NCBI RefSeq assembly: GCF_031769215.1
Contig: NW_026782207.1
Span: 124,001-188,000 of the forward strand
Direction: 5' to 3'
Length of the DNA stretch: 64,000 bases
Origin: Ylistrum balloti
Taxonomy: Eukaryota
Shown here: piece after piece, positions 1 to 64,000 of the stretch
Layout: each line of letters opens with the position of its first letter
Numbering within the stretch: position 1 is the first letter of the stretch
Notes under the pieces: model-generated
Told to the model about the DNA's origin: nothing
What the model saw: the letters and a program-made list of their open reading frames with translations, nothing else
Database searches by the model: none
Translations under genes and position numbers: made by a program

Positions 1-352
1 TTTTAAAATCTGAATTGAATGAAAAATTAACATAACTTTGAATTATGGGCATGGTGATTATAGTTTTGTAAGTTAATAGTCACCTAGATTCCATAAAAAA
101 AATTGAATAAAGGAAAAGTATATTTCTACTTCACAATTAAGGTCATAGTACTCACCTATCAAAAATTACATTTACTACACAATTCTCATCAATGTAGTTG
201 AATCTGTCTGCTATACAAATACTTGTGATAGAAATGACAAGTGATTTTTACCAGCAATCACAGAAATGAAATAAATATTGGGATATCATAAATTATGGCA
301 GAACCAATAAAGTGATGTATATGTAGTTGCTTATTTTAAAAACTTGTTTCAG

Positions 353-2688
353 GTGTTGGTTCACGGTGTAGATGTGGACTAGAAATTGAGCACCATTTTA
401 TACAGGAGCCTCACCAGTCGAAACCAATGATTGACAACATTTCAGAGGTAATACGCCGTGGGGAGTGTAAATGTCCCTATATTGGTTCTGGTGATCACAA
501 AGTTTCAGTTGTGAAGTTGACATTTCTTCATATAGCTGCCTCTGCTAATAATGTAGAACTGTTGCGACTGCTTGCATCCCATGGCTGTATGTTCAAACAA
601 CAAACAACATTGTTGAAACTTTCACCATTTTACATAGCTGTGACTCTGAGAAATGCAGAAGCAGCTGATTTCCTCCTCACACAGGATATTGATGTTAATG
701 CTGTTTGTACTACCGAAAAAATAACAGCTTTAATGCGGGCAGTGCAACAGAAGAAGATAACACTGGTACGAAACATTTTAAAACTGCCTGGTGTGAATGT
801 CAATTCAAAGAGTGCTAATGGAGACACACCAGCCTCTCTATGTCTTCGTTGGCAAAGTAAAGAGATATATGACATGCTGATAGATGCTGGAGCAGATGTC
901 AACGGCACGAGCAGAAACGGTGAAACTAGTCTACTCATGATCGCTGCCACTAAAGGAATGGACTATGTTTCCAAACTGCTTGAAAAGGGTGTGGATGTTG
1001 ATTATAGAAATCCTCGCAATGAGACAGCTCTGCACTTTGCTGTGTATGTTGGTGAGTGGAAGTCAGCCAATAGTCGAAATTCTTGTCATCTTGTATTTAA
1101 ATGTTGCCAATTCAAATCGATGAGAATAATAAGTGAAAATGAGTATTATACATTAATTCATGTTTTCATACACAACTGATATTAAAACACAGTAGAAGCT
1201 GTTCTTAGAATGACAAGGCACTTCCACATATTGTTATTTCATGATGTGTTTTTTTGTTTTGAGTTAGCTTTCTGTAAAGTAAGAATAAAAAAAAAGATAG
1301 ACCTTGATCTAAAAGTGATGTGGTTTATTTGTATGACTTGAATTCTCACTAATCAAAAGATTGTTTAAATATTGATTTGACAATTCATTAATTTTCTCAC
1401 ATAAAATTTTTGTGATTTGAAAATAACTTAACATGTAACCACACTAAAAGTTTTGAATTTACAAAGTCTCTATATAGGATGATAGTTTAATTTTGTAATT
1501 ATTCATAAAAACATTCAATGTATCTTGCTGTATCATGTTCAGAGTAAATAATAATGTAGTAGTCCACAGTTGTGTTAAAACACATGTTCAACTATGAGCT
1601 GGTGTCCATATATACAGGTATAGCATATATTTAGTTTCATTTACTGTAGAAATGTTTACTAATTTTACGCTATCTATATTGGCTGTGAATATAGCGAAAT
1701 AAGATATATTTCCAGCTATACAGAATCAGATTGTAAACAACATATTAATGTCTTTTCAGGTAATGCTAATGTGGTAAAAGCTTTATTGGATGCTAACGCC
1801 GATCCAAACATTCGATTGGCTGGTGATCTGATGACTCCCATAGTTGTCGCTGCCAATCAAGGTGAAACTCATGTGGTGGAAGTTCTCGCTAAGGGTGGTG
1901 CAGACGTTAATTTGAGCTCTCTTCAGGGATATAATGCAGTGCACATGGCAGCGTGGAATCGTCACACAGCCATGCTGAAAGTATTGTTAGAATGTGAAGG
2001 GGTTGAACACGACAAGGTCACATGTGACAAAAATTCTCCACTTGGATTGGCTTGTCACGGTGACCACCCAGCGGCAGTAGAGATGTTGTTACCACTGGGT
2101 TGCAATGTTAATAACCAGGATAAAGACAATGACACTGCCCTGTTGTATGCTACATACAATGGTATGACAGATACGGTGAAATTACTTCTGGAATATGGAG
2201 CAGATCCTGACCTTAGAAGTTCTATTAATGTCTCACCTTTATGGAATGCTGTATATGGAAACCACAAGGAGATTGTGAAAATACTTCTCGGAATAAACGT
2301 GCGAATGGAGGTGAATAGCATTGGCACTAACCAGCATTCCCACAGTAATTCCCCAGTACCGCTGTTCAATTCTCCAAAGACTACTCTGTTCCTAGCTGTG
2401 TACAAGAACTGCATAGATATTGTATACCTACTGCTCTCAGCAGGATACAACATTAACGCAGAGGAATGGCTTCACAGGGGAGAAGTTCCTGAGCTAGAAG
2501 ATCAAGCAAACATTGTGACAATGTTGAAAAAGAAGGCTTGCCAACCTCCTCGTCTCATATCTGTCTGTCGTAACTATTTCAGGAGCTATGGCAATCCACG
2601 CCAGATAAAGAAACTGGTACATGGCCTTGGTCTACCGAGATATTTAAAAAATTATCTTTTGTTGACTGAGTTATTGACAGAGTCTTGA
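353..2688 (+). CDS. Ankyrin repeat and SOCS box-containing (ASB-like) protein, last two coding exons; N-terminus possibly outside the window
   Basis: Exons 353-1051 (ttcag acceptor at 352, G|GTGAGT donor) and 1760-2688 (ttttcag acceptor, TGA stop) join in phase 1 (G+GT=Gly). Many ankyrin repeats (LHIAAS, TALMRAV, TALHFAV, TPIVVAA, TALLYAT, SPLWNAV) and a C-terminal SOCS box (PPRLISVCRNYFR...LGLPRYLKNYLL). The frame is open upstream of ATG 427 back to the acceptor, so the true start may lie in an earlier exon. Confidence 0.9.
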
Positions 2689-3859
2689 AAAAAAAAGTAC
2701 AAGGAAACATGTTTCTTTTGTGCCTAGCTGTCTTCTGCAGCACAATATGACTGATTATTTGTTCCTGATTAAAGTCTGCTATGGTTTTTAAAGAAATGAT
2801 TTTTCTTTTTTGTTGTTTGCTGATGTGTAAACTGCATTTTTTAAAAAAATAATATTTTGAATTACAGGTGTTAGCACGGTATGTTGAAATATCTGTTAAA
2901 AAAATGAAGTTTACATTTCATAAACAAGAAGAAGAAAATTATTTCATATATTTACATTTTGACATCTAATTTTATTTACCCTACTTAAAAAAATAATAAA
3001 CAACATTCATTTGGAATTTCCACACTAGTGAAACATTCTAACAATTGATGAAATAGCAGACCAGCTGATTGTCAGACTTGACTGAAATGTGAATATCAAT
3101 TTTGTTGGTTAGGCCAAATAGAGAATACACTTTGGAAATGTACATATAGATCAACTAACTTTATATACAGATCTACAGCGTAACCAATTATAGTGTTTGT
3201 TATTTGAATGGTGTGCCAAATATGGTTGCTTGTTTGAATGATTTTACTTGCTTTATTTATTATTTACAATAATTGTTGTTTTGTTTTCAAAGAAAAGTGA
3301 CAACTTTTCAGCTGTGTCTGTTCAATGAGATTTGTGTTATAAATATCATCTTGTCATTCCTTCTCTCCATCTGGAACTCGGTCATTTATTTTCCTTTGAA
3401 CTTTATTTAAAAAATCTTATTGCATCTATTGCAATTTACAGCAAAATTCAGTTTGTATTGTGAGAGTGATCCCCCTTTACTTTTCGGTTCTTTTCCAAAC
3501 GGACAAAAAGATCCATCATAATTAAGAGAGGAGAGCCATGCATATTGTCAAACACATGGCAGAACCCTTGATGCATTCATTATTAAATTTCACATTAAAT
3601 TCTAACATATGAAACTGAATTTGATGAAATTTATGGTTGAGTGAACACAATTCTAGACATCACCATTGACTTTGATAATGAGAGATATGGACCTGGGTCA
3701 CTTAGTATCGTATATATTATATGGTATCACTTGATGAAAACAAGTTTTTTTATTTCCATGAAATACGTGTGTGCATCAGTACGAAAAAAAATATAGATCT
3801 GAATATGTCTGAAACCTTTTTTCTTCTATGAAATATATTTTAATACACAATTGCAGACA

Positions 3860-4963
3860 TTTTAATTCTTCGCCTTCGTGCTTTGTCCGTCGTCCGCTGT
3901 GCGTTGTGGGTTGTCCGTAAACTTTTCATTTAAAAAACTTCTTCTCAAATACTAGAAGGCCTAGGGGGCTAATACTTGGCCCATAGCATGCTAGCATGGA
4001 GCCCTACAAAGATTGTTCAAATGAATGACCTTGACCCACTTTCAAGGTCACAGGGGTCAAATATGTTAAAATTTTTAAACAACTTCTTCTCAGTAAGCAA
4101 AAGTCCATGAGTGCTGATATTGGGCCTGTAGGATGCTTTGAAGAAAGGCTACCAAATTTGTTCAAATGAATTACCTCGACCCACTTTCAAGGTCACAGGG
4201 GTCAAATATGTTAAAATTTTTAAACAACTTCTTCTCAACAACCCAAAGGCTCAGAATGCTGATATTGGGTCTGTAGCATGCTGGGATGAAGGGCTACCAA
4301 GTTTGTTCAAATGAATGACCTTGGCCCACTTCCAAGGTCACAGGGGTCAAATATGTTAAAATATACAAACGACTTCTTCTCAATAAGCAAAAGTCCAAGA
4401 GTGCTGGTAATGGACCTGTAGGATGCTGGGATTACATGCTACCAAATTTGTTCAAATGAATGACCTTGACCGACTTTCAAGGTCACAGGGGTTAAATATG
4501 TTAAAATATGCAAATGACTTCTCAATAACCAAAATGATTAGAGTGCTGATATTGGGCCTGTTGCTTTGAGGAAGTGTTACCAAATGTGTTCAATAAGCAA
4601 CTTTCAAGGTCACAGGGGTTAAAATTGTTAAAATATGCAAATGACTTCTCAATAACCAAAATGATTAGAGTGCTGATATTGGGCCTGTAGGATGCTTTGA
4701 GGAAGTGTTACCAAATGTGTTCAAGTGAATGACCTTGACCCACTTTCAAGATCACAGGTTCAAATATGTTAAAATCTGTAAACAACTTCTTCTCAGTAAC
4801 CAAAAGGCTCAGAGTGCTCATATTGGGCCTGTAGGGTGTTGGGAGGAAGGGCTACCAAGTTTATTCAAATGAATAAAGCCCACTGTTTTAACAGCAGACT
4901 CACTGTTGTTAGAGTTTGGCTTGCTTTTTGTCAGATGACCGTTAAGGCCATGGGCCTCTTGTT
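3860..4963 (+). mobile_element. Non-autonomous Helentron/Helitron-like (HINE-type) element carrying an internal tandem array
   Basis: GTCC-type microsatellite near the 5' end (ttgtccgtcgtccg), central ~145-bp tandem repeats, and a 3' end tcagatgaccgttaaggccatgggcctcttgtt (subterminal repeat, GC hairpin, CTTGTT), the layout known for bivalve HINEs. Confidence 0.7.
3935..4870. repeat. ~145-bp tandem (satellite-like) array, ~6.5 units
   Basis: The motif ttcaaggtcacagg recurs at 4041, 4186, 4331 (variant), 4476, 4603 and 4745 (variant); spacings 145,145,145,127,142. Confidence 0.9.
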
Positions 4964-5229
4964 TGTTTTTTGCTTTCTTTTTTCAATGTTTTTTGCTGCA
5001 GCTATAAGTGAGCAAATGTGATATTTATTCTTCACAATGAAGTGGAAGGGAATATGTACTTAAAACCTGGTGTTTATCTGTTTTCATTAATTTTTTTTAC
5101 TTAAATACTAAATTACTTATATAAATTCATTGAAATCTAATACACATTATCATGGTAAGTATATAATACATTACTATTAATTATTTTTAATGGATTTGCT
5201 GTTTTATATTTAGAATCAATCCTTAATAA

Positions 5230-5503
5230 TTTTGATACGCCGTGGGAGGCGGTCGTATATTGGCGTCATCTTCGTCTGTCCGTCCGTACGTCCGTGTGTC
5301 CATTTCTTGTTAACGCAACTCCTCCTAAACTAATCATCAGATTTTCATGAAACTTGCTCAATGTCGCTAATACAATAGTTCAAATGGTTCGATGTGCATG
5401 AAGGGGTGATTTTACGATTCATTGATTTTTGTAAGATTTATGCCATTCTATCTTGATCTTTATATTTTGTGGCAGCGTATATTGTGTCCATGGCAGTCTT
5501 GTT
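5230..5503 (+). mobile_element. Short non-autonomous HINE/MITE-like element
   Basis: Starts ttttgatacgcc, contains a gtctgtccgtccgtacgtccg microsatellite and tgaaacttg, and ends cagcgtatattgtgtccatggcagtcttgtt (ATACGC/GCGTAT subterminal inverted repeat plus CTTGTT end). Confidence 0.6.
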
Positions 5504-6074
5504 GTAATAAGTATTAATGCCCATGAACTTTTTTCTCTTTTCTGGGAAATGCAATATTTTTTGCCACACTTCCTGGTTTTAGTTCCTTTGATGTATACAC
5601 ATACAAATTACACGCCAAAGATGATATAACTCGAGTGGCAATTTGAAAGAGAATCTGTCAGACATGTTAAAAAAAATTGCAAGGCAAAATCAAATTAGTA
5701 AACAATTGATAAATACTATACACACATATCACAAATGTGGGGATCATTCAAATTCTTTTTTTTTTTAACTGTAAAAAGTCCTCAATTATCTCCATCTTAC
5801 ACATGAGCTTTTTAACAAGGATGTTACACTCTTTTCTTCATAACAATTGTATGATGCTATTTACATCTAACTTGAAAATAATGTGTGTATTACGCTGTTT
5901 TTAACTTGTGATAAAGTATTATGTTATAGTACTGCAATATTAAACAGGAATGTCGCCAGAACACTGATGTTTGTCGGCGAGACGATACCCAGACATGGGA
6001 GGAGTCACGGAGATGGAAAACCTGTCAATCAATCAATCATTAAACACATATATAGCATCTAGGTGATGGTAATG

Positions 6075-6250
6075 AACCTCAATAGCTCAGTTGGTAGATC
6101 ACTGGCATAGTGACGATGCAACATGTTTGGTTTGATGCTTCCTATCAAGTCTCGTTTATGTTGTTCAGTAAAGTAGCCTTCAGCTACTACATGTAGACCC
6201 ATCTTCAAAATACCCCTAGCTGTTCACGGGGTGATGAACGCAGCATCAAA
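6075..6250 (+). mobile_element. Degenerate tRNA-derived SINE remnant
   Basis: A-box-like TAGCTCAGTTGG at 6083-6094, decayed B-box-like GGTTTGATGC at 6129-6138, and a 3' segment ccctagctgttcacggggtgatgaac resembling mollusc SINE tails. No cloverleaf. Confidence 0.4.
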
Positions 6251-7560
6251 ACTGGTTGGTGGTGTCTGAGGTTTGCTCTATCATGATAACATAAAATGGC
6301 TATTAAGGATTTATTCAAATGCTTTTGGTTTGTAAATTTTAATAATCAGTCTCTTTATGACACATTTTGAAATACATTGTACTGTGAATTTTGTCTCATC
6401 TGACACAATGGAGCTGTCAGGTGAGATTGATCATGATCTTGTCTTATCTTTCCATATAATAAGCCCATCTATTTGTATTGATGTTCACTAAAATACCAAA
6501 CCAATAATATTTCATTTTTCTGTTAAAGTTCACTCCCTGAACATGAATAAGAAGTAGTGATGACGTTTTGACGAGATAATTATGAGCAATATTACCTGTG
6601 TGCCCCTAGGCTTATACAAACAGGGGTTTTTTTTGAGTGATTTTGGGTATGATTCCCAGTTGAAATTAATTTATATTTTGGTCAAATTCTCAAAATTTGC
6701 AATTTACACCTGAAATTATCCTTCCAAATTCACCAATTCTACTCTCAAAACGAACCAAAATTTCTCCATCCCAAGTAAAAAAAAATCTCTGACATAAGTA
6801 TTAACTGATTGTTTTCAAACGGAAAAGGTTTCAGCACGATGTGATGAGTTACACAGGGTTTATTGACTCAGACTTTAGAGTTTAAAAATGTTTTGGATTA
6901 GAAAGGTTTCACTGTGTATAACTTTAAGATTTCAAAGGTTTCATTGTGAATTATTTATAGATCAGATTGTGATCAGTTAATGGTCATATGTGATAATCAG
7001 AAATCCTTGCATTTAATACAGTGAGCAACTGTAGTGTATTTGTATTATCCACCCTGTCTTAAACGTTTTGAATGATGATAGTTTTGAACAATGTTGCTGT
7101 GTTGTAGCAGTGGTACAAACATTTTCAAATGAGGTATCATTTCTTATATTTGGATACTGTTTGCATTTAAAATTTAATCCATATTTAGGATGACTTTAAA
7201 TATTTGAAAAAAAATTTAAGTAAACTTTTAATATTGTAAAATTAACTGTAAAATAATGTGAAGAAATCCTGAATAAAGATATCTTAGATTTTGGAAAACA
7301 TTTATCTATCTTTTTTTTTTTTTGTTTCCATTTGCATCCACAGGGATACATTTTAAGCTAGGGCAGTAGTTAGAGACCTGTTTACTAAACCAGATTAAGA
7401 AAGAAATAGTGAAGCTTCTTTAGAAATGATTTTTCTAATCAAAATACAGGCTTTCTTGTTTGTTATAGTGTACATTTAGTCATTACAATCATGAAAATTA
7501 TTAATAGTACGTGTATCTCATGATAAATTAGCATACCAGTGTGAGATAGAGGACAAAATT

Positions 7561-7772
7561 GATTTCATGTTGTAGTAAGTTAAAATACTTATGGATTCCA
7601 ATATGATAATAAATGATGATGTGAATGACTTTTTGATGTAAGATATTATACTATCTAGACACAAGTGATTTCGTGTTGCAGTAAGTTAAAATACTTATGG
7701 ATTCCAATATGATGATAAATGATGATGTGAATGACTTTCTGATATAAGACATTATACTATCTAGAAACAACT
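7561..7772. repeat. Tandem duplication of a 106-bp unit (2 copies)
   Basis: gatttcatgttgtagtaagttaaaatacttatggattccaatatg... at 7561 is repeated with few substitutions at 7667. Confidence 0.9.
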
Positions 7773-8587
7773 TCACCCACAACTCCCCCCCCCCCTCCCC
7801 CATATCATCTAGATCTTATTCTATGATGAAAGGTCTTCTCTTTATCACATAGATAAAGACAATTTCGTCTATGAAATAGATATAATGATAATGTCTGTTT
7901 TTTGTGTTCATGACATACCTGTAGATGTATTTCATTAAACCTGCAATCAACTATATTTTCTTTGTTTATTTGAAGACATTTATTCTAGTGTATATGCAGA
8001 GGTATTTGATAATTAATTGTTATGCAAAACATCTAAACAACTTTGTTAGTAAGTTGCTTTGTACATAATAGATAATGATTTGACATATTCATTAATGTAA
8101 CTCATAATACACCCAGATAAATTACACATCAGTGGCTTTGTAGCCTACCATCACTACAGTAGGCTGTTCAGATCAACATTTTTCTGTGATCTATAGTCAG
8201 TTCATTGTCCCTCTGTCCTAATTTAACAAAACTTGTTATCACTAGTTCTTGAGAAACACTCATAGATCATAAGCTAATTTTATACATATGTTCCCCCGTG
8301 GAAAAATGAAATGGCCAAGAGGTGGTCATCTTGGATTTTGATGGTGAAAAGTTTCATTTGTGTATTGTTTATTTTAGAACAGATAAAAAAACAAAATGGC
8401 TAGTTGGTGATCAATTATAAATAAACACAGAGGAACTAACCTATGTGAAGCACGATAGTCGACGATATTAATCCCAAAAATCGTCAGATAGGTGGTAAAA
8501 GTGATTCTGGTAGCACTGGGATTGAAACTGAACTCATCTTCAGAAGACAAAATAATGTGACCTCTTTCACAAGGTAAAGGCATAACA

Positions 8588-8700
8588 ATAGAACCTACTG
8601 TCCTCATTTTTATATATGGCGGGGGCATATAGCGATGCCCATGTCTGTCCGTCCCGTCGCGTCCGTCCCGTCCCGTCGCGTCGCGTATGTCAAGTTGAAC
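8588..8700 (+). mobile_element. Truncated 5' end of a HINE-like element
   Basis: T-run followed by ggcgggggcatatagcgatgcccatg and a gtccgtcccgtcgcgtccgtcccg microsatellite; no matching 3' end seen. Confidence 0.45.
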
Positions 8701-9257
8701 GTAAAAATCAAGATGCTAAGTAACGTCAGCATGGCGGCCTCGATATTGAAGAGGGTTGTGACTTTGATTTTAAGTTTAAATATTAATGAAGTCAACGCAT
8801 TTCTTTTAAGTTTATCAATGTTGAAGGTAGGAAGATTTGGCGAAGTTATTTTCTTCACTTGTCCTGAAAATATCATCAAACACAAAGTCAATCGAGAGGT
8901 GTTCAATATTGATCAAACCAGTAATTCCATATCTGAATGTGAAGTTAAGGAATTCAATGTGAGGGAAAGCTTCCCTTTATTAATCTAAAGACTGCCATAC
9001 AAAACATGACCAGCTAGTATTCCATTTTCCGGCAAAAATGTGGAAATGTATACAAGCTTGATAAAAATCGAGTCTAGACCATTAGTGAGCAGAAATCGTT
9101 TGCAAGCAAGGATAAGTTGTATGATATACTGTCTTCTGGGTAAACTCTCTACTTCTGAATAGCTTACTGCCTTGCATCAACAACCTTTGGTGTTTTAATG
9201 TTCACGGGTCTGTTACCATTATCACTACTTTCGTGCCAGAAGCCAAATTACGGATGG

Positions 9258-9351
9258 ACAAAGGTTTACATCACGGGTGTCGTCAATGAAGCATAAGACG
9301 CTTACTCTTCCGGAACACATCGACTTATTATCCTTGTACTTTTGAGACTTT
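9258..9351 (+). repeat. Dispersed repeat family A, copy 1
   Basis: tttacatcacgggtgtcgtcaatgaagcataagacgcttactcttccggaacac...ccttgtactttttgag matches the segments at 18655, 23420 (reverse) and 40920. Confidence 0.7.
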
Positions 9352-10257
9352 TTGTGACAACACTTATGCGAGAACACTATAAGGAAATCCGTACCTAACC
9401 TTGATTTTACAAGAAAGAGTTGAATGATATTTGTTATGCCTTTTACTTTTGGTCGGCCGGTTTTGATTTCCCTAAATAGCCTCCTAGACTTCAACACTAG
9501 TATCTGCAAGCATCACTAATGGAACCGCTGTTTGATGGCGAATTTTATAATTTGGTATATCCTGTATCCTTTTAATACATATGTATTGGACGTTTTATTT
9601 ATCTAATTCTAATACCACACACAGATAAAATTAATTGAAATATATACAGCTTTACTACCCGAGGCGAAAGATTTTGGTTCACTGAGAAGCAAATATTTCT
9701 GGATTTCAACTTGACGCCATAAGAATCAATGGTCAAAGTACCATGACATTATTTGGTAAAAGGAAGAAAAACATTAATCATTTAAGGTTTCTACTAAGTT
9801 TGAATTTTGTATAATCATAGAATTTGGACCAAATTGGACTTATCGAGATACCTGCTGCCCGGACGCTGCCAAACTGACATAAACTGTTGACAGAATGCCG
9901 TCACCTGCAATCATCCAGACAATGACCTACACGATGTAAGATATCTAATGCTATTGAAATAAATGGTCAAACAGTTCAATAAAACAACATTTGACATACA
10001 TGTAATAGTTGTACAGATGTACTTCACCAAGGCACTTCGTATGATCTATTTAGGAAAGTGAAAGCCATAAGGAGGTACGAATGCGAATAAAGTTCGTATG
10101 ACATATAAAGAGCGAAAGAAAAAAACTATCTATCAATAAAATAAAAAGTCTTATCTTGATTAAAAAAAAAACCAAAAATAAAAGTCGTGACCAGGTGACA
10201 TGGTTTAAATCCTTCCCACCATTGAGTAGCTCGGAATCAACAAATACAAAGACAACC

Positions 10258-10367
10258 AAGGTGAAGGTAGTTAGGACAAACAGTTTGTCAGTTAAACAGC
10301 TTACAACGCCCAAATTGTGCACAACCTACACGAACAGACTGGAGAAACATTCACGGAATAGGTATTG
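10258..10367 (+). promoter_or_regulatory. Putative core promoter and non-coding first exon of PGGHG copy 1
   Basis: Blocks conserved with 20920-21048: AAGGTGAAGGT, Inr-like TCAGT at 10288, and GGAG..ACATTCAC..AATAG|GTATTG (donor after 10361). The ATG exon at 11456 begins with a splice acceptor, so an upstream exon is required. Confidence 0.5.
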
Positions 10368-10866
10368 AAGTTTTTACGTGTCGCCTTAATAACTTATCAC
10401 CTATAATAATTTTTAACTAATGATTCATAATGATAGATAACTTATGCTTTTTATGTTTTATTCTTATGCTAATATTCAAATTAGTCACTTGTTTTATAAT
10501 TTTTTATATTACTGTTAAAATGTAGCTCATTTGATGGTTTCTTACTGTTAACGTATTTCAAAATAGAAGTTTGCAAAGATTCTAAGATAAAAACAAAAGC
10601 AAAATAAAAACAAAAATAAATAAAAAAATCTTTTCGCTTCGGAACATCACCACACGTATGTCTTTCGGAATTTGGAATTAAAGTAGATGTTAACTTATTA
10701 ATTTGGAAGTTAATGAAATATGTTGTGATTTTATAACAAGACAAAGCAATGTGTAAAATAAAGCTGAGGGGAAAGATTCTAGGACATGTTACCTAAGTAA
10801 AAGTGTGGATACACTTGTTCTGAGTGAAAACCACAAGACAGCACCATCTTTCAAATGTACTATAAA

Positions 10867-11108
10867 ATAAATATAAACTTTATTTATTTTACAACAATTG
10901 CGAAACAAGTTATGTCAACTTATACTAATCACTCTTGTTGGCCCGTATGTAAGCGCGCGAGGGGTCTTATTGTGGGAGGAAACCGGAGTACCCAGGGAAA
11001 ACCCACGTGGTCGGGCAGGTGACCCCTTACTTTTTCGCGTCCGTTCCGGGAATCAAACCCCGGTCGGCTAGGTGAAAGGCGAGTGCGTTACCAATGCGCC
11101 ACCCGACC
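10867..11108 (-). mobile_element. tRNA-derived V-domain SINE with 13-bp TSD
   Basis: Reverse strand reads TGGCGCATTGG (A box), GGTTTGATTCC (B box), the V-SINE core GTGGGTTTTCCCTGGGTACTCCGGTTTCCTCCCAC and an AT-rich tail. Flanked by AATGTACTATAAA at 10854-10866 and 11109-11121. Same family as 32277-32564. Confidence 0.9.
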
Positions 11109-11458
11109 AATGTACTATAAATGTTCTATGTGATTCAGAAAAGCTTAACAAGGAAGTAAATTCCATCACATAGCGCCGCGGACTAATGGTCTAACATGAA
11201 AACATTTTTGGGACGACTGAAGAAAATCATAAGATAGAAATGTCAAAACCAAAAAGGAGAGAAGCACCAGTCTCCATATTTCACTAAAGGTCAATTTAAA
11301 TACATGATGTCTTCAAGTGTTTTTGATATCCTGAAAAAACTTTAAAAAAATAAAAATACTAAAACTGATTAAAACGTAATAAATATGGACTCGACTTAAT
11401 AATATGTCGTTAAAATGAAAAAAAAAGCCCAATAATTCATTTTGATCAATAACAGATC

Positions 11459-14400
11459 ATGATGACGATATACAATTGGAGCACTGTCTTCATAACCATT
11501 TCATTGGCAAGCTTGCTCAATGGTGCTTACGTCAGTGACAAAAGAGCTCCAAGGACTGTGAATCTAATACACGGCAATTCGAGAAAAATAATCAATGAAG
11601 TGGTCACACCTTATCCAGAGTTTCTCGACCCAGAAGTTACGGTGTTGTCCAGTAGCACGTGAGTTAAAACTGACAGTTTGACCTAATTACTGATTTAAAA
11701 GTAGTTCAAGGTTCTGTTGTAAAGCACAATGGCTTCGCTTAATTTCAAACATGTGATCGTTCCAATTAGTCAGCCTTTTCGACGCTAAATCAGACTAAAA
11801 AGCAGAACACTAGAATATTATATTATGTAACAATAGTATAACCATCCAGTGAAATTTACACTCAGTGATGTTGAAAATTCGTAATTTCTGAATTCTTAAA
11901 ACAAAATAATGGATTAATTTCCTGTAATCGCGGGGTTAATATTCCGGTATATGAAAGTGTATGCAGTTTGGCCGTTAAATGTGTAACCTTTACCTGTCCT
12001 AGATCATTGAATATTATTCACGAGATAACCAACAGCTTTTTAGTTTACACACACTCTCGCAAAAAAGTACTATCACAAAGCTGCAAGCCTTTATCAGTCG
12101 CGCTTCTCAACAGGAGTTACAGTTTTTGACCTTTTAATTTCAGAATTTTTGTTTCTTTTTTTTTTTTTTTTTAATTCCCACTTTTATTTGTGCTTACTAT
12201 AGGAATTTTCTGAATAGAAACAGATAAACTGCCCATAGTCTTTTAATCATTTAGCCGAGGCTTTCTGTATTTGTATTGTTGCACTTTACATACCTCTAAA
12301 ATTTATTTTAGTTTCAAGTTGATCATGTCCTATTGAACGGAGAAGATATCTATTTTTTGAAGTTAATGAATGATATATTGACACCTTTATTTCAAAAAGT
12401 ACAAAGAAATAATTAGTTTTTGTAAATTACTGAATCTATCTTACAATGTCACTACCTCAGTCTCCATTTAAGTGATTGTACTTTTGCATTGCATCTCATT
12501 TGTACCCTGTGCTATGGTGATTAAGCCTATTTTAAAAAAAGAAGACTGGTGTGTTGGATTTTGCGATGTTCCGATGAAAACTTCATGGCATCGTGTCTTA
12601 AAAAGAGAGACTAGTTTTTCAGGATGGTAACCTTTTCATCAGATAATATTGCATCCTCCATTATGTACATGTTAACATGTCACTCTGTGACGGAATACGC
12701 TTTTTCATGGTTTTCTATAGAGACTGATAAACTTAGTAAACAAGGTTTCCTACCAGAGAAGTGTTAACGTACATCCAATATGATTGTTAAAATTACATAT
12801 TTCTAAATTATCGTATCCTAGCGTCTACCGTAAAGTACATGGACTTCTGATTTAATTATTGATTCAAGTCTTGCTTCGGAGTTGAGACAACATGACCATC
12901 ATGTGATACCTGTCTCTAATGCTTATGGGGTTCGAATGCATGTGTTGCATTGCATTGCTAACGGAACTTTGTATACAAAGTAGAGGGGACTGTGGAGAAA
13001 ACTTCCAGTTATCCGGGTATTCGATTTAAGTTAGACTGCTTAGCGTATAAGGATATCTTTCAGAGACAATGGAATTTTGTTTACGCATCAAATTAAACAA
13101 AAGTGATTAATTTTGAAAATATTGTTTTGATTTTGAAATATTTCGATATATATCTACCACCATATTGCTAAACTGATCCTTGTTAATCAAATGGTAATTT
13201 GGTTTTAATACTCCTATGGTTATGACTCTAAATGGGTCGTACCTTTTGAATTTTTTCAATCCCATTTCACGGGTAGTCACTCCAGGTACTGCAAATATCA
13301 TCCACCTTTTATTGGTTTTAATGCATGAGTAAAATTCCATTGTTCCCAAAAGAGATCCGACCAGTAGTGACGGAGTACTTCGAATTAATTGGGGTCTTCG
13401 AGTTATGTGAATTCCAGATATCGAGGATCAACAGTAAATGGTGTACTTTTGATTTTATTTTTCAAAAGTATATCTGTCTCCATAAGAATTATTGTGTTTC
13501 CTAGACGACCGGATGCTAAAGCCATGCCTTCCATTGGTAACGGTCACGTTGCCACTGTCGTCCATAGCGACACCTTATATGTAGATGGAGTTTATAACGG
13601 GAAAAACAGTACGAGCCACAGAGCCAGAATACGGTCAACTGCTTCTATCAATATCACCGATTTCTCCTTCGATATAGATAGCCAGAAATTCTCCCTTGAC
13701 GTTGGTAGAGGTAACATCACGGAATGATATTGAAAACCATATTGATTACTGGCTCGTCATTGTAGTGACACTAAGCCAGGCGTTATACTGCATGTATGTT
13801 AAAGTTTAAGATTCTGTCTACGATGAATTTATTATTGTTATTTTCTTTAATATATCTATTGCAATATTTGCATTACACGTTTTTTTTTCTGTTTAAATAT
13901 GTTCTTTTTAATTTTTAAATTTGCATTGATACGTAGACACGAACCGCAGAATAGAAGTGATATTATAACAAGTGAATAAACACATTACTTTAAGTTTTCT
14001 TCAATACGCTCATAAAAATGATGCCAAACCACCTTTTATCTAAATACGGATGAATATCGATAGGAAATAATGTCGGGGCGACGCTTCTTTCTATTATTTC
14101 TAGCTTTGTTATTTAAAAGTATTGATAATCATCTTGCACATTTAATTTGTTTTATGAAATTCTACCTTTCAAAAAAAAAAAAAAAAAGGACGGTAATAAT
14201 CCAGTGTGGAATTAAGATAATTGATATAATTTCGAACGTTATGATCGGATGACTTAGTATCGATTTAATCAGTCAATAACAAATTTGGAAACAGCGAGAG
14301 AAAACCTACACGACATGGAAATACTGTTTTTATCTTATCATTGATAAAACGTAGACAAAAGCTGTACAAGATAACAGAAGTTTTACAAATCCAATCTTCA

Positions 14401-17400
14401 CTGAATAACAAAATGTGATGGCCAAGAAGCCTACAATTTGAACTCGATCCAGATATAATGGTTCTTGCGAAGAACGAAACAATGACCCACTCAAGGAATA
14501 AAACCGTTAAAGCGCTGATAAAGATTTTCTAAAAAAAGACTATGACAGAAAAAGACGACATGGACCCTGCGACCCAAATAAGTGAACTCGTCCGAAATTA
14601 TGTTCCTTTATGCCTGTATACAGTCAAAGATCGAAGTACTTCAAGGAATGAAGCTGCTATATAATGGCATTTATTTTCTAATAATAGATATGGTAATCTT
14701 GACCTTGACACTACAACTACAATAAGTAAAACTCGAGATATTCATAAGTGTTCGAAATTTGATCAAACTCTCAAAGGACGAATTCACTCGTGGTAAAGGT
14801 GACTTTGACCTTGAAACTATTCCGTAACCTTTATAAGTGAAAGAAATTTTATTCCTCAAGGAATAAGTTATAAATAGAACTCGGACAAATTTGGTACGTA
14901 CGTGCGGAAACATTCGTAAGTCTCCTCGGAAATTAAGTCGCCAGTGGATGATAAAGGAAAAGTTTCTTTGGACAAAATACCAAAAGAATTATAACAGATG
15001 TTAGAAAATAACTGACATGGTATATTTATTGAAGTCTTAATTTATGTTATACCAACAGGTATGTATATAGAGGAATACACACAGAACGATTACGTCAAGG
15101 TAGAACTGAAGATGTACGCCCATCAGTGGATGTCATGGCTGTTGGTCACAGAGATTTCAGTTATCAATAATGGCGGTCCACCTGTCGTTCTAAACCTGTC
15201 TCAGACGCTTGGACCGGACATTGATGATGTCAACGTGAATACTACACAAAAAAACGACTTCCGGTAGGTATAGTAGCTGACCTATATTTATATATTTACA
15301 AAAATAAATAAAATTGGAAAGTACGAAATATAAGGAAACACAATGACCTGAAGGAATTGAAAGTAAGGAACCATAAATGCACGTGTCCAGAGAAAGACAG
15401 AAAAAGTAATGGCAGAGACGTATATATCACAATCACATGATATATACGTCTCTGGTAATGGTAGATGAAGATATATTACTTAGTCTATGCGTGTTATCAA
15501 TCAATAAACAAAACAAAAACAATAACAATCACGAGGAAACGAACAAGTAAACACCATCATAGTGCTTAATTGTTTATCATTATCTTGCTTACAGATTAGA
15601 CTTATTAGTAACGATAGAGACTGAGATGGAGGGGGAAGATACGGTGGCAGTATTAGCAGTCTCGTCTCTAGTCCCACGGTCTATCACTGTAGAACCAAGT
15701 GAATCCTCTCGCTATCTGTTCCTCACATCCATTGGTCAGGATCCAATGATAGTGATGGACTTCTTTGGCCTCGGTATGTAATTTGGTATTAAGAAAAAAT
15801 TGTATTCTAAATTTTTCGTTTGAATTTGAACTTTAATTATAATTCTCTCAAAATTTCAATTCGGTAAAAATAACTAGTTATATCTCTCATTGAAAACAAT
15901 ATTTACACAAGACATAACCATTTGCATAGGACTCAACAATTTTCTTAATGGAACCTTGGAATTGTCTCACGTGAACCACTGGGAAAGCATGTGGCGCAAA
16001 GGAAGGATTGATGTAGGCGATAACAAAGAACTAAGCAAACTCAACTACGCTTCCTTTTATTATCTTCTCAGCGAGATCCCGCAGTATGAGAGTTACGGAC
16101 CATTCTTTGGCATCTCACCTGGAGGACTTGGACATGGCGAAAAATTTAATGTGAAGAAAGCATTTATTACCATTAAGATGCACCGATTCACATACAGTTT
16201 ACCTAACATGTTGTTAATTTGTAGATATGATATCCTAATAGTGAATACAGTCTTTAAATGTCTGTTCCTGTGTAGTACCTTATAGATATACCACTCTAAG
16301 CTATTCTGCCAAATTCGTTTGTTAATTATAAAACGTACTCCCATCAGTTTTCCTGCATTAATACAATGGAGAAATAATGAAATAGGTGTAATTTTGAATA
16401 GTATTCCATATAATCATAATTGACTGAAAATTGCAGTTCGAAAGAAGGAACCATAACCGGTGACTCCAAGTTTTTCTTCGTCAGAAAGATCTTCAATGTT
16501 AAGATGCTTTATCAAGGTTCCAGTTGCTGTTTGTTCTTTTTAATTCAGTGTAGAGAACCTTTAGAATTTTCATTTGTCTTTATCTCTCTGTTGTCAAATT
16601 TCTTTCGGGTTTCTATTGCTCTTTCTTGTTGATTTTCGTTTCTATTTTTGTGTTTTTGTGTATCATTGTACATTTTTTCTTTTTTTAGTTATTATCATTA
16701 TTTCTCTCGTTATCACAATGCTTTTCAAACGCTTGAAGGATTACAAAGGCCACGTGTCATGGGATCAGGATACGTGGATGTTTCCTTCTGTCCTAGCTCT
16801 ACATAGTGATAAAGCCAAGAAAATAATAGAAAGTCGTGTGAGGAAACATTCTGAGGCCAAAGCACTCGCCAAAGCGATGGGCTACGATGGAGCTATGTAT
16901 CCTTGGGAAATCGCTTACAGTGGTAAATCTTTATGACATATATTACCACATCAATTGAAGGACCTGTCCACTTCAATATTTTGTAACTGTATATATTATG
17001 TTCTTAAAACGTTGTATGAAATGCTAGACATCCATTTGGAGTAATCTTTCTTCAGAAAGTTCTTTCCAATAAATCTGTCAATAAATGCCAACAGGTGGCA
17101 ACGTTTGTCCGACTACCGGCTGCTTAAAGTATGAACATCACATTAATGGGGATATTGCACTGGCTTTCCAACAATACGTCATGATGACGCGAGACACAAC
17201 CTTCATCGAGAGTGGAGGAGCAGCTGACGTCATTACAGATATAGCTTCGTTTTGGATGTCAAGAATGAGTCTTAACAATGAGACGAATCAGTACGAGATA
17301 TTCGGTATTTCACTATTTTTTTGTCTAAACCTTGAATGCAACATGTCCAAACTAGAAATGTTGACATATGTTACTTTCAAGTAGATTGATTTCTGTATGT

Positions 17401-20125
17401 AAGCAATAAAAATTACAGCGTTCTTTTCCAATAAGCTCCTTATGATAAAGGAACACAAAGAAAAATAGTTCCAGCTGATAAAAATAACAGTTTTACAGCA
17501 GTCAAACATGGACATGTATTCTGTATAGTATCGATAATTATACCCATGTAGGTGTAACTAAACATTCTATATTTGCTGTAGAGGTGATAGGTCCTGACAA
17601 ATCCCATTTTCCTGTCAACAACTCCGTCTACACTAACAGTGTGGCCAAGATCAGCCTCCTTCTGCCAAAGTACGCCCTCTCTCTGGTCAACAAGACGGCG
17701 GATCCGACATTTGAGACAACAGCCAAACAAACATACATACCATTTAATGATACAGGGAGATGGCATCCAGAGTTTGATGGCTATGAACTAGGTTTGCGAT
17801 AATACATTTCTGATATTGATGTAACAGCATTTCTAGCACGATATCCGCGAAATCATATAGATGAATGCATTGCATGTATCTCTCACAGTTAAGAATGAAT
17901 TCTGTTTTTCTTTTCGCTACTGGTACCAAGATTTCAGCAAAGCGTTTTAAGGTATGCTTAAACAAAAAAATCAATTATAAATTACAGAAAATGAGTTGTA
18001 GAAATGTGTTTCCTATTGATGTAATTGAGCGAAACTAAATATCTTAAATAGATAGAATCATTGTCTATTGATGTCCTTAAGGGTATTTAAGTTTCTCTTC
18101 TGAATAACTATCACCAACAGACACAATGGTACAACAAGCAGACGCCATCCTCTTAGGATTTCCTCTGATGGCTGACATTTCTGAAGAAACAAGGAGGAAT
18201 GATCTGGAAATTTATGATAAAGTTTGTAAATAATGATTGCGATGTACTTTGTACTATAGATATATTAATCTTACACCTGGATAATTTTATCATTTTGAAT
18301 TAAAACTATGATAAAACGCATTGTTCGTTACATCATTAAAAGTCTGCCTTCATATCTAGAAAAAAACCCCAGAAGGTAAAAGTCATTATATTGCCTGGTT
18401 ATTCAAAAATATAATTTTAGTAATACTGCCACTTCTATTTATAAAGGGAAATGACTTGAATTCTAATAATTCTGACAGGGTTTCAAGAAATGCAGGATGA
18501 TTATAGGGGGATGCAATCTAATGAAAATTATGGTCGTCATAGTGATAACATTGATAAATATTCTATTTGTTTAATGCTCGTTAGATTGCCTGTTTGTTCC
18601 ATTGCTACATACCTTGTCCTCGTTTGAGGACGCGACACAACTTAGTTAGTTTTATCAAAATTTACAAGAAAGGTGTCGCCCATGAAGCAGAAAACCCTTA
18701 CTCTTCCGGAACACCTCCTTGAATACTTATTCAGGACTCTCCGTGTAAACCTTTCTTTTGTTCATATTTTGCCATGGTTTCATTGAATTAGATTTTGGAT
18801 GATGATTCTATTCAGATGTTGGTATTCTCTAATTCTTCAGAAGTCAGACAATTCGTTTTATTTGTATTAACGACCTAATTGTTTTTAGTCTCAGAAAGAT
18901 CATAAAAAAAACTTGAACTGCAATTCGGGTGATGAAGTTGAACTTAACAAAGACCGTTATTGACAACGGAAAAGAATTCAAAGTATCAACAAAGGCTTTT
19001 AAACGTTATTAGATACATAAACCATCTTCTTACCGATTTGAATTGTATGTAAATAGTTAGCAACGCGGTATTGTATCTTTCAGGTTACATCTAAGGCCCC
19101 CGCTATGACATGGGCAATGTTTGCAATAGGCTGGCTTGAAGTAAACAACAAACCTAAAGCAGAGGAACAATTCAACAAGCAAATGAAGAACATTGTACCA
19201 CCATTTAACGTGAGTTTGTATCTTAACGAAATATGGAAAGAGGGGTGGGTGAATGGGGAGTTGGGGGTTGGATGTGGGTGAGTGGGTGGTTTTGGGGTTG
19301 GAGTGGTTGGGGGTTATATGCATTGCTGAGCAAGATTATCTGTAATAAAATATAGACATTTATGTAATAAGTTCTAAAATTACTGTATCATAGTAAGTGT
19401 CATCAATGACCATATTCTCGAAACTGTGTCTTATTCTTTGTCCTTTTCGAAATGTTTGTGTGCAAATATATGAATTGGTTTTCTTGTAAGTATCACATAA
19501 TAGAGTTTGAAAAACGGGTTTGATATCTTAATTCTGTTCCGATTCGATTCTGTCACCACGAAGCTATTTTTACGAGTTGCGCTGTTCCTATTTTTATAAC
19601 ATTAATCACTGATTCGCTTAAAAAGAACCTCACTGGATATATAGTTTTATTTCATTTATATCGTATCATGGTCATACGAAATTGTTTATCAATCATTTCT
19701 TTATTAATTAACAAAGAAAAAAAATATAAAGAAATATGATAAATGACAAATGCATAACGTAATCATTGTTTTAGATATGGTCCAACCCAGTAGACAGTAA
19801 GGGAGGCCGGAACTATCTGACCGGTATCGGTGGATACTTACAATCTCTTATTTATGGATATGGCGGGTTTAGAATATTCCAGGATCGACTTCAATTCAAT
19901 CCCAACATTCCACAAAGTTCTACTTCATTCAATCTCACTGGAATAGATTACCTCGGAGGGTCATTTGATTTTAGTTTCTTAAACAATTCGATGTTAATTA
20001 CCCAGACGTCAACATCCATAGGTGAAATAAAGATTGTTATAACTTCTACTGGAGAAACAGAGACATTAAAGGTCGGGGCGGTAGTCCAGTATCCTAGGTC
20101 AAAAGCCTATTTGATGCTTGTATGA
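11459..20125 (+). CDS. PGGHG: PGGHG-like GH65 protein, copy 1 (730 aa); intact frame but catalytic Glu residues replaced (predicted pseudoenzyme)
   Basis: Exons 11459-11658, 13505-13710, 15059-15263, 15595-15773, 15930-16150, 16739-16922, 17095-17304, 17582-17791, 18121-18221, 19084-19209, 19775-20125; all GT-AG, phase-compatible, 2193 nt. Motifs IGNGHVAT, HRARIRST, YYLLSEIP, GHVSWDQDTW, MYPWE, VNNSVYTN, HPEFDGY, QQAD, PAMTW and GGYLQ match animal PGGHG/ATHL1. Hydrophobic N-terminus. AATAAA at 20147. Confidence 0.93.
18655..18760 (+). repeat. Dispersed repeat family A, copy 2 (intronic)
   Basis: tttacaagaaaggtgtcgcccatgaagcagaaaacccttactcttccggaacacc is similar to 9258 and 40920. Confidence 0.6.
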
Positions 20126-20919
20126 TATATAACTTAAAACGACCAAAATAAAGTATACAGACATGACTGCTTCATTTAATGTTTTTGTATTTGTTACTGA
20201 CAGCGAGCATTGAATTTGTACATTTTCATGACATAGTTAAATCAATGCTAATATTACTTAGTAAAAGCAATGAAGGCATGTTTGCATGCCACGTTTTTAC
20301 ACATTCAGGTAGTGACATGATTGTACTTGACATTCTGAAATTGTCAGATATATGTGAAAATTATACATTCTATTTGATTATCAGTCTGGTGCATCACTTC
20401 ATCTAAATTTTGACTCTTCTTTCGATGATTGTCCTCAGTCCCCCAGGTTTCAGACTTTAGTTCCTAACTCTAAATTTCTATTGAAATGTGCTAGTGTCTT
20501 AGGTACAACCTTAAGAATTTGTCAAGTCAAATCCCACAGTGTTATATTTTTATAAAAATGTCAGAATAGAACGTAACAATGATGTATAAAACAAAAATTA
20601 CATACCAAAGCATTTTTTTCTTTGTATAAAAAGCTATACATTTTTACACATTATGTATGGCAATGGGTAGATAAGCGAGAAATGTAGGAGTGCTCTTAAA
20701 ATTCGGATATAAATTGTTAATAGACGGAACCTAGAGTAAATCCTCTAAAACTAAAGGATGGCTAATGTTCGGGATAAATATCATATGGTTATATAAAACA
20801 TGCTAAATAAACCAGTCTGGATTATTTGGGACACAGAAAAAGAGTTGTTGCCGAAATAACTAGGCAAAAACCCATAACCGCCAATGAAAAGCTTGAAATC
20901 AGCAAACGACAAGTCCATG

Positions 20920-21048
20920 AAGGTGAAGGTGAACTACAGATAGTGCCGAGAAATGGTTTATCAGTAAGACAGTACATATCGTACTATGTCCCTAGTTTTA
21001 CTTAACCCACACGAAACAACCGGAGGCACATTCACAAAATAAGTATCG
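20920..21048 (+). promoter_or_regulatory. Putative core promoter and non-coding first exon of PGGHG copy 2
   Basis: Homologous to 10258-10367: AAGGTGAAGGT, TCAGT at 20961, and GGAGGCACATTCACAAAATAA|GTATCG (donor after 21042). Confidence 0.45.
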
Positions 21049-21465
21049 GTTTTTCACGTGTCGTCATTACTGTCATCGGTAATATTGAACTTTTTGTGAA
21101 TGCTATTTATATTCAAATCTTTGTTAATTTTATTTGATGCTGGTTTGACCAGTTACGTAAAAATTTGTAAAAGTTATTTCTAAAGTATATGTTGGAATAT
21201 ACGCTTTGAAATTTTGAAATACTTTTAACTTTGTCACGGTATTATCAGCACACAACCATAATTTGAAATGTATTTATGTTTATCAAAAGTGAACAATACA
21301 GGTCTTCTGCCATTCAGTGTAGGATATCTAGATTATATACGTAATCAAACGGGTTGGAACATAGAATGAAAGTTAGGAATATTTAGATATCTTTGCACAT
21401 GTTTAGGAAATACTGACATATGAAAAAGGTAGATTTATTTTATTTCGTTTCATTAATTACAGGTC

Positions 21466-24400
21466 ATGACGACGATAAACAATTGGAGCACTGTTATATT
21501 AACCATTACATTAGCAAGCTTGCTCAATGGTGCTTACGTCAGTGACAAAAGAGTTCCAAGGACTGTGAATCTAATACACGGCAATTCGAGAAAAATAACC
21601 AATGAAGTGGCCACACCTTATCCAGGGTTTCTCGACCCAGACGTTACGGTGTTGTCCAGTAGCACGTGAGTTTACTTCAATACAAGATCAAGACATTATA
21701 TGACTTCAACAATCTAAGTTAAACGTCATTTCAAGAACTTAGATTATTTTGTTTATTTAGTTAATCAATATGTATTGTATTTATTAAGAACCTATAAAAA
21801 TAATATCACTCAGGACACATTAGTGTTTCATTTATCTTTTGCACAATTAAGGACCAAGGAAAGTTAAAGAACGATTCACTTAGTACGTTTGGTCATTTTT
21901 TTATCTTTTTGATCAGATCCAAAATTGGGCATTCATATATAAGGACAAGGAAAAATCTTCATATAAAATTCCACAATTCCACTCAGTAATTCTCAAGCAA
22001 TAGCGATAACAAAATCGTCAAAATCCAGAATGACCGATTTCAGTCATCTTGAATACACAAAGATGCTGCAAATGTGTAACATACAATGATGACGCCCATA
22101 CAGTGTCAAGCAGGTTTAATGAGAAGTTATATTCAATTCTCATTTCCCATGCATTCAGTGTCATAGTTGATTTTGAACCCAGTACAGAAGTTTTAATAAA
22201 CATATCAAACGTGTTTCTCATTTCAATGTAAACAATAAGAACACGTCTTATTTTACGTTTAAGGGGGGCATGCTTACGGAAACATTAATTCCAATTCTGA
22301 TTTCTTAAGAGCTCTGAGGTTTTTGATGTTATTATCTTCAACATTACAATTTCATTTGAAGAATATGAATCGATGTACAAATGCATATATAAGAATTATC
22401 ATGTTGCCTAGGCGACCGGATGCTAAAGCCATGCCTTCCATTGGTAACGGTCACGTTGCCACGGTCGTCCACAGCGACACCTTATATGTAGATGGATTAT
22501 ATAATGGTCAAAACAGCACGAGTCACAGAGCCAGGATACGGTCAACTGCTTCTATCAATATCACCGATTTCTCCTTCGATATAGATAGCCAGAAATTTTC
22601 ACTCGACGTCGGCAGAGGTAACATCACTGAATGATATTGAAATTCGAGTGGTTATTTTACAAATTCTGCATAACCATAAGTCTTCCGATTAATTGCTCTC
22701 AAAAGTATTATATTTATGCAAGTCATATTAAAAAAAAAACAAACTCAGGCAGTGGAAAAACAACATGGTTGGGAATGAATCTTTTAGTTATTTAATCAAT
22801 TAATTTATTGGATATATTTTGTCAAATGTTAAACATCATTAAGGTTAAATAATTCCCACATAACTGAATACAATAAATTGGAATTTTCAATTATAAGCAT
22901 TTCAAATTATGTATATGTAATGCATATGCAAGTTATTCAGAAAGAAAAGAAAGGAAAGATAAGGACGCCCTTCAAAGGTGGAAGGAGGATAATAATAGCC
23001 GGTGTTAGAAGCTCATTTTTGTCCGCAATATACTTCTTGAAAATCATATACCATTTAATACTACCAGGTATGTATATAGAGGAATATACACAGAACGATT
23101 ACGTCAAGGTAGAACTGAAGATGTACGCCCATCAGTGGATGACATGGTTGTTGGTCACAGAGATTTCAGTTATCAATAATGGCGGTCCACCTGTCGTTCT
23201 TAACCTGTCTCAGACGCTTGGACCGGTCAGTGATGATGTCAACGTCAATACTACACAAGAAAACGACTTCCGGTAGGTATAGTAGGTGGAAGAAGATATA
23301 AAAAGGAGAAATAATTTTGTTTCAGATGAATTTGTAAATAAGGCTACTGAGGACCAAGACAAGGAGTTATCAACAATTACTACTTGTTTTAATGGATGCC
23401 TTTCGTCTATCTGTGATAAAATGTTAATGAGTTTCTCAAATTCAAAGTACGACGAGAGTTGGACCAGGTGAGTAAGCATCTTCTGCTTCATCGACGACAC
23501 CTGCCATGTAAATATTGGTCAATCGTAGTAAGTAATGTTTTAAATAAATACCATGTATACATCCATGCAAAAAAACAGTCAAACTAATGAGCATCAATTA
23601 TGCCCAGCCTCATATTGGACAAAGAAACATAATATTTCTCCATGAGATCAAATAACCTGTAATCTGAGATTGGAACAGTACATTTAGTTTACTAGATGGG
23701 TATTACATTCTGTCCGGGTAATACAGCCTCGCAAGTGCATTAATACCAAAAAGGAGTTCCCCGCCAGCTATTTCCAAATAAACAGAGATATGTCCGGAGT
23801 TAACATTTGGCTCAGAGATTCGGCTTTTTCATTTTGAATGTCATTTGACACAATATAAGATAAATGAGGAGTTTATATGTCGATGTTTAAGGTTTAAATG
23901 CTTTTTCGACAAAATCTTTCAAATTATATAAATTGCAGAAAAAGTTCGAATATTGAAAAGATGGCTGCGTCCTCTAATGGCCGTTGCTTGCAGTATCACC
24001 ATCCTGAATACATATACAATACACAATACACATGGTTGCAGCATAGACTTTTCAATGACGAAGGAGGGAGAGGTGGAAGGAGATGATACAGAGCACGTAT
24101 TAGCCGTCTCATCTTTAGTCCCAGAGTCTATCACTGTAGGACCAAGTGAAGCCTCTCGCTATGTTTTCCTCACAGCTATTGGAGATGATCCCATGATAGT
24201 CATGGCTTATTTTGGAACTGGTACGTAAAATCATATTTTATTATTGATTTAATTTTTCTTACATCAATTTGTTTATGTTCATGTAATAATTCCTTTACAA
24301 CAAATTTTACTCAGGTAAAACAGGAAAATAGATAAAATATGTCATTATTGTAATATCTACGCTATGCCAACCTGTTAATCTATTTGATATAAAATCTATC

Positions 24401-27400
24401 ATTGATTTGTGTTATTGCAAGTGTATACAACTGTAGGTTGCTGTATACTATATATATATAGTGCATATTGTATGTGAGATGTATGAGAGCTATCTCCCTT
24501 TATTTGTTTTTCCTTGTTTTTCCTTGTTTTTCCTTGTTTTTTTCTGTGGTTATAAATTCACTTTCATTTCAAATTATATACTTTACATCATTACTCTTAA
24601 AATTTGGCTTCGTGTAGAGAATTGATATAGGCTTTGCTTGTTATTCAATCCACATTGACTGTACCACCTTTGTAAATAAAATTTGTTGAAATGAAATATC
24701 TACGACATTATCATTTCCACAGGTCTTAAAAGTTTTCTCAATGGAACACTAGAATCTTCTCATGTGAATCACTGGGAAAGCATGTGGCGTAAAGGAAGGA
24801 TTGATGTGGGCGGTAACAGAGAACTAAGCAAACTCAACTACGGCTCTTTATACTATCTGCTCAGCGAGATCCCGCAGTATGAGACCTATGGACCTTTTTT
24901 TGGTATCTCCTCTGGAGGGCTGGGGCATGGCGGACAATACAATGTAATAAATTTTTATAATCATATTTTAATAATTGACAAATCTGAAAATCTTAGATAT
25001 GTAATCTTAGGCATCTATTCAGTTACTTTGTCTTCAAATATAAACAATGCTTCCGGTGAGGTGTAGCTAAGATGTGAATATTCCGCAAATTACCTAAACT
25101 AGGTTTTGAAACTGAAACTAAACTAAAATTAGTATATAATTTAACAAAGAGATACAGAGACAAAGACGTAGTAGTTACCCCTATATTGGTAAGAAAACTC
25201 GTTTCTCATTAGTTTAGTATTTGCGGGATTATATCGGCGTTGATACTATACAATTTAACACTGTTCTATTCTTCTCATGCACATCACCGGGAGGTTTTTT
25301 GGTTTCTAGGAACGAGATAACATTTTCTCTTACGCTGGACAGGGATATCAACACGTTTTACCGGTGTGAGATTTCCTTATCTCACCCTAGGGTGAGACAA
25401 GCTACATGCGCTCTGTGCACGGTCTTAACAATTATTTGACGTCACTATCTTGACCCTGAAGTGGATAAACTTTTACTATGGCTAATAAGGTCACACACAT
25501 ACACTAGTTCGTCTGCTATCCCTCGGGAAGCCTCGTGTTTGACAACTTAATAATCCCCCTTGGGTTGAAATCCCCCTAAAATTCCCCTATCTTACCTCAA
25601 ATGGGGTGAAATATTTGATTAATCTCACACAGGGTAGGAACAATTATGCTACTGGGGTAGAAATGTACCCCAACAACTTTCATTTTTTCTGCTTTCTTAA
25701 ACCAAAATTTAACTCTTTGATTGAGATATCTTGTCAACAGTATATTTGATATTATATTATATTATATCGTATATTTGTCAATATTATATTTCTTCTTCAA
25801 TGTTTTGAAGGATTACAAAGGCCACGTGTCATGGGATCAGGATACGTGGATGTTTCCTTCTCTCCTAGCTCTACATAGTGATAAAGCCAAGATAATCATG
25901 GAAACTCGTGTGAGGAAACATTCTGAAGCCAAAGCGCTCGCCAAAGCGGTGGGCTACAAAGGGGCTATGTATCCGTGGGAAATCGCTTATAGTGGTAAGA
26001 ATAAGCATTGTTTTATCTCAGGAAGAATCTACACACTCTTAAACAACTTACTCATCGGTCAATGTGTACAGTACTAGACAGATATTTCATGCCTTCCTAA
26101 GCTTTGATTAAAATATTTGACCCGAGATGCAGTTGGCTGCTGCAAGGAAAATGCCGACAATCCATACATAGGAAGCACATTTGTTGGCCTTATCTACAAT
26201 CTCGTCGTGAAAAATCTAGCATGTGGTCAACGAAACAATTATCTTTTTTAAATAAAGCTTTTATGATATAAAAGGTGAGATCATCGAGTACAAACAACCT
26301 TCACAGTCATTATGTTTTCCAATACGGAACGCATTTTTTCTGATACGACAAATACTTCCGAGAAGGCTAATTCAAAATTCAATTATTCCTGCAGGTGGCA
26401 ACGTTTGTCCGACAACCGACTGCTTAAAGTACGAACATCACATTACTGGGGACATTGCACTGGCGTTACAACAATACGTCATGATGACGCGAGACACACA
26501 CTTTATCGCGAATGAGGGTGCATCTGATGTCATCACAGATATTGCAACGTTTTGGATATCAAGAATGAGTCTCAATACGGAAACAAACCAGTATGAAATA
26601 AATGGTATCAATCAAATTTTCAAAAATCATTATCGGAGTTTCTATGAGCGTATGTTATTTTAAGAATTTGTCATTTTGAAATTGATTACAGGTTTTGTTA
26701 AGTGCACTTCCCTATCTGGATTTTGGCATTTATCTCGACCAATTTTAATTTTTCTCAATCGCCTTCCAGGTTTCAACAAATTGACTTTTAGCACCACTGA
26801 AAATCTAGAATGAAGAAACAGCTGTATGATACAGTTTTATTTGTATACAATTCATACAAATGTGGCAAAAAATTCATTTTTTTCTTAGCCGAATTCTTAC
26901 AGCTATATAAACGCTTAAAATATACTATGTATTGTGTCGATATGCCCATAAACGTGTAACTGAACATTTTAAAATTTGCCGTAGAGGTGATGGGTCCTGA
27001 CAAATCCCATTTTCCTGTCAACAACTCCGTCTACACTAACAGTGTGGCCAAGATAAGCCTCCTTTTGCCAAAGTACGCCCTCTCTCTGATCAACAAGACG
27101 GCGGATCCGACATTTGAGGAGACAGCCAAACAAACATACATACCATTTAATGATACAGGGAGATGGCATCCAGAGTTTGATGGCTATGAACTAGGTCTGT
27201 AGCTCAATGTTGTCTGAAGTGGCTAGATCAGAAACAGGAATAGTAATAGAGCAACTTTATCTTACATAATTATGTTAATTTCTTGCATAATTGTCTACTG
27301 ATAACTTCATTACAAATAAAACGTTTCATTTTAATGCTCATTCGCAAAAGACATACATCTAAAATTTCATTTTTAATAATGATGCGTCAATCTCTAAATG

Positions 27401-29312
27401 ACGTCTTTCTATATCATATTTTAAAACGAAAGTATGTATTTTTGAACTTATATAGATGCCTTTGAGTTTTTGCAACTGATTCTGTATAAAACGCTTGTAC
27501 AATTATCTACAGACACAACAGTACAACAGGCAGACGCCATCCTCCTAGGATTTCCACTGATGGCTAATATTACTGACGAAACAAGGAGAAATGATCTGGA
27601 AATTTATGAAAAAGTTGGTATTTTTCTAGTAGAGGTATACGTGTAATGTGATAAGTTTATTCACTCTGATAGACCGGATAGTTTCTGTTTTTTTGCTCTT
27701 GGTTTTATTTACTTGTTGCTTTACTTTACTGATAATGTATCAGTTGGTGATTATTCAAGTTCCATTCTCTTCAGAGGTCGGGTGAAAATATATGTATAAA
27801 TGTGTCGTGACGAGCTACCATTAAAACAATGCTTACTGGTTTAGCTGGTTGTGACTTTTTTTTATATAATGATATTCAAAGCAGTTGTCTAAGCAAGGTT
27901 ATAACTAAAAAACCTTCACGCCCTTTGATACAAAGACCGGAACATATTATCTCAGGAAGCATCGCAGAAGTATTTCAAAAAACATATCTTCATCTCAACA
28001 ATTCAAATATTTAGCACCCGGTCGATTTCATATTTATTAGATAAACTTATTTATTAGATAAACAAATTTTATGAAATCTTATTCTTATATTGTGCCATAA
28101 AACCGAGAAAATGATAGAAAGGGAATAAGGACCAAACGTCCCTCACATATTATAAACCTGATTGTTATCACTGTGTCAAATTTGCTACATATCTGTGTAT
28201 ATTTCAGGTTACACCAACAGCCCCCGCTATGACATGGGCAATGTTTGCAATCGGCTGGCTGGAAGTAAACAACAAACCTAAAGCAGAGGAACAATTCAAC
28301 AAACAAATGAAGAACATTGTTCCACCATTTAACGTGAGTTTGTTCAGTCTCACTTAATAGTTGATATATTTTATGTAAGATTGAACATCTATTCCGTCAT
28401 TCTGTTATGTTGAACATCAAAATAAAGACACCTCTCGGTGTATAATAGTCATGTTACCCAACTCATTCAATATAATTCTCACAGTATTAACAGTTTTATT
28501 TAAAGGCACATGAAAATATTGACTTTATACGTTATCCTTCAATTTGTATTATTTCGTGAAAATTAACCGAGGAACAGAATTACTTGTCCATCTACTTAAT
28601 TGTGAGATCTACTTATCCTCTCGTTGTGCATTTAAAGTGCCTTTGTTAGGAATTACATATTTTCTATTAGCGTTATTGTACCGATATTGTGAACAAGCTT
28701 TACATAATTACAAAATGTTTACTGATGACAGAAAGAATTAAAAGTCAAATTGGAGATTAACGAAGAAACAGATTATATTAATCAGTATCTTTGTTAATAA
28801 TAAACATATTTCGTGATTGTACAATTCTACAAGATGGTCAGAGTTTCTTGTTTTCAATGTAGTAATCTCCAAATACGAAATGAAAAGGTTGTCTGTCTTT
28901 GCGTTGAAAAATAGCATATTTCGCCGGTGAAAATGAAGATAATATAATAATTTTGTTTAAGATATGGTCCAACCCAGCAGACAGTAAGGGAGGCCGGAAC
29001 TATCTGAGCGGTATTGGTGGATACTTACAATCTCTTCTTTATGGATATGGCGGCTTAAGAATATTCCAGGATCGACTTCAATTCAACCCCAACATACCAC
29101 CAAGTTCTACTTCATTCAATCTCACTGGAATCGATTACCTCGGAGGGTCATTTGATTTCAGTTTCTTAAACAATTCGATGTTAATAACCCAGACGTCACC
29201 ATCCATAGGTGAAATAAAGATTGTTATAACTTCTACTGGAGAAACAGAGACATTAAAGGTCGGGGCGGTAGTCCAGTATCCTAGGTCAAAAGCCTATTTG
29301 ATGCTTGTATGA
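21466..29312 (+). CDS. PGGHG: PGGHG-like GH65 protein, copy 2 (730 aa); intact frame but catalytic Glu residues replaced (predicted pseudoenzyme)
   Basis: Exons 21466-21665, 22412-22617, 23068-23272, 24042-24220, 24723-24943, 25811-25994, 26395-26604, 26985-27194, 27513-27613, 28208-28333, 28962-29312; exon sizes identical to copy 1, all GT-AG. Same motif set, including GHVSWD, PWEIA, PDKS, QQAD and WSN. AATAAA at 29338. Confidence 0.93.
23420..23522 (-). repeat. Dispersed repeat family A, copy 3 (intronic, reverse)
   Basis: Reverse complement reads ttgaccaatatttacatggcaggtgtcgtcgatgaagcagaagatgcttactc, matching 40920. Confidence 0.7.
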
Positions 29313-29486
29313 TATCTAACTGTAAGAAGTTTTATTAAATAAAGTATGATAAAGATATATGTGTGCGACTACGTTGTATCCATTGACTCTATTGGTAATA
29401 GCATAACTTAAATTTGTTCATTTCAATGTCAAAATTATTATGTTCTAATCGATACGATAGTACTTAAGTGTTTGTTATGTATATAT

Positions 29487-30029
29487 AAACAAGAGGCCCA
29501 AAAGGACCTGTATCCCTTACCTGGTTTAGTTCGCTGAAATATGTTCATCTGAAGTAAAGGCAAAACTGTAAAGATATATGTCTATTTCTCATATAAGGCA
29601 CTAAGCCCCAAGGGGATCACCTGCAGAATCCTGACATTCCTCCATAAGAAGAGTGATTTAAGTAATTTTGTTTTCCGGGCCTCGCACTATTCGTCGTAGG
29701 CGCTGAAACCAATCATTCATGCAAAATTGAAACCCCTGCAACAAATGATGACTCCGACCAAATTTAGATAAAATTCCATTATTCCCTAACGAAGAGAAGG
29801 AATTTTAAGAATTTGTTAAATTTCCACTTTTGAGCATCGCCCCTAGACTTCATGAGGGTCAGATGCATTGATTATACAACAATGCGTCTACTTCCCCAAT
29901 TATTTTGCTGACCGACTCATTTATGTGCAGAAGCAATTTGTTTGAAAAATTAACGGACGGACAGACGGATGACGAACGCTGAGGTATGTCACAAACTAAC
30001 TTGGATCCTCGGTCCAGGTGGGCAAAAAA
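29487..30029 (-). mobile_element. Non-autonomous Helentron-like (HINE) element
   Basis: On the minus strand it begins tttttgcccacctgga, has catccgtctgtccgtccg near the 5' end, and ends ccaggtaagggatacaggtccttttgggcctcttgtt (CACCTGG/CCAGGT subterminal inverted repeat, hairpin, CTTGTT). It sits between T-runs. Confidence 0.75.
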
Positions 30030-30601
30030 CTCTATACCTCTAATGGAGCAAGAAGTGTTTTTCTCCAATTTATAAAGTAGCAGCCCAGCAGATGAAACAT
30101 CGGTTCTCATTCAACATCAACATGATTGGCAGAGTTGTAGACAGAAAGATTCATCCACCCACATACATCTTTCTTACAGTACTGAATATGTCATTTTGCA
30201 TTTTGAATAAATGATTTAATACTTCTATTGTAGTGTAGTTTTGTACACGAAAAATAAATGAAAATATTATTACAACATAACCACGGGCTTACTGGGTACT
30301 CATGTTTTCGCTCACAATATAACCCCTCGAGTGCCTCCATCAGGCTCCACAAGGGTATGTCACAATTGTTGTATAGTATATTTAATACATAAAAGAGCAT
30401 GGTGGATATTTTTACAATTTCTCTAATAATTAAAAATTCCGTTATATTTTAATGTTGTTTTTTTTTCAATAAGATATATTCAAATGACCCACTTAATGTT
30501 CTTAAATCGTACAGGATGGTTTGGTAAACAAGTACAATGATCGCACTTCAAGGATGACATGCCTAGGGAGAGCTGGTGTAAAGTTTACATGCCTGAGAAG
30601 G

Positions 30602-30698
30602 GGTGGTGTAACACCACCAGTAACGTCCCATGGTCAATGTCAACACATAACATTATTAAGGAAAAAAGTGTAACAGAATACAGGAATCTCAAGTAAGT
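30602..30698 (+). promoter_or_regulatory. Putative promoter/non-coding first exon of PGGHG copy 3
   Basis: Consensus donor CAA|GTAAGT after 30692, 188 nt upstream of the acceptor at 30880 that precedes ATG 30884. Inverted repeat GGTGGTGT-A-ACACCACC at 30602-30618. Confidence 0.4.
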
Positions 30699-30883
30699 AT
30701 AATTTTGTTTGTTTTGTTTTCGTGTAACAAGTTGAACGAGGAATATTTCATTGGTTTTAATTGGTACTAGAAAAATAACCTGCGTCGAATGACAAATCAT
30801 AATTATTCAATCGATTACTACTAGTTTATTTCTCTGTTTAAAAAGGTACATATCGTAGTGGTCACATTATTATTTTACAGATA

Positions 30884-33800
30884 ATGCGTGGTTTAAGCCA
30901 ACGGGAGGCGTTAGTCTTATTGATACTGATATGCTGGTATACTGATATAGGGTCAGGCAGGGCGGCTTTCGAGAAAAAAGATGGTGATCATCATGATGAC
31001 CTTGTGACACTATTTCACGGACCATTGACTAAGAAGATCAAGGATACCAGGAGGTCATACCCAGACTTCCTTAATCCTGATGTCACAGTTATATCTGTTG
31101 ACAGGTAATGATAAGCAATTTTTTACCGAACATCCATTACATAAATCACGTGATCCTGTCAATAAAATTGTGATTTTGGGTGTCAAACTATAGAAAATGA
31201 AACTTTAGTGTCAACACAAAGATAGAATAAGTGATGATAAGATTGTACAAATGGACGAAAATATACAACGAGCCATCCAAACGCAAAGCCTTAAAACGAA
31301 GGATTTAAACATATTATACTATTTATGGAATGAAACTTTAATCATTCAAAATGGTTCCAAAAATGACCGATAATTTTATTAATGAATATTACATCTAATT
31401 TTTTAATCGACTGACTTTTTTTTACCTAGTTTGCCTGATGCTGCGTCCATGCCAACCATTGGTAATGGTTACATAGCAACACTTGTTCACAGTGACACCA
31501 TGTATGTAGATGGTGTTTACAATGGCTACAATGGAACGAGTCATAGGGCCAGACTACGGTCGACGTCATCTATTAACATCACTGATTTCTCCTTCCCTGT
31601 TACATACCGGAAGTACTCACTGGACGTCGGAAGAGGTGTGGTCTTTTAGTTTCTTTTACACTTAAAATCTGATACACTGACGACATGTATCATATATATT
31701 TAGGATATATTTTAACAAAGAAATATATGTCTATATTTCTGTTACAAAAAACGCAAATGTTATATGTAATAGTTATGATGAAAACTTCTGTTATATTTCC
31801 TATCATAATTTTATGTATCTAATTTCAAGTTGACTTGTTACATTTTTTCTTAAAATATTATCTGAGCACGAAATTATTGCACAGTACAGTTTATGCTTCA
31901 CTTAACTACGCTAGAAATGAAATCCAAGCTTGTTAAGTTTTAGTACTTTGAAAGAATCTTATTTTCTTTTTCGGAAAAAAGGTGCATTTGTTTGCCGGTT
32001 GTGTAAAGCAAATGAAAATGGCACCAAATCGATGAATTTCGAAAAAAAGTAAATAAATAAATAAAAATTACTTCCGGCTTTCAAGAATCAACGAAGAATT
32101 GTCAGTGACTATCTCTGGAACAGTTACTTGACAGTTAAAACGAGTGAGAGGACATATTAATACTCTATAAATTTTTGTTACTTGCACGAGATTCATGACA
32201 TTACATGTTACATGCTAATTATTAATTGATAAGAACCTGAGGAATCTTCTAAACAGAGATATCTAAATATATGTATGGTGGGTGGTCGGGTGGGTGGTCG
32301 GGTGGGTGGTCGGGTGGCGCAGTGTTAACGCACTCGCCTTTCACCTAGCCGACCGGGGTTCGATTCCCGGAACGGACGTGAAAAGGTAAGGGGTCACCTG
32401 CCCGACCGCGTGGGTTTTCCCCGGGTACTCCGGTTTCCTCCCACAATAAGGCCCCTCGCGCACTTACATCCGGGCCAACAAGAGTGATTAGTATAAGTTT
32501 AAATAACTTGTTTCGCAATTGTTGTAAAACAAATAAAGTTTATATATATATATATATTTTTTTTTAAATATATGTATAAAATGCATTTTGCGTCAGATAT
32601 TTCCTCTCAGAAGATAGACACAAGGCTTAATAAAATCTCATGTCAACCTCTTGAACTTTGAGATTTTACTTCAGTGTTTGTTCTATTGGTTTTGACATTT
32701 GTACATTGGCAGGTATGTACGTTGAAGAGTACACGTCTGATGACGTCAGAGTGGAAATGAACATGTACGCCCACCAATGGATGAATCGTTTACTAGTTAC
32801 CGAGATATCTGTAGTCAATAACGGAAGTATACCTATACATCTTAACCTGTCACAGAACCTCGGCCTCTCCAGTGAAGATGTGTCATTCCAAACTGTTGAC
32901 AAACAAATTCTAAACCAATTCCGGTACGATTGTTTTTGTTTTTGTCAACACTAACGGCAGTGTTTCTGTCTATGCTATCTCATTCCAGTATACTCATTTA
33001 AAATATTTGGCGTCAGTAAGGATCTAACCAATATCAATTTTCGGCGATTCCATTACGTTTGCATATTCATCAACAATTACATTTCTATCGATATCAGATA
33101 TCTGTTTTGTTGGGTTGAGTAGGATCATGATTTTTTTAATTAACAGAAGCACGTTTTAAAGCATTAATTATATAAAACATCCTATTACAATCCATATGTT
33201 TTCTTCTCTAAAAAGAATGGATTACGGTGCAACAATTGAACCCGAGTATGCGATACAGGACAAGATAAGCCTCGTGGCTTTGTCCACCTTGGTGCCTGCT
33301 ACTATCACTGTGGAAGCTGGAGGAAATGTCAGATATTTGTTTCAGACATGTGTAGAATCAAACTTAAAGAATACGATTGAGTCTTTCCAGGAGGGTAAGT
33401 CAGATTCTTCGAAAACAAAAATGATAGCATGGGTTTTGTTTTGTACCTATATCTAAAGTCATTGCGGGCAATTTCGAAATAAGCGCCTCCCCGATATCAA
33501 TATCTTAGGCCACTCTCATCACTGACGAGCTCTAGAAGGAAGAAAAATCTGTAGGATGCAACTAAATTAATTATTTGGCGCTAATCTAATCTAAAATTTG
33601 TATTGATAGACTACATTCACCTTCGTATTTTGTACAGTCGTTCGACATTTTCATTCCCAATAGATTGTACAATGCCCTACATCAGCTTTCGGAAGAATGG
33701 CTTAATGTCATTTTTAGAATGTAGTATAGTACAGTTAATGGTATTACAATAAATAAATCTATCACATTTTTTTTTTAATTTAATCTTTTCTTCCCAATAA

Positions 33801-36800
33801 GGTATAAATTATTTTTTTAATGGAACAATGACTAGTTCACACGAGCAGCAATGGGAGGAGATATGGCGAAAAGGAAGGATAGATGTCGATTCTACTGTCA
33901 ATTTCAGCAGAATCAATTACGCCGCGTTGTATTATCTTCTAAGTGAGATTCCTCGATCTGATAGTTATGGCCCTTTCTTCGGGATCTCACCAGGGGGATT
34001 AGCGCATGGTGCTTTGCATAAGGTATATGTGAAATCTACCTCAATTCTGTGTCATCTTTGGTTGAAAAATGCTCCAGAAGTCTATTTCTCTTGAAAGGAG
34101 TAACTTCAAATGAAATCATTCTTCATCTATGACAAAGATTTCACACAGCCAATATCTATATTTCATTATAGTTATTTTCATACAATATACTTAATTTTAT
34201 ACCCAATATACCCATTAACATATAATATTTTCTCAAATCTTCATGTAAAAACCCATTTTGAGAAAAATTATTTCGGAAAATGAAAGGTCAAGGCATCGCT
34301 TACGCGCCAGTCCAAAAGTAGTTTAAAACATTCCCTACTTATGGTTCTTTGATTTGTTTTAAAATTTTGCACACATTGAATGTAATATAAGGAAACGAAA
34401 CGTCAAAATTATCTGTCTATGCCATTTCAAAGTAATATTGAAATATATATACTAGAAATGTATAGATGTAATTTCTCGATATCATGGAAACCTATATATA
34501 ATGAAATATCTGTGTTTAGGATTATCAGGGGCATATCTTCTGGGACCAAGAAACTTGGATGTTCCCTCCTGTACTTGTCTTGCATAAAGACAGAGGAAAG
34601 AAAATAATAAAAACGCGAATTACAAAACATTCATCTGCTAAACAAATTGCAAAACTAAGAGGTTATGATGGAGCGATGTACCCGTGGGAAAGCGCATATA
34701 CTGGTAAATATATTCCACTTATTAATGCTGGTAAATGTATTCCACTTATTTATGCTGGTAAATATATTTTACTTATTTATACTGGTAAATATATTTCACT
34801 TATTTTTACTGGTAAATATATTTTACTTATTTATACTGGTAAATATATTTCACTTATTTTTACTGGTAAATATATTCCACTTATTTATACTGGTAAATAT
34901 ATTCCACTTATTTATACTGGTAAATATATTCCACTTATTTATGCTGGTAAATGTATTCCACTTATTTTTACTGGTAAATATATTCCACTTATTTATACTG
35001 ATAAATATTTTCCCCGGATTTATGCTGGTAAAGGTATTCCACTTCTTTATGCTGGTAAATCTATTCCACTTATTTATACTGGTAAATATATTTCACTTAT
35101 TTTTACTGGTAAATATATTCCACTTATTTATACTGGTAAATATATTTTACTTATTTTTACTGGTAAATATATTCCACTTATTTTTACTGGTAAATATATT
35201 TCACTTATTTTTACTGGTAAATATATTTCACTTATTTTTACTGGTAAATATATTTCACTTATTTTTACTGGTAAATATATTCCACTTATTTATGCTGGTA
35301 AATATATTCCACTTATTTTTACTGGTAAATATATTCCACTTATTTATGCTGGTAAATGTATTCCACTTATTTTTACTGGTAAATATATTCCACTTATTTA
35401 TACTGATAAATATTTTCCCCGGATTTATGCTGGTAAAGGTATTCCACTTCTTTATGCTGGTAAATCTATTCCACTTATTTATACTGGTAAATATATTTCA
35501 CTTATTTTTACTGGTAAATATATTCCACTTATTTATACTGGTCAATATATTTTACTTATTTTTACTGGTAAATATATTCCACTTATTTTTACTGGTAAAT
35601 ATATTTGACTTATTTTTACTGGTAAATATATTCCACTTATTTTTACTGGTAAATATATTTCACTTATTTTTACTGGTAAATATATTCCACTTATTTATGC
35701 TGGTAAATATATTCCACTTATTTTTACTGGTAAATATATTCCACTTATTTATGCTGGTAAATGTATTCCACTTATTTTTACTGGTAAATATATTCCACTT
35801 ATTTATACTGATAAATATTTTCCCCGGATTTATGCTGGTAAATGTATTCCACTTCTTTATGCTGGTAAATCTATTCCACTTATTTATAATGGTAAATATA
35901 TTTCACTTATTTTTACTGGTAAATATATTCCACTTATTTATACTGGTAAATATATTTTACTTATTTTTACTGGTAAATATATTCCACTTATTTTTACTGG
36001 TAAATATATTCCACTTATTTTTACTGGTAAATATATTTCACTTATTTTTACTGGTAAATATATTTCACTTATTTTTACTGGTAAATATATTTCACTTATT
36101 TTTACTGGTAAATATATTCCACTTATTTATGCTGGTAAATATATTCCACTTATTTATGCTGGTAAATATATTCCACTTATTTATGCTGGTAAATGTATTC
36201 CACTTATTTTTACTGGTAAATATATTCCACTTATTTATACTGATAAATATTTTCCCCGGATTTATGCTGGTAAAGGTATTCCACTTCTTTATGCTGGTAA
36301 ATCTATTCCACTTATTTATACTGGTAAATATATTTCACTTATTTTTACTGGTAAATATATTCCACTTATTTATACTGGTAAATATATTTTACTTATTTTT
36401 ACTGGTAAATATATTCCACTTATTTTTACTGGTAAATATATTTCACTTATTTTTACTGGTAAATATATTTCACTTATTTTTACTGGTAAATATATTTTAC
36501 TTATTTATACTGGTAAATATATTTCACTTATTTTTACTGGTAAATATATTCCACTTATTTTTACTGGTAAATATATTTCACTTATTTTTACTGGTAAATA
36601 TATTTCACTTATTTTTACTGGTAAATATATTTTACTTATTTATACTGGTAAATATATTTCACTTATTTTTACTGGTAAATATATTCCACTTATTTTTACT
36701 GGTAAATATATTTCACTTATTTTTACTGGTAAATATATTTCACTTATTTTTACTGGTAAATATATTTCACTTATTTATACTGGTAAATATATTTCACTTA

Positions 36801-39800
36801 TTTTTACTGGTAAATATATTTCACTTATTTATACTGGTAAATATATTTCACTTATTTTTACTGGTAAATATATTTCACTTATTTTTACTGGTAAATATAT
36901 TCCACTTATTTTTACTGGTAAATATATTTTACTTATTTTTACTGGTAAATATATTTTACTTATTTTTACTGGTAAATATATTTTACTTATTTTTACTGGT
37001 AAATATATTTCACTTATTTTTACTGGTAAATATATTCCACTTATTTTTACTGGTAAATATATTTCACTTATTTTTACTGGTAAATATATTTCACTTATTT
37101 TTACTGGTAAATATATTTCACTTATTTTTACTGGTAAATATATTTCACTTATTTTTACTGGTAAATATATTTTACTTATTTTTACTGGTAAATATATTTC
37201 ACTTATTTTTACTGGTAAATATATTCCACTTATTTTTACTGGTAAATATATTTCACTTATTTTTACTGGTAAATATATTTCACTTATTTTTACTGGTAAA
37301 TATATTTTACTTATTTTTACTGGTAAATATATTTCACTTATTTTTACTGGTAAATATATTTTACTTATTTTTACTGGTAAATATATTTCACTTATTTTTA
37401 CTGGTAAATATATTCCACTTATTTATACTGGTAAATTTATTCCACTTATTTATACTGGTAAATATATTTCACTTATTTTTACTGGTAAATATATTTCACT
37501 TATTTTTACTGGTAAATATATTTCACTTATTTTTACTGGTAAATATATTTCACTTATTTTTACTGGTAAATATATTCCACTATTTTTACTGGTAAATATA
37601 TTTTACTTATTTTTACTGGTAAATATATTTTACTTATTTTTACTGGTAAATATATTTTACTTATTTTTACTGGTAAATATATTTCACTTATTTTTACTGG
37701 TAAATATATTCCACTTATTTTTACTGGTAAATATATTTCACTTATTTTTACTGGTAAATATATTTCACTTATTTTTACTGGTAAATATATTTCACTTATT
37801 TTTACTGGTAAATATATTTCACTTATTTTTACTGGTAAATATATTTCACTTATTTATACTGGTAAATATATTCCACTTATTTTTACTGGTAAATATATTC
37901 CACTTATTTATACAATCATCACCAAAGCATAAACCTTCTTTTTAAAATTTCTGGACAGACAGCTACAAACATTTAAAATAACTTTTTACAGGCCTAGAGG
38001 TTTGTCCACTGGCACAATATTCTGATTACGAACAACACATCACTGGCGACATTGCACTGGCGTTCCAACAGTACATCATGATGACACGAGACACACATTT
38101 CCTCAAGAGTGAGGGTGCAGCTGACGTCATTACAGATATAGCCTCGTTCTGGATGTCGCGGATGACTTATAATTCGGACGAGGATCGTTATGAAATATAT
38201 GGTAATTTTATATAATGACTATTATCTTCAGTAACTTTTTCTTTTTGATCCATTTTTGTTGTTTTTTCATTTCGTATAATTTTGATTGGTGGACTCAATA
38301 CTCCTGCTTGTATCATTTTGAAGCAACAATATATCATATTGATACAACTCTTTCTAACAATCAACATTGGATTTTAGCAGTATAATTATTAATTATTTAA
38401 CTGTACTGTATCGCAATCAAAATTTGTATCATATGCCTTTCAACACGAATTTTGATATCATATGAAGAACACACATTGATATGTGTGCTCTTAGTATGAT
38501 ACTCAAAACATAAAATATACAAAATATAAAAAAATAGATAAATGGATAATCAGCTAAACAATACTTAAGCAGCTGTGTTGTTGAAACTATGTTTTTATTA
38601 CAACAGATGTAATGCCCCCAGACGAGTACCACTACCCTGTCAACAACTCTGTCTATACTAATACTGTAGCTAAAATAAGTCTCCTTCTGCCAAAATACGC
38701 CCTACCCATGATAAACAGGACACCAAACCCACAGTTTGAGATGGTTGCCAACAAAACCTTCGTACCTTTTAATGATACTGGTGACTGGCACCCAGAATAT
38801 GATGGATATACACAAGGTAAGGCATTCAACAACTGATACAATATCATAGTTCTGTTACAAAACAGTTTCTATCACGACATTCCTGAAAGGGAACGCTACC
38901 CAAAACAATATATTTGCTACTGGATTTTAAAGTCTGGATCCGGAACCCAACTGAATCGTGGTATCTTTAAGGAATGGGTTGGAATTTACATGCCTTCTTC
39001 CCTGCGTTTTCTATCAATTCTGTTCAAAAACGCATAAAGTTTACTTCAGTTATTACAGAAAATAGAAAGGAAGGAAGCAAAGGCTTCACAGATAGCTATG
39101 CGACGAGAGACTTCCTCCTCAGAAACCCACACAAAACAGAACGAAATAACAGCAGAACAAGCAATATTACTGATGAGGCGCTATTCACAGTCATAAAATT
39201 AGTTTCATATCAAAATTAGATATAATTGGTTAAAATCTATATCCAACATGTAATATTCCCTGATGAAATTGATTGTTGAAAAATGTTTTTTCTTCCTATT
39301 TTCTGTGTAGATGAAATTGTCAAACAAGCGGATGTTGTTCTTTTGGGATTTCCTTTGTTGACCGATATGTCAGAAGAAATTCGGAAAAACGACTTAGAGA
39401 TTTACGCAAAGGTAAAATTGTTATATACTGCTAATAATAAAGTGTGTGTGTTTGAATAATCAATCATTTATATCATTTCCAAGATGCTAGATATTATATA
39501 ATTGATTTTAGTTGAAATTTAGTCTTACATATAATAGCAATATCTGCATGTCCGCTGTTTCATCGTAAGGACGTGCATTAATCAATTTATAACTACAAAA
39601 TATCTTTAAAATATTGAAATATTCCATTATATATCTATCCTGGGTCCGATATTTTATTTTAATTATATGCGACGCTATTGTTTTTGTGTCAGGTCACACC
39701 AGGGGGACCAGCAATGACCTGGGGAATGTTCGCGATAGGTTGGCTGGAACTGAATGATACGGATAAGGCAGAAAATCTCTTCAAGAAGCAATTCGGCAAC

Positions 39801-40434
39801 GTCGTTCCTCCTTTCAATGTATTGTTTTAGTTAAACTTCTATCACTTATCTTTTTATTAACGGTACAGAGATTTTTTTATCAAACCTTCGTTATCATAGT
39901 GTTTGAAACATTATTTTATATTGGTCATCGATCGGTACACTTCAAAAGGCATAATGTATTGGTATTTTTTCTATCTTTATTTCCGTTATGTAAAGCAGAT
40001 TCGATGTGAAATATTACTAATGAAGAGGAAAACATTCTCGTGTGTCATCTTTACTTATTCACAAAGCAATTGCTTTTTTTTAGATCTGGTCTGAGGTGGA
40101 GGATGGTGGAGGTGCCAGGAACTTCCTCACTGGCATTGGCGGGTACCTACAATCCCTCATTTTTGGTTATGGTGGGTTCAGAATATTTGAGGACAGGCTT
40201 CAGTTTGACCCTAAGTTGCCACCGGACACTTCTGCATTCAATTTAACAGGTGTTGATTACCTTGATGGGTCGTTCGACTTTTGTTTCACCAAAACTGATA
40301 TGTCTGTTACTCAAACAAAAGACGCCATGGGTGTAGTGAGCGTGACGTTGACCTTTACAGGTCAGACTCAGACGCTTAATATCGGGACGAAGGTTCAATA
40401 CCCCAGGGGTAAAGCCTACTTGTCAGTTATCTGA
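30884..40434 (+). CDS. PGGHG: PGGHG (protein-glucosylgalactosylhydroxylysine glucosidase, GH65), copy 3 (739 aa), catalytic residues intact
   Basis: Exons 30884-31104, 31430-31635, 32713-32923, 33216-33394, 33802-34022, 34520-34703, 37992-38201, 38607-38816, 39311-39411, 39693-39818, 40084-40434; 2220 nt, GT-AG. Motifs GHIFWDQETW, PWESA, PDEY (Glu 38624-38626), KQAD, GPAMTW and WSE (Glu 40093-40095). Hydrophobic N-terminus. Intron 6 carries the 27-bp array. Confidence 0.93.
32277..32564 (+). mobile_element. tRNA-derived V-domain SINE with 13-bp TSD
   Basis: A box TGGCGCAGTG, B box GGTTCGATTCC, V core GTGGGTTTTCCCCGGGTACTCCGGTTTCCTCCCAC, (TA)n tail. TSD TAAATATATGTAT at 32264-32276 and 32565-32577. 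The 5' 12-mer GGGTGGTCGGGT is triplicated. Confidence 0.9.
34697..37913 (+). repeat. 27-bp minisatellite (~119 units) derived from the exon 6/intron 6 junction of PGGHG copy 3
   Basis: Unit ACTG|GTAAATATATT(C/T)(C/T)ACTTATTT(A/T)T; the first unit overlaps the last exon bases and the real donor at 34704. Length 3217 bp / 27 is about 119. Confidence 0.97.
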
Positions 40435-40919
40435 TAGAACATTCCGATCGACCAGTAGTGTTTATAATTTATTATCTTTCGCAAAACTCAAATGAGTAAA
40501 TGCGTGTTATTTAATTTAAGATAAAAAAGAGAATAAAATATTAATAAGGTTGGTATTGTAAAATGCACAAATGCATCCGTTCACAAAGACTAGTTTGTAT
40601 ATTAAGAAATGATGAATAAACATATTGTTCAAGGATTTCCAACATTTTAAAGATATTTTGTTATTTTTGCTTAATATTCGATATTTTAAGGCCTGTTCCT
40701 TATACATCTTCATTTTTGTGCAAGATATCGGCAACTGACAGACAAATTAACAACACCGAGATTGCAGATTGATGAAAATTATGGAAAAGTTTAACGGTCG
40801 TCAGAGTGAAATCATTGAGAAATGTTTTATTTCTTTGTGTGATATTAAGTCTGTTGTGTTTGATGATCATTAGTATGGCTTCTGGTTCCGTTGATGTTTA
40901 CCTTGTTCTCATTTGGGAA

Positions 40920-41050
40920 CGTGACATTGACAAAGATTTACATGGCAGGTGTCGTCGATAAAGCGGAAAACGCTTACCCTTTCTGAACACTGAGTCATAT
41001 TCTCCTTGTACTTTTTTGAGTCTCCGTGTAAATATTTCTTTTGTTCTAAT
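40920..41050 (+). repeat. Dispersed repeat family A, copy 4
   Basis: ttgacaaagatttacatggcaggtgtcgtcgataaagcggaaaacgcttaccc...ccttgtactttttgag matches 9258 and 23420. Confidence 0.7.
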
Positions 41051-41334
41051 TTCACCATAGGTTTCATGTTCGATGTTGATTTGGCAAGACTGATAACAGA
41101 AAGGCATGGGAAATGCTATTCCAAATATAAGCTAATGCGCTGGAAATTTCAGCCGACTTCACTTGCTGTTTTTACTCGTTTTATCTCGTTGCATGACAAT
41201 ACATCAATGTTCTGTCGATTAAAAAAGTCAGTCACAATGCATGCAACAAGAGAGTTAGTGTTTAGGAGTAGAGTAACGTGTACAATATGACGTGGAGGTT
41301 TGCAGGATGTCGTCGTTTTATCTTGCGTCGATTA

Positions 41335-41783
41335 TGTAGTGAAACGCTAGTTTTATATTGTCCGTCTGCTCTGGTAGTCAGGTCAGGGTTCAGAGTTCAT
41401 TCTTTGTACATCGTGGAAAAATGCATCATGGGATATGTTTACGTGAAAGTCCAAAGGAAACAGACTTACGGATTTAGCAAGGCTTAGGTGACCCATGAGG
41501 TAACTTTAATACGGTTTAAACGTTTGAAATTTGATTAATTTTGTTGAAATATGTTTGTTTTGTGGCTCTAAAGGCAAAATATGTGCTAAGGACAGGTTAA
41601 TTTCTGTATTTTTCAGTTTTTTACCGCAGGTTGGGGCGCAAGCTAGGTGCAACCAAGAACCCCTACACTGTGTTTGTGATGATTGTGAACTATGGCTATA
41701 GGAACTAGGAACTTTGTATATGTAATAAAGGAAAGCATTAAAGGCGTTTAGTTTGTGTTTCTTTGGACTCACTCGACATCACA
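41335..41783 (+). repeat. 5' LTR (449 bp)
   Basis: TGTAGTGAAAC...CGACATCACA; AATAAA at 41724; no difference from the 3' LTR found by eye. Confidence 0.97.
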
Positions 41784-41794
41784 GTAAAAAACTC

Positions 41795-42679
41795 ATGGCT
41801 GAAAACCCGGGAAAAAGAACCATCAAAATGACGGAAAAGGCACATCAGGCATTTGAGGACACAGTCGGCAAGTATAAACATAGACTGTTAAATTTATACA
41901 GAAATTTAGATTGTCTCATAACTGATATTGAGTATGAAAATATGAACTTGGATGAATTAAAATCCTTGGCATCAGACATTACCCAATCATATGAATCCTA
42001 TGAACAAGTTTCAACCAAATTCAGTAAATATTTGGAAGAAAGTAGAACGGAACAAGGCCAGGAAGAATTATTATCTCATATGACAGCTGTGGAAACATTA
42101 AAATCCCAGTGTGACACGGTTTTGGACCAAATTCAATCATTTATTGACAAAATAAAACCAGTTCAAACTGTATCTGTGGTCGATAACATTTCACAGGGGT
42201 TTGTAGTCGAGGAAAATCCTCGGCATAGTGTAAGTGAATATAAAAACGGCGTTTCGGATATTATGTCAATAAAGTCGAAAACAAGTAAAACCTCAGTGCG
42301 TTCTAGCATAACTAACATCTCCAGGGTCAGTTCAGTATATATGAAACAACGAGCGAAATTGGAAGCGGCCAAAGTGAGGCTAAAATTTGTTGAGAAAGAG
42401 GCCGAATTGCAAAAATCCCTTCAGCTGTTAAAATCACAAAGAGAACTGGACGAGGCAGCAGCCGAGCTTAAGGCTATGGATGACGTTATTGACACTGGTA
42501 GCCCTATCAGACATTGTTCACAAGCACCGTCGGATGATGAGGAGTTACACAGGAAGTCTAGGACAGTTGAATTTGTGCAAAGTCAAGCCGAAAATTTGAA
42601 CACCGGTTATGAAACATTCGACCCCTATTCACATAAAGTACCGTTAAACGTTGAGAATTCACCCCAGGTCAGTGTGTAA
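41795..42679 (+). CDS. BEL/Pao gag N-terminal coiled-coil region (ORF1)
   Basis: ATG 12 nt after the LTR; MAENPGKRTIKMTEKA... followed by helical/coiled-coil and Ser-rich segments typical of Pao gag N-termini; ends in TAA overlapping ORF2. Confidence 0.8.
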   Translation: MAENPGKRTIKMTEKAHQAFEDTVGKYKHRLLNLYRNLDCLITDIEYENMNLDELKSLASDITQSYESYEQVSTKFSKYLEESRTEQGQEELLSHMTAVETLKSQCDTVLDQIQSFIDKIKPVQTVSVVDNISQGFVVEENPRHSVSEYKNGVSDIMSIKSKTSKTSVRSSITNISRVSSVYMKQRAKLEAAKVRLKFVEKEAELQKSLQLLKSQRELDEAAAELKAMDDVIDTGSPIRHCSQAPSDDEELHRKSRTVEFVQSQAENLNTGYETFDPYSHKVPLNVENSPQVSV

Positions 42680-45600
42680 CTGGACTGAATGATTTGACCA
42701 AATTTATGCTAAAGAAAGACTTGCTTATGGGTAGACTCACTCAGTTTACTGATAAACCCGAGGAGTATCGTGTCTGGAAAATGTCATTCCTAAATGTTGT
42801 AAAGGAACTTGATGTAAGCCCTCAAGAACAATTAGACTTATTATCGAAATGGTTGGGGCCAGAATCTCGAAAACAGGCTGTAAGTCTACGTGCTGCAAAC
42901 ATACACGACCCACCCCAAGCCTTGTGTAAAATCTGGACTAGGCTCAGTGAGAAGTACGGCGCGCCCGAGCAAATTGAGTTATCTTTGAGGGAAAGGCTAA
43001 ACAAATTCCCGAAATTAACGAACCGAGATGGTCAGAAATTGTTTGATCTTTCGAACATATTGGCGGAAATTCAGGCAGTAAAGGAAAACACGGCGTTCAG
43101 CTCGATAATGGCGTACTACGATTCGTCCAGCGGTATAAACCCAATTGTTTGCAAGTTACCCGTGTTCATACAAAACAAATGGACTGACTATGCGTGCAGA
43201 TATCAAACCGAGCACAATGTTACATATCCGAAATTCAGTGTTTTCGAGAGGTTCATACAGGAAATGAGCTCGCGAATGAACAACCCGAGTTTCAATTACA
43301 CCGATGGTACTGCGGTACCTAGCGTCAGCAAAGAACAACGTCGTACTGCGTCTACCGGAAGTAGGAATGCATACGTCTTTTCAAAGAAAACGGAAGTTAA
43401 TGTGCCTACAGCATTTTTGTGCCCACTTCATGACAGTGCGAGAGAAGTGAAGCATTTGTTATCAGATTGCCACCTGTTTCTATCGAAATCCAAGGACGAA
43501 AAGAGGGAAATTCTCTTAAAACACGGCGTGTGCTTTAAGTGTTGTAAGGACAAACATTTGGCCAAGGACTGTACAGAAAAAGTAATCTGTACTGTGTGTA
43601 AAGGTTCATCGCATTGCACTATGTTTCATGATGACAAATATCAGCCCCGTCAGTCTCACGGCGAGGAAAGGACAAGTATCAGGGGAGACAATCGTAAGAT
43701 AAATTCCAAGTGTACACAGTTGTGCGGTGAAACCGGTCCCTTCGTGGGGAAATCGTGTGCAAAAACGGTGTTAGTAAATATCTACAAGGACGGACAACTT
43801 AATAATGTGTTGCGTGCTTATGCCATTATAGATGAGCAGAGCAATCGGACATTGGCCAAAAGTGAGTTCTTCGATTATTTTGGAGATCATTCTACGGAAA
43901 CCGGATACGTACTTTCATCATGTGCCGGTGAAATTCAGGTAACCGGGAGGCAAGGCAGCGGATACGTAATGGAATCATTGGACAAGGAATACTCATTAAA
44001 ATTACCGTTGATTACAGAATGCAATCATATTCCGAATGTGAAACAGGAAATACCTACACCGGAAGTTGCACGACACTATAGTCACATGCAGGACATTGCT
44101 CATCTTATCCCAGAGTATGAAAACGATACGCCCATATTGCTTCTCGTTGGCAGAGATCTCATTTCGGCGCATCATGTGTTGGAACAGCGAACTGGACATG
44201 AACGTGAACCATATGCACAGAAATTAAAATTCGGTTGGGTAGTTGTAGGAGAATCGTGCCTAGGTCTCGTTCACAAACCTACGGTCATAACTGTGAGCAA
44301 AACGGTCGTTTTACCGGATGGCAGACCTACTCTCATGGATCCGTGTCCGAATTACTTCAAGGCTCAGTTTGAAAAATCCGATAAGTTGCCAATTGGAATG
44401 GACATATTTCAAAGAACAAAATTCGATGATATTCCTGGTTACTCGCAACAGGATAAGGAATTCATGCGTGTCATGGAAGGGGAGTTTATTAAGGACGAGT
44501 ACGGTAATTGGAGTGCACCGTTACCGCTAAAAAAGGAACGACCTACTTTGTCAAACAATATGGATCAGGCAAGGCATCGCGCAGAAAATCTACGAAAGTC
44601 GTTACTGAAAAATCCTACTAAGCGCGAACAGTTTTGTGCGTTTATGCAAAACATTTTTGACAAGGAGCATGCAGAGGTAGCTCCCGAGTTACAAGATGGC
44701 GAGGAAGCATGGTATCTACCGATATTCGGGGTTTATCATCCCCAAAAACCCAACAAAATCCGAGTCGTTTTCGATTCGGCGGCAAAGTTTAATGGACATT
44801 CACTTAACGACATTCTCATGACAGGTCCGGATCTCATAAACAATTTGGTTGGTGTGTTAATGAAATTCAGGAAGGAACGAATTGCGATTATGGCCGATGT
44901 TGAACAGATGTTCTTCAACTTCTATGTGCACAAGCGTGACAGAAACTTTCTACGTTTCTTATGGTTTCAAGATAATGATCCCACACAACCGCTAAGGGAA
45001 TTTCGTATGTGCGTGCATGTGTTTGGCAACTCGTCTTCTCCGTGTATTGCCACACTTGGATTAAGGAAATCTGCTTGCGACCATATCGATTCTTCCGCGT
45101 GCGACGAGGTGTGTTGTTTCGTCAAAGAGAGCTTCTACGTTGACGATGGGTTGACCTCTGTATCTGACGAAGGTCATGCAGTGCAGTTGTTGAGAGACAC
45201 TCAAGCTCGATTACGGCAAAACGGAAACATTCACTTGCACAAGTTCTCGTCGAACAGTGTTGATGTTTTAAAGCAGTTTCCAAAAGAGGATACCAGCGAA
45301 ATTTGCGATATGGACTTCGATGATATCGTTCATAGGAGTCTCGGACTACGTTGGAAAGTCGGTTGTGATACGTTCACGTTTAGTGTTTCTGATGAGGTGA
45401 AACCGTTCACCAAACGAGGCGTACTTTCTACAATACATAGTGTATTCGACCCCCTCGGCTTTGTGGCACCAGTTATTCTCGGAGGCAGACTATTAATGCG
45501 AAATGTGTTATCGTCAAAGGATCTTGACTGGGATGACCCTTTACCTCCGGACTTGAACTCTGATTGGAAAAAATGGAGGTCTTCGCTTAAAGATCTGGAA

Positions 45601-47733
45601 CAGTTAGAAATTTCGAGATGTTACTCCAATTCGTCATTGGAAAAGGCAATTCGTCGTGAACTACACGTATTCTCAGACGCGTCAAAGGATGCCATAGGCG
45701 CAGTAGCATACATGAAAATTTATGACGTACAGGAAAATGCTTCTGTTGGATACGTTCTTGGCAAATCGAAAGTAGCGCCTTCCCACGGACATACCATTCC
45801 AAGACTAGAACTATGCGCGGCTGTTCTTGCTACTGAACTCGGTTTATTTATATCCGAACACGTCGATGTTGTGTTTGACGCCACCTACTACTATACCGAC
45901 AGTCAGGTAGTACTAGGGTATATATTTAACGACACGCGCCGTTTCTTCGTTTATGTTGCTAATCGGATTGACAAGATTCTGAAGTTATCTTCCAAACAGC
46001 AGTGGAGTTTCGTTTCTAGTGAATGTAACCCTGCCGATAGTGCGACTAGGCCAATGCGTGCGAAAGACGTTGGAAAGTCAGTGTGGTTGAACGGACCCGT
46101 TGACGTCATGAGTGATTTGCAAAGTTCGTATAGAGACCAAGTATTTCCGTTGATCGGTAACGACGACGGTGAAATAACGTTCGTCAACGAAACAAATGTC
46201 ATGAAAACTCACGTTCGGAAGGACTTCGCTCTCGATTCTGACCGTTTCGCGAGATTTTCGTCATGGACTAGGTTGGTTAGTGCAATAACCTTACTGAAAC
46301 AAGTCGCGCATCGTCATCACAACGGAACAGACAATCCAGACGTGTTGCGTTTTGCTAACGATTCAAAGAACCTCATACTGAAGGTTGTTCAACAAGAGTT
46401 TTATTCGATGGAAATCGACTGTTTGCAGAAAGGACTGCCGTTAAACAGGAACAATTCTTTGTTGAAATTGTCGCCGTTTCTAGACGACGAGGGGCTCCTG
46501 AGGATTGGTGGTAGGATTCAGAATAGTGACATTGACTTACCTGGAAAGGATCCGATCATTGTCCCAGCAAAACATCACGTGGCTACTCTAATCGTGAGAC
46601 ATTATCACGAGAAATCGGAACACCAAGGCCGACATATTACGGAGGGTAAAATACGTTCTTCTGGTTATTGGCTAGTGGGAGGAAAGCGATTAATTTCCTC
46701 TATTTTACATCACTGTGTCGTGTGCAGGAAACTCCGAGGAAAGTTTGTGGAACAAAAAATGTGTACTTTACCGCAGGATCGTTTGACACCATGTCCGCCT
46801 TTCACTTACATTGGATTGGATGCGTTTGGACCATGGAATGTGCGCGCGAGAAAAACTAGGGGAGGACAAGCTAACGCAAAACGTTGGGCTATAATATTCT
46901 GTTGCATGGTATCGAGAGGGATACATATTGAGGTCGTAGAGGAGATGAGCACATCTTCCTTCATTAACGCACTGCGGAGATTCATCGCGCTCAGAGGACC
47001 GGTAAAGCACATTAGGTCGGACAAAGGATCTAACTTCGTAGGAGCCGTTAAGGAACTTAACTTGAATGTTATTGACGTCGAGGACAAAGCCGTGAAAGAC
47101 TTTCTTTCAGAGGAAAGCATCACATGGACTTTTAATCCTCCATATGCCTCCCATATGGGCGGATCTTGGGAACGGCTTATTGGTACCGTTAGAAGGATTC
47201 TGGACAACATGTTGCGTAATACTGACACTAAACACCTCACGCATGAAGTGCTTACGACTTTTCTAGCCGAAGCGTGTGCTATAGTGAACCAGCGACCACT
47301 GGTACCCGTATCTGACGACCCTGAAAACCCAGTGGTATTGTCGCCAAGTACTCTCATTACGCAAAAGACTGACGTTCCAAATGTAGATCTAACCTTGGTA
47401 GACTTCTCAGTGAAAGACATGTTTCGATCCCAATGGCGATGTGTTCAGGTATTGGCCCAGAAATTTTGGAACGCGTGGAGAAGAGACTATCTACAATCGC
47501 AACAAACGCGACAAAAGTGGAATCACGAACGTTCAAACTTGAAACAAGGTGACATTGTTTTGCTGAAGGATCATGACTCTCATCGTAATGACTGGCCAAT
47601 GGGAATTGTTGAATGTGTTTTTCCTAGTCACGATGGTCTTGTTCGTAAAGTCAGAGTTAAGACAATTCGTAATGGACGATCGGTTTCGTATATCCGTCCT
47701 ATTACTCAGTTAGTACTATTGATGGCAGAGTGA
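42655..47733 (+). CDS. BEL/Pao gag-pol polyprotein (ORF2): capsid-like region, zinc knuckles, protease, RT, RNase H, integrase
   Basis: Frame open from 42655. CFKCCKDKHLAKDC and CTVCKGSSH knuckles, AIIDEQSN protease, YLPIFGVYHPQKPNKIRVVFD and YVDD RT, FSDAS/TIPRLELCAA/TDSQ/NPAD RNase H, HHCC plus GLDAFGP/SDKGSNF/GGSWERLIG integrase, and a C-terminal FWNAWRRDYL...RPITQLVLL segment. Confidence 0.97.
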   Translation, partial: EFTPGQCVTGLNDLTKFMLKKDLLMGRLTQFTDKPEEYRVWKMSFLNVVKELDVSPQEQLDLLSKWLGPESRKQAVSLRAANIHDPPQALCKIWTRLSEKYGAPEQIELSLRERLNKFPKLTNRDGQKLFDLSNILAEIQAVKENTAFSSIMAYYDSSSGINPIVCKLPVFIQNKWTDYACRYQTEHNVTYPKFSVFERFIQEMSSRMNNPSFNYTDGTAVPSVSKEQRRTASTGSRNAYVFSKKTEVNVPTAFLCPLHDSAREVKHLLSDCHLFLSKSKDEKREILLKHGVCFKCCKDKHLAKDCTEKVICTVCKGSSHCTMFHDDKYQPRQSHGEERTSIRGDNRKINSKCTQLCGETGPFVGKSCAKTVLVNIYKDGQLNNVLRAYAIIDEQSNRTLAKSEFFDYFGDHSTETGYVLSSCAGEIQVTGRQGSGYVMESLDKEYSLKLPLITECNHIPNVKQEIPTPEVARHYSHMQDIAHLIPEYENDTPILLLVGRDLISAHHVLEQRTGHEREPYAQKLKFGWVVVGESCLGLVHKPTVITVSKTVVLPDGRPTLMDPCPNYFKAQFEKSDKLPIGMDIFQRTKFDDIPGYSQQDKEFMRVMEGEFIKDEYGNWSAPLPLKKERPTLSNNMDQARHRAENLRKSLLKNPTKREQFCAFMQNIFDKEHAEVAPELQDGEEAWYLPIFGVYHPQKPNKIRVVFDSAAKFNGHSLNDILMTGPDLINNLVGVLMKFRKERIAIMADVEQMFFNFYVHKRDRNFLRFLWFQDNDPTQPLREFRMCVHVFGNSSSPCIATLGLRKSACDHIDSSACDEVCCFVKESFYVDDGLTSVSDEGHAVQLLRDTQARLRQNGNIHLHKFSSNSVDVLKQFPKEDTSEICDMDFDDIVHRSLGLRWKVGCDTFTFSVSDEVKPFTKRGVLSTIHSVFDPLGFVAPVILGGRLLMRNVLSSKDLDWDDPLPPDLNSDWKKWRSSLKDLEQLEISRCYSNSSLEKAIRRELHVFSDASKDAIGAVAYMKIYDVQENASVGYVLGKSKVAPSHGHTIPRLELCAAVLATELGLFISEHVDVVFDATYYYTDSQVVLGYIFNDTRRFFVYVANRIDKILKLSSKQQWSFVSSECNPADSATRPMRAKDVGKSVWLNGPVDVMSDLQSSYRDQVFPLIGNDDGEITFVNETNVMKTHVRKDFALDSDRFARFSSWTRLVSAITLLKQVAHRHHNGTDNPDVLRFANDSKNLILKVVQQEFYSMEIDCLQKGLPLNRNNSLLKLSPFLDDEGLLRIGGRIQNSDIDLPGKDPIIVPAKHHVATLIVRHYHEKSEHQGRHITEGKIRSSGYWLVGGKRLISSILHHCVVCRKLRGKFVEQKMCTLPQDRLTPCPPFTYIGLDAFGPWNVRARKTRGGQANAKRWAIIFCCMVSRGIHIEVVEEMSTSSFINALRRFIALRGPVKHIRSDKGSNFVGAVKELNLNVIDVEDKAVKDFLSEESITWTFNPPYASHMGGSWERLIGTVRRILDNMLRNTDTKHLTHEVLTTFLAEACAIVNQRPLVPVSDDPENPVVLSPSTLITQKTDVPNVDLTLVDFSVKDMFRSQWRCVQVLAQKFWNAWRRDYLQSQQTRQKWNHERSNLKQGDIVLLKDHDSHRNDWPMGIVECVFPSHDGLVRKVRVKTIRNGRSVSYIRPITQLVLLMAE

Positions 47734-47899
47734 ATTATTGTGTTGAACATTGACAGCGACAAGTGAATTTTATTGCTTAGAAACTTTAGTTTATTGTTAT
47801 TCAGATAAGTTTTGATATTATATATTTTCATCGGGTTATAAATAATATGAATGTTTACAGGGTTTAAATGTAGTAGTGATTTAGCAATCAGGCGAGGAA

Positions 47900-48348
47900 T
47901 GTAGTGAAACGCTAGTTTTATATTGTCCGTCTGCTCTGGTAGTCAGGTCAGGGTTCAGAGTTCATTCTTTGTACATCGTGGAAAAATGCATCATGGGATA
48001 TGTTTACGTGAAAGTCCAAAGGAAACAGACTTACGGATTTAGCAAGGCTTAGGTGACCCATGAGGTAACTTTAATACGGTTTAAACGTTTGAAATTTGAT
48101 TAATTTTGTTGAAATATGTTTGTTTTGTGGCTCTAAAGGCAAAATATGTGCTAAGGACAGGTTAATTTCTGTATTTTTCAGTTTTTTACCGCAGGTTGGG
48201 GCGCAAGCTAGGTGCAACCAAGAACCCCTACACTGTGTTTGTGATGATTGTGAACTATGGCTATAGGAACTAGGAACTTTGTATATGTAATAAAGGAAAG
48301 CATTAAAGGCGTTTAGTTTGTGTTTCTTTGGACTCACTCGACATCACA
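47900..48348 (+). repeat. 3' LTR (449 bp)
   Basis: Same sequence as 41335-41783; followed by GATTA. Confidence 0.97.
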
Positions 48349-48361
48349 GATTACACTTCTA

Positions 48362-48480
48362 TCAGTGACTATCAGAGGTGTTCTGGTCTTCCCTGCAGTC
48401 CTGCCTCAAACCATCACACACTGACGTTATACTTAAACGACACAACTATTCTGAAAGAAGGCACTATAAATCAGGTAAAT
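48362..48480 (+). promoter_or_regulatory. Candidate initiator and non-coding first exon of PGGHG copy 4
   Basis: Inr-like TCAGT at 48362-48366 and donor CAG|GTAAAT after 48474. ATG 50481 directly follows an acceptor (tttgtag), so an upstream exon is needed. Other donors exist between 48480 and 50480. Confidence 0.3.
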
Positions 48481-50480
48481 TAAAGCAATGTTTCCTGTAC
48501 AGCAACGAACAGCAACGAGCAGCATGCTGTCGTAGTTGCAGAATATAGCAAATAGGTGGACATGTGGACGCATTTGCCTTTAAATCAGGCGTTATACTTT
48601 CCGTCCTCAAAAAGCACTTCCACAAACAAACGACCCATACGAAACTGTCTTGAAGTAAACGAGTCCAACATTTGCGTTCCGATAATGATTACGCAGTGTT
48701 ACATGTACCAGACAGCAGGGAAGCATCCATAAGTCATTCATCATGTTCTATCGGTAACCTAAGCGTTCATTATAACGCTAGGCACAGCTCATCATACCAT
48801 ATTCATCGGGAGATATTTTTTATATAAAGGTTTTCACAAAGTAGGTAAAGATTCTTAGGAACTTAACCTGTGTTAAAATCATTAATTCCTAAAAAAAAAA
48901 CTTCTTTACACACTTTATCATTGAAAAGCTTTCTGTATTGCATTCTTTGTCTGTGTTCTCGTAATGTATTTGACTTCATTGCTATAGTATATATCTGATC
49001 CAGAGAATAACAAAGCCATATACAGTGAAATCAGGTGACACGAATGTCCTATTTACCACACTTTAAAATGGAAAAGAAACTGCTTAAAAATATCGAAACA
49101 TGGGCCACAAAGCTAGAGGTCATTGAAGGTAGGTGAGAGGGAATCGTATGATACCAGTAGGTGTCAAGGAGACAATAGAACTGGGTACTATAGGTGTTTT
49201 AATAATCAATATCTTTAAAATAAATTATGTGATATATCTAGAATGGCAATGTATTTAGATCTTATTAATACAAAACGAAAGTTATTGGTCATTGCAATGT
49301 ATATTAAATACAATATAGTTTAACATTGAATGAAACTGCATCATATAGCGTTCACGTCCTTCATAGACTCGCTGATGCTAAGGACCTAAATTTTGAAACC
49401 CAGGTATTCAAATTTATTGAAATAAATATTAAAAGCCAGATGGAGAGGCTCATTCACCCAACAATTAAAAAAATGTAGCTTTCATTATCAATAAAGTGTT
49501 ACTATTTAAAGGAAATAAAACGTTGCATGCAGGCTATGGAAAATCTGTAATCTTTTCCGAAATCTAACTACTTGAATATAACAGTACTTATTCACTCACG
49601 TATCTTTTACTAAAAGAAGATATCATGTAGCTGACATTGTTTACATACAGGTTGGAATAAGGGAAAATCGATCTGCCAATGAAATCAGAATTCAAATTGA
49701 GGGGAAAATATGAACAAAGGAAAAAATTACATAGAGATCCTTACTGAAACGTTATAATTATTAAACTAGAAGGACGTTTATTGCAATTAAGATATTCTTA
49801 AAACATTATGTTAAAGGAATGATTCTGACCCCATTTTGGAACAAAACATCATGTTCAACAAAAATCATGACAGTAGGTTAATTTGATTAGCCTTAATAGT
49901 TGTAGGTTGCCGTCATATTTTCAGCCGCGTAGTAACTTGTCATAGGTTTAACTCTCTGAACGTTTTACAGCAAATTTTGTCTGTTGGAGACCTGAATAAG
50001 TAAACATTATCTATGTGAATATGAAAACAAATTAACATAGAAATTTATTTTTGTGGCAATACAGCAACATATATGATCTTTGTTATGCAATGACAAATTT
50101 GAAATAACAGTGTGACTACGTTTACAATCTAGGTCATTAGTTCTTAACCCAAAATAATCTGCTGAATCATCACTATCTCAATATCGGTTTTATCACCACG
50201 ACCACGATATGCCAGGGTCATTCGAGGCAACAGTTTCTTCATCGGTGTGTGCTCTCTTTATCTCCGAGAGGCAAAATCTTGTTAACAACGACCTTGAGAG
50301 TTACAAGGTGATTTCATTTGAAAAGATAACAAAGAGGACAACAGCAATGTAACCTACGGTCTTGGTAAACGATTATATATTTGATTTGCTCGTTTAAACT
50401 TATTCGCCATTGAATCATATGTATACAAGTTATTTTAACTAGCTATGATATAACGTTTAAAAACGTTTTTCTGTTTGTAG

Positions 50481-53400
50481 ATGATGGAGGGAAGTTTACG
50501 GCGGCAGGTTCGTTGTTTACTTCTCTGTGTGTTGTGTTCTATACACCAGTATCTAGCTGTAGATATACGTATGACAGTTAAAGAAGTGAACGAAAGTACA
50601 AATGTGACCTTCTCAATTCATACTAACAAACAACAGAGAGATTTGAATCCTCAAGGCAATGGACATCTCGTCAATACCACACAAGGCAATGGACACTTCG
50701 TCAACACCACACAAGGCAATGGGCACCCCGTTAATACCAACAATAACGAAAAATACGTGACGATGATCCATGGGAATACTCAAAAGAGGATAAAATATAC
50801 AGAAAGACCTTACCCAGCATTCCTTAACCCGGAAGTCACGGTGTTTTCCACCGGCGAGTATGTACTATTACATAGCACGTGTTATTTGAATAATTATATT
50901 TTTCAGTGTTTTTTATTCCGTTACTTGAGATATATTCTCTTCGATTGCTGAGGTAAACCCACTTTTAATTTTTCACACTATGGAAGCAAACCGGATGTGG
51001 ATGTGTACTTTAAATACGCATACGCTCTGTATACAGAGAGCGAAAAGTGTACTATTAGATATATGTACTATATTTGAAGGTATATATTTATTCATAGGTG
51101 AGTCATTGCTATATTTAGATGCACTCACGTTGTTTCTAAATACTTAACTTATGCTGCTTATTTGTCAGACTACCCGATGCCCTGTCAATGCCAACTATCG
51201 GTAATGGTCACGTGGCTACGGTTGTCCATAGCGACACCATGTATCTAGGAGGACTGTACAATGGCTACAATATAACGAGTCACAGAGCAAGACTACAGTC
51301 AACCTCCTCCATTAGCATCACCGGCTTCTCCTTCGATGTAAATACTCGCAATCACTCCCTGGATGTCGGCAGAGGTATGTTAGAGTTTTACCATACATAA
51401 AGAAACGAATAAAAAGTTTATTGTCCACAGGCTATCTGAAGGTTTTCTCGCTTCCATATAATTTTCTTGTCATCCCTTCACTAAGATTTCATCCAATTCA
51501 ACTTCCTAGGAAATGTGATACTAGGTCTGTACATGACTAAGCCTAATCACATACATTGTCTAATTCGGTTGGGTCCGGTCAATGATTTCAAATGCTTCAT
51601 GTAGTATGACATGAAATAGTTCCTTAAAATCTTAAATTGGAATCCAGTTTGTATTTGTTTACCAGCATATTTTAAGTCAAGAAGTTTGGTGTAATAAAAT
51701 TATGAACTGGTAACGATCACCAGACAACGCAAGTCAAGTACTGAAAATTACAATTTTTTGTATGGATCAATTTTCGTGTAACAGTTCGTGGACATAATGA
51801 ATTCGTGAATTAAGATTACCTATGAAATCGACGAAAAACTCCCCCACGAAAATTAATCATTTTACAGTAAAATGAAATGAAAATTGATCGACGACAAATC
51901 AGTTACAATATAAAAAATAACGGTTCCTTTCCCATCGTTATGTAGCTATGGTAGTTTGAATAAATCACTCATTTTTGCTTGTCAGAGTCTTGCATAAATT
52001 GAGAATTCAAAACCATTGCATATATCAGGTAAGGAATGAAATGACTAATTTTACCATTGATTTCACTATATATCATTGTACATAAGCTAAACGAATGTTT
52101 AAGTTCTAACAATCAAATAAAAATGCATTGTATCAAGGTTCTTAGTTAATTTGAACATCGAATTTTAATTAGATTGAAGTTCTAAGGCACCCACATCAAT
52201 ATCTTATTTGTAATTTGATATATAAATGTCTTTTAGGTATATACGTTGAGGAGTACACGTCCGACTTTGTCACTGTTAAGCTGAAGATGTACGCTCACCA
52301 AGTCCTCTATAGCCTGTTAGTAACGGAAATTTCTGTGAGTAACGCTTTAACCGGAAATGTCCATCTAAATCTCTCCACCAACCCCGGACCGCCTAGCGAT
52401 GACATTGAGATCACTAACTCAACGGTATTGGGAGATTTCAAGTAGGTTAAAAAAAACTAACCAGCTTATGATATGTTTATTCTCATAGACTGAAGAATAA
52501 AATCTGGTGACAGGACATCAAAATAAATAACATTTTAGGTTGTGAAGTGTTGATTCAAGGCTTCGATAAAACTATTATATGTTTGAAGATTATCAAAAAA
52601 AAATCGCCTTCTGTTTATTTTTTTTTATGAATTTTACATCATTATCACTTGAAATCATTAACGTCACTGATTTTCTGTTATGACATTGTTCTAATACAGG
52701 ATATATTTTGGAACGACGAAAGAACCCGAGTACCACGAGAAGGACAAAATCCCGTTCATGGCTTTATCCACTCTGGTGCCTGACGTCATGAGTGTTCCTG
52801 CCGGAGAATCCGTCCGGCGTTTGTTTTTAACTTCAGTTGATTTCAGTTCTTATGTGGTTCAAGAATATCTCCAGTTAGGTATGTCTGTAGGTCAACATAA
52901 GTATCTAGGTCAACTTTTTTATAAGTATGTTACTTGACATGTACAAAAACCCTCTCTATTGTCCTCCTCGAACAAACACACACACAGTATCCCATTATAT
53001 ACTACAATTATTTTAATTTTTTCATTTTCAAAGAATTTCCCACTTTTTCGTTTTCTCGCTTCTATTGAATATGAGCTCAAGTGAAAATTTTCAGGAAAGA
53101 ATTGAAAAAGAGAGTCATCAACTGCTGTGACGACGATACTTACACAAAAGTAGGGGGAAAACATCAATTCACACTTTTTCACTAAGTCATAAATGACAAA
53201 TAAACCAACCGTCTCCATTATATGTTTTCTGGTTTTGCAAATGTTGTGTCGAAACGATGGTGCAAATATTTCTATTCATTACTATTTACTTGACATAATT
53301 TTTAAAAATTTTTGTTTAATGTTTGACACCATAAATATGACAAACATTGTTAACATTAATTACCAATTAACGCGTCAAATTTATAAAAGATGTTATTAAT

Positions 53401-55601
53401 TGTTTAAGAAATATCTATAAATATCAGGCATTAACTTTACATTACAGTTAAAGATATATGAATTGATAACAGAAAGAACACGAATAGATTAAGAGAAAGC
53501 TTGCTTTCTAAATTATATATATATTGTTTATTTTTGTTTTATTTACCTATTTATTCATCTATTTATCTATTGTCAAAAATATCAGTATGTACATGGAAAA
53601 TAAACTGTTTTTAATGTTACATAACTTTCACGTCGAATTGCTTGTTTTAAGGGCTCGACTTTTTCCTCAATGGCATGTTGGAATCGACCCATACACAGGT
53701 ATGGGAAGAGTCTAATTGGAAAAAGGGGAGGATAGATGTCGGCGGAAACAACAATCTTAGCAGAATCAATTATGCAGCTATGTATTACTTACTCAGCGAG
53801 ATCCCTTACCGAGATAAAATTGAACCATTCTTTGGAATATCACCTGGTGGTCTAGCCCACGGAGCACTGAATAAGGTATAGACAAGTTGCTAAATGCATT
53901 CGAATTATTGAGAGGTTGAATTTTTCGTGTTTCTTTCCTCTTGTTTCTCACTCAGTGCGAAACTATTTTGTACTCAAAGATTACATACTTTTAATTGAAT
54001 TACGGTGATGTCGTTTTTTTTAAATATTAGTAGATATATGACGCACTGAGGTTTAGACAAGGCAGATAAATGTATTTTAGTCATTACTCTTTCACTATGA
54101 TCTCAAGATGAACAATCTTAACAACGATCCTGTCAGAAGACATAATATGGTAATTTGCTGACTATGAAAGAGTATGTCTAACGATCCCCATATTTGTTCT
54201 GGGGTCCTAGACTCTCTTTAGAAATTTATCTATGAGGTATTTATGTCACGGATACCTTGTTGTTTTGTTAACCAGGATTACGAAGGTCACGTGTTCTGGG
54301 ACCAAGAGACCTGGATGTTTCCGCCAATGCTCCTTTTGTTCGGTGACAAAGGCAAAAAGATAATCCAGACTCGCGTTAGGACACACGGGGCTGCGAAACA
54401 GTACGCTAAAGATAGAGGTTATCAGGGAGCAATGTATCCGTGGGAGAGTGCATTTACTGGTAGGTCGTCCAGTAAACACAGTTCCTTATATTTTTGGATC
54501 AAGTATGCTATAGTAAAGGAATATAATTTGTTTTGTATGTATTTTTGATACTTCTGTATGTAACAGAGGTCAATATTTATGATAATGTCCCCGCTAGAAT
54601 TCGAACCCGGAATCCCTTGCTTACTAGTCTTTCACTAAACCGGTCAAGCTAAAGAGAAGTTCTCTCTCGCCGAGCGGTATATTGAGGCTAGTATTTACCA
54701 GGGTTACATGAACTTCTACTTAAAGCTTAATAAATAGTTTTCTTAAAGAATTATAACACAATGAAAACCGAAGTATTGGCGGAAATAAGGCAATGCATCA
54801 AAGCTGTCCTTTTTGTGACCTGACTCAGGGATCGTATTAAAATTTGTTGCTAACTTCAATTAATTTGATCAGTGAATTCGAAAACTGAATGATCGTCAAT
54901 TTCTCGACAAATAGAATAAATAAACATATGACATATTTGGAACAGGTCTTAATGTGTGTCCCTCTACCGAATGTTCCAAATACGAACAACACATCACCGG
55001 CGACATCGCTTTCGCGTTCAAGCAGTACATCATGATGACACGGGACACAAACTTCATCCAGAAAGACGGTGGAGCTGACGTCATCACGGATATAGCCTCT
55101 TTTTGGTTGTCTCGTATGACGTACAACCAAAGCATGGATCGTTTTGAAATACATGGTAATATAGATATAGAAGAATGGTTTGACTATATATGGTAACATT
55201 AATATAACTACGTATGTTTTTTTTGTGAAAAAGATGAAAAATAAGGGATTATAAATGACCATTGTTATACAATCTGATATCATCTGTCTTACAAAGAGAA
55301 AATGCTGTGGAGTTTAAAACAAGATTACCTTTCCAGCAAAATAAAACGTAGTTAATTTTATGTAATGTTTGACACCATGGTATAAGGATTGCTGGACTAA
55401 GTCAGAAAAAATATAACATACTGTCCACTTACTTGGTACTATCGAAATTTTCAAATACTAATTTTAAAACGACATTCTTTATACTGTGTTTATTTGTGAT
55501 AATCTTTCAACATGATCTGCTCTTCATAACCTTATACCACTGAAACAACTTCCAGGAGTTGGATTTTGTGTTGATTTTGTCAAATGGCCTTAAACCCCCC
55601 C

Positions 55602-55632
<31 letters not shown>

Positions 55633-58098
55633 AAAAAAAAAAGTATAGAAAACATCTCCCTCTGAAGAGATAGAATGATTTTAAATAACACTATAGCTTC
55701 ATGAATTTGTTTAAAAGCTGATATTCCTTGAAATTATATTACATATGAATATTTGAGAACTGTGTTATACTTAAGCAAGACTATTTTATTCATACACTAT
55801 ATTACATTAAGATGAACGAACACTTCGAATGAAGTTTACATGATAAATCCTAACGATATATGATACCAACTTCAGATATCTATGGCATGTCGGTATTTTT
55901 TTAGAAGTTTTAAATTCTATTTTAGACATACATGTATATCGTAAGAAATACTCACTTACATATTGTAATTATCCAATGTTACAAAATAAAATAAGTAAAT
56001 CAAAATATCATCTCAGAAGTGAGAACGAAAAACGAATAGATTTTGAAACAAATTTTCTGCTACAGATGTGATGCCTCCGGACGAGTACCACTACCCAGTC
56101 AACAACTCTGTTTACACAAATAGTGTTGCTAACATTAGTCTCCTCCTTCCCAAGTACGCCCTCTCTTTGGTCAACAGAACGGTGGACCCGAAATTCGAGC
56201 AAGCAGCAAAGAAATTATACATACCTTTTAATCAAACCACGAAATGGCATCCAGAATATGACGGATACACACCAGGTAGGCATCTTGAAAAAAAAATAAT
56301 ATCAGTTTCAGGTAAAAAAAAAATAATGATAAAATCAAGAAGAACAAAATTTTATGATTGAATTAACCATTAAGCTCGCTAAACACACATAGTGTTTAAA
56401 AAAGTAAGTTTATTTATCTTAGATACTCATACGGAAGGACAAACACATTCTTAAATTAACACTGTATGTCTCAACTGATCTATTCATGTACAGATACTAC
56501 AGTCAAACAAGCTGATGTTGTCCTACTTGGATTCCCTCTTATGAAGGAAATGTCTGCAGACGTTAGGGAAAATGATCTCAACATATACGAAAAAGTAAGT
56601 CAATGATAAAAAAGGGATGCAAAAAAACTTGTAGATCACTGAGGAGAATAAGATTTCATATTGCAATACATATGTGTTGTAACTTTGTATCTTCAATTCA
56701 GTTGAAGAACAGTGTTTTCAATTTTATTTTCAACTAATTTTATCTACAAAGAACAAATATCAGTAGGATTGGATATCAGGCATTGACTACCTCAGTCTTC
56801 TCCTTATAGTGATAACACGTGGTACAGGAAAAAGAAAGTAAGAAAGAGGCATATAACATATATACATGTGAAAGAGTTAAGGGGAAGTAACTCCTCGAGG
56901 TTTATAGATACGATCATCTACACATATCTAATTTGATAAATTTATTACATTACATTGATATTATATATTGTACAAGAACATTGTTTGATTATTAAAATAA
57001 GATAGGTGTAATAAAAACAACATGTAGAGAAAGACATGATGATATTGCAATGTTACAGGTAACACCGGGAGGTCCTGCCATGACGTGGGGGATGTTTGCT
57101 ATTGGTTGGCTGGAACAAAACGCCACATCTAAAGCGGAAACCCTGTTTAAGAAACAGTTTGATAACGTCATCCCGCCATTTTATGTAAGTTTTCTGATTA
57201 TTGTTCTTTCTGTGAGGCAAGTACATTTGTATCTAAGTTGATGTCATGTCATAAAGCTTGAAATTATTTGTGTTTTATTTCCGTAACTAAATACTTTGTT
57301 ATATTTCTCAATGAAGATGAGTATTTCTTGTTTACAAACACATGAATAAACAATGATGTTTACATTTGTTATGACAGTGTGTGAAGTATGTATATAATGA
57401 TGTGTACAATTATGTAACGGCTTGAATTAACATGCTTACACAGTTAAATGTGACTAATACAGTTATTTCCCTTTCATTGTATCGCGAGAGGAATCTGACG
57501 TCACGTACTTATTTGATTTTAACGACAAAAATAATCATGACATATACTTGTACTAATGTAGACCTGGTTATAATGTATGGCTAAAATAAGTGGAGTGCAT
57601 CCCTAGGTTATTTATGTTTCCGATATACATTACAATATATATATATATATATGACAATCATATCGAATTGCGTATCTGATATCTACGTGGCCTAAATAGA
57701 CACTAACATTCTGTCGTCATGCCTCTGTTATCTCCATTCATCTTCAGATTTGGTCCGAAGAGCCGGCAGGACGTGGTGCTAGAAATTTCCTAACGGGTAT
57801 GGGCGGGTACCTACAGTCCCTCATGTTCGGGTATGGTGGATTTAGAATATTTGAGGACAGACTTCAATTTAACCCTACTCTTCCTCCTGATACGTCGACC
57901 TTCAATATAACCGGGGTGGATTATCTGGGCGGATATTTCGATTTCAGTTTTGGTGATAAATATATGACAGTAAACCAAACAAAAGCTGCTTTAGAGGAGA
58001 TGAAGATAGTTATAGCCTCCACTGGTCAGACTCAAACTCTAGATATCGGTGTTATAGTTCAGTATCAAACGTGTCAAGCGGCGTTAATGCTTGTATAA
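50481..58098 (+). CDS. PGGHG: PGGHG (GH65), copy 4 (790 aa), catalytic residues intact
   Basis: Exons 50481-50857, 51169-51374, 52237-52441, 52700-52878, 53652-53875, 54276-54459, 54946-55155, 56066-56275, 56494-56594, 57059-57184, 57748-58098; 2373 nt, GT-AG. Motifs GHVFWDQETW, PWESA, PDEY (Glu 56083-56085), KQAD and WSE (Glu 57757-57759). Hydrophobic N-terminus. AATAAA at 58143. Confidence 0.93.
50652..50741 (+). repeat. Coding 30-bp tandem repeat x3 in PGGHG copy 4 exon 1
   Basis: Encodes QGNGHLVNTT-QGNGHFVNTT-QGNGHPVNTN. Confidence 0.9.
54559..54708 (-). mobile_element. Short tRNA-related interspersed element with TGTAAC...GTTACA ends
   Basis: Minus strand has an A-box-like TAGCTTGACCGG and a B-box GGTTCGAATTC; short terminal inverted repeat; no TSD recognised. 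Confidence 0.5.
55595..55642. repeat. Adjacent homopolymers C28 and A20
   Basis: Read directly from the sequence, in intron 7 of copy 4. Confidence 0.9.
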
Positions 58099-58260
58099 CG
58101 ATACCTTAAATGACCAGACTTGAAAATATTCTTGTAATATGCAATAAATTTAATCAACTAGTGTGTTATAAAAAAAAACTTGTAACAGTATGAGTGACAT
58201 GAAGATGCAGAAACATCTAAGTGTTGATGCATACCACGAACAACTATAGCCCTTTATATA

Positions 58261-58429
58261 TAGTCGAACTTCATTAACTCATATAACACGATGACCCCGT
58301 ATAATTCGAAGTATGTAGTCTGTCCCTGCCAAAATTTTCACCAAATGTTCTATCTCACTTAAGTCGAACACTCGGATAGCTTGAAGCTTACCAGCGGCCC
58401 GCCTACTTCGAAATAACGAAGTTCGATTG
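58261..58429. mobile_element. Tc1/mariner-pogo-type MITE
   Basis: Imperfect TIRs TAGTCGAACTTCATTAA ... ATAACGAAGTTCGATTG flanked by TA dinucleotides (58259-60 and 58430-31). Confidence 0.6.
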
Positions 58430-59993
58430 TATAATTACCATGATATCAAATGGGTTGTTATTTGAATTCGACTTCTAAATTTCCACTCGTTATGGCCCCT
58501 AGGATCACTAATGATTCGTAGAAGGACGGAAAAGCTGCATGATGCAACTGAATTCATTTTTAATATAATTGTATCTAATATTGAAATATTCTATTCAATT
58601 GTATTTTATTTACAATCCTTATTAAAGCTGTGCATCTTCTACTAATTCTCGTATCGTCTTTGTTCTGCTATTACGGAAATAACGTTAGTGTACCATCGAC
58701 ATATGGTTAACAGTGCTTGAATATCGCAAAAATGTGTTTGAAAACAGTCGATTAATTACAGTTCACAAATAAGGAAGGGACGTATTTTACGGACTTAATA
58801 TGCAAGATATCCCCTTGTTGATAACCGATGGCAATTTCAAAATGTTGGATAGCTATCATGTTCATAGCTTATTTGACTACTAAACATCCATTTCTTATTG
58901 TGAAGATATCATATACAAACCATGGTAAGGGATATCGGAGCTAAAAGTCTGTTTGAATGATCAGAATGATTGATACTCCTGTCCCACATAGTACTTAAAG
59001 TGCATCGATTTTGCCATAATGTGTTTTGTGATTGATGATAACAATATCTTTGTTCCTATTTTTCGACCGTTTCATCAATGTGATGTTATTATTTTGGTTT
59101 GTGTTTATATTTGCCAATTTTTGAGTGTTTTCGTATATTTTTGCCTTTTCCTATCGATCCCATCAACCAAAACAGTCATACCAACAAAATTATTTAACAG
59201 CCCACTACTTGACAAATATGAGACAATGTACACACGTTAAAAGCCGAAAACCACCACAACACGCCTTCTCAGTTACAGTTTACATGTTTTGATATGTATA
59301 TTTCAACGTGCTATAAAATCTCCATCTGGTTCATCTGATATACCGACACTTATCGAAATGTGTCAAGCGAGATAAATATCATAACATTATGCAACGAGAA
59401 CGTCTTTCAAACCAGACATTATGACAAAGTTTCAAATGTCTCAAAAATTTGAATTTAAGACTTAATATTGGCTAAACAAACACTACGCTAATTGTGAACT
59501 GCCTTTGTTAACCTATTGATACTCTAAATGGTATGTATTACCAACTACTTTGGAACGATGCTGTCAATGTCAATATAGTTATGCAAATGACTTTACACGT
59601 TGAAAGTGTCACAATGATATGTACTATGACCTGTTACGAAACCATCTTTCGCTTTGTCCTATCAACTTAAGCACTGTTGGTTATCTATAAAATAACACTG
59701 TTATATATACAGGTCGTTTCCAGAAAAACACTTTAACACGATATGAATTGTTATGACGAAGTCGAGATATTTATTTGTGACGATATTTCCCTTTATTTCC
59801 AATATTTTTTTATGTAAACACAACTGAAGTGCTAACCATACAGGGCGGACCAATCTCGAAATTGTGTGGTTTTCACTGGTCAGTTCAACAAATCCATGAG
59901 GTCAACAGATAAGATAGTCCTGCCATATATTAGGACCATGTGTCCAAACGTGGTCACTCTCAGAGATTGGAGAGCCACGGTTCGGACTTCATC

Positions 59994-62221
59994 ATGAAAT
60001 ACTTAATCATCCTTAGTGCTCTCGCTTGCGTTGCCTACTCTCAACTTCCCGGGCCTTGTGGTAAGTAACATCAGATTCATTCCCGGGTCTTATGGTAAGT
60101 AACATCAGATTCATTCCCGGGTCTTGTGGCAAGTAACATCAAACTCCAAGGTCTTGTGATTGTACCACTATATATCAAATCCAAGTGTCAGTTTGTAACA
60201 AATATCACGGTATAGGGGTCAGACTGCACGCCGATAATTCTTAATATTTATATCGATTAAGTTGTAAGTGCACATTCGGTTTATTTTTCCCAGATCGAGG
60301 CTGATTACAATTTTCTATACTTTCCCTTTCTAGAATTCCATCCCTGAAGATTTCGAGAAGGGGAAAAAAATCTTATGTACATATGTATGAAGTTGTTCGA
60401 TTCATTATAAATATGATTTATAATCGAAACATTACTTTTTAATATAGTGATGTGATTTATTTATCTTTACTAAGATAACATCAAAATGTACTGACTTCGA
60501 CCCCCAATTTTACAACATACGTTAACATATGCGATTAGCTAGTCCGAATTCCCGACATTTTCAGGTTTTGAAATACTAGAATTTGATAAAATAATTAAAG
60601 TTCGAATTGGCCCTAACGGCCATTTCTATACTGCGATGTAATTCTATCACATCTGCATACCCATCCTAACAAATATAACTGATGTATATTGATTTCAGAG
60701 TCGCCCAAACAATGGGAAGGGAGAGTTTTGACTGTAAGTACTATTAAATCAATTTATTTGTTTTTGTCTATAATGATTGGTCTGAAAGCCTTAATATAAA
60801 TAAATAAAACGTGTTCAATCGATGTTGTAAAGCATTTTTTTTATTTGGGGTTGGTAAGTATATAAAGAAGAGAATTTATACATACATGTATGTCAATTCA
60901 TATTCGCTTCATTCGGTACATTCGTACACTGTAGGTGACAGCATAATCAGCAAATTATCACACTTTTTTTTCCTGGTTGTGATATGAGAACCTCTATTCT
61001 TCATGATGATAGGATGTGAAATATAAAGACAATCCAGACTTAAAACTCCAACATTCATTTGTATTTTTTTTTTTTTTTTTTTTCATTTTCAAAATATTTC
61101 TTCTTAGCTTGACAGGAGCAAGAATTTCACTCAGATAGGAAAGGTCAGCTATGATGAAACACAAAGAAGAGAAAGAATTATTGAAGAGGTTGAATTCGGA
61201 TCCGACCGGGATTATTTCGATTCTCTATTTCTCCATAATGTCGTAAGTACAAGTTTTCTACATGACAAATTTACATCTGACGCGAAGAACACTTCAATCA
61301 AATACAGATATATATAATCTTAGTAAAATATCAGTTTTAAGTGTTTGTGAATTTCCTGGGACCTTTACACGCTTTTGTAGTAATGACAACCAGTTCAAAC
61401 GGAAAATTCGATCCGAGTTGATAATTCAAATTTGTTATCCACTTCAATGAAATTTCCATATCATGGAATGATATCGCACATTACTAGACATGCAGAGAGA
61501 CATGCGGCATTAGAAGAATATACCTGTGTGAAACAAAACAAAAATGTCAATATTAGTTAACATTGACGCGCCAATAATTTCCATATATTGCAGGCTCCAT
61601 TTTACCAGTCATATGATCTCGCGTCATACCAAGAAATGAAACCTCAAAATGGATTTCAAAACATTAAAGCATTATTTCATTGTAGGGAAAGGGTTATATC
61701 CTTAACCTGAAAACGAGGAAGTGTAACGTAACAAACTTGACAGAACCATTCATCCCCCGTGGTATTCCTCGGGAGGCCGAATTTTCTGGCGAGGCAACCA
61801 TTGGAGCTGCCGGTGTTCCCGGAGAGTACATGGTTGTGGAGAACTTTAAGGGTACCTTCAGATCTACTGGGGCCAAGTTCTTTGGTGTAGCCACTCGACC
61901 AGATTGCTTTCCAGTCGAGTTTGGTTATTACAACGAGAAAACTGGATTTGTTCAACAAACGTAAGAACTACACTTTTATCTTCCGGTTACTATAAATAGA
62001 ATGATTTGTAATACGTTGTATACTTAACAGTTTGTATAGTTTTTTTTTATTAGTTTTATACAGTGAATTTACGTGTTTAATAGACAACACATCCAGAAAA
62101 ATACTTGTAATTCAGATTTGTAAATGATTAAAGAATAAATTGTTTCTTTTTCAGAATATTTGACGTCAATATTGGAATTTCTGATCCTAATGTTTTCATT
62201 CCACCAAGAGAATGCCTTTAG
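59994..62221 (+). CDS. EPDR: Ependymin-related protein (EPDR family), secreted, 192 aa
   Basis: Exons 59994-60060, 60699-60733, 61108-61242, 61686-61960, 62155-62221 (579 nt, GT-AG, phase-compatible). Signal peptide MKYLIILSALACVAYS; family motifs PCESPKQWEGR, SYDETQRRER, KCNVTNL, DCFPV and FDVNIGISDPNVFIPPREC. Confidence 0.92.
60046..60147 (+). repeat. 34-bp tandem repeat x3 spanning the EPDR exon 1 splice donor
   Basis: TTCCCGGG(C/T)CTT(G/A)TG|G(T/C)AAGTAACATCA... at 60046, 60080 and 60114. Confidence 0.9.
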
Positions 62222-63635
62222 ATTTTTTTTAACCTATTAAAATTATTTCCATAACTACTTGAATATGAGTCTTTTGTCCTTAGCCACAGGCAAAAATATG
62301 CTCTAAAGGTGAGAGGTTATACACACTTTTGAGGGAGAACATCTTCAGTAATTACATATAAGTAAAGATATTTGGATTATGTAATAAAGCGACAGTCTTC
62401 ATCTACACATGCTTATGGTACTGGCTACATAACTTTACTTCGGAACCTCTCTTACATTGATATCTGCATACAAATGATGCTAAAAAACGATATATTTTAA
62501 TGATATTATGATTTGGATCCAATATTGTTGGTTACTAACTGTACAGTTGACATAATGATGACACCGATGAACAGTTGTAGATATTAATTAATGTAGTTGA
62601 TTTATCGCATGCTTTTCTTATGACATGCATAAAATGTAGATAACATTAATGGGAGAAACACACCCTCACGAACTCGCTCCATGCCCAGTTTGAATACCTG
62701 GACTAATTGTCATAGTATCATAAATGAACGTCTGAACAGTGGATTGATATTTTTAATTTTTAAACAAAGGAATATTTGTGAATGAATAAATATGAATTTG
62801 TGAATAATTTAATTGAGGTGTAGAACTGTACAGAAGACACATGTGCGTTTAAAAGAAGATACATTAAAGTCAAGTTATAATTAATCTTCATGGAAAAGCT
62901 GTCCTTTTAGGATTCACTAGTGATACTAGGAGCAACTGTACGAAAGACTTTTTAATAGTAATACTAATACTAATATCAAATTTGATATAAGAATATCTGT
63001 CAGGCTGAACAGTAACTGGTGTATGCAATATGGATATTAATAATTAGATTATTGTTAATATAAATGTTGCAATGAATCCAGTCATTCTATATATAGAATG
63101 ATCAACAAAGAAAACACTGCAATACCTGTCTCATCAATAAGATTTCGATATATGAAAAGGTTCATATATCACAAGTTCCTCATACTATCGCAGTAAATAC
63201 AGACGTTTTTAGTCCGTGTGGCCTGAGATAAGAGATTACATATCATTTCTTATCAATGCTATACAGCGATTATTTGTATACACAGTGCACAGCATTAAAT
63301 TTCATTTACTATCAAATACAATATAAGCAAACAATACCTTAATATCCATATAGAGAAATGTCTAAAAAAATTCAAACAACACATAAAGAGTACTATTGCT
63401 TTACGAGTTACAAAATTACATGTAAAACGTGACTAAATATTCCAGGCAAATCACAAATATCACATTCATTTATGTAATATATCACATCAAAAAAATACTC
63501 TATTCCTTCGTAATGATCTGATTCAAGTTAATATCAAAAATGTTTTAGCGATTTCGAAACTCCAGTGTGTCACAAAATTGCTCGAGTAATCTCGAGAATG
63601 GGTCAAAGATAAGATAAAACGACTAGCACGCACGT

Positions 63636-63643
63636 TATATAAA
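63636..63643 (+). promoter_or_regulatory. TATA box of the second EPDR gene
   Basis: TATATAAA about 80 nt upstream of ATG 63718. Confidence 0.5.
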
Positions 63644-63717
63644 CCTGTCCAGTGCTGTCCTTTTACTCTCGGGGAAATTCAGCGAGTGAGGCATAGAACA
63701 TCTTATCAACACCAGCC

Positions 63718-63784
63718 ATGAAGAGTCTTCTACTTGCAATACTCCTTGGAGTGGTAGCGAACGCCCAGCTCCCTCGCCCCTGTG
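63718..63784 (+). CDS. EPDR: Second ependymin-related gene, first coding exon only (continues beyond the window)
   Basis: MKSLLLAILLGVVANAQLPRPC plus a phase-1 G|GTATGT donor; same 67-nt size, phase and QLPxPC ending as exon 1 of the upstream EPDR gene. Confidence 0.8.
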
Positions 63785-64000
63785 GTATGTAGAATTTCAG
63801 TATTTTGTTGATGAGCATTTTGTGTTAATGTGCATACCGGGGGAACTGTTCACCCTCTATGGTTGGTGGATTAATGAGTTATGTTTATTTTGTCGTTAGT
63901 GAGTTGCCTAGGGAACAGTGCTGGCTTTAAGTTTAAAGGACACTCTTTTCCTGTCCCGATTGTCTTCATTTACTTATATGTACCTTCAAATAATATTGTC

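What the first reader, a model, noticed from the sequence alone, without database searches (positions are those of the whole stretch)
11459..29312. Two intact, conserved PGGHG paralogues that have lost both catalytic glutamates: candidate secreted GH65 pseudoenzymes
Seen: relative to copies 3 and 4, copies 1 and 2 share replacements concentrated in active-site motifs. These are PDEY->PDKS (AAA at 17599-17601 and 27002-27004), WSE->WSN (AAC at 19784-19786 and 28971-28973), KQAD->QQAD (18132, 27524), GH(V/I)FWD->GHVSWD (16757, 25829), PWESA->PWEIA, GPAMTWG->APAMTWA and NFL->NYL. The WD aspartate and scaffold motifs (VNNSVYTN, HPEFDGY, GGYLQ) are kept. Both genes have 11 GT-AG exons with no stop or frameshift (730 aa), and differences between them in exons 8, 10 and 11 include many synonymous ones although their introns have largely diverged. 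Established: in human PGGHG, Asp301, Glu430 (PDEY) and Glu574 (WTE) are essential, and GH65 inverting hydrolases use these two Glu as general acid and base; GH65 phosphorylases lack the base but keep the acid. Inference: copies 1 and 2 are neither hydrolases nor phosphorylases yet remain under purifying selection. They may be binding proteins (e.g. for Glc-Gal-hydroxylysine of collagen), decoys or partners of copies 3/4, or, given the acid-to-Lys charge reversal, bind an anionic ligand or do different chemistry. I know of no described PGGHG pseudoenzyme clade but cannot search.
Basis: partly seen in the sequence, partly recalled or inferred. Interest (0 to 1): 0.9.

Follow-up and report, generated by a model that had tools for sequence, protein, structure and literature searches.

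The report
Scallop PGGHG paralogues without catalytic glutamates
Two intact tandem genes in the scallop Ylistrum balloti belong to a scallop-wide branch of the collagen-glucosidase (PGGHG, GH65) family that lost both catalytic glutamates long ago yet stayed under strong selection, so they are probably non-hydrolytic sugar-binding or regulatory proteins, apparently the first such clade reported for this family.

Summary
The window is from Ylistrum balloti and carries four tandem PGGHG (GH65) genes. Copies 1 (11462-20125) and 2 (21466-29312) are intact, each with 11 GT-AG exons. Both have Lys for the general-acid Glu (human E430), Asn for the base Glu (E574) and Gln for the subsite -1 Lys.

This is not a recent decay. 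Orthologues with the same substitutions sit at the same syntenic position in Argopecten irradians, Pecten maximus and Mizuhopecten yessoensis, and they form a clade with 100/100 support.

- **Selection:** omega inside the clade is 0.16, against 0.10-0.12 in the catalytic sister clades. Omega = 1 is rejected (2dlnL = 631). Omega on the stem branch is 0.27.
- **Pocket changes:** among 88 columns at least 95% conserved in 65 non-scallop PGGHGs, the clade departs at 7 columns of its own, 6 of them in catalytic motifs. The sister clades depart at none of their own.
- **What is kept:** the sugar-contacting Trp-Asp, Gln and Trp-Glu are kept. The fold is kept too (AlphaFold pLDDT 93.8; TM-score 0.95 normalised to human PGGHG).

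Best reading: a conserved, secretory-pathway GH65 pseudoenzyme that binds rather than cleaves. Expression and ligand are untested; no RNA data were found. The held literature has no GH65 pseudoenzyme. Some listed motif changes (PWEIA, TWA, NYL) are not clade-wide.

The parts
11462..20125 (+). Copy 1 (psi clade), 11 GT-AG exons, 729 aa (P0159). An alternative in-frame ATG lies at 11459. Exons: 11462-11658, 13505-13710, 15059-15263, 15595-15773, 15930-16150, 16739-16922, 17095-17304, 17582-17791, 18121-18221, 19084-19209, 19775-20125.
   Evidence: Exact spliced mapping of P0159 onto the window. Matches Pfam PF03632 with E = 5e-39.
21466..29312 (+). Copy 2 (psi clade), 11 GT-AG exons, 730 aa (P0160). 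Exons: 21466-21665, 22412-22617, 23068-23272, 24042-24220, 24723-24943, 25811-25994, 26395-26604, 26985-27194, 27513-27613, 28208-28333, 28962-29312.
   Evidence: Exact spliced mapping of P0160. It is 89% identical to copy 1.
17599..17604 (+). Copy 1 codons AAA TCC = Lys474 Ser475. They replace the general-acid Glu (human E430) and the following aromatic residue (PDEY -> PDKS).
19784..19786 (+). Copy 1 codon AAC = Asn617, replacing the general-base Glu (human E574, FjGH65A E616).
18132..18134 (+). Copy 1 codon CAA = Gln542, replacing the subsite -1 Lys of the KQAD motif (FjGH65A K538).
16757..16765 (+). Copy 1 codons for Ser343-Trp344-Asp345. Phe -> Ser sits next to the retained subsite -1 Trp-Asp (human D301).
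27002..27007 (+). Copy 2 Lys-Ser at the general-acid position (PDKS).
28971..28973 (+). Copy 2 Asn at the general-base position (WSN).
27524..27526 (+). Copy 2 Gln replacing the KQAD lysine.
25829..25837 (+). Copy 2 Ser-Trp-Asp (GHVSWD).
30884..40434 (+). Copy 3, a paralogue of catalytic clade A (P0001). It keeps GHIFWD, PDEY, KQAD and WSE. The NCBI model adds a first coding exon at 29346-29394.
50209..58098 (+). Copy 4, a paralogue of catalytic clade B (P0156, 823 aa, 12 exons). It keeps all catalytic residues.
427..2688 (+). Exons of an ankyrin-repeat gene upstream of copy 1. The same neighbour lies upstream of the psi orthologue in Argopecten and Pecten, so it serves as a synteny anchor.

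Best explanation
Copies 1 and 2 are a Ylistrum-lineage duplicate pair of an old scallop (Pectinidae) paralogue of PGGHG, called the psi clade here.

Shown:
- Before the Ylistrum, Pecten, Argopecten and Mizuhopecten lineages split, this paralogue replaced the GH65 general acid (Glu->Lys), the general base (Glu->Asn), the subsite -1 lysine (Lys->Gln) and several neighbouring pocket residues (Phe343Ser, Tyr475Ser, Gly576Ala, Ala624Gly and others).
- It kept the whole three-domain fold and the sugar-contacting Trp344-Asp345, Gln543 and Trp392-Glu393.
- Since then it has evolved under purifying selection almost as strong as that on its catalytic neighbours.

Inferred:
- The protein cannot carry out GH65 inverting hydrolysis or phosphorolysis.
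- It enters the secretory pathway.
- It acts by binding rather than cleaving an alpha-glucoside-type ligand. It would be a lectin-like GH65 pseudoenzyme, possibly acting on the same substrates as the tandem catalytic paralogues, protecting, presenting or competing for them.
For: - **Catalytic positions:** Lys and Asn align without gaps to E430 and E574 of human PGGHG. Mutating either Glu abolishes activity in FjGH65A (<0.1%, PMC8626586). D301, E430 and E574 are the residues that mutagenesis implicates in human PGGHG (PMC11012932).
- **Rarity:** of 175 metazoan PGGHG homologues of at least 400 aa, only the four psi proteins in that set and one acorn-worm protein lack these residues.
- **Orthologues:** genes with identical substitutions lie in conserved synteny (ankyrin gene, then psi, then clade A, then clade B) in Argopecten, Pecten and Mizuhopecten.
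- **Tree:** the psi, A and B clades each have 100/100 support and each contains all four species.
- **Pairwise selection:** pairwise dN/dS is 0.09-0.15 between species and 0.21 between copies 1 and 2.
- **Model-based selection:** codon-model omega is 0.158 for psi and 0.104 for clade A. Omega = 1 is rejected with 2dlnL = 631. The branch model gives 0.12 for the background, 0.27 for the psi stem and 0.16 for the psi crown.
- **Replaced residues are themselves maintained:** they show synonymous codon turnover, for example Ser343 TCA/TCC/TCT and Gln542 CAA/CAG.
- **Concentration in the pocket:** psi departs at 7 clade-specific columns among 88 that are at least 95% conserved outside scallops. Clades A and B depart at none of their own. 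Six of the seven are in catalytic motifs.
- **Fold:** the AlphaFold model has pLDDT 93.8 and pTM 0.92. TM-scores to human PGGHG 9sd8 are 0.89 (query-normalised) and 0.95 (target-normalised), with rmsd 1.9 A.
- **Binding without catalysis is possible:** the PDB holds a human E430Q/E574Q double mutant crystallised with kojibiose (9sd6, title).
- **Secretory features:** there is an N-terminal hydrophobic segment and 11-12 N-x-S/T sequons.
Against: - No transcript or protein evidence was found. Every public run found for this locus consists of genomic contigs that include introns and show no splice joints.
- No psi-type transcript fragments are in the protein collection, whereas near-full-length products of clades A and B from short (2.5-3 kb) Logan contigs, probably transcripts, are there.
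- Binding is inferred only from retained residues. Lys474 could equally block the +1 subsite, and Lys542Gln removes one subsite -1 contact.
- No coordinates were available, so pocket geometry and charge were not examined.
- Interspecific dS is about 1-2 and therefore saturated, so the omega values are approximate.
- The branch model is my own code. Its only check is that its single-omega estimate (0.141) is close to IQ-TREE's (0.132).
Confidence: 0.6

Rival explanations
1. Altered chemistry. The psi proteins are still enzymes but use the remodelled pocket (Lys474, Asn617, Tyr627, retained Asp345) for a different reaction or substrate. One example would be an anionic (phosphorylated, sulfated or uronic) sugar, given a nominal charge shift of +2 in the pocket.
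For: The changes are concerted, confined to the pocket and then frozen for the whole history of the clade. Stem-branch omega is about twice the background, as expected for a functional shift. Position 627 corresponds to FjGH65A Phe625, which sits where the phosphorylases have the His of their phosphate-binding site, and it becomes Tyr in four of the five psi genes. GH65 already spans hydrolases, phosphorylases and a glycosyltransferase (PMC11442529).
Against: Every characterised GH65 activity keeps the general-acid Glu. No new carboxylate is fixed anywhere in the clade. The phosphorylase Ser-Ser pair is Pro-Ala here, as in the hydrolases. Mizuhopecten keeps Phe627. No precedent for Lys at this position was found.
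Confidence: 0.17
2. Dead-subunit regulator. The psi protein works mainly through protein-protein contact with the tandem catalytic paralogues (clades A and B), for example as a heteromer that tunes their activity or localisation, and sugar binding is secondary.
For: The tandem arrangement with clades A and B has been kept in all four genomes examined. The whole protein, not just the pocket, is constrained (omega 0.16). Pseudoenzyme partners of active paralogues are a common pattern (general knowledge; HPSE2 versus HPSE1 in PMC12406646).
Against: Nothing here addresses oligomerisation. The clade-specific fixed changes lie in the pocket rather than on a surface patch. That pattern points to selection on what the pocket does.
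Confidence: 0.15
3. Non-functional relics. Copies 1 and 2 are pseudogenes that have not yet acquired stops, kept similar only by gene conversion.
For: No expression data were found. The mosaic dS between copies 1 and 2 indicates conversion between them.
Against: Intact orthologues with the same substitutions exist in three other genera at dS of 1 or more. One of them, Argopecten, is single-copy in the fetched 26-kb locus with nothing evident to convert from. Omega = 1 is rejected with 2dlnL = 631. All 10 introns of each of the two genes keep GT-AG.
Confidence: 0.03

Closest known systems
Human and chicken PGGHG (ATHL1; EC 3.2.1.107; GH65; PDB 9sd4-9sd8)
   Same: Homologous over the full length (E = 3e-114; about 31% identity in the structural alignment). 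Same three-domain fold (TM-score 0.95 normalised to the human chain). The Trp-Asp (D301), the Gln of KQAD, the PWE motif and the VNNSVYTN, HPEFDGY and GGYLQ scaffold motifs are retained.
   Different: E430 -> Lys, E574 -> Asn, the KQAD Lys -> Gln and GHVFWD Phe -> Ser. There is also an N-terminal extension of about 50 residues with a signal-like hydrophobic segment that the human chain lacks. The alignment starts at psi residue 60 and human residue 11.
FjGH65A, alpha-1,2-glucosidase of Flavobacterium johnsoniae (PDB 7fe3)
   Same: GH65 hydrolase architecture. The equivalents of W343, D344 and Q539 (subsite -1) and of W391 and E392 (subsite +1) are kept, as are Pro575-Ala576 in place of the phosphorylase Ser-Ser.
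   Different: The equivalents of the acid E472, the base E616, K538 and W473 are all replaced. The E472Q and E616Q mutants of FjGH65A have less than 0.1% activity.
Catalytically dead glycosidase homologues of animals: chitinase-like lectins (CHI3L1/YKL-40, GH18), heparanase-2 (GH79), beetle GH28 polygalacturonase pseudoenzymes
   Same: Same evolutionary pattern. A duplicated glycosidase loses its catalytic carboxylates, keeps the fold and is conserved, and the known cases act by binding (papers listed; general knowledge).
   Different: A different fold and family, GH65 (alpha/alpha)6 barrel. No ligand, expression or phenotype is known. The acid is replaced by a cationic Lys rather than a neutral residue.
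Glandiceps talaboti PGGHG-like XP_077992271 (P0030)
   Same: Another marine-invertebrate PGGHG homologue lacking both glutamates and the KQ pair.
   Different: An independent origin, in a hemichordate. It has a different substitution set (Asp at the acid position, Asn at the base position, Asn-Ala for Lys-Gln) and also loses the Trp of the WD motif. Its conservation in other species was not examined.

Membership tests
GH65 (CAZy family, by homology and fold) | Match to the GH65 central catalytic domain model (Pfam PF03632) | tested here: met
   P0159 scores E = 5.3e-39 and 134.7 bits against a cutoff of 27.
GH65 (CAZy family, by homology and fold) | N-terminal beta-sandwich, (alpha/alpha)6 barrel and C-terminal beta domain | tested here: met
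   The AlphaFold model has pLDDT 93.8. The best structural matches are human PGGHG (TM-scores 0.89/0.95), FjGH65A, kojibiose phosphorylase and maltose phosphorylase.
GH65 active enzymes (hydrolase, phosphorylase or transferase) | General-acid Glu (human E430, FjGH65A E472) | tested here: not met
   Lys (codon AAA) in all five psi genes.
GH65 hydrolases, including PGGHG (EC 3.2.1.107) | General-base Glu (human E574, FjGH65A E616) | tested here: not met
   Asn (codon AAC) in all five psi genes.
GH65 hydrolases, including PGGHG (EC 3.2.1.107) | Subsite -1 residues Trp, Asp, Lys and Gln (FjGH65A W343, D344, K538, Q539) | tested here: not met
   Trp, Asp and Gln are kept. Lys -> Gln in all psi genes.
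GH65 phosphorylases | Phosphate site made of Ser-Ser, His and Lys in place of the base | tested here: not met
   Pro577-Ala578 occupy the Ser-Ser positions, and Tyr or Phe627 occupies the His position, as in the hydrolases. The acid is also missing. The position of the phosphate-site Lys was not mapped.
PGGHG orthogroup (by descent) | Nested within metazoan PGGHG sequences in a phylogeny | tested here: met
   The scallop clade (psi + A + B, 100/100) sits inside the bivalve PGGHGs.
Pseudoenzyme | Catalytic residues lost but the sequence maintained by purifying selection across species | tested here: met
   Omega is 0.16, omega = 1 is rejected, four genera carry the gene, and the replaced residues show synonymous turnover.
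Pseudoenzyme | Expressed as a protein and lacking the ancestral activity | not testable with these tools
   No RNA runs hold the locus, and the runs found are genomic DNA. Activity needs a bench assay.
Lectin-like glycosidase homologue | Demonstrated carbohydrate binding without turnover | not testable with these tools
   Only indirect evidence exists. The sugar-contacting residues are retained, and a human double mutant was crystallised with kojibiose (9sd6).

The most novel reading that the evidence does not exclude
The psi clade is not merely inactive. It is a repurposed GH65 pocket whose concerted remodelling creates a receptor or catalyst for a different ligand, such as an anionic or otherwise modified glycan. 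The remodelling comprises acid Glu->Lys, base Glu->Asn, Lys->Gln and Phe->Tyr at the position that holds the phosphate-binding His in phosphorylases, giving a nominal +2 charge shift. That would give scallops a new extracellular glycan-recognition or processing function. A similar route may have been taken independently in hemichordates.
Probability: 0.17. Interest if true: 0.8.

Novelty: new variant of a known kind. Interest (0 to 1): 0.58.

Why it matters
GH65 is treated as a family in which the general acid is universal, and every characterised member is an enzyme (hydrolase, phosphorylase or transferase). A clade kept under selection across four scallop genera with both catalysts replaced would be the first non-catalytic branch of the family.

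It would also be a natural counterpart of the E430Q/E574Q mutant used to trap substrate in human PGGHG. It offers a ready-made scaffold for finding out what alpha-1,2-glucoside-type ligands matter outside the cell in molluscs, whether collagen Glc-Gal-Hyl, dietary glucans or something new.

It also warns that the automatic name given to these genes, 'protein-glucosylgalactosylhydroxylysine glucosidase-like', overstates what they can do.

Tried and rejected
- **RNA evidence.** Two run searches returned only runs that proved to be genomic DNA when laid on the locus. Their contigs include introns and show no splice joints, so expression is untested.
- **Transcript fragments.** A third protein search with residues 330-640 found no psi-type fragment other than the Pecten genome model.
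- **Pecten maximus N-terminus.** Exons 1-3 were not found. A 100-N assembly gap lies exactly there (L002:8949-9048). I did not fill it and used only exons 4-11.
- **Mizuhopecten clade B.** P0155 is not on record for DNA retrieval, so clade B codon data come from only two species.
- **Compensating carboxylate.** A search for a clade-fixed Asp or Glu at sites not acidic elsewhere gave only E311, which the eight scallop A/B paralogues appear to share, and variable site 296. No coordinates were available for a 3D check.
- **Signature motifs rejected.** PWEIA, TWA and NYL are not shared by all psi members.
- **Literature.** Searches for GH65 with pseudoenzyme, ATHL1 with catalytically inactive, PGGHG with scallop, and PGGHG with crystal structure or kojibiose found nothing that describes such a clade. 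The paper behind 9sd4-9sd8 is not in the held library.
- **Mollusc GH survey.** It lists GH65 as hepatopancreas-expressed but has no per-gene data available.
- **Recent-pseudogene reading.** Rejected on the selection and orthology evidence.


Full report
**What is there.** The window comes from the scallop Ylistrum balloti. The NCBI proteins encoded by it are returned by name. Four PGGHG (GH65) genes lie head to tail on the + strand. I rebuilt the models by exact spliced mapping of the database proteins.
- Copy 1: 11462-20125, protein P0159, 729 aa. An adjacent in-frame ATG at 11459 would give 730 aa.
- Copy 2: 21466-29312, protein P0160, 730 aa.
- Copy 3: ends at 40434, protein P0001.
- Copy 4: 50209-58098, protein P0156.

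Copies 1 and 2 each have 11 exons, every intron is GT-AG, and there is one terminal stop. Exon lengths from exon 2 onward are identical in copies 1 and 2. They are also the same in the other copies and orthologues apart from exons 3 to 5.

**Are the catalytic residues really gone?** Human PGGHG has solved structures (9sd4-9sd8), including E574Q and E430Q/E574Q mutants.
- The exon 8 and exon 11 peptides and the full protein align to the human chain without gaps around the motifs. This places Lys474 on E430 (PDEY -> PDKS) and Asn617 on E574 (WTE -> WSN).
- In the bacterial GH65 hydrolase FjGH65A the equivalents are E472 (acid) and E616 (base). Both Gln mutants have less than 0.1% activity. Subsite -1 is formed by W343, D344, K538 and Q539, and subsite +1 by W391, E392 and T407 (PMC8626586).
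- D301, E430 and E574 are the mutagenesis-defined residues of human PGGHG (PMC11012932).
- In copies 1 and 2 the Trp-Asp, the Gln, and the Trp-Glu of PWE are kept. The subsite -1 Lys is Gln, and the Phe before the Trp-Asp is Ser.

**Is it more than a recent accident?** Yes.
- In an alignment of 175 metazoan PGGHG homologues of at least 400 aa, the acid Glu, Lys-Gln and base Glu are invariant apart from gapped or truncated rows, with two exceptions. One is four proteins with the signature WD-S-K-S-Q-Q-N. The other is a single protein of the acorn worm Glandiceps talaboti.
- The four are copies 1 and 2 plus one gene each from Argopecten irradians (P0161, full length) and Pecten maximus (P0162).
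- I fetched the loci. In both species the gene lies between an ankyrin-repeat gene and a catalytic PGGHG, as in the window.
- The Pecten model is short only because a 100-N assembly gap lies where exons 1-3 should be. I left the gap alone.
- Upstream of the Mizuhopecten yessoensis clade A gene there is a called 729-aa GH65 gene. Its exons 4-11 read through without a stop and carry GHVSWD, PDKS, QQAD and WSN.

**Phylogeny.** A maximum-likelihood tree of 34 PGGHGs puts all scallop sequences in one clade (100/100). That clade splits into three groups, psi, A and B, each with 100/100 support and each containing all four species.
- Copies 1 and 2 are sisters, so they are a Ylistrum-lineage duplication.
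- The order of the psi, A and B splits is not resolved (83/73).
- No psi-type sequence turned up outside Pectinidae in the searches run.

**Selection.** I extracted coding sequences for 11 scallop genes.
- Pairwise Nei-Gojobori dN/dS within psi is 0.09-0.15 between species. Between copies 1 and 2 it is 0.21, with dS 0.27.
- The same species pairs in clade A give 0.07-0.10.
- IQ-TREE GY+F3X4 on 524 shared codons gives omega 0.158 for psi and 0.104 for clade A.
- Fixing omega at 1 in psi costs 2dlnL = 631.
- A branch model I wrote (GY94, F3x4, 707 codon columns) gives 0.12 for the catalytic background, 0.27 for the psi stem and 0.16 for the psi crown. Crown against background has p = 0.004, and a separate stem class has p = 0.002.
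- So there was a burst of amino-acid change when the clade arose, followed by constraint only about 1.3-1.5 times looser than in the enzymes.
- Interspecific dS is near or above 1, so these figures are approximate, but the direction is not in doubt.
- The replaced residues are themselves held. Ser343 is TCA, TCC or TCT. Ser475 is TCC or TCA. Gln542 is CAA or CAG. Ala576 is GCC or GCA. Gly624 is GGC or GGA.

**Where the clade differs.** I defined conservation on 65 non-scallop PGGHGs only and found 88 columns that are at least 95% conserved.
- Every psi member departs at 8 of them. Clades A and B depart at 1 each, and that one is a scallop-wide change shared by all three clades.
- Six of the seven psi-specific departures (343, 474, 542, 576, 617, 621) are in the GHVFWD, PDEY, KQAD, GPAMTW and WSE-loop motifs.
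- With a looser threshold, Ala330Gly, Tyr475Ser, Ala624Gly and Phe640Y join the list, and all are in conserved motif blocks.
- No position acquires a clade-fixed Asp or Glu that could stand in for the lost catalysts.
- The Ser-Ser phosphate site of the phosphorylases is Pro-Ala, as in the hydrolases.

**Fold.** An AlphaFold2 model of copy 1 built on a 77-sequence alignment has mean pLDDT 93.8 and pTM 0.92.
- It shows an N-terminal helix at residues 6-21 of low confidence, then a beta-sandwich, an (alpha/alpha)6 barrel and a C-terminal beta domain.
- Foldseek ranks human PGGHG first, with TM-scores of 0.89 (query-normalised) and 0.95 (target-normalised) and rmsd 1.9 A over 684 columns. FjGH65A and the GH65 phosphorylases follow.
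- I had no coordinates, so pocket geometry is not assessed.

**How it most likely works.**
- Shown: the two residues that every GH65 hydrolase needs are absent, one glucose contact is lost, the remaining sugar contacts and the fold are kept, and selection has maintained this state in four genera.
- Inferred: the proteins cannot hydrolyse or phosphorolyse alpha-glucosides. They act through the remodelled pocket as binding proteins, or as regulators of the neighbouring enzymes.
- The human E430Q/E574Q mutant crystallised with kojibiose (9sd6) shows that a PGGHG pocket without the two carboxylates can still hold an alpha-1,2-glucoside.
- Whether Lys474 permits this here is unknown.
- A hydrophobic N-terminal segment and 11-12 N-x-S/T sequons in nearly all scallop paralogues suggest the secretory pathway. 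The exception is the annotated copy 3, whose N-terminus is doubtful. I ran no signal-peptide predictor.
- The pocket's nominal charge moves by +2, so an anionic ligand or new chemistry cannot be excluded.

**Weak points.**
- There is no expression evidence. Both run searches returned genomic DNA runs only. One of them (X1) carries the exon 8 region with 14 differences, none at the Lys codon.
- The protein collection holds near-full-length clade A and B products from short Logan contigs, which are probably transcripts, but none of psi.
- One hint of transcription exists. The NCBI model of copy 3 takes its first coding exon 34 nt after copy 2's stop codon. This may reflect read-through transcripts or may be an annotation artefact.

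**Comparison with what is known.**
- By descent and fold these are GH65 PGGHG homologues. By the family's catalytic criteria they are not glucosidases.
- The pattern is that of chitinase-like lectins, heparanase-2 or the beetle GH28 pseudoenzymes.
- The GH65 review does not mention pseudoenzymes. No paper in the held library combines GH65 or ATHL1 with pseudoenzyme or catalytically inactive.
- I rate it a new variant of a known kind.

**A side observation on copies 1 and 2.** Only their exons align. All ten introns are beyond BLASTN recognition.
- Exon dS between the two copies is mosaic. It is 0.095 in exons 1, 3, 6, 8 and 11, and 0.72 in exons 4, 5 and 7.
- dS to the Pecten and Mizuhopecten orthologues is roughly 0.6-1.4 and does not follow that mosaic.
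- This looks like an old duplication with later conversion tracts that stop at exon borders. I cannot explain why they stop there.
- It does not affect the main conclusion, which rests on the between-species comparisons.

Noticed in passing
window 11462-20125 versus 21466-29312: Only the exons of copies 1 and 2 are alignable. Exon dS is mosaic: 0.095 in exons 1, 3, 6, 8 and 11 against 0.72 in exons 4, 5 and 7. Interspecific dS does not follow that mosaic. This suggests exon-bounded gene conversion after an old duplication. Why the tracts end at splice sites is unexplained.
   Followed up: partly
window 41335-48348: An LTR retrotransposon of the BEL/Pao type lies between copies 3 and 4. It has direct terminal repeats that translate identically in every open stretch compared (about 41335-41783 and 47900-48348) and one uninterrupted 1679-aa ORF (42694-47733) with Peptidase_A17, reverse transcriptase, integrase and DUF5641 matches. 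It looks like a recent insertion. I only described it.
   Followed up: partly
window 29346-29394 and 30884-30951: The NCBI model of copy 3 (P0001) starts with a 49-nt coding exon lying 34 nt downstream of copy 2's stop codon and behind its ATTAAA signal. Copy 3's own first exon has an in-frame ATG at 30884 that would give a signal-peptide-like N-terminus. This is either a copy 2 to copy 3 read-through transcript or an annotation artefact.
   Followed up: partly
window 34520-37942 (intron 6 of copy 3): A long tandem array begins at the end of copy 3 exon 6. Open reading stretches there repeat at 78-96% identity. It was noted earlier in the scan as an amplified splice donor (s1-240675). I did not analyse it further.
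   Followed up: no
protein P0030 (Glandiceps talaboti XP_077992271): An acorn-worm PGGHG-like protein has independently lost the Trp of the WD motif, the acid Glu (now Asp), the Lys-Gln pair (now Asn-Ala) and the base Glu (now Asn). At least four other PGGHG-like proteins of the same species were returned, and the two that were long enough to be checked keep these residues. It may be a second, independent PGGHG pseudoenzyme.
   Followed up: no
L002:8949-9048 and L003:166-6575: The Pecten maximus psi gene is annotated as a 473-aa fragment because an assembly gap covers the place where exons 1-3 should be. The Mizuhopecten yessoensis psi gene (called as 729 aa) was not returned by either full-length protein search even though it is about 75% identical to the query.
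   Followed up: partly
window 18654-18827, also 9199-9342 and 40931-40990: A short interspersed repeat in intron 9 of copy 1 has 5- to 10-fold higher contig depth in the DNA runs, and related copies occur elsewhere in the window.
   Followed up: no
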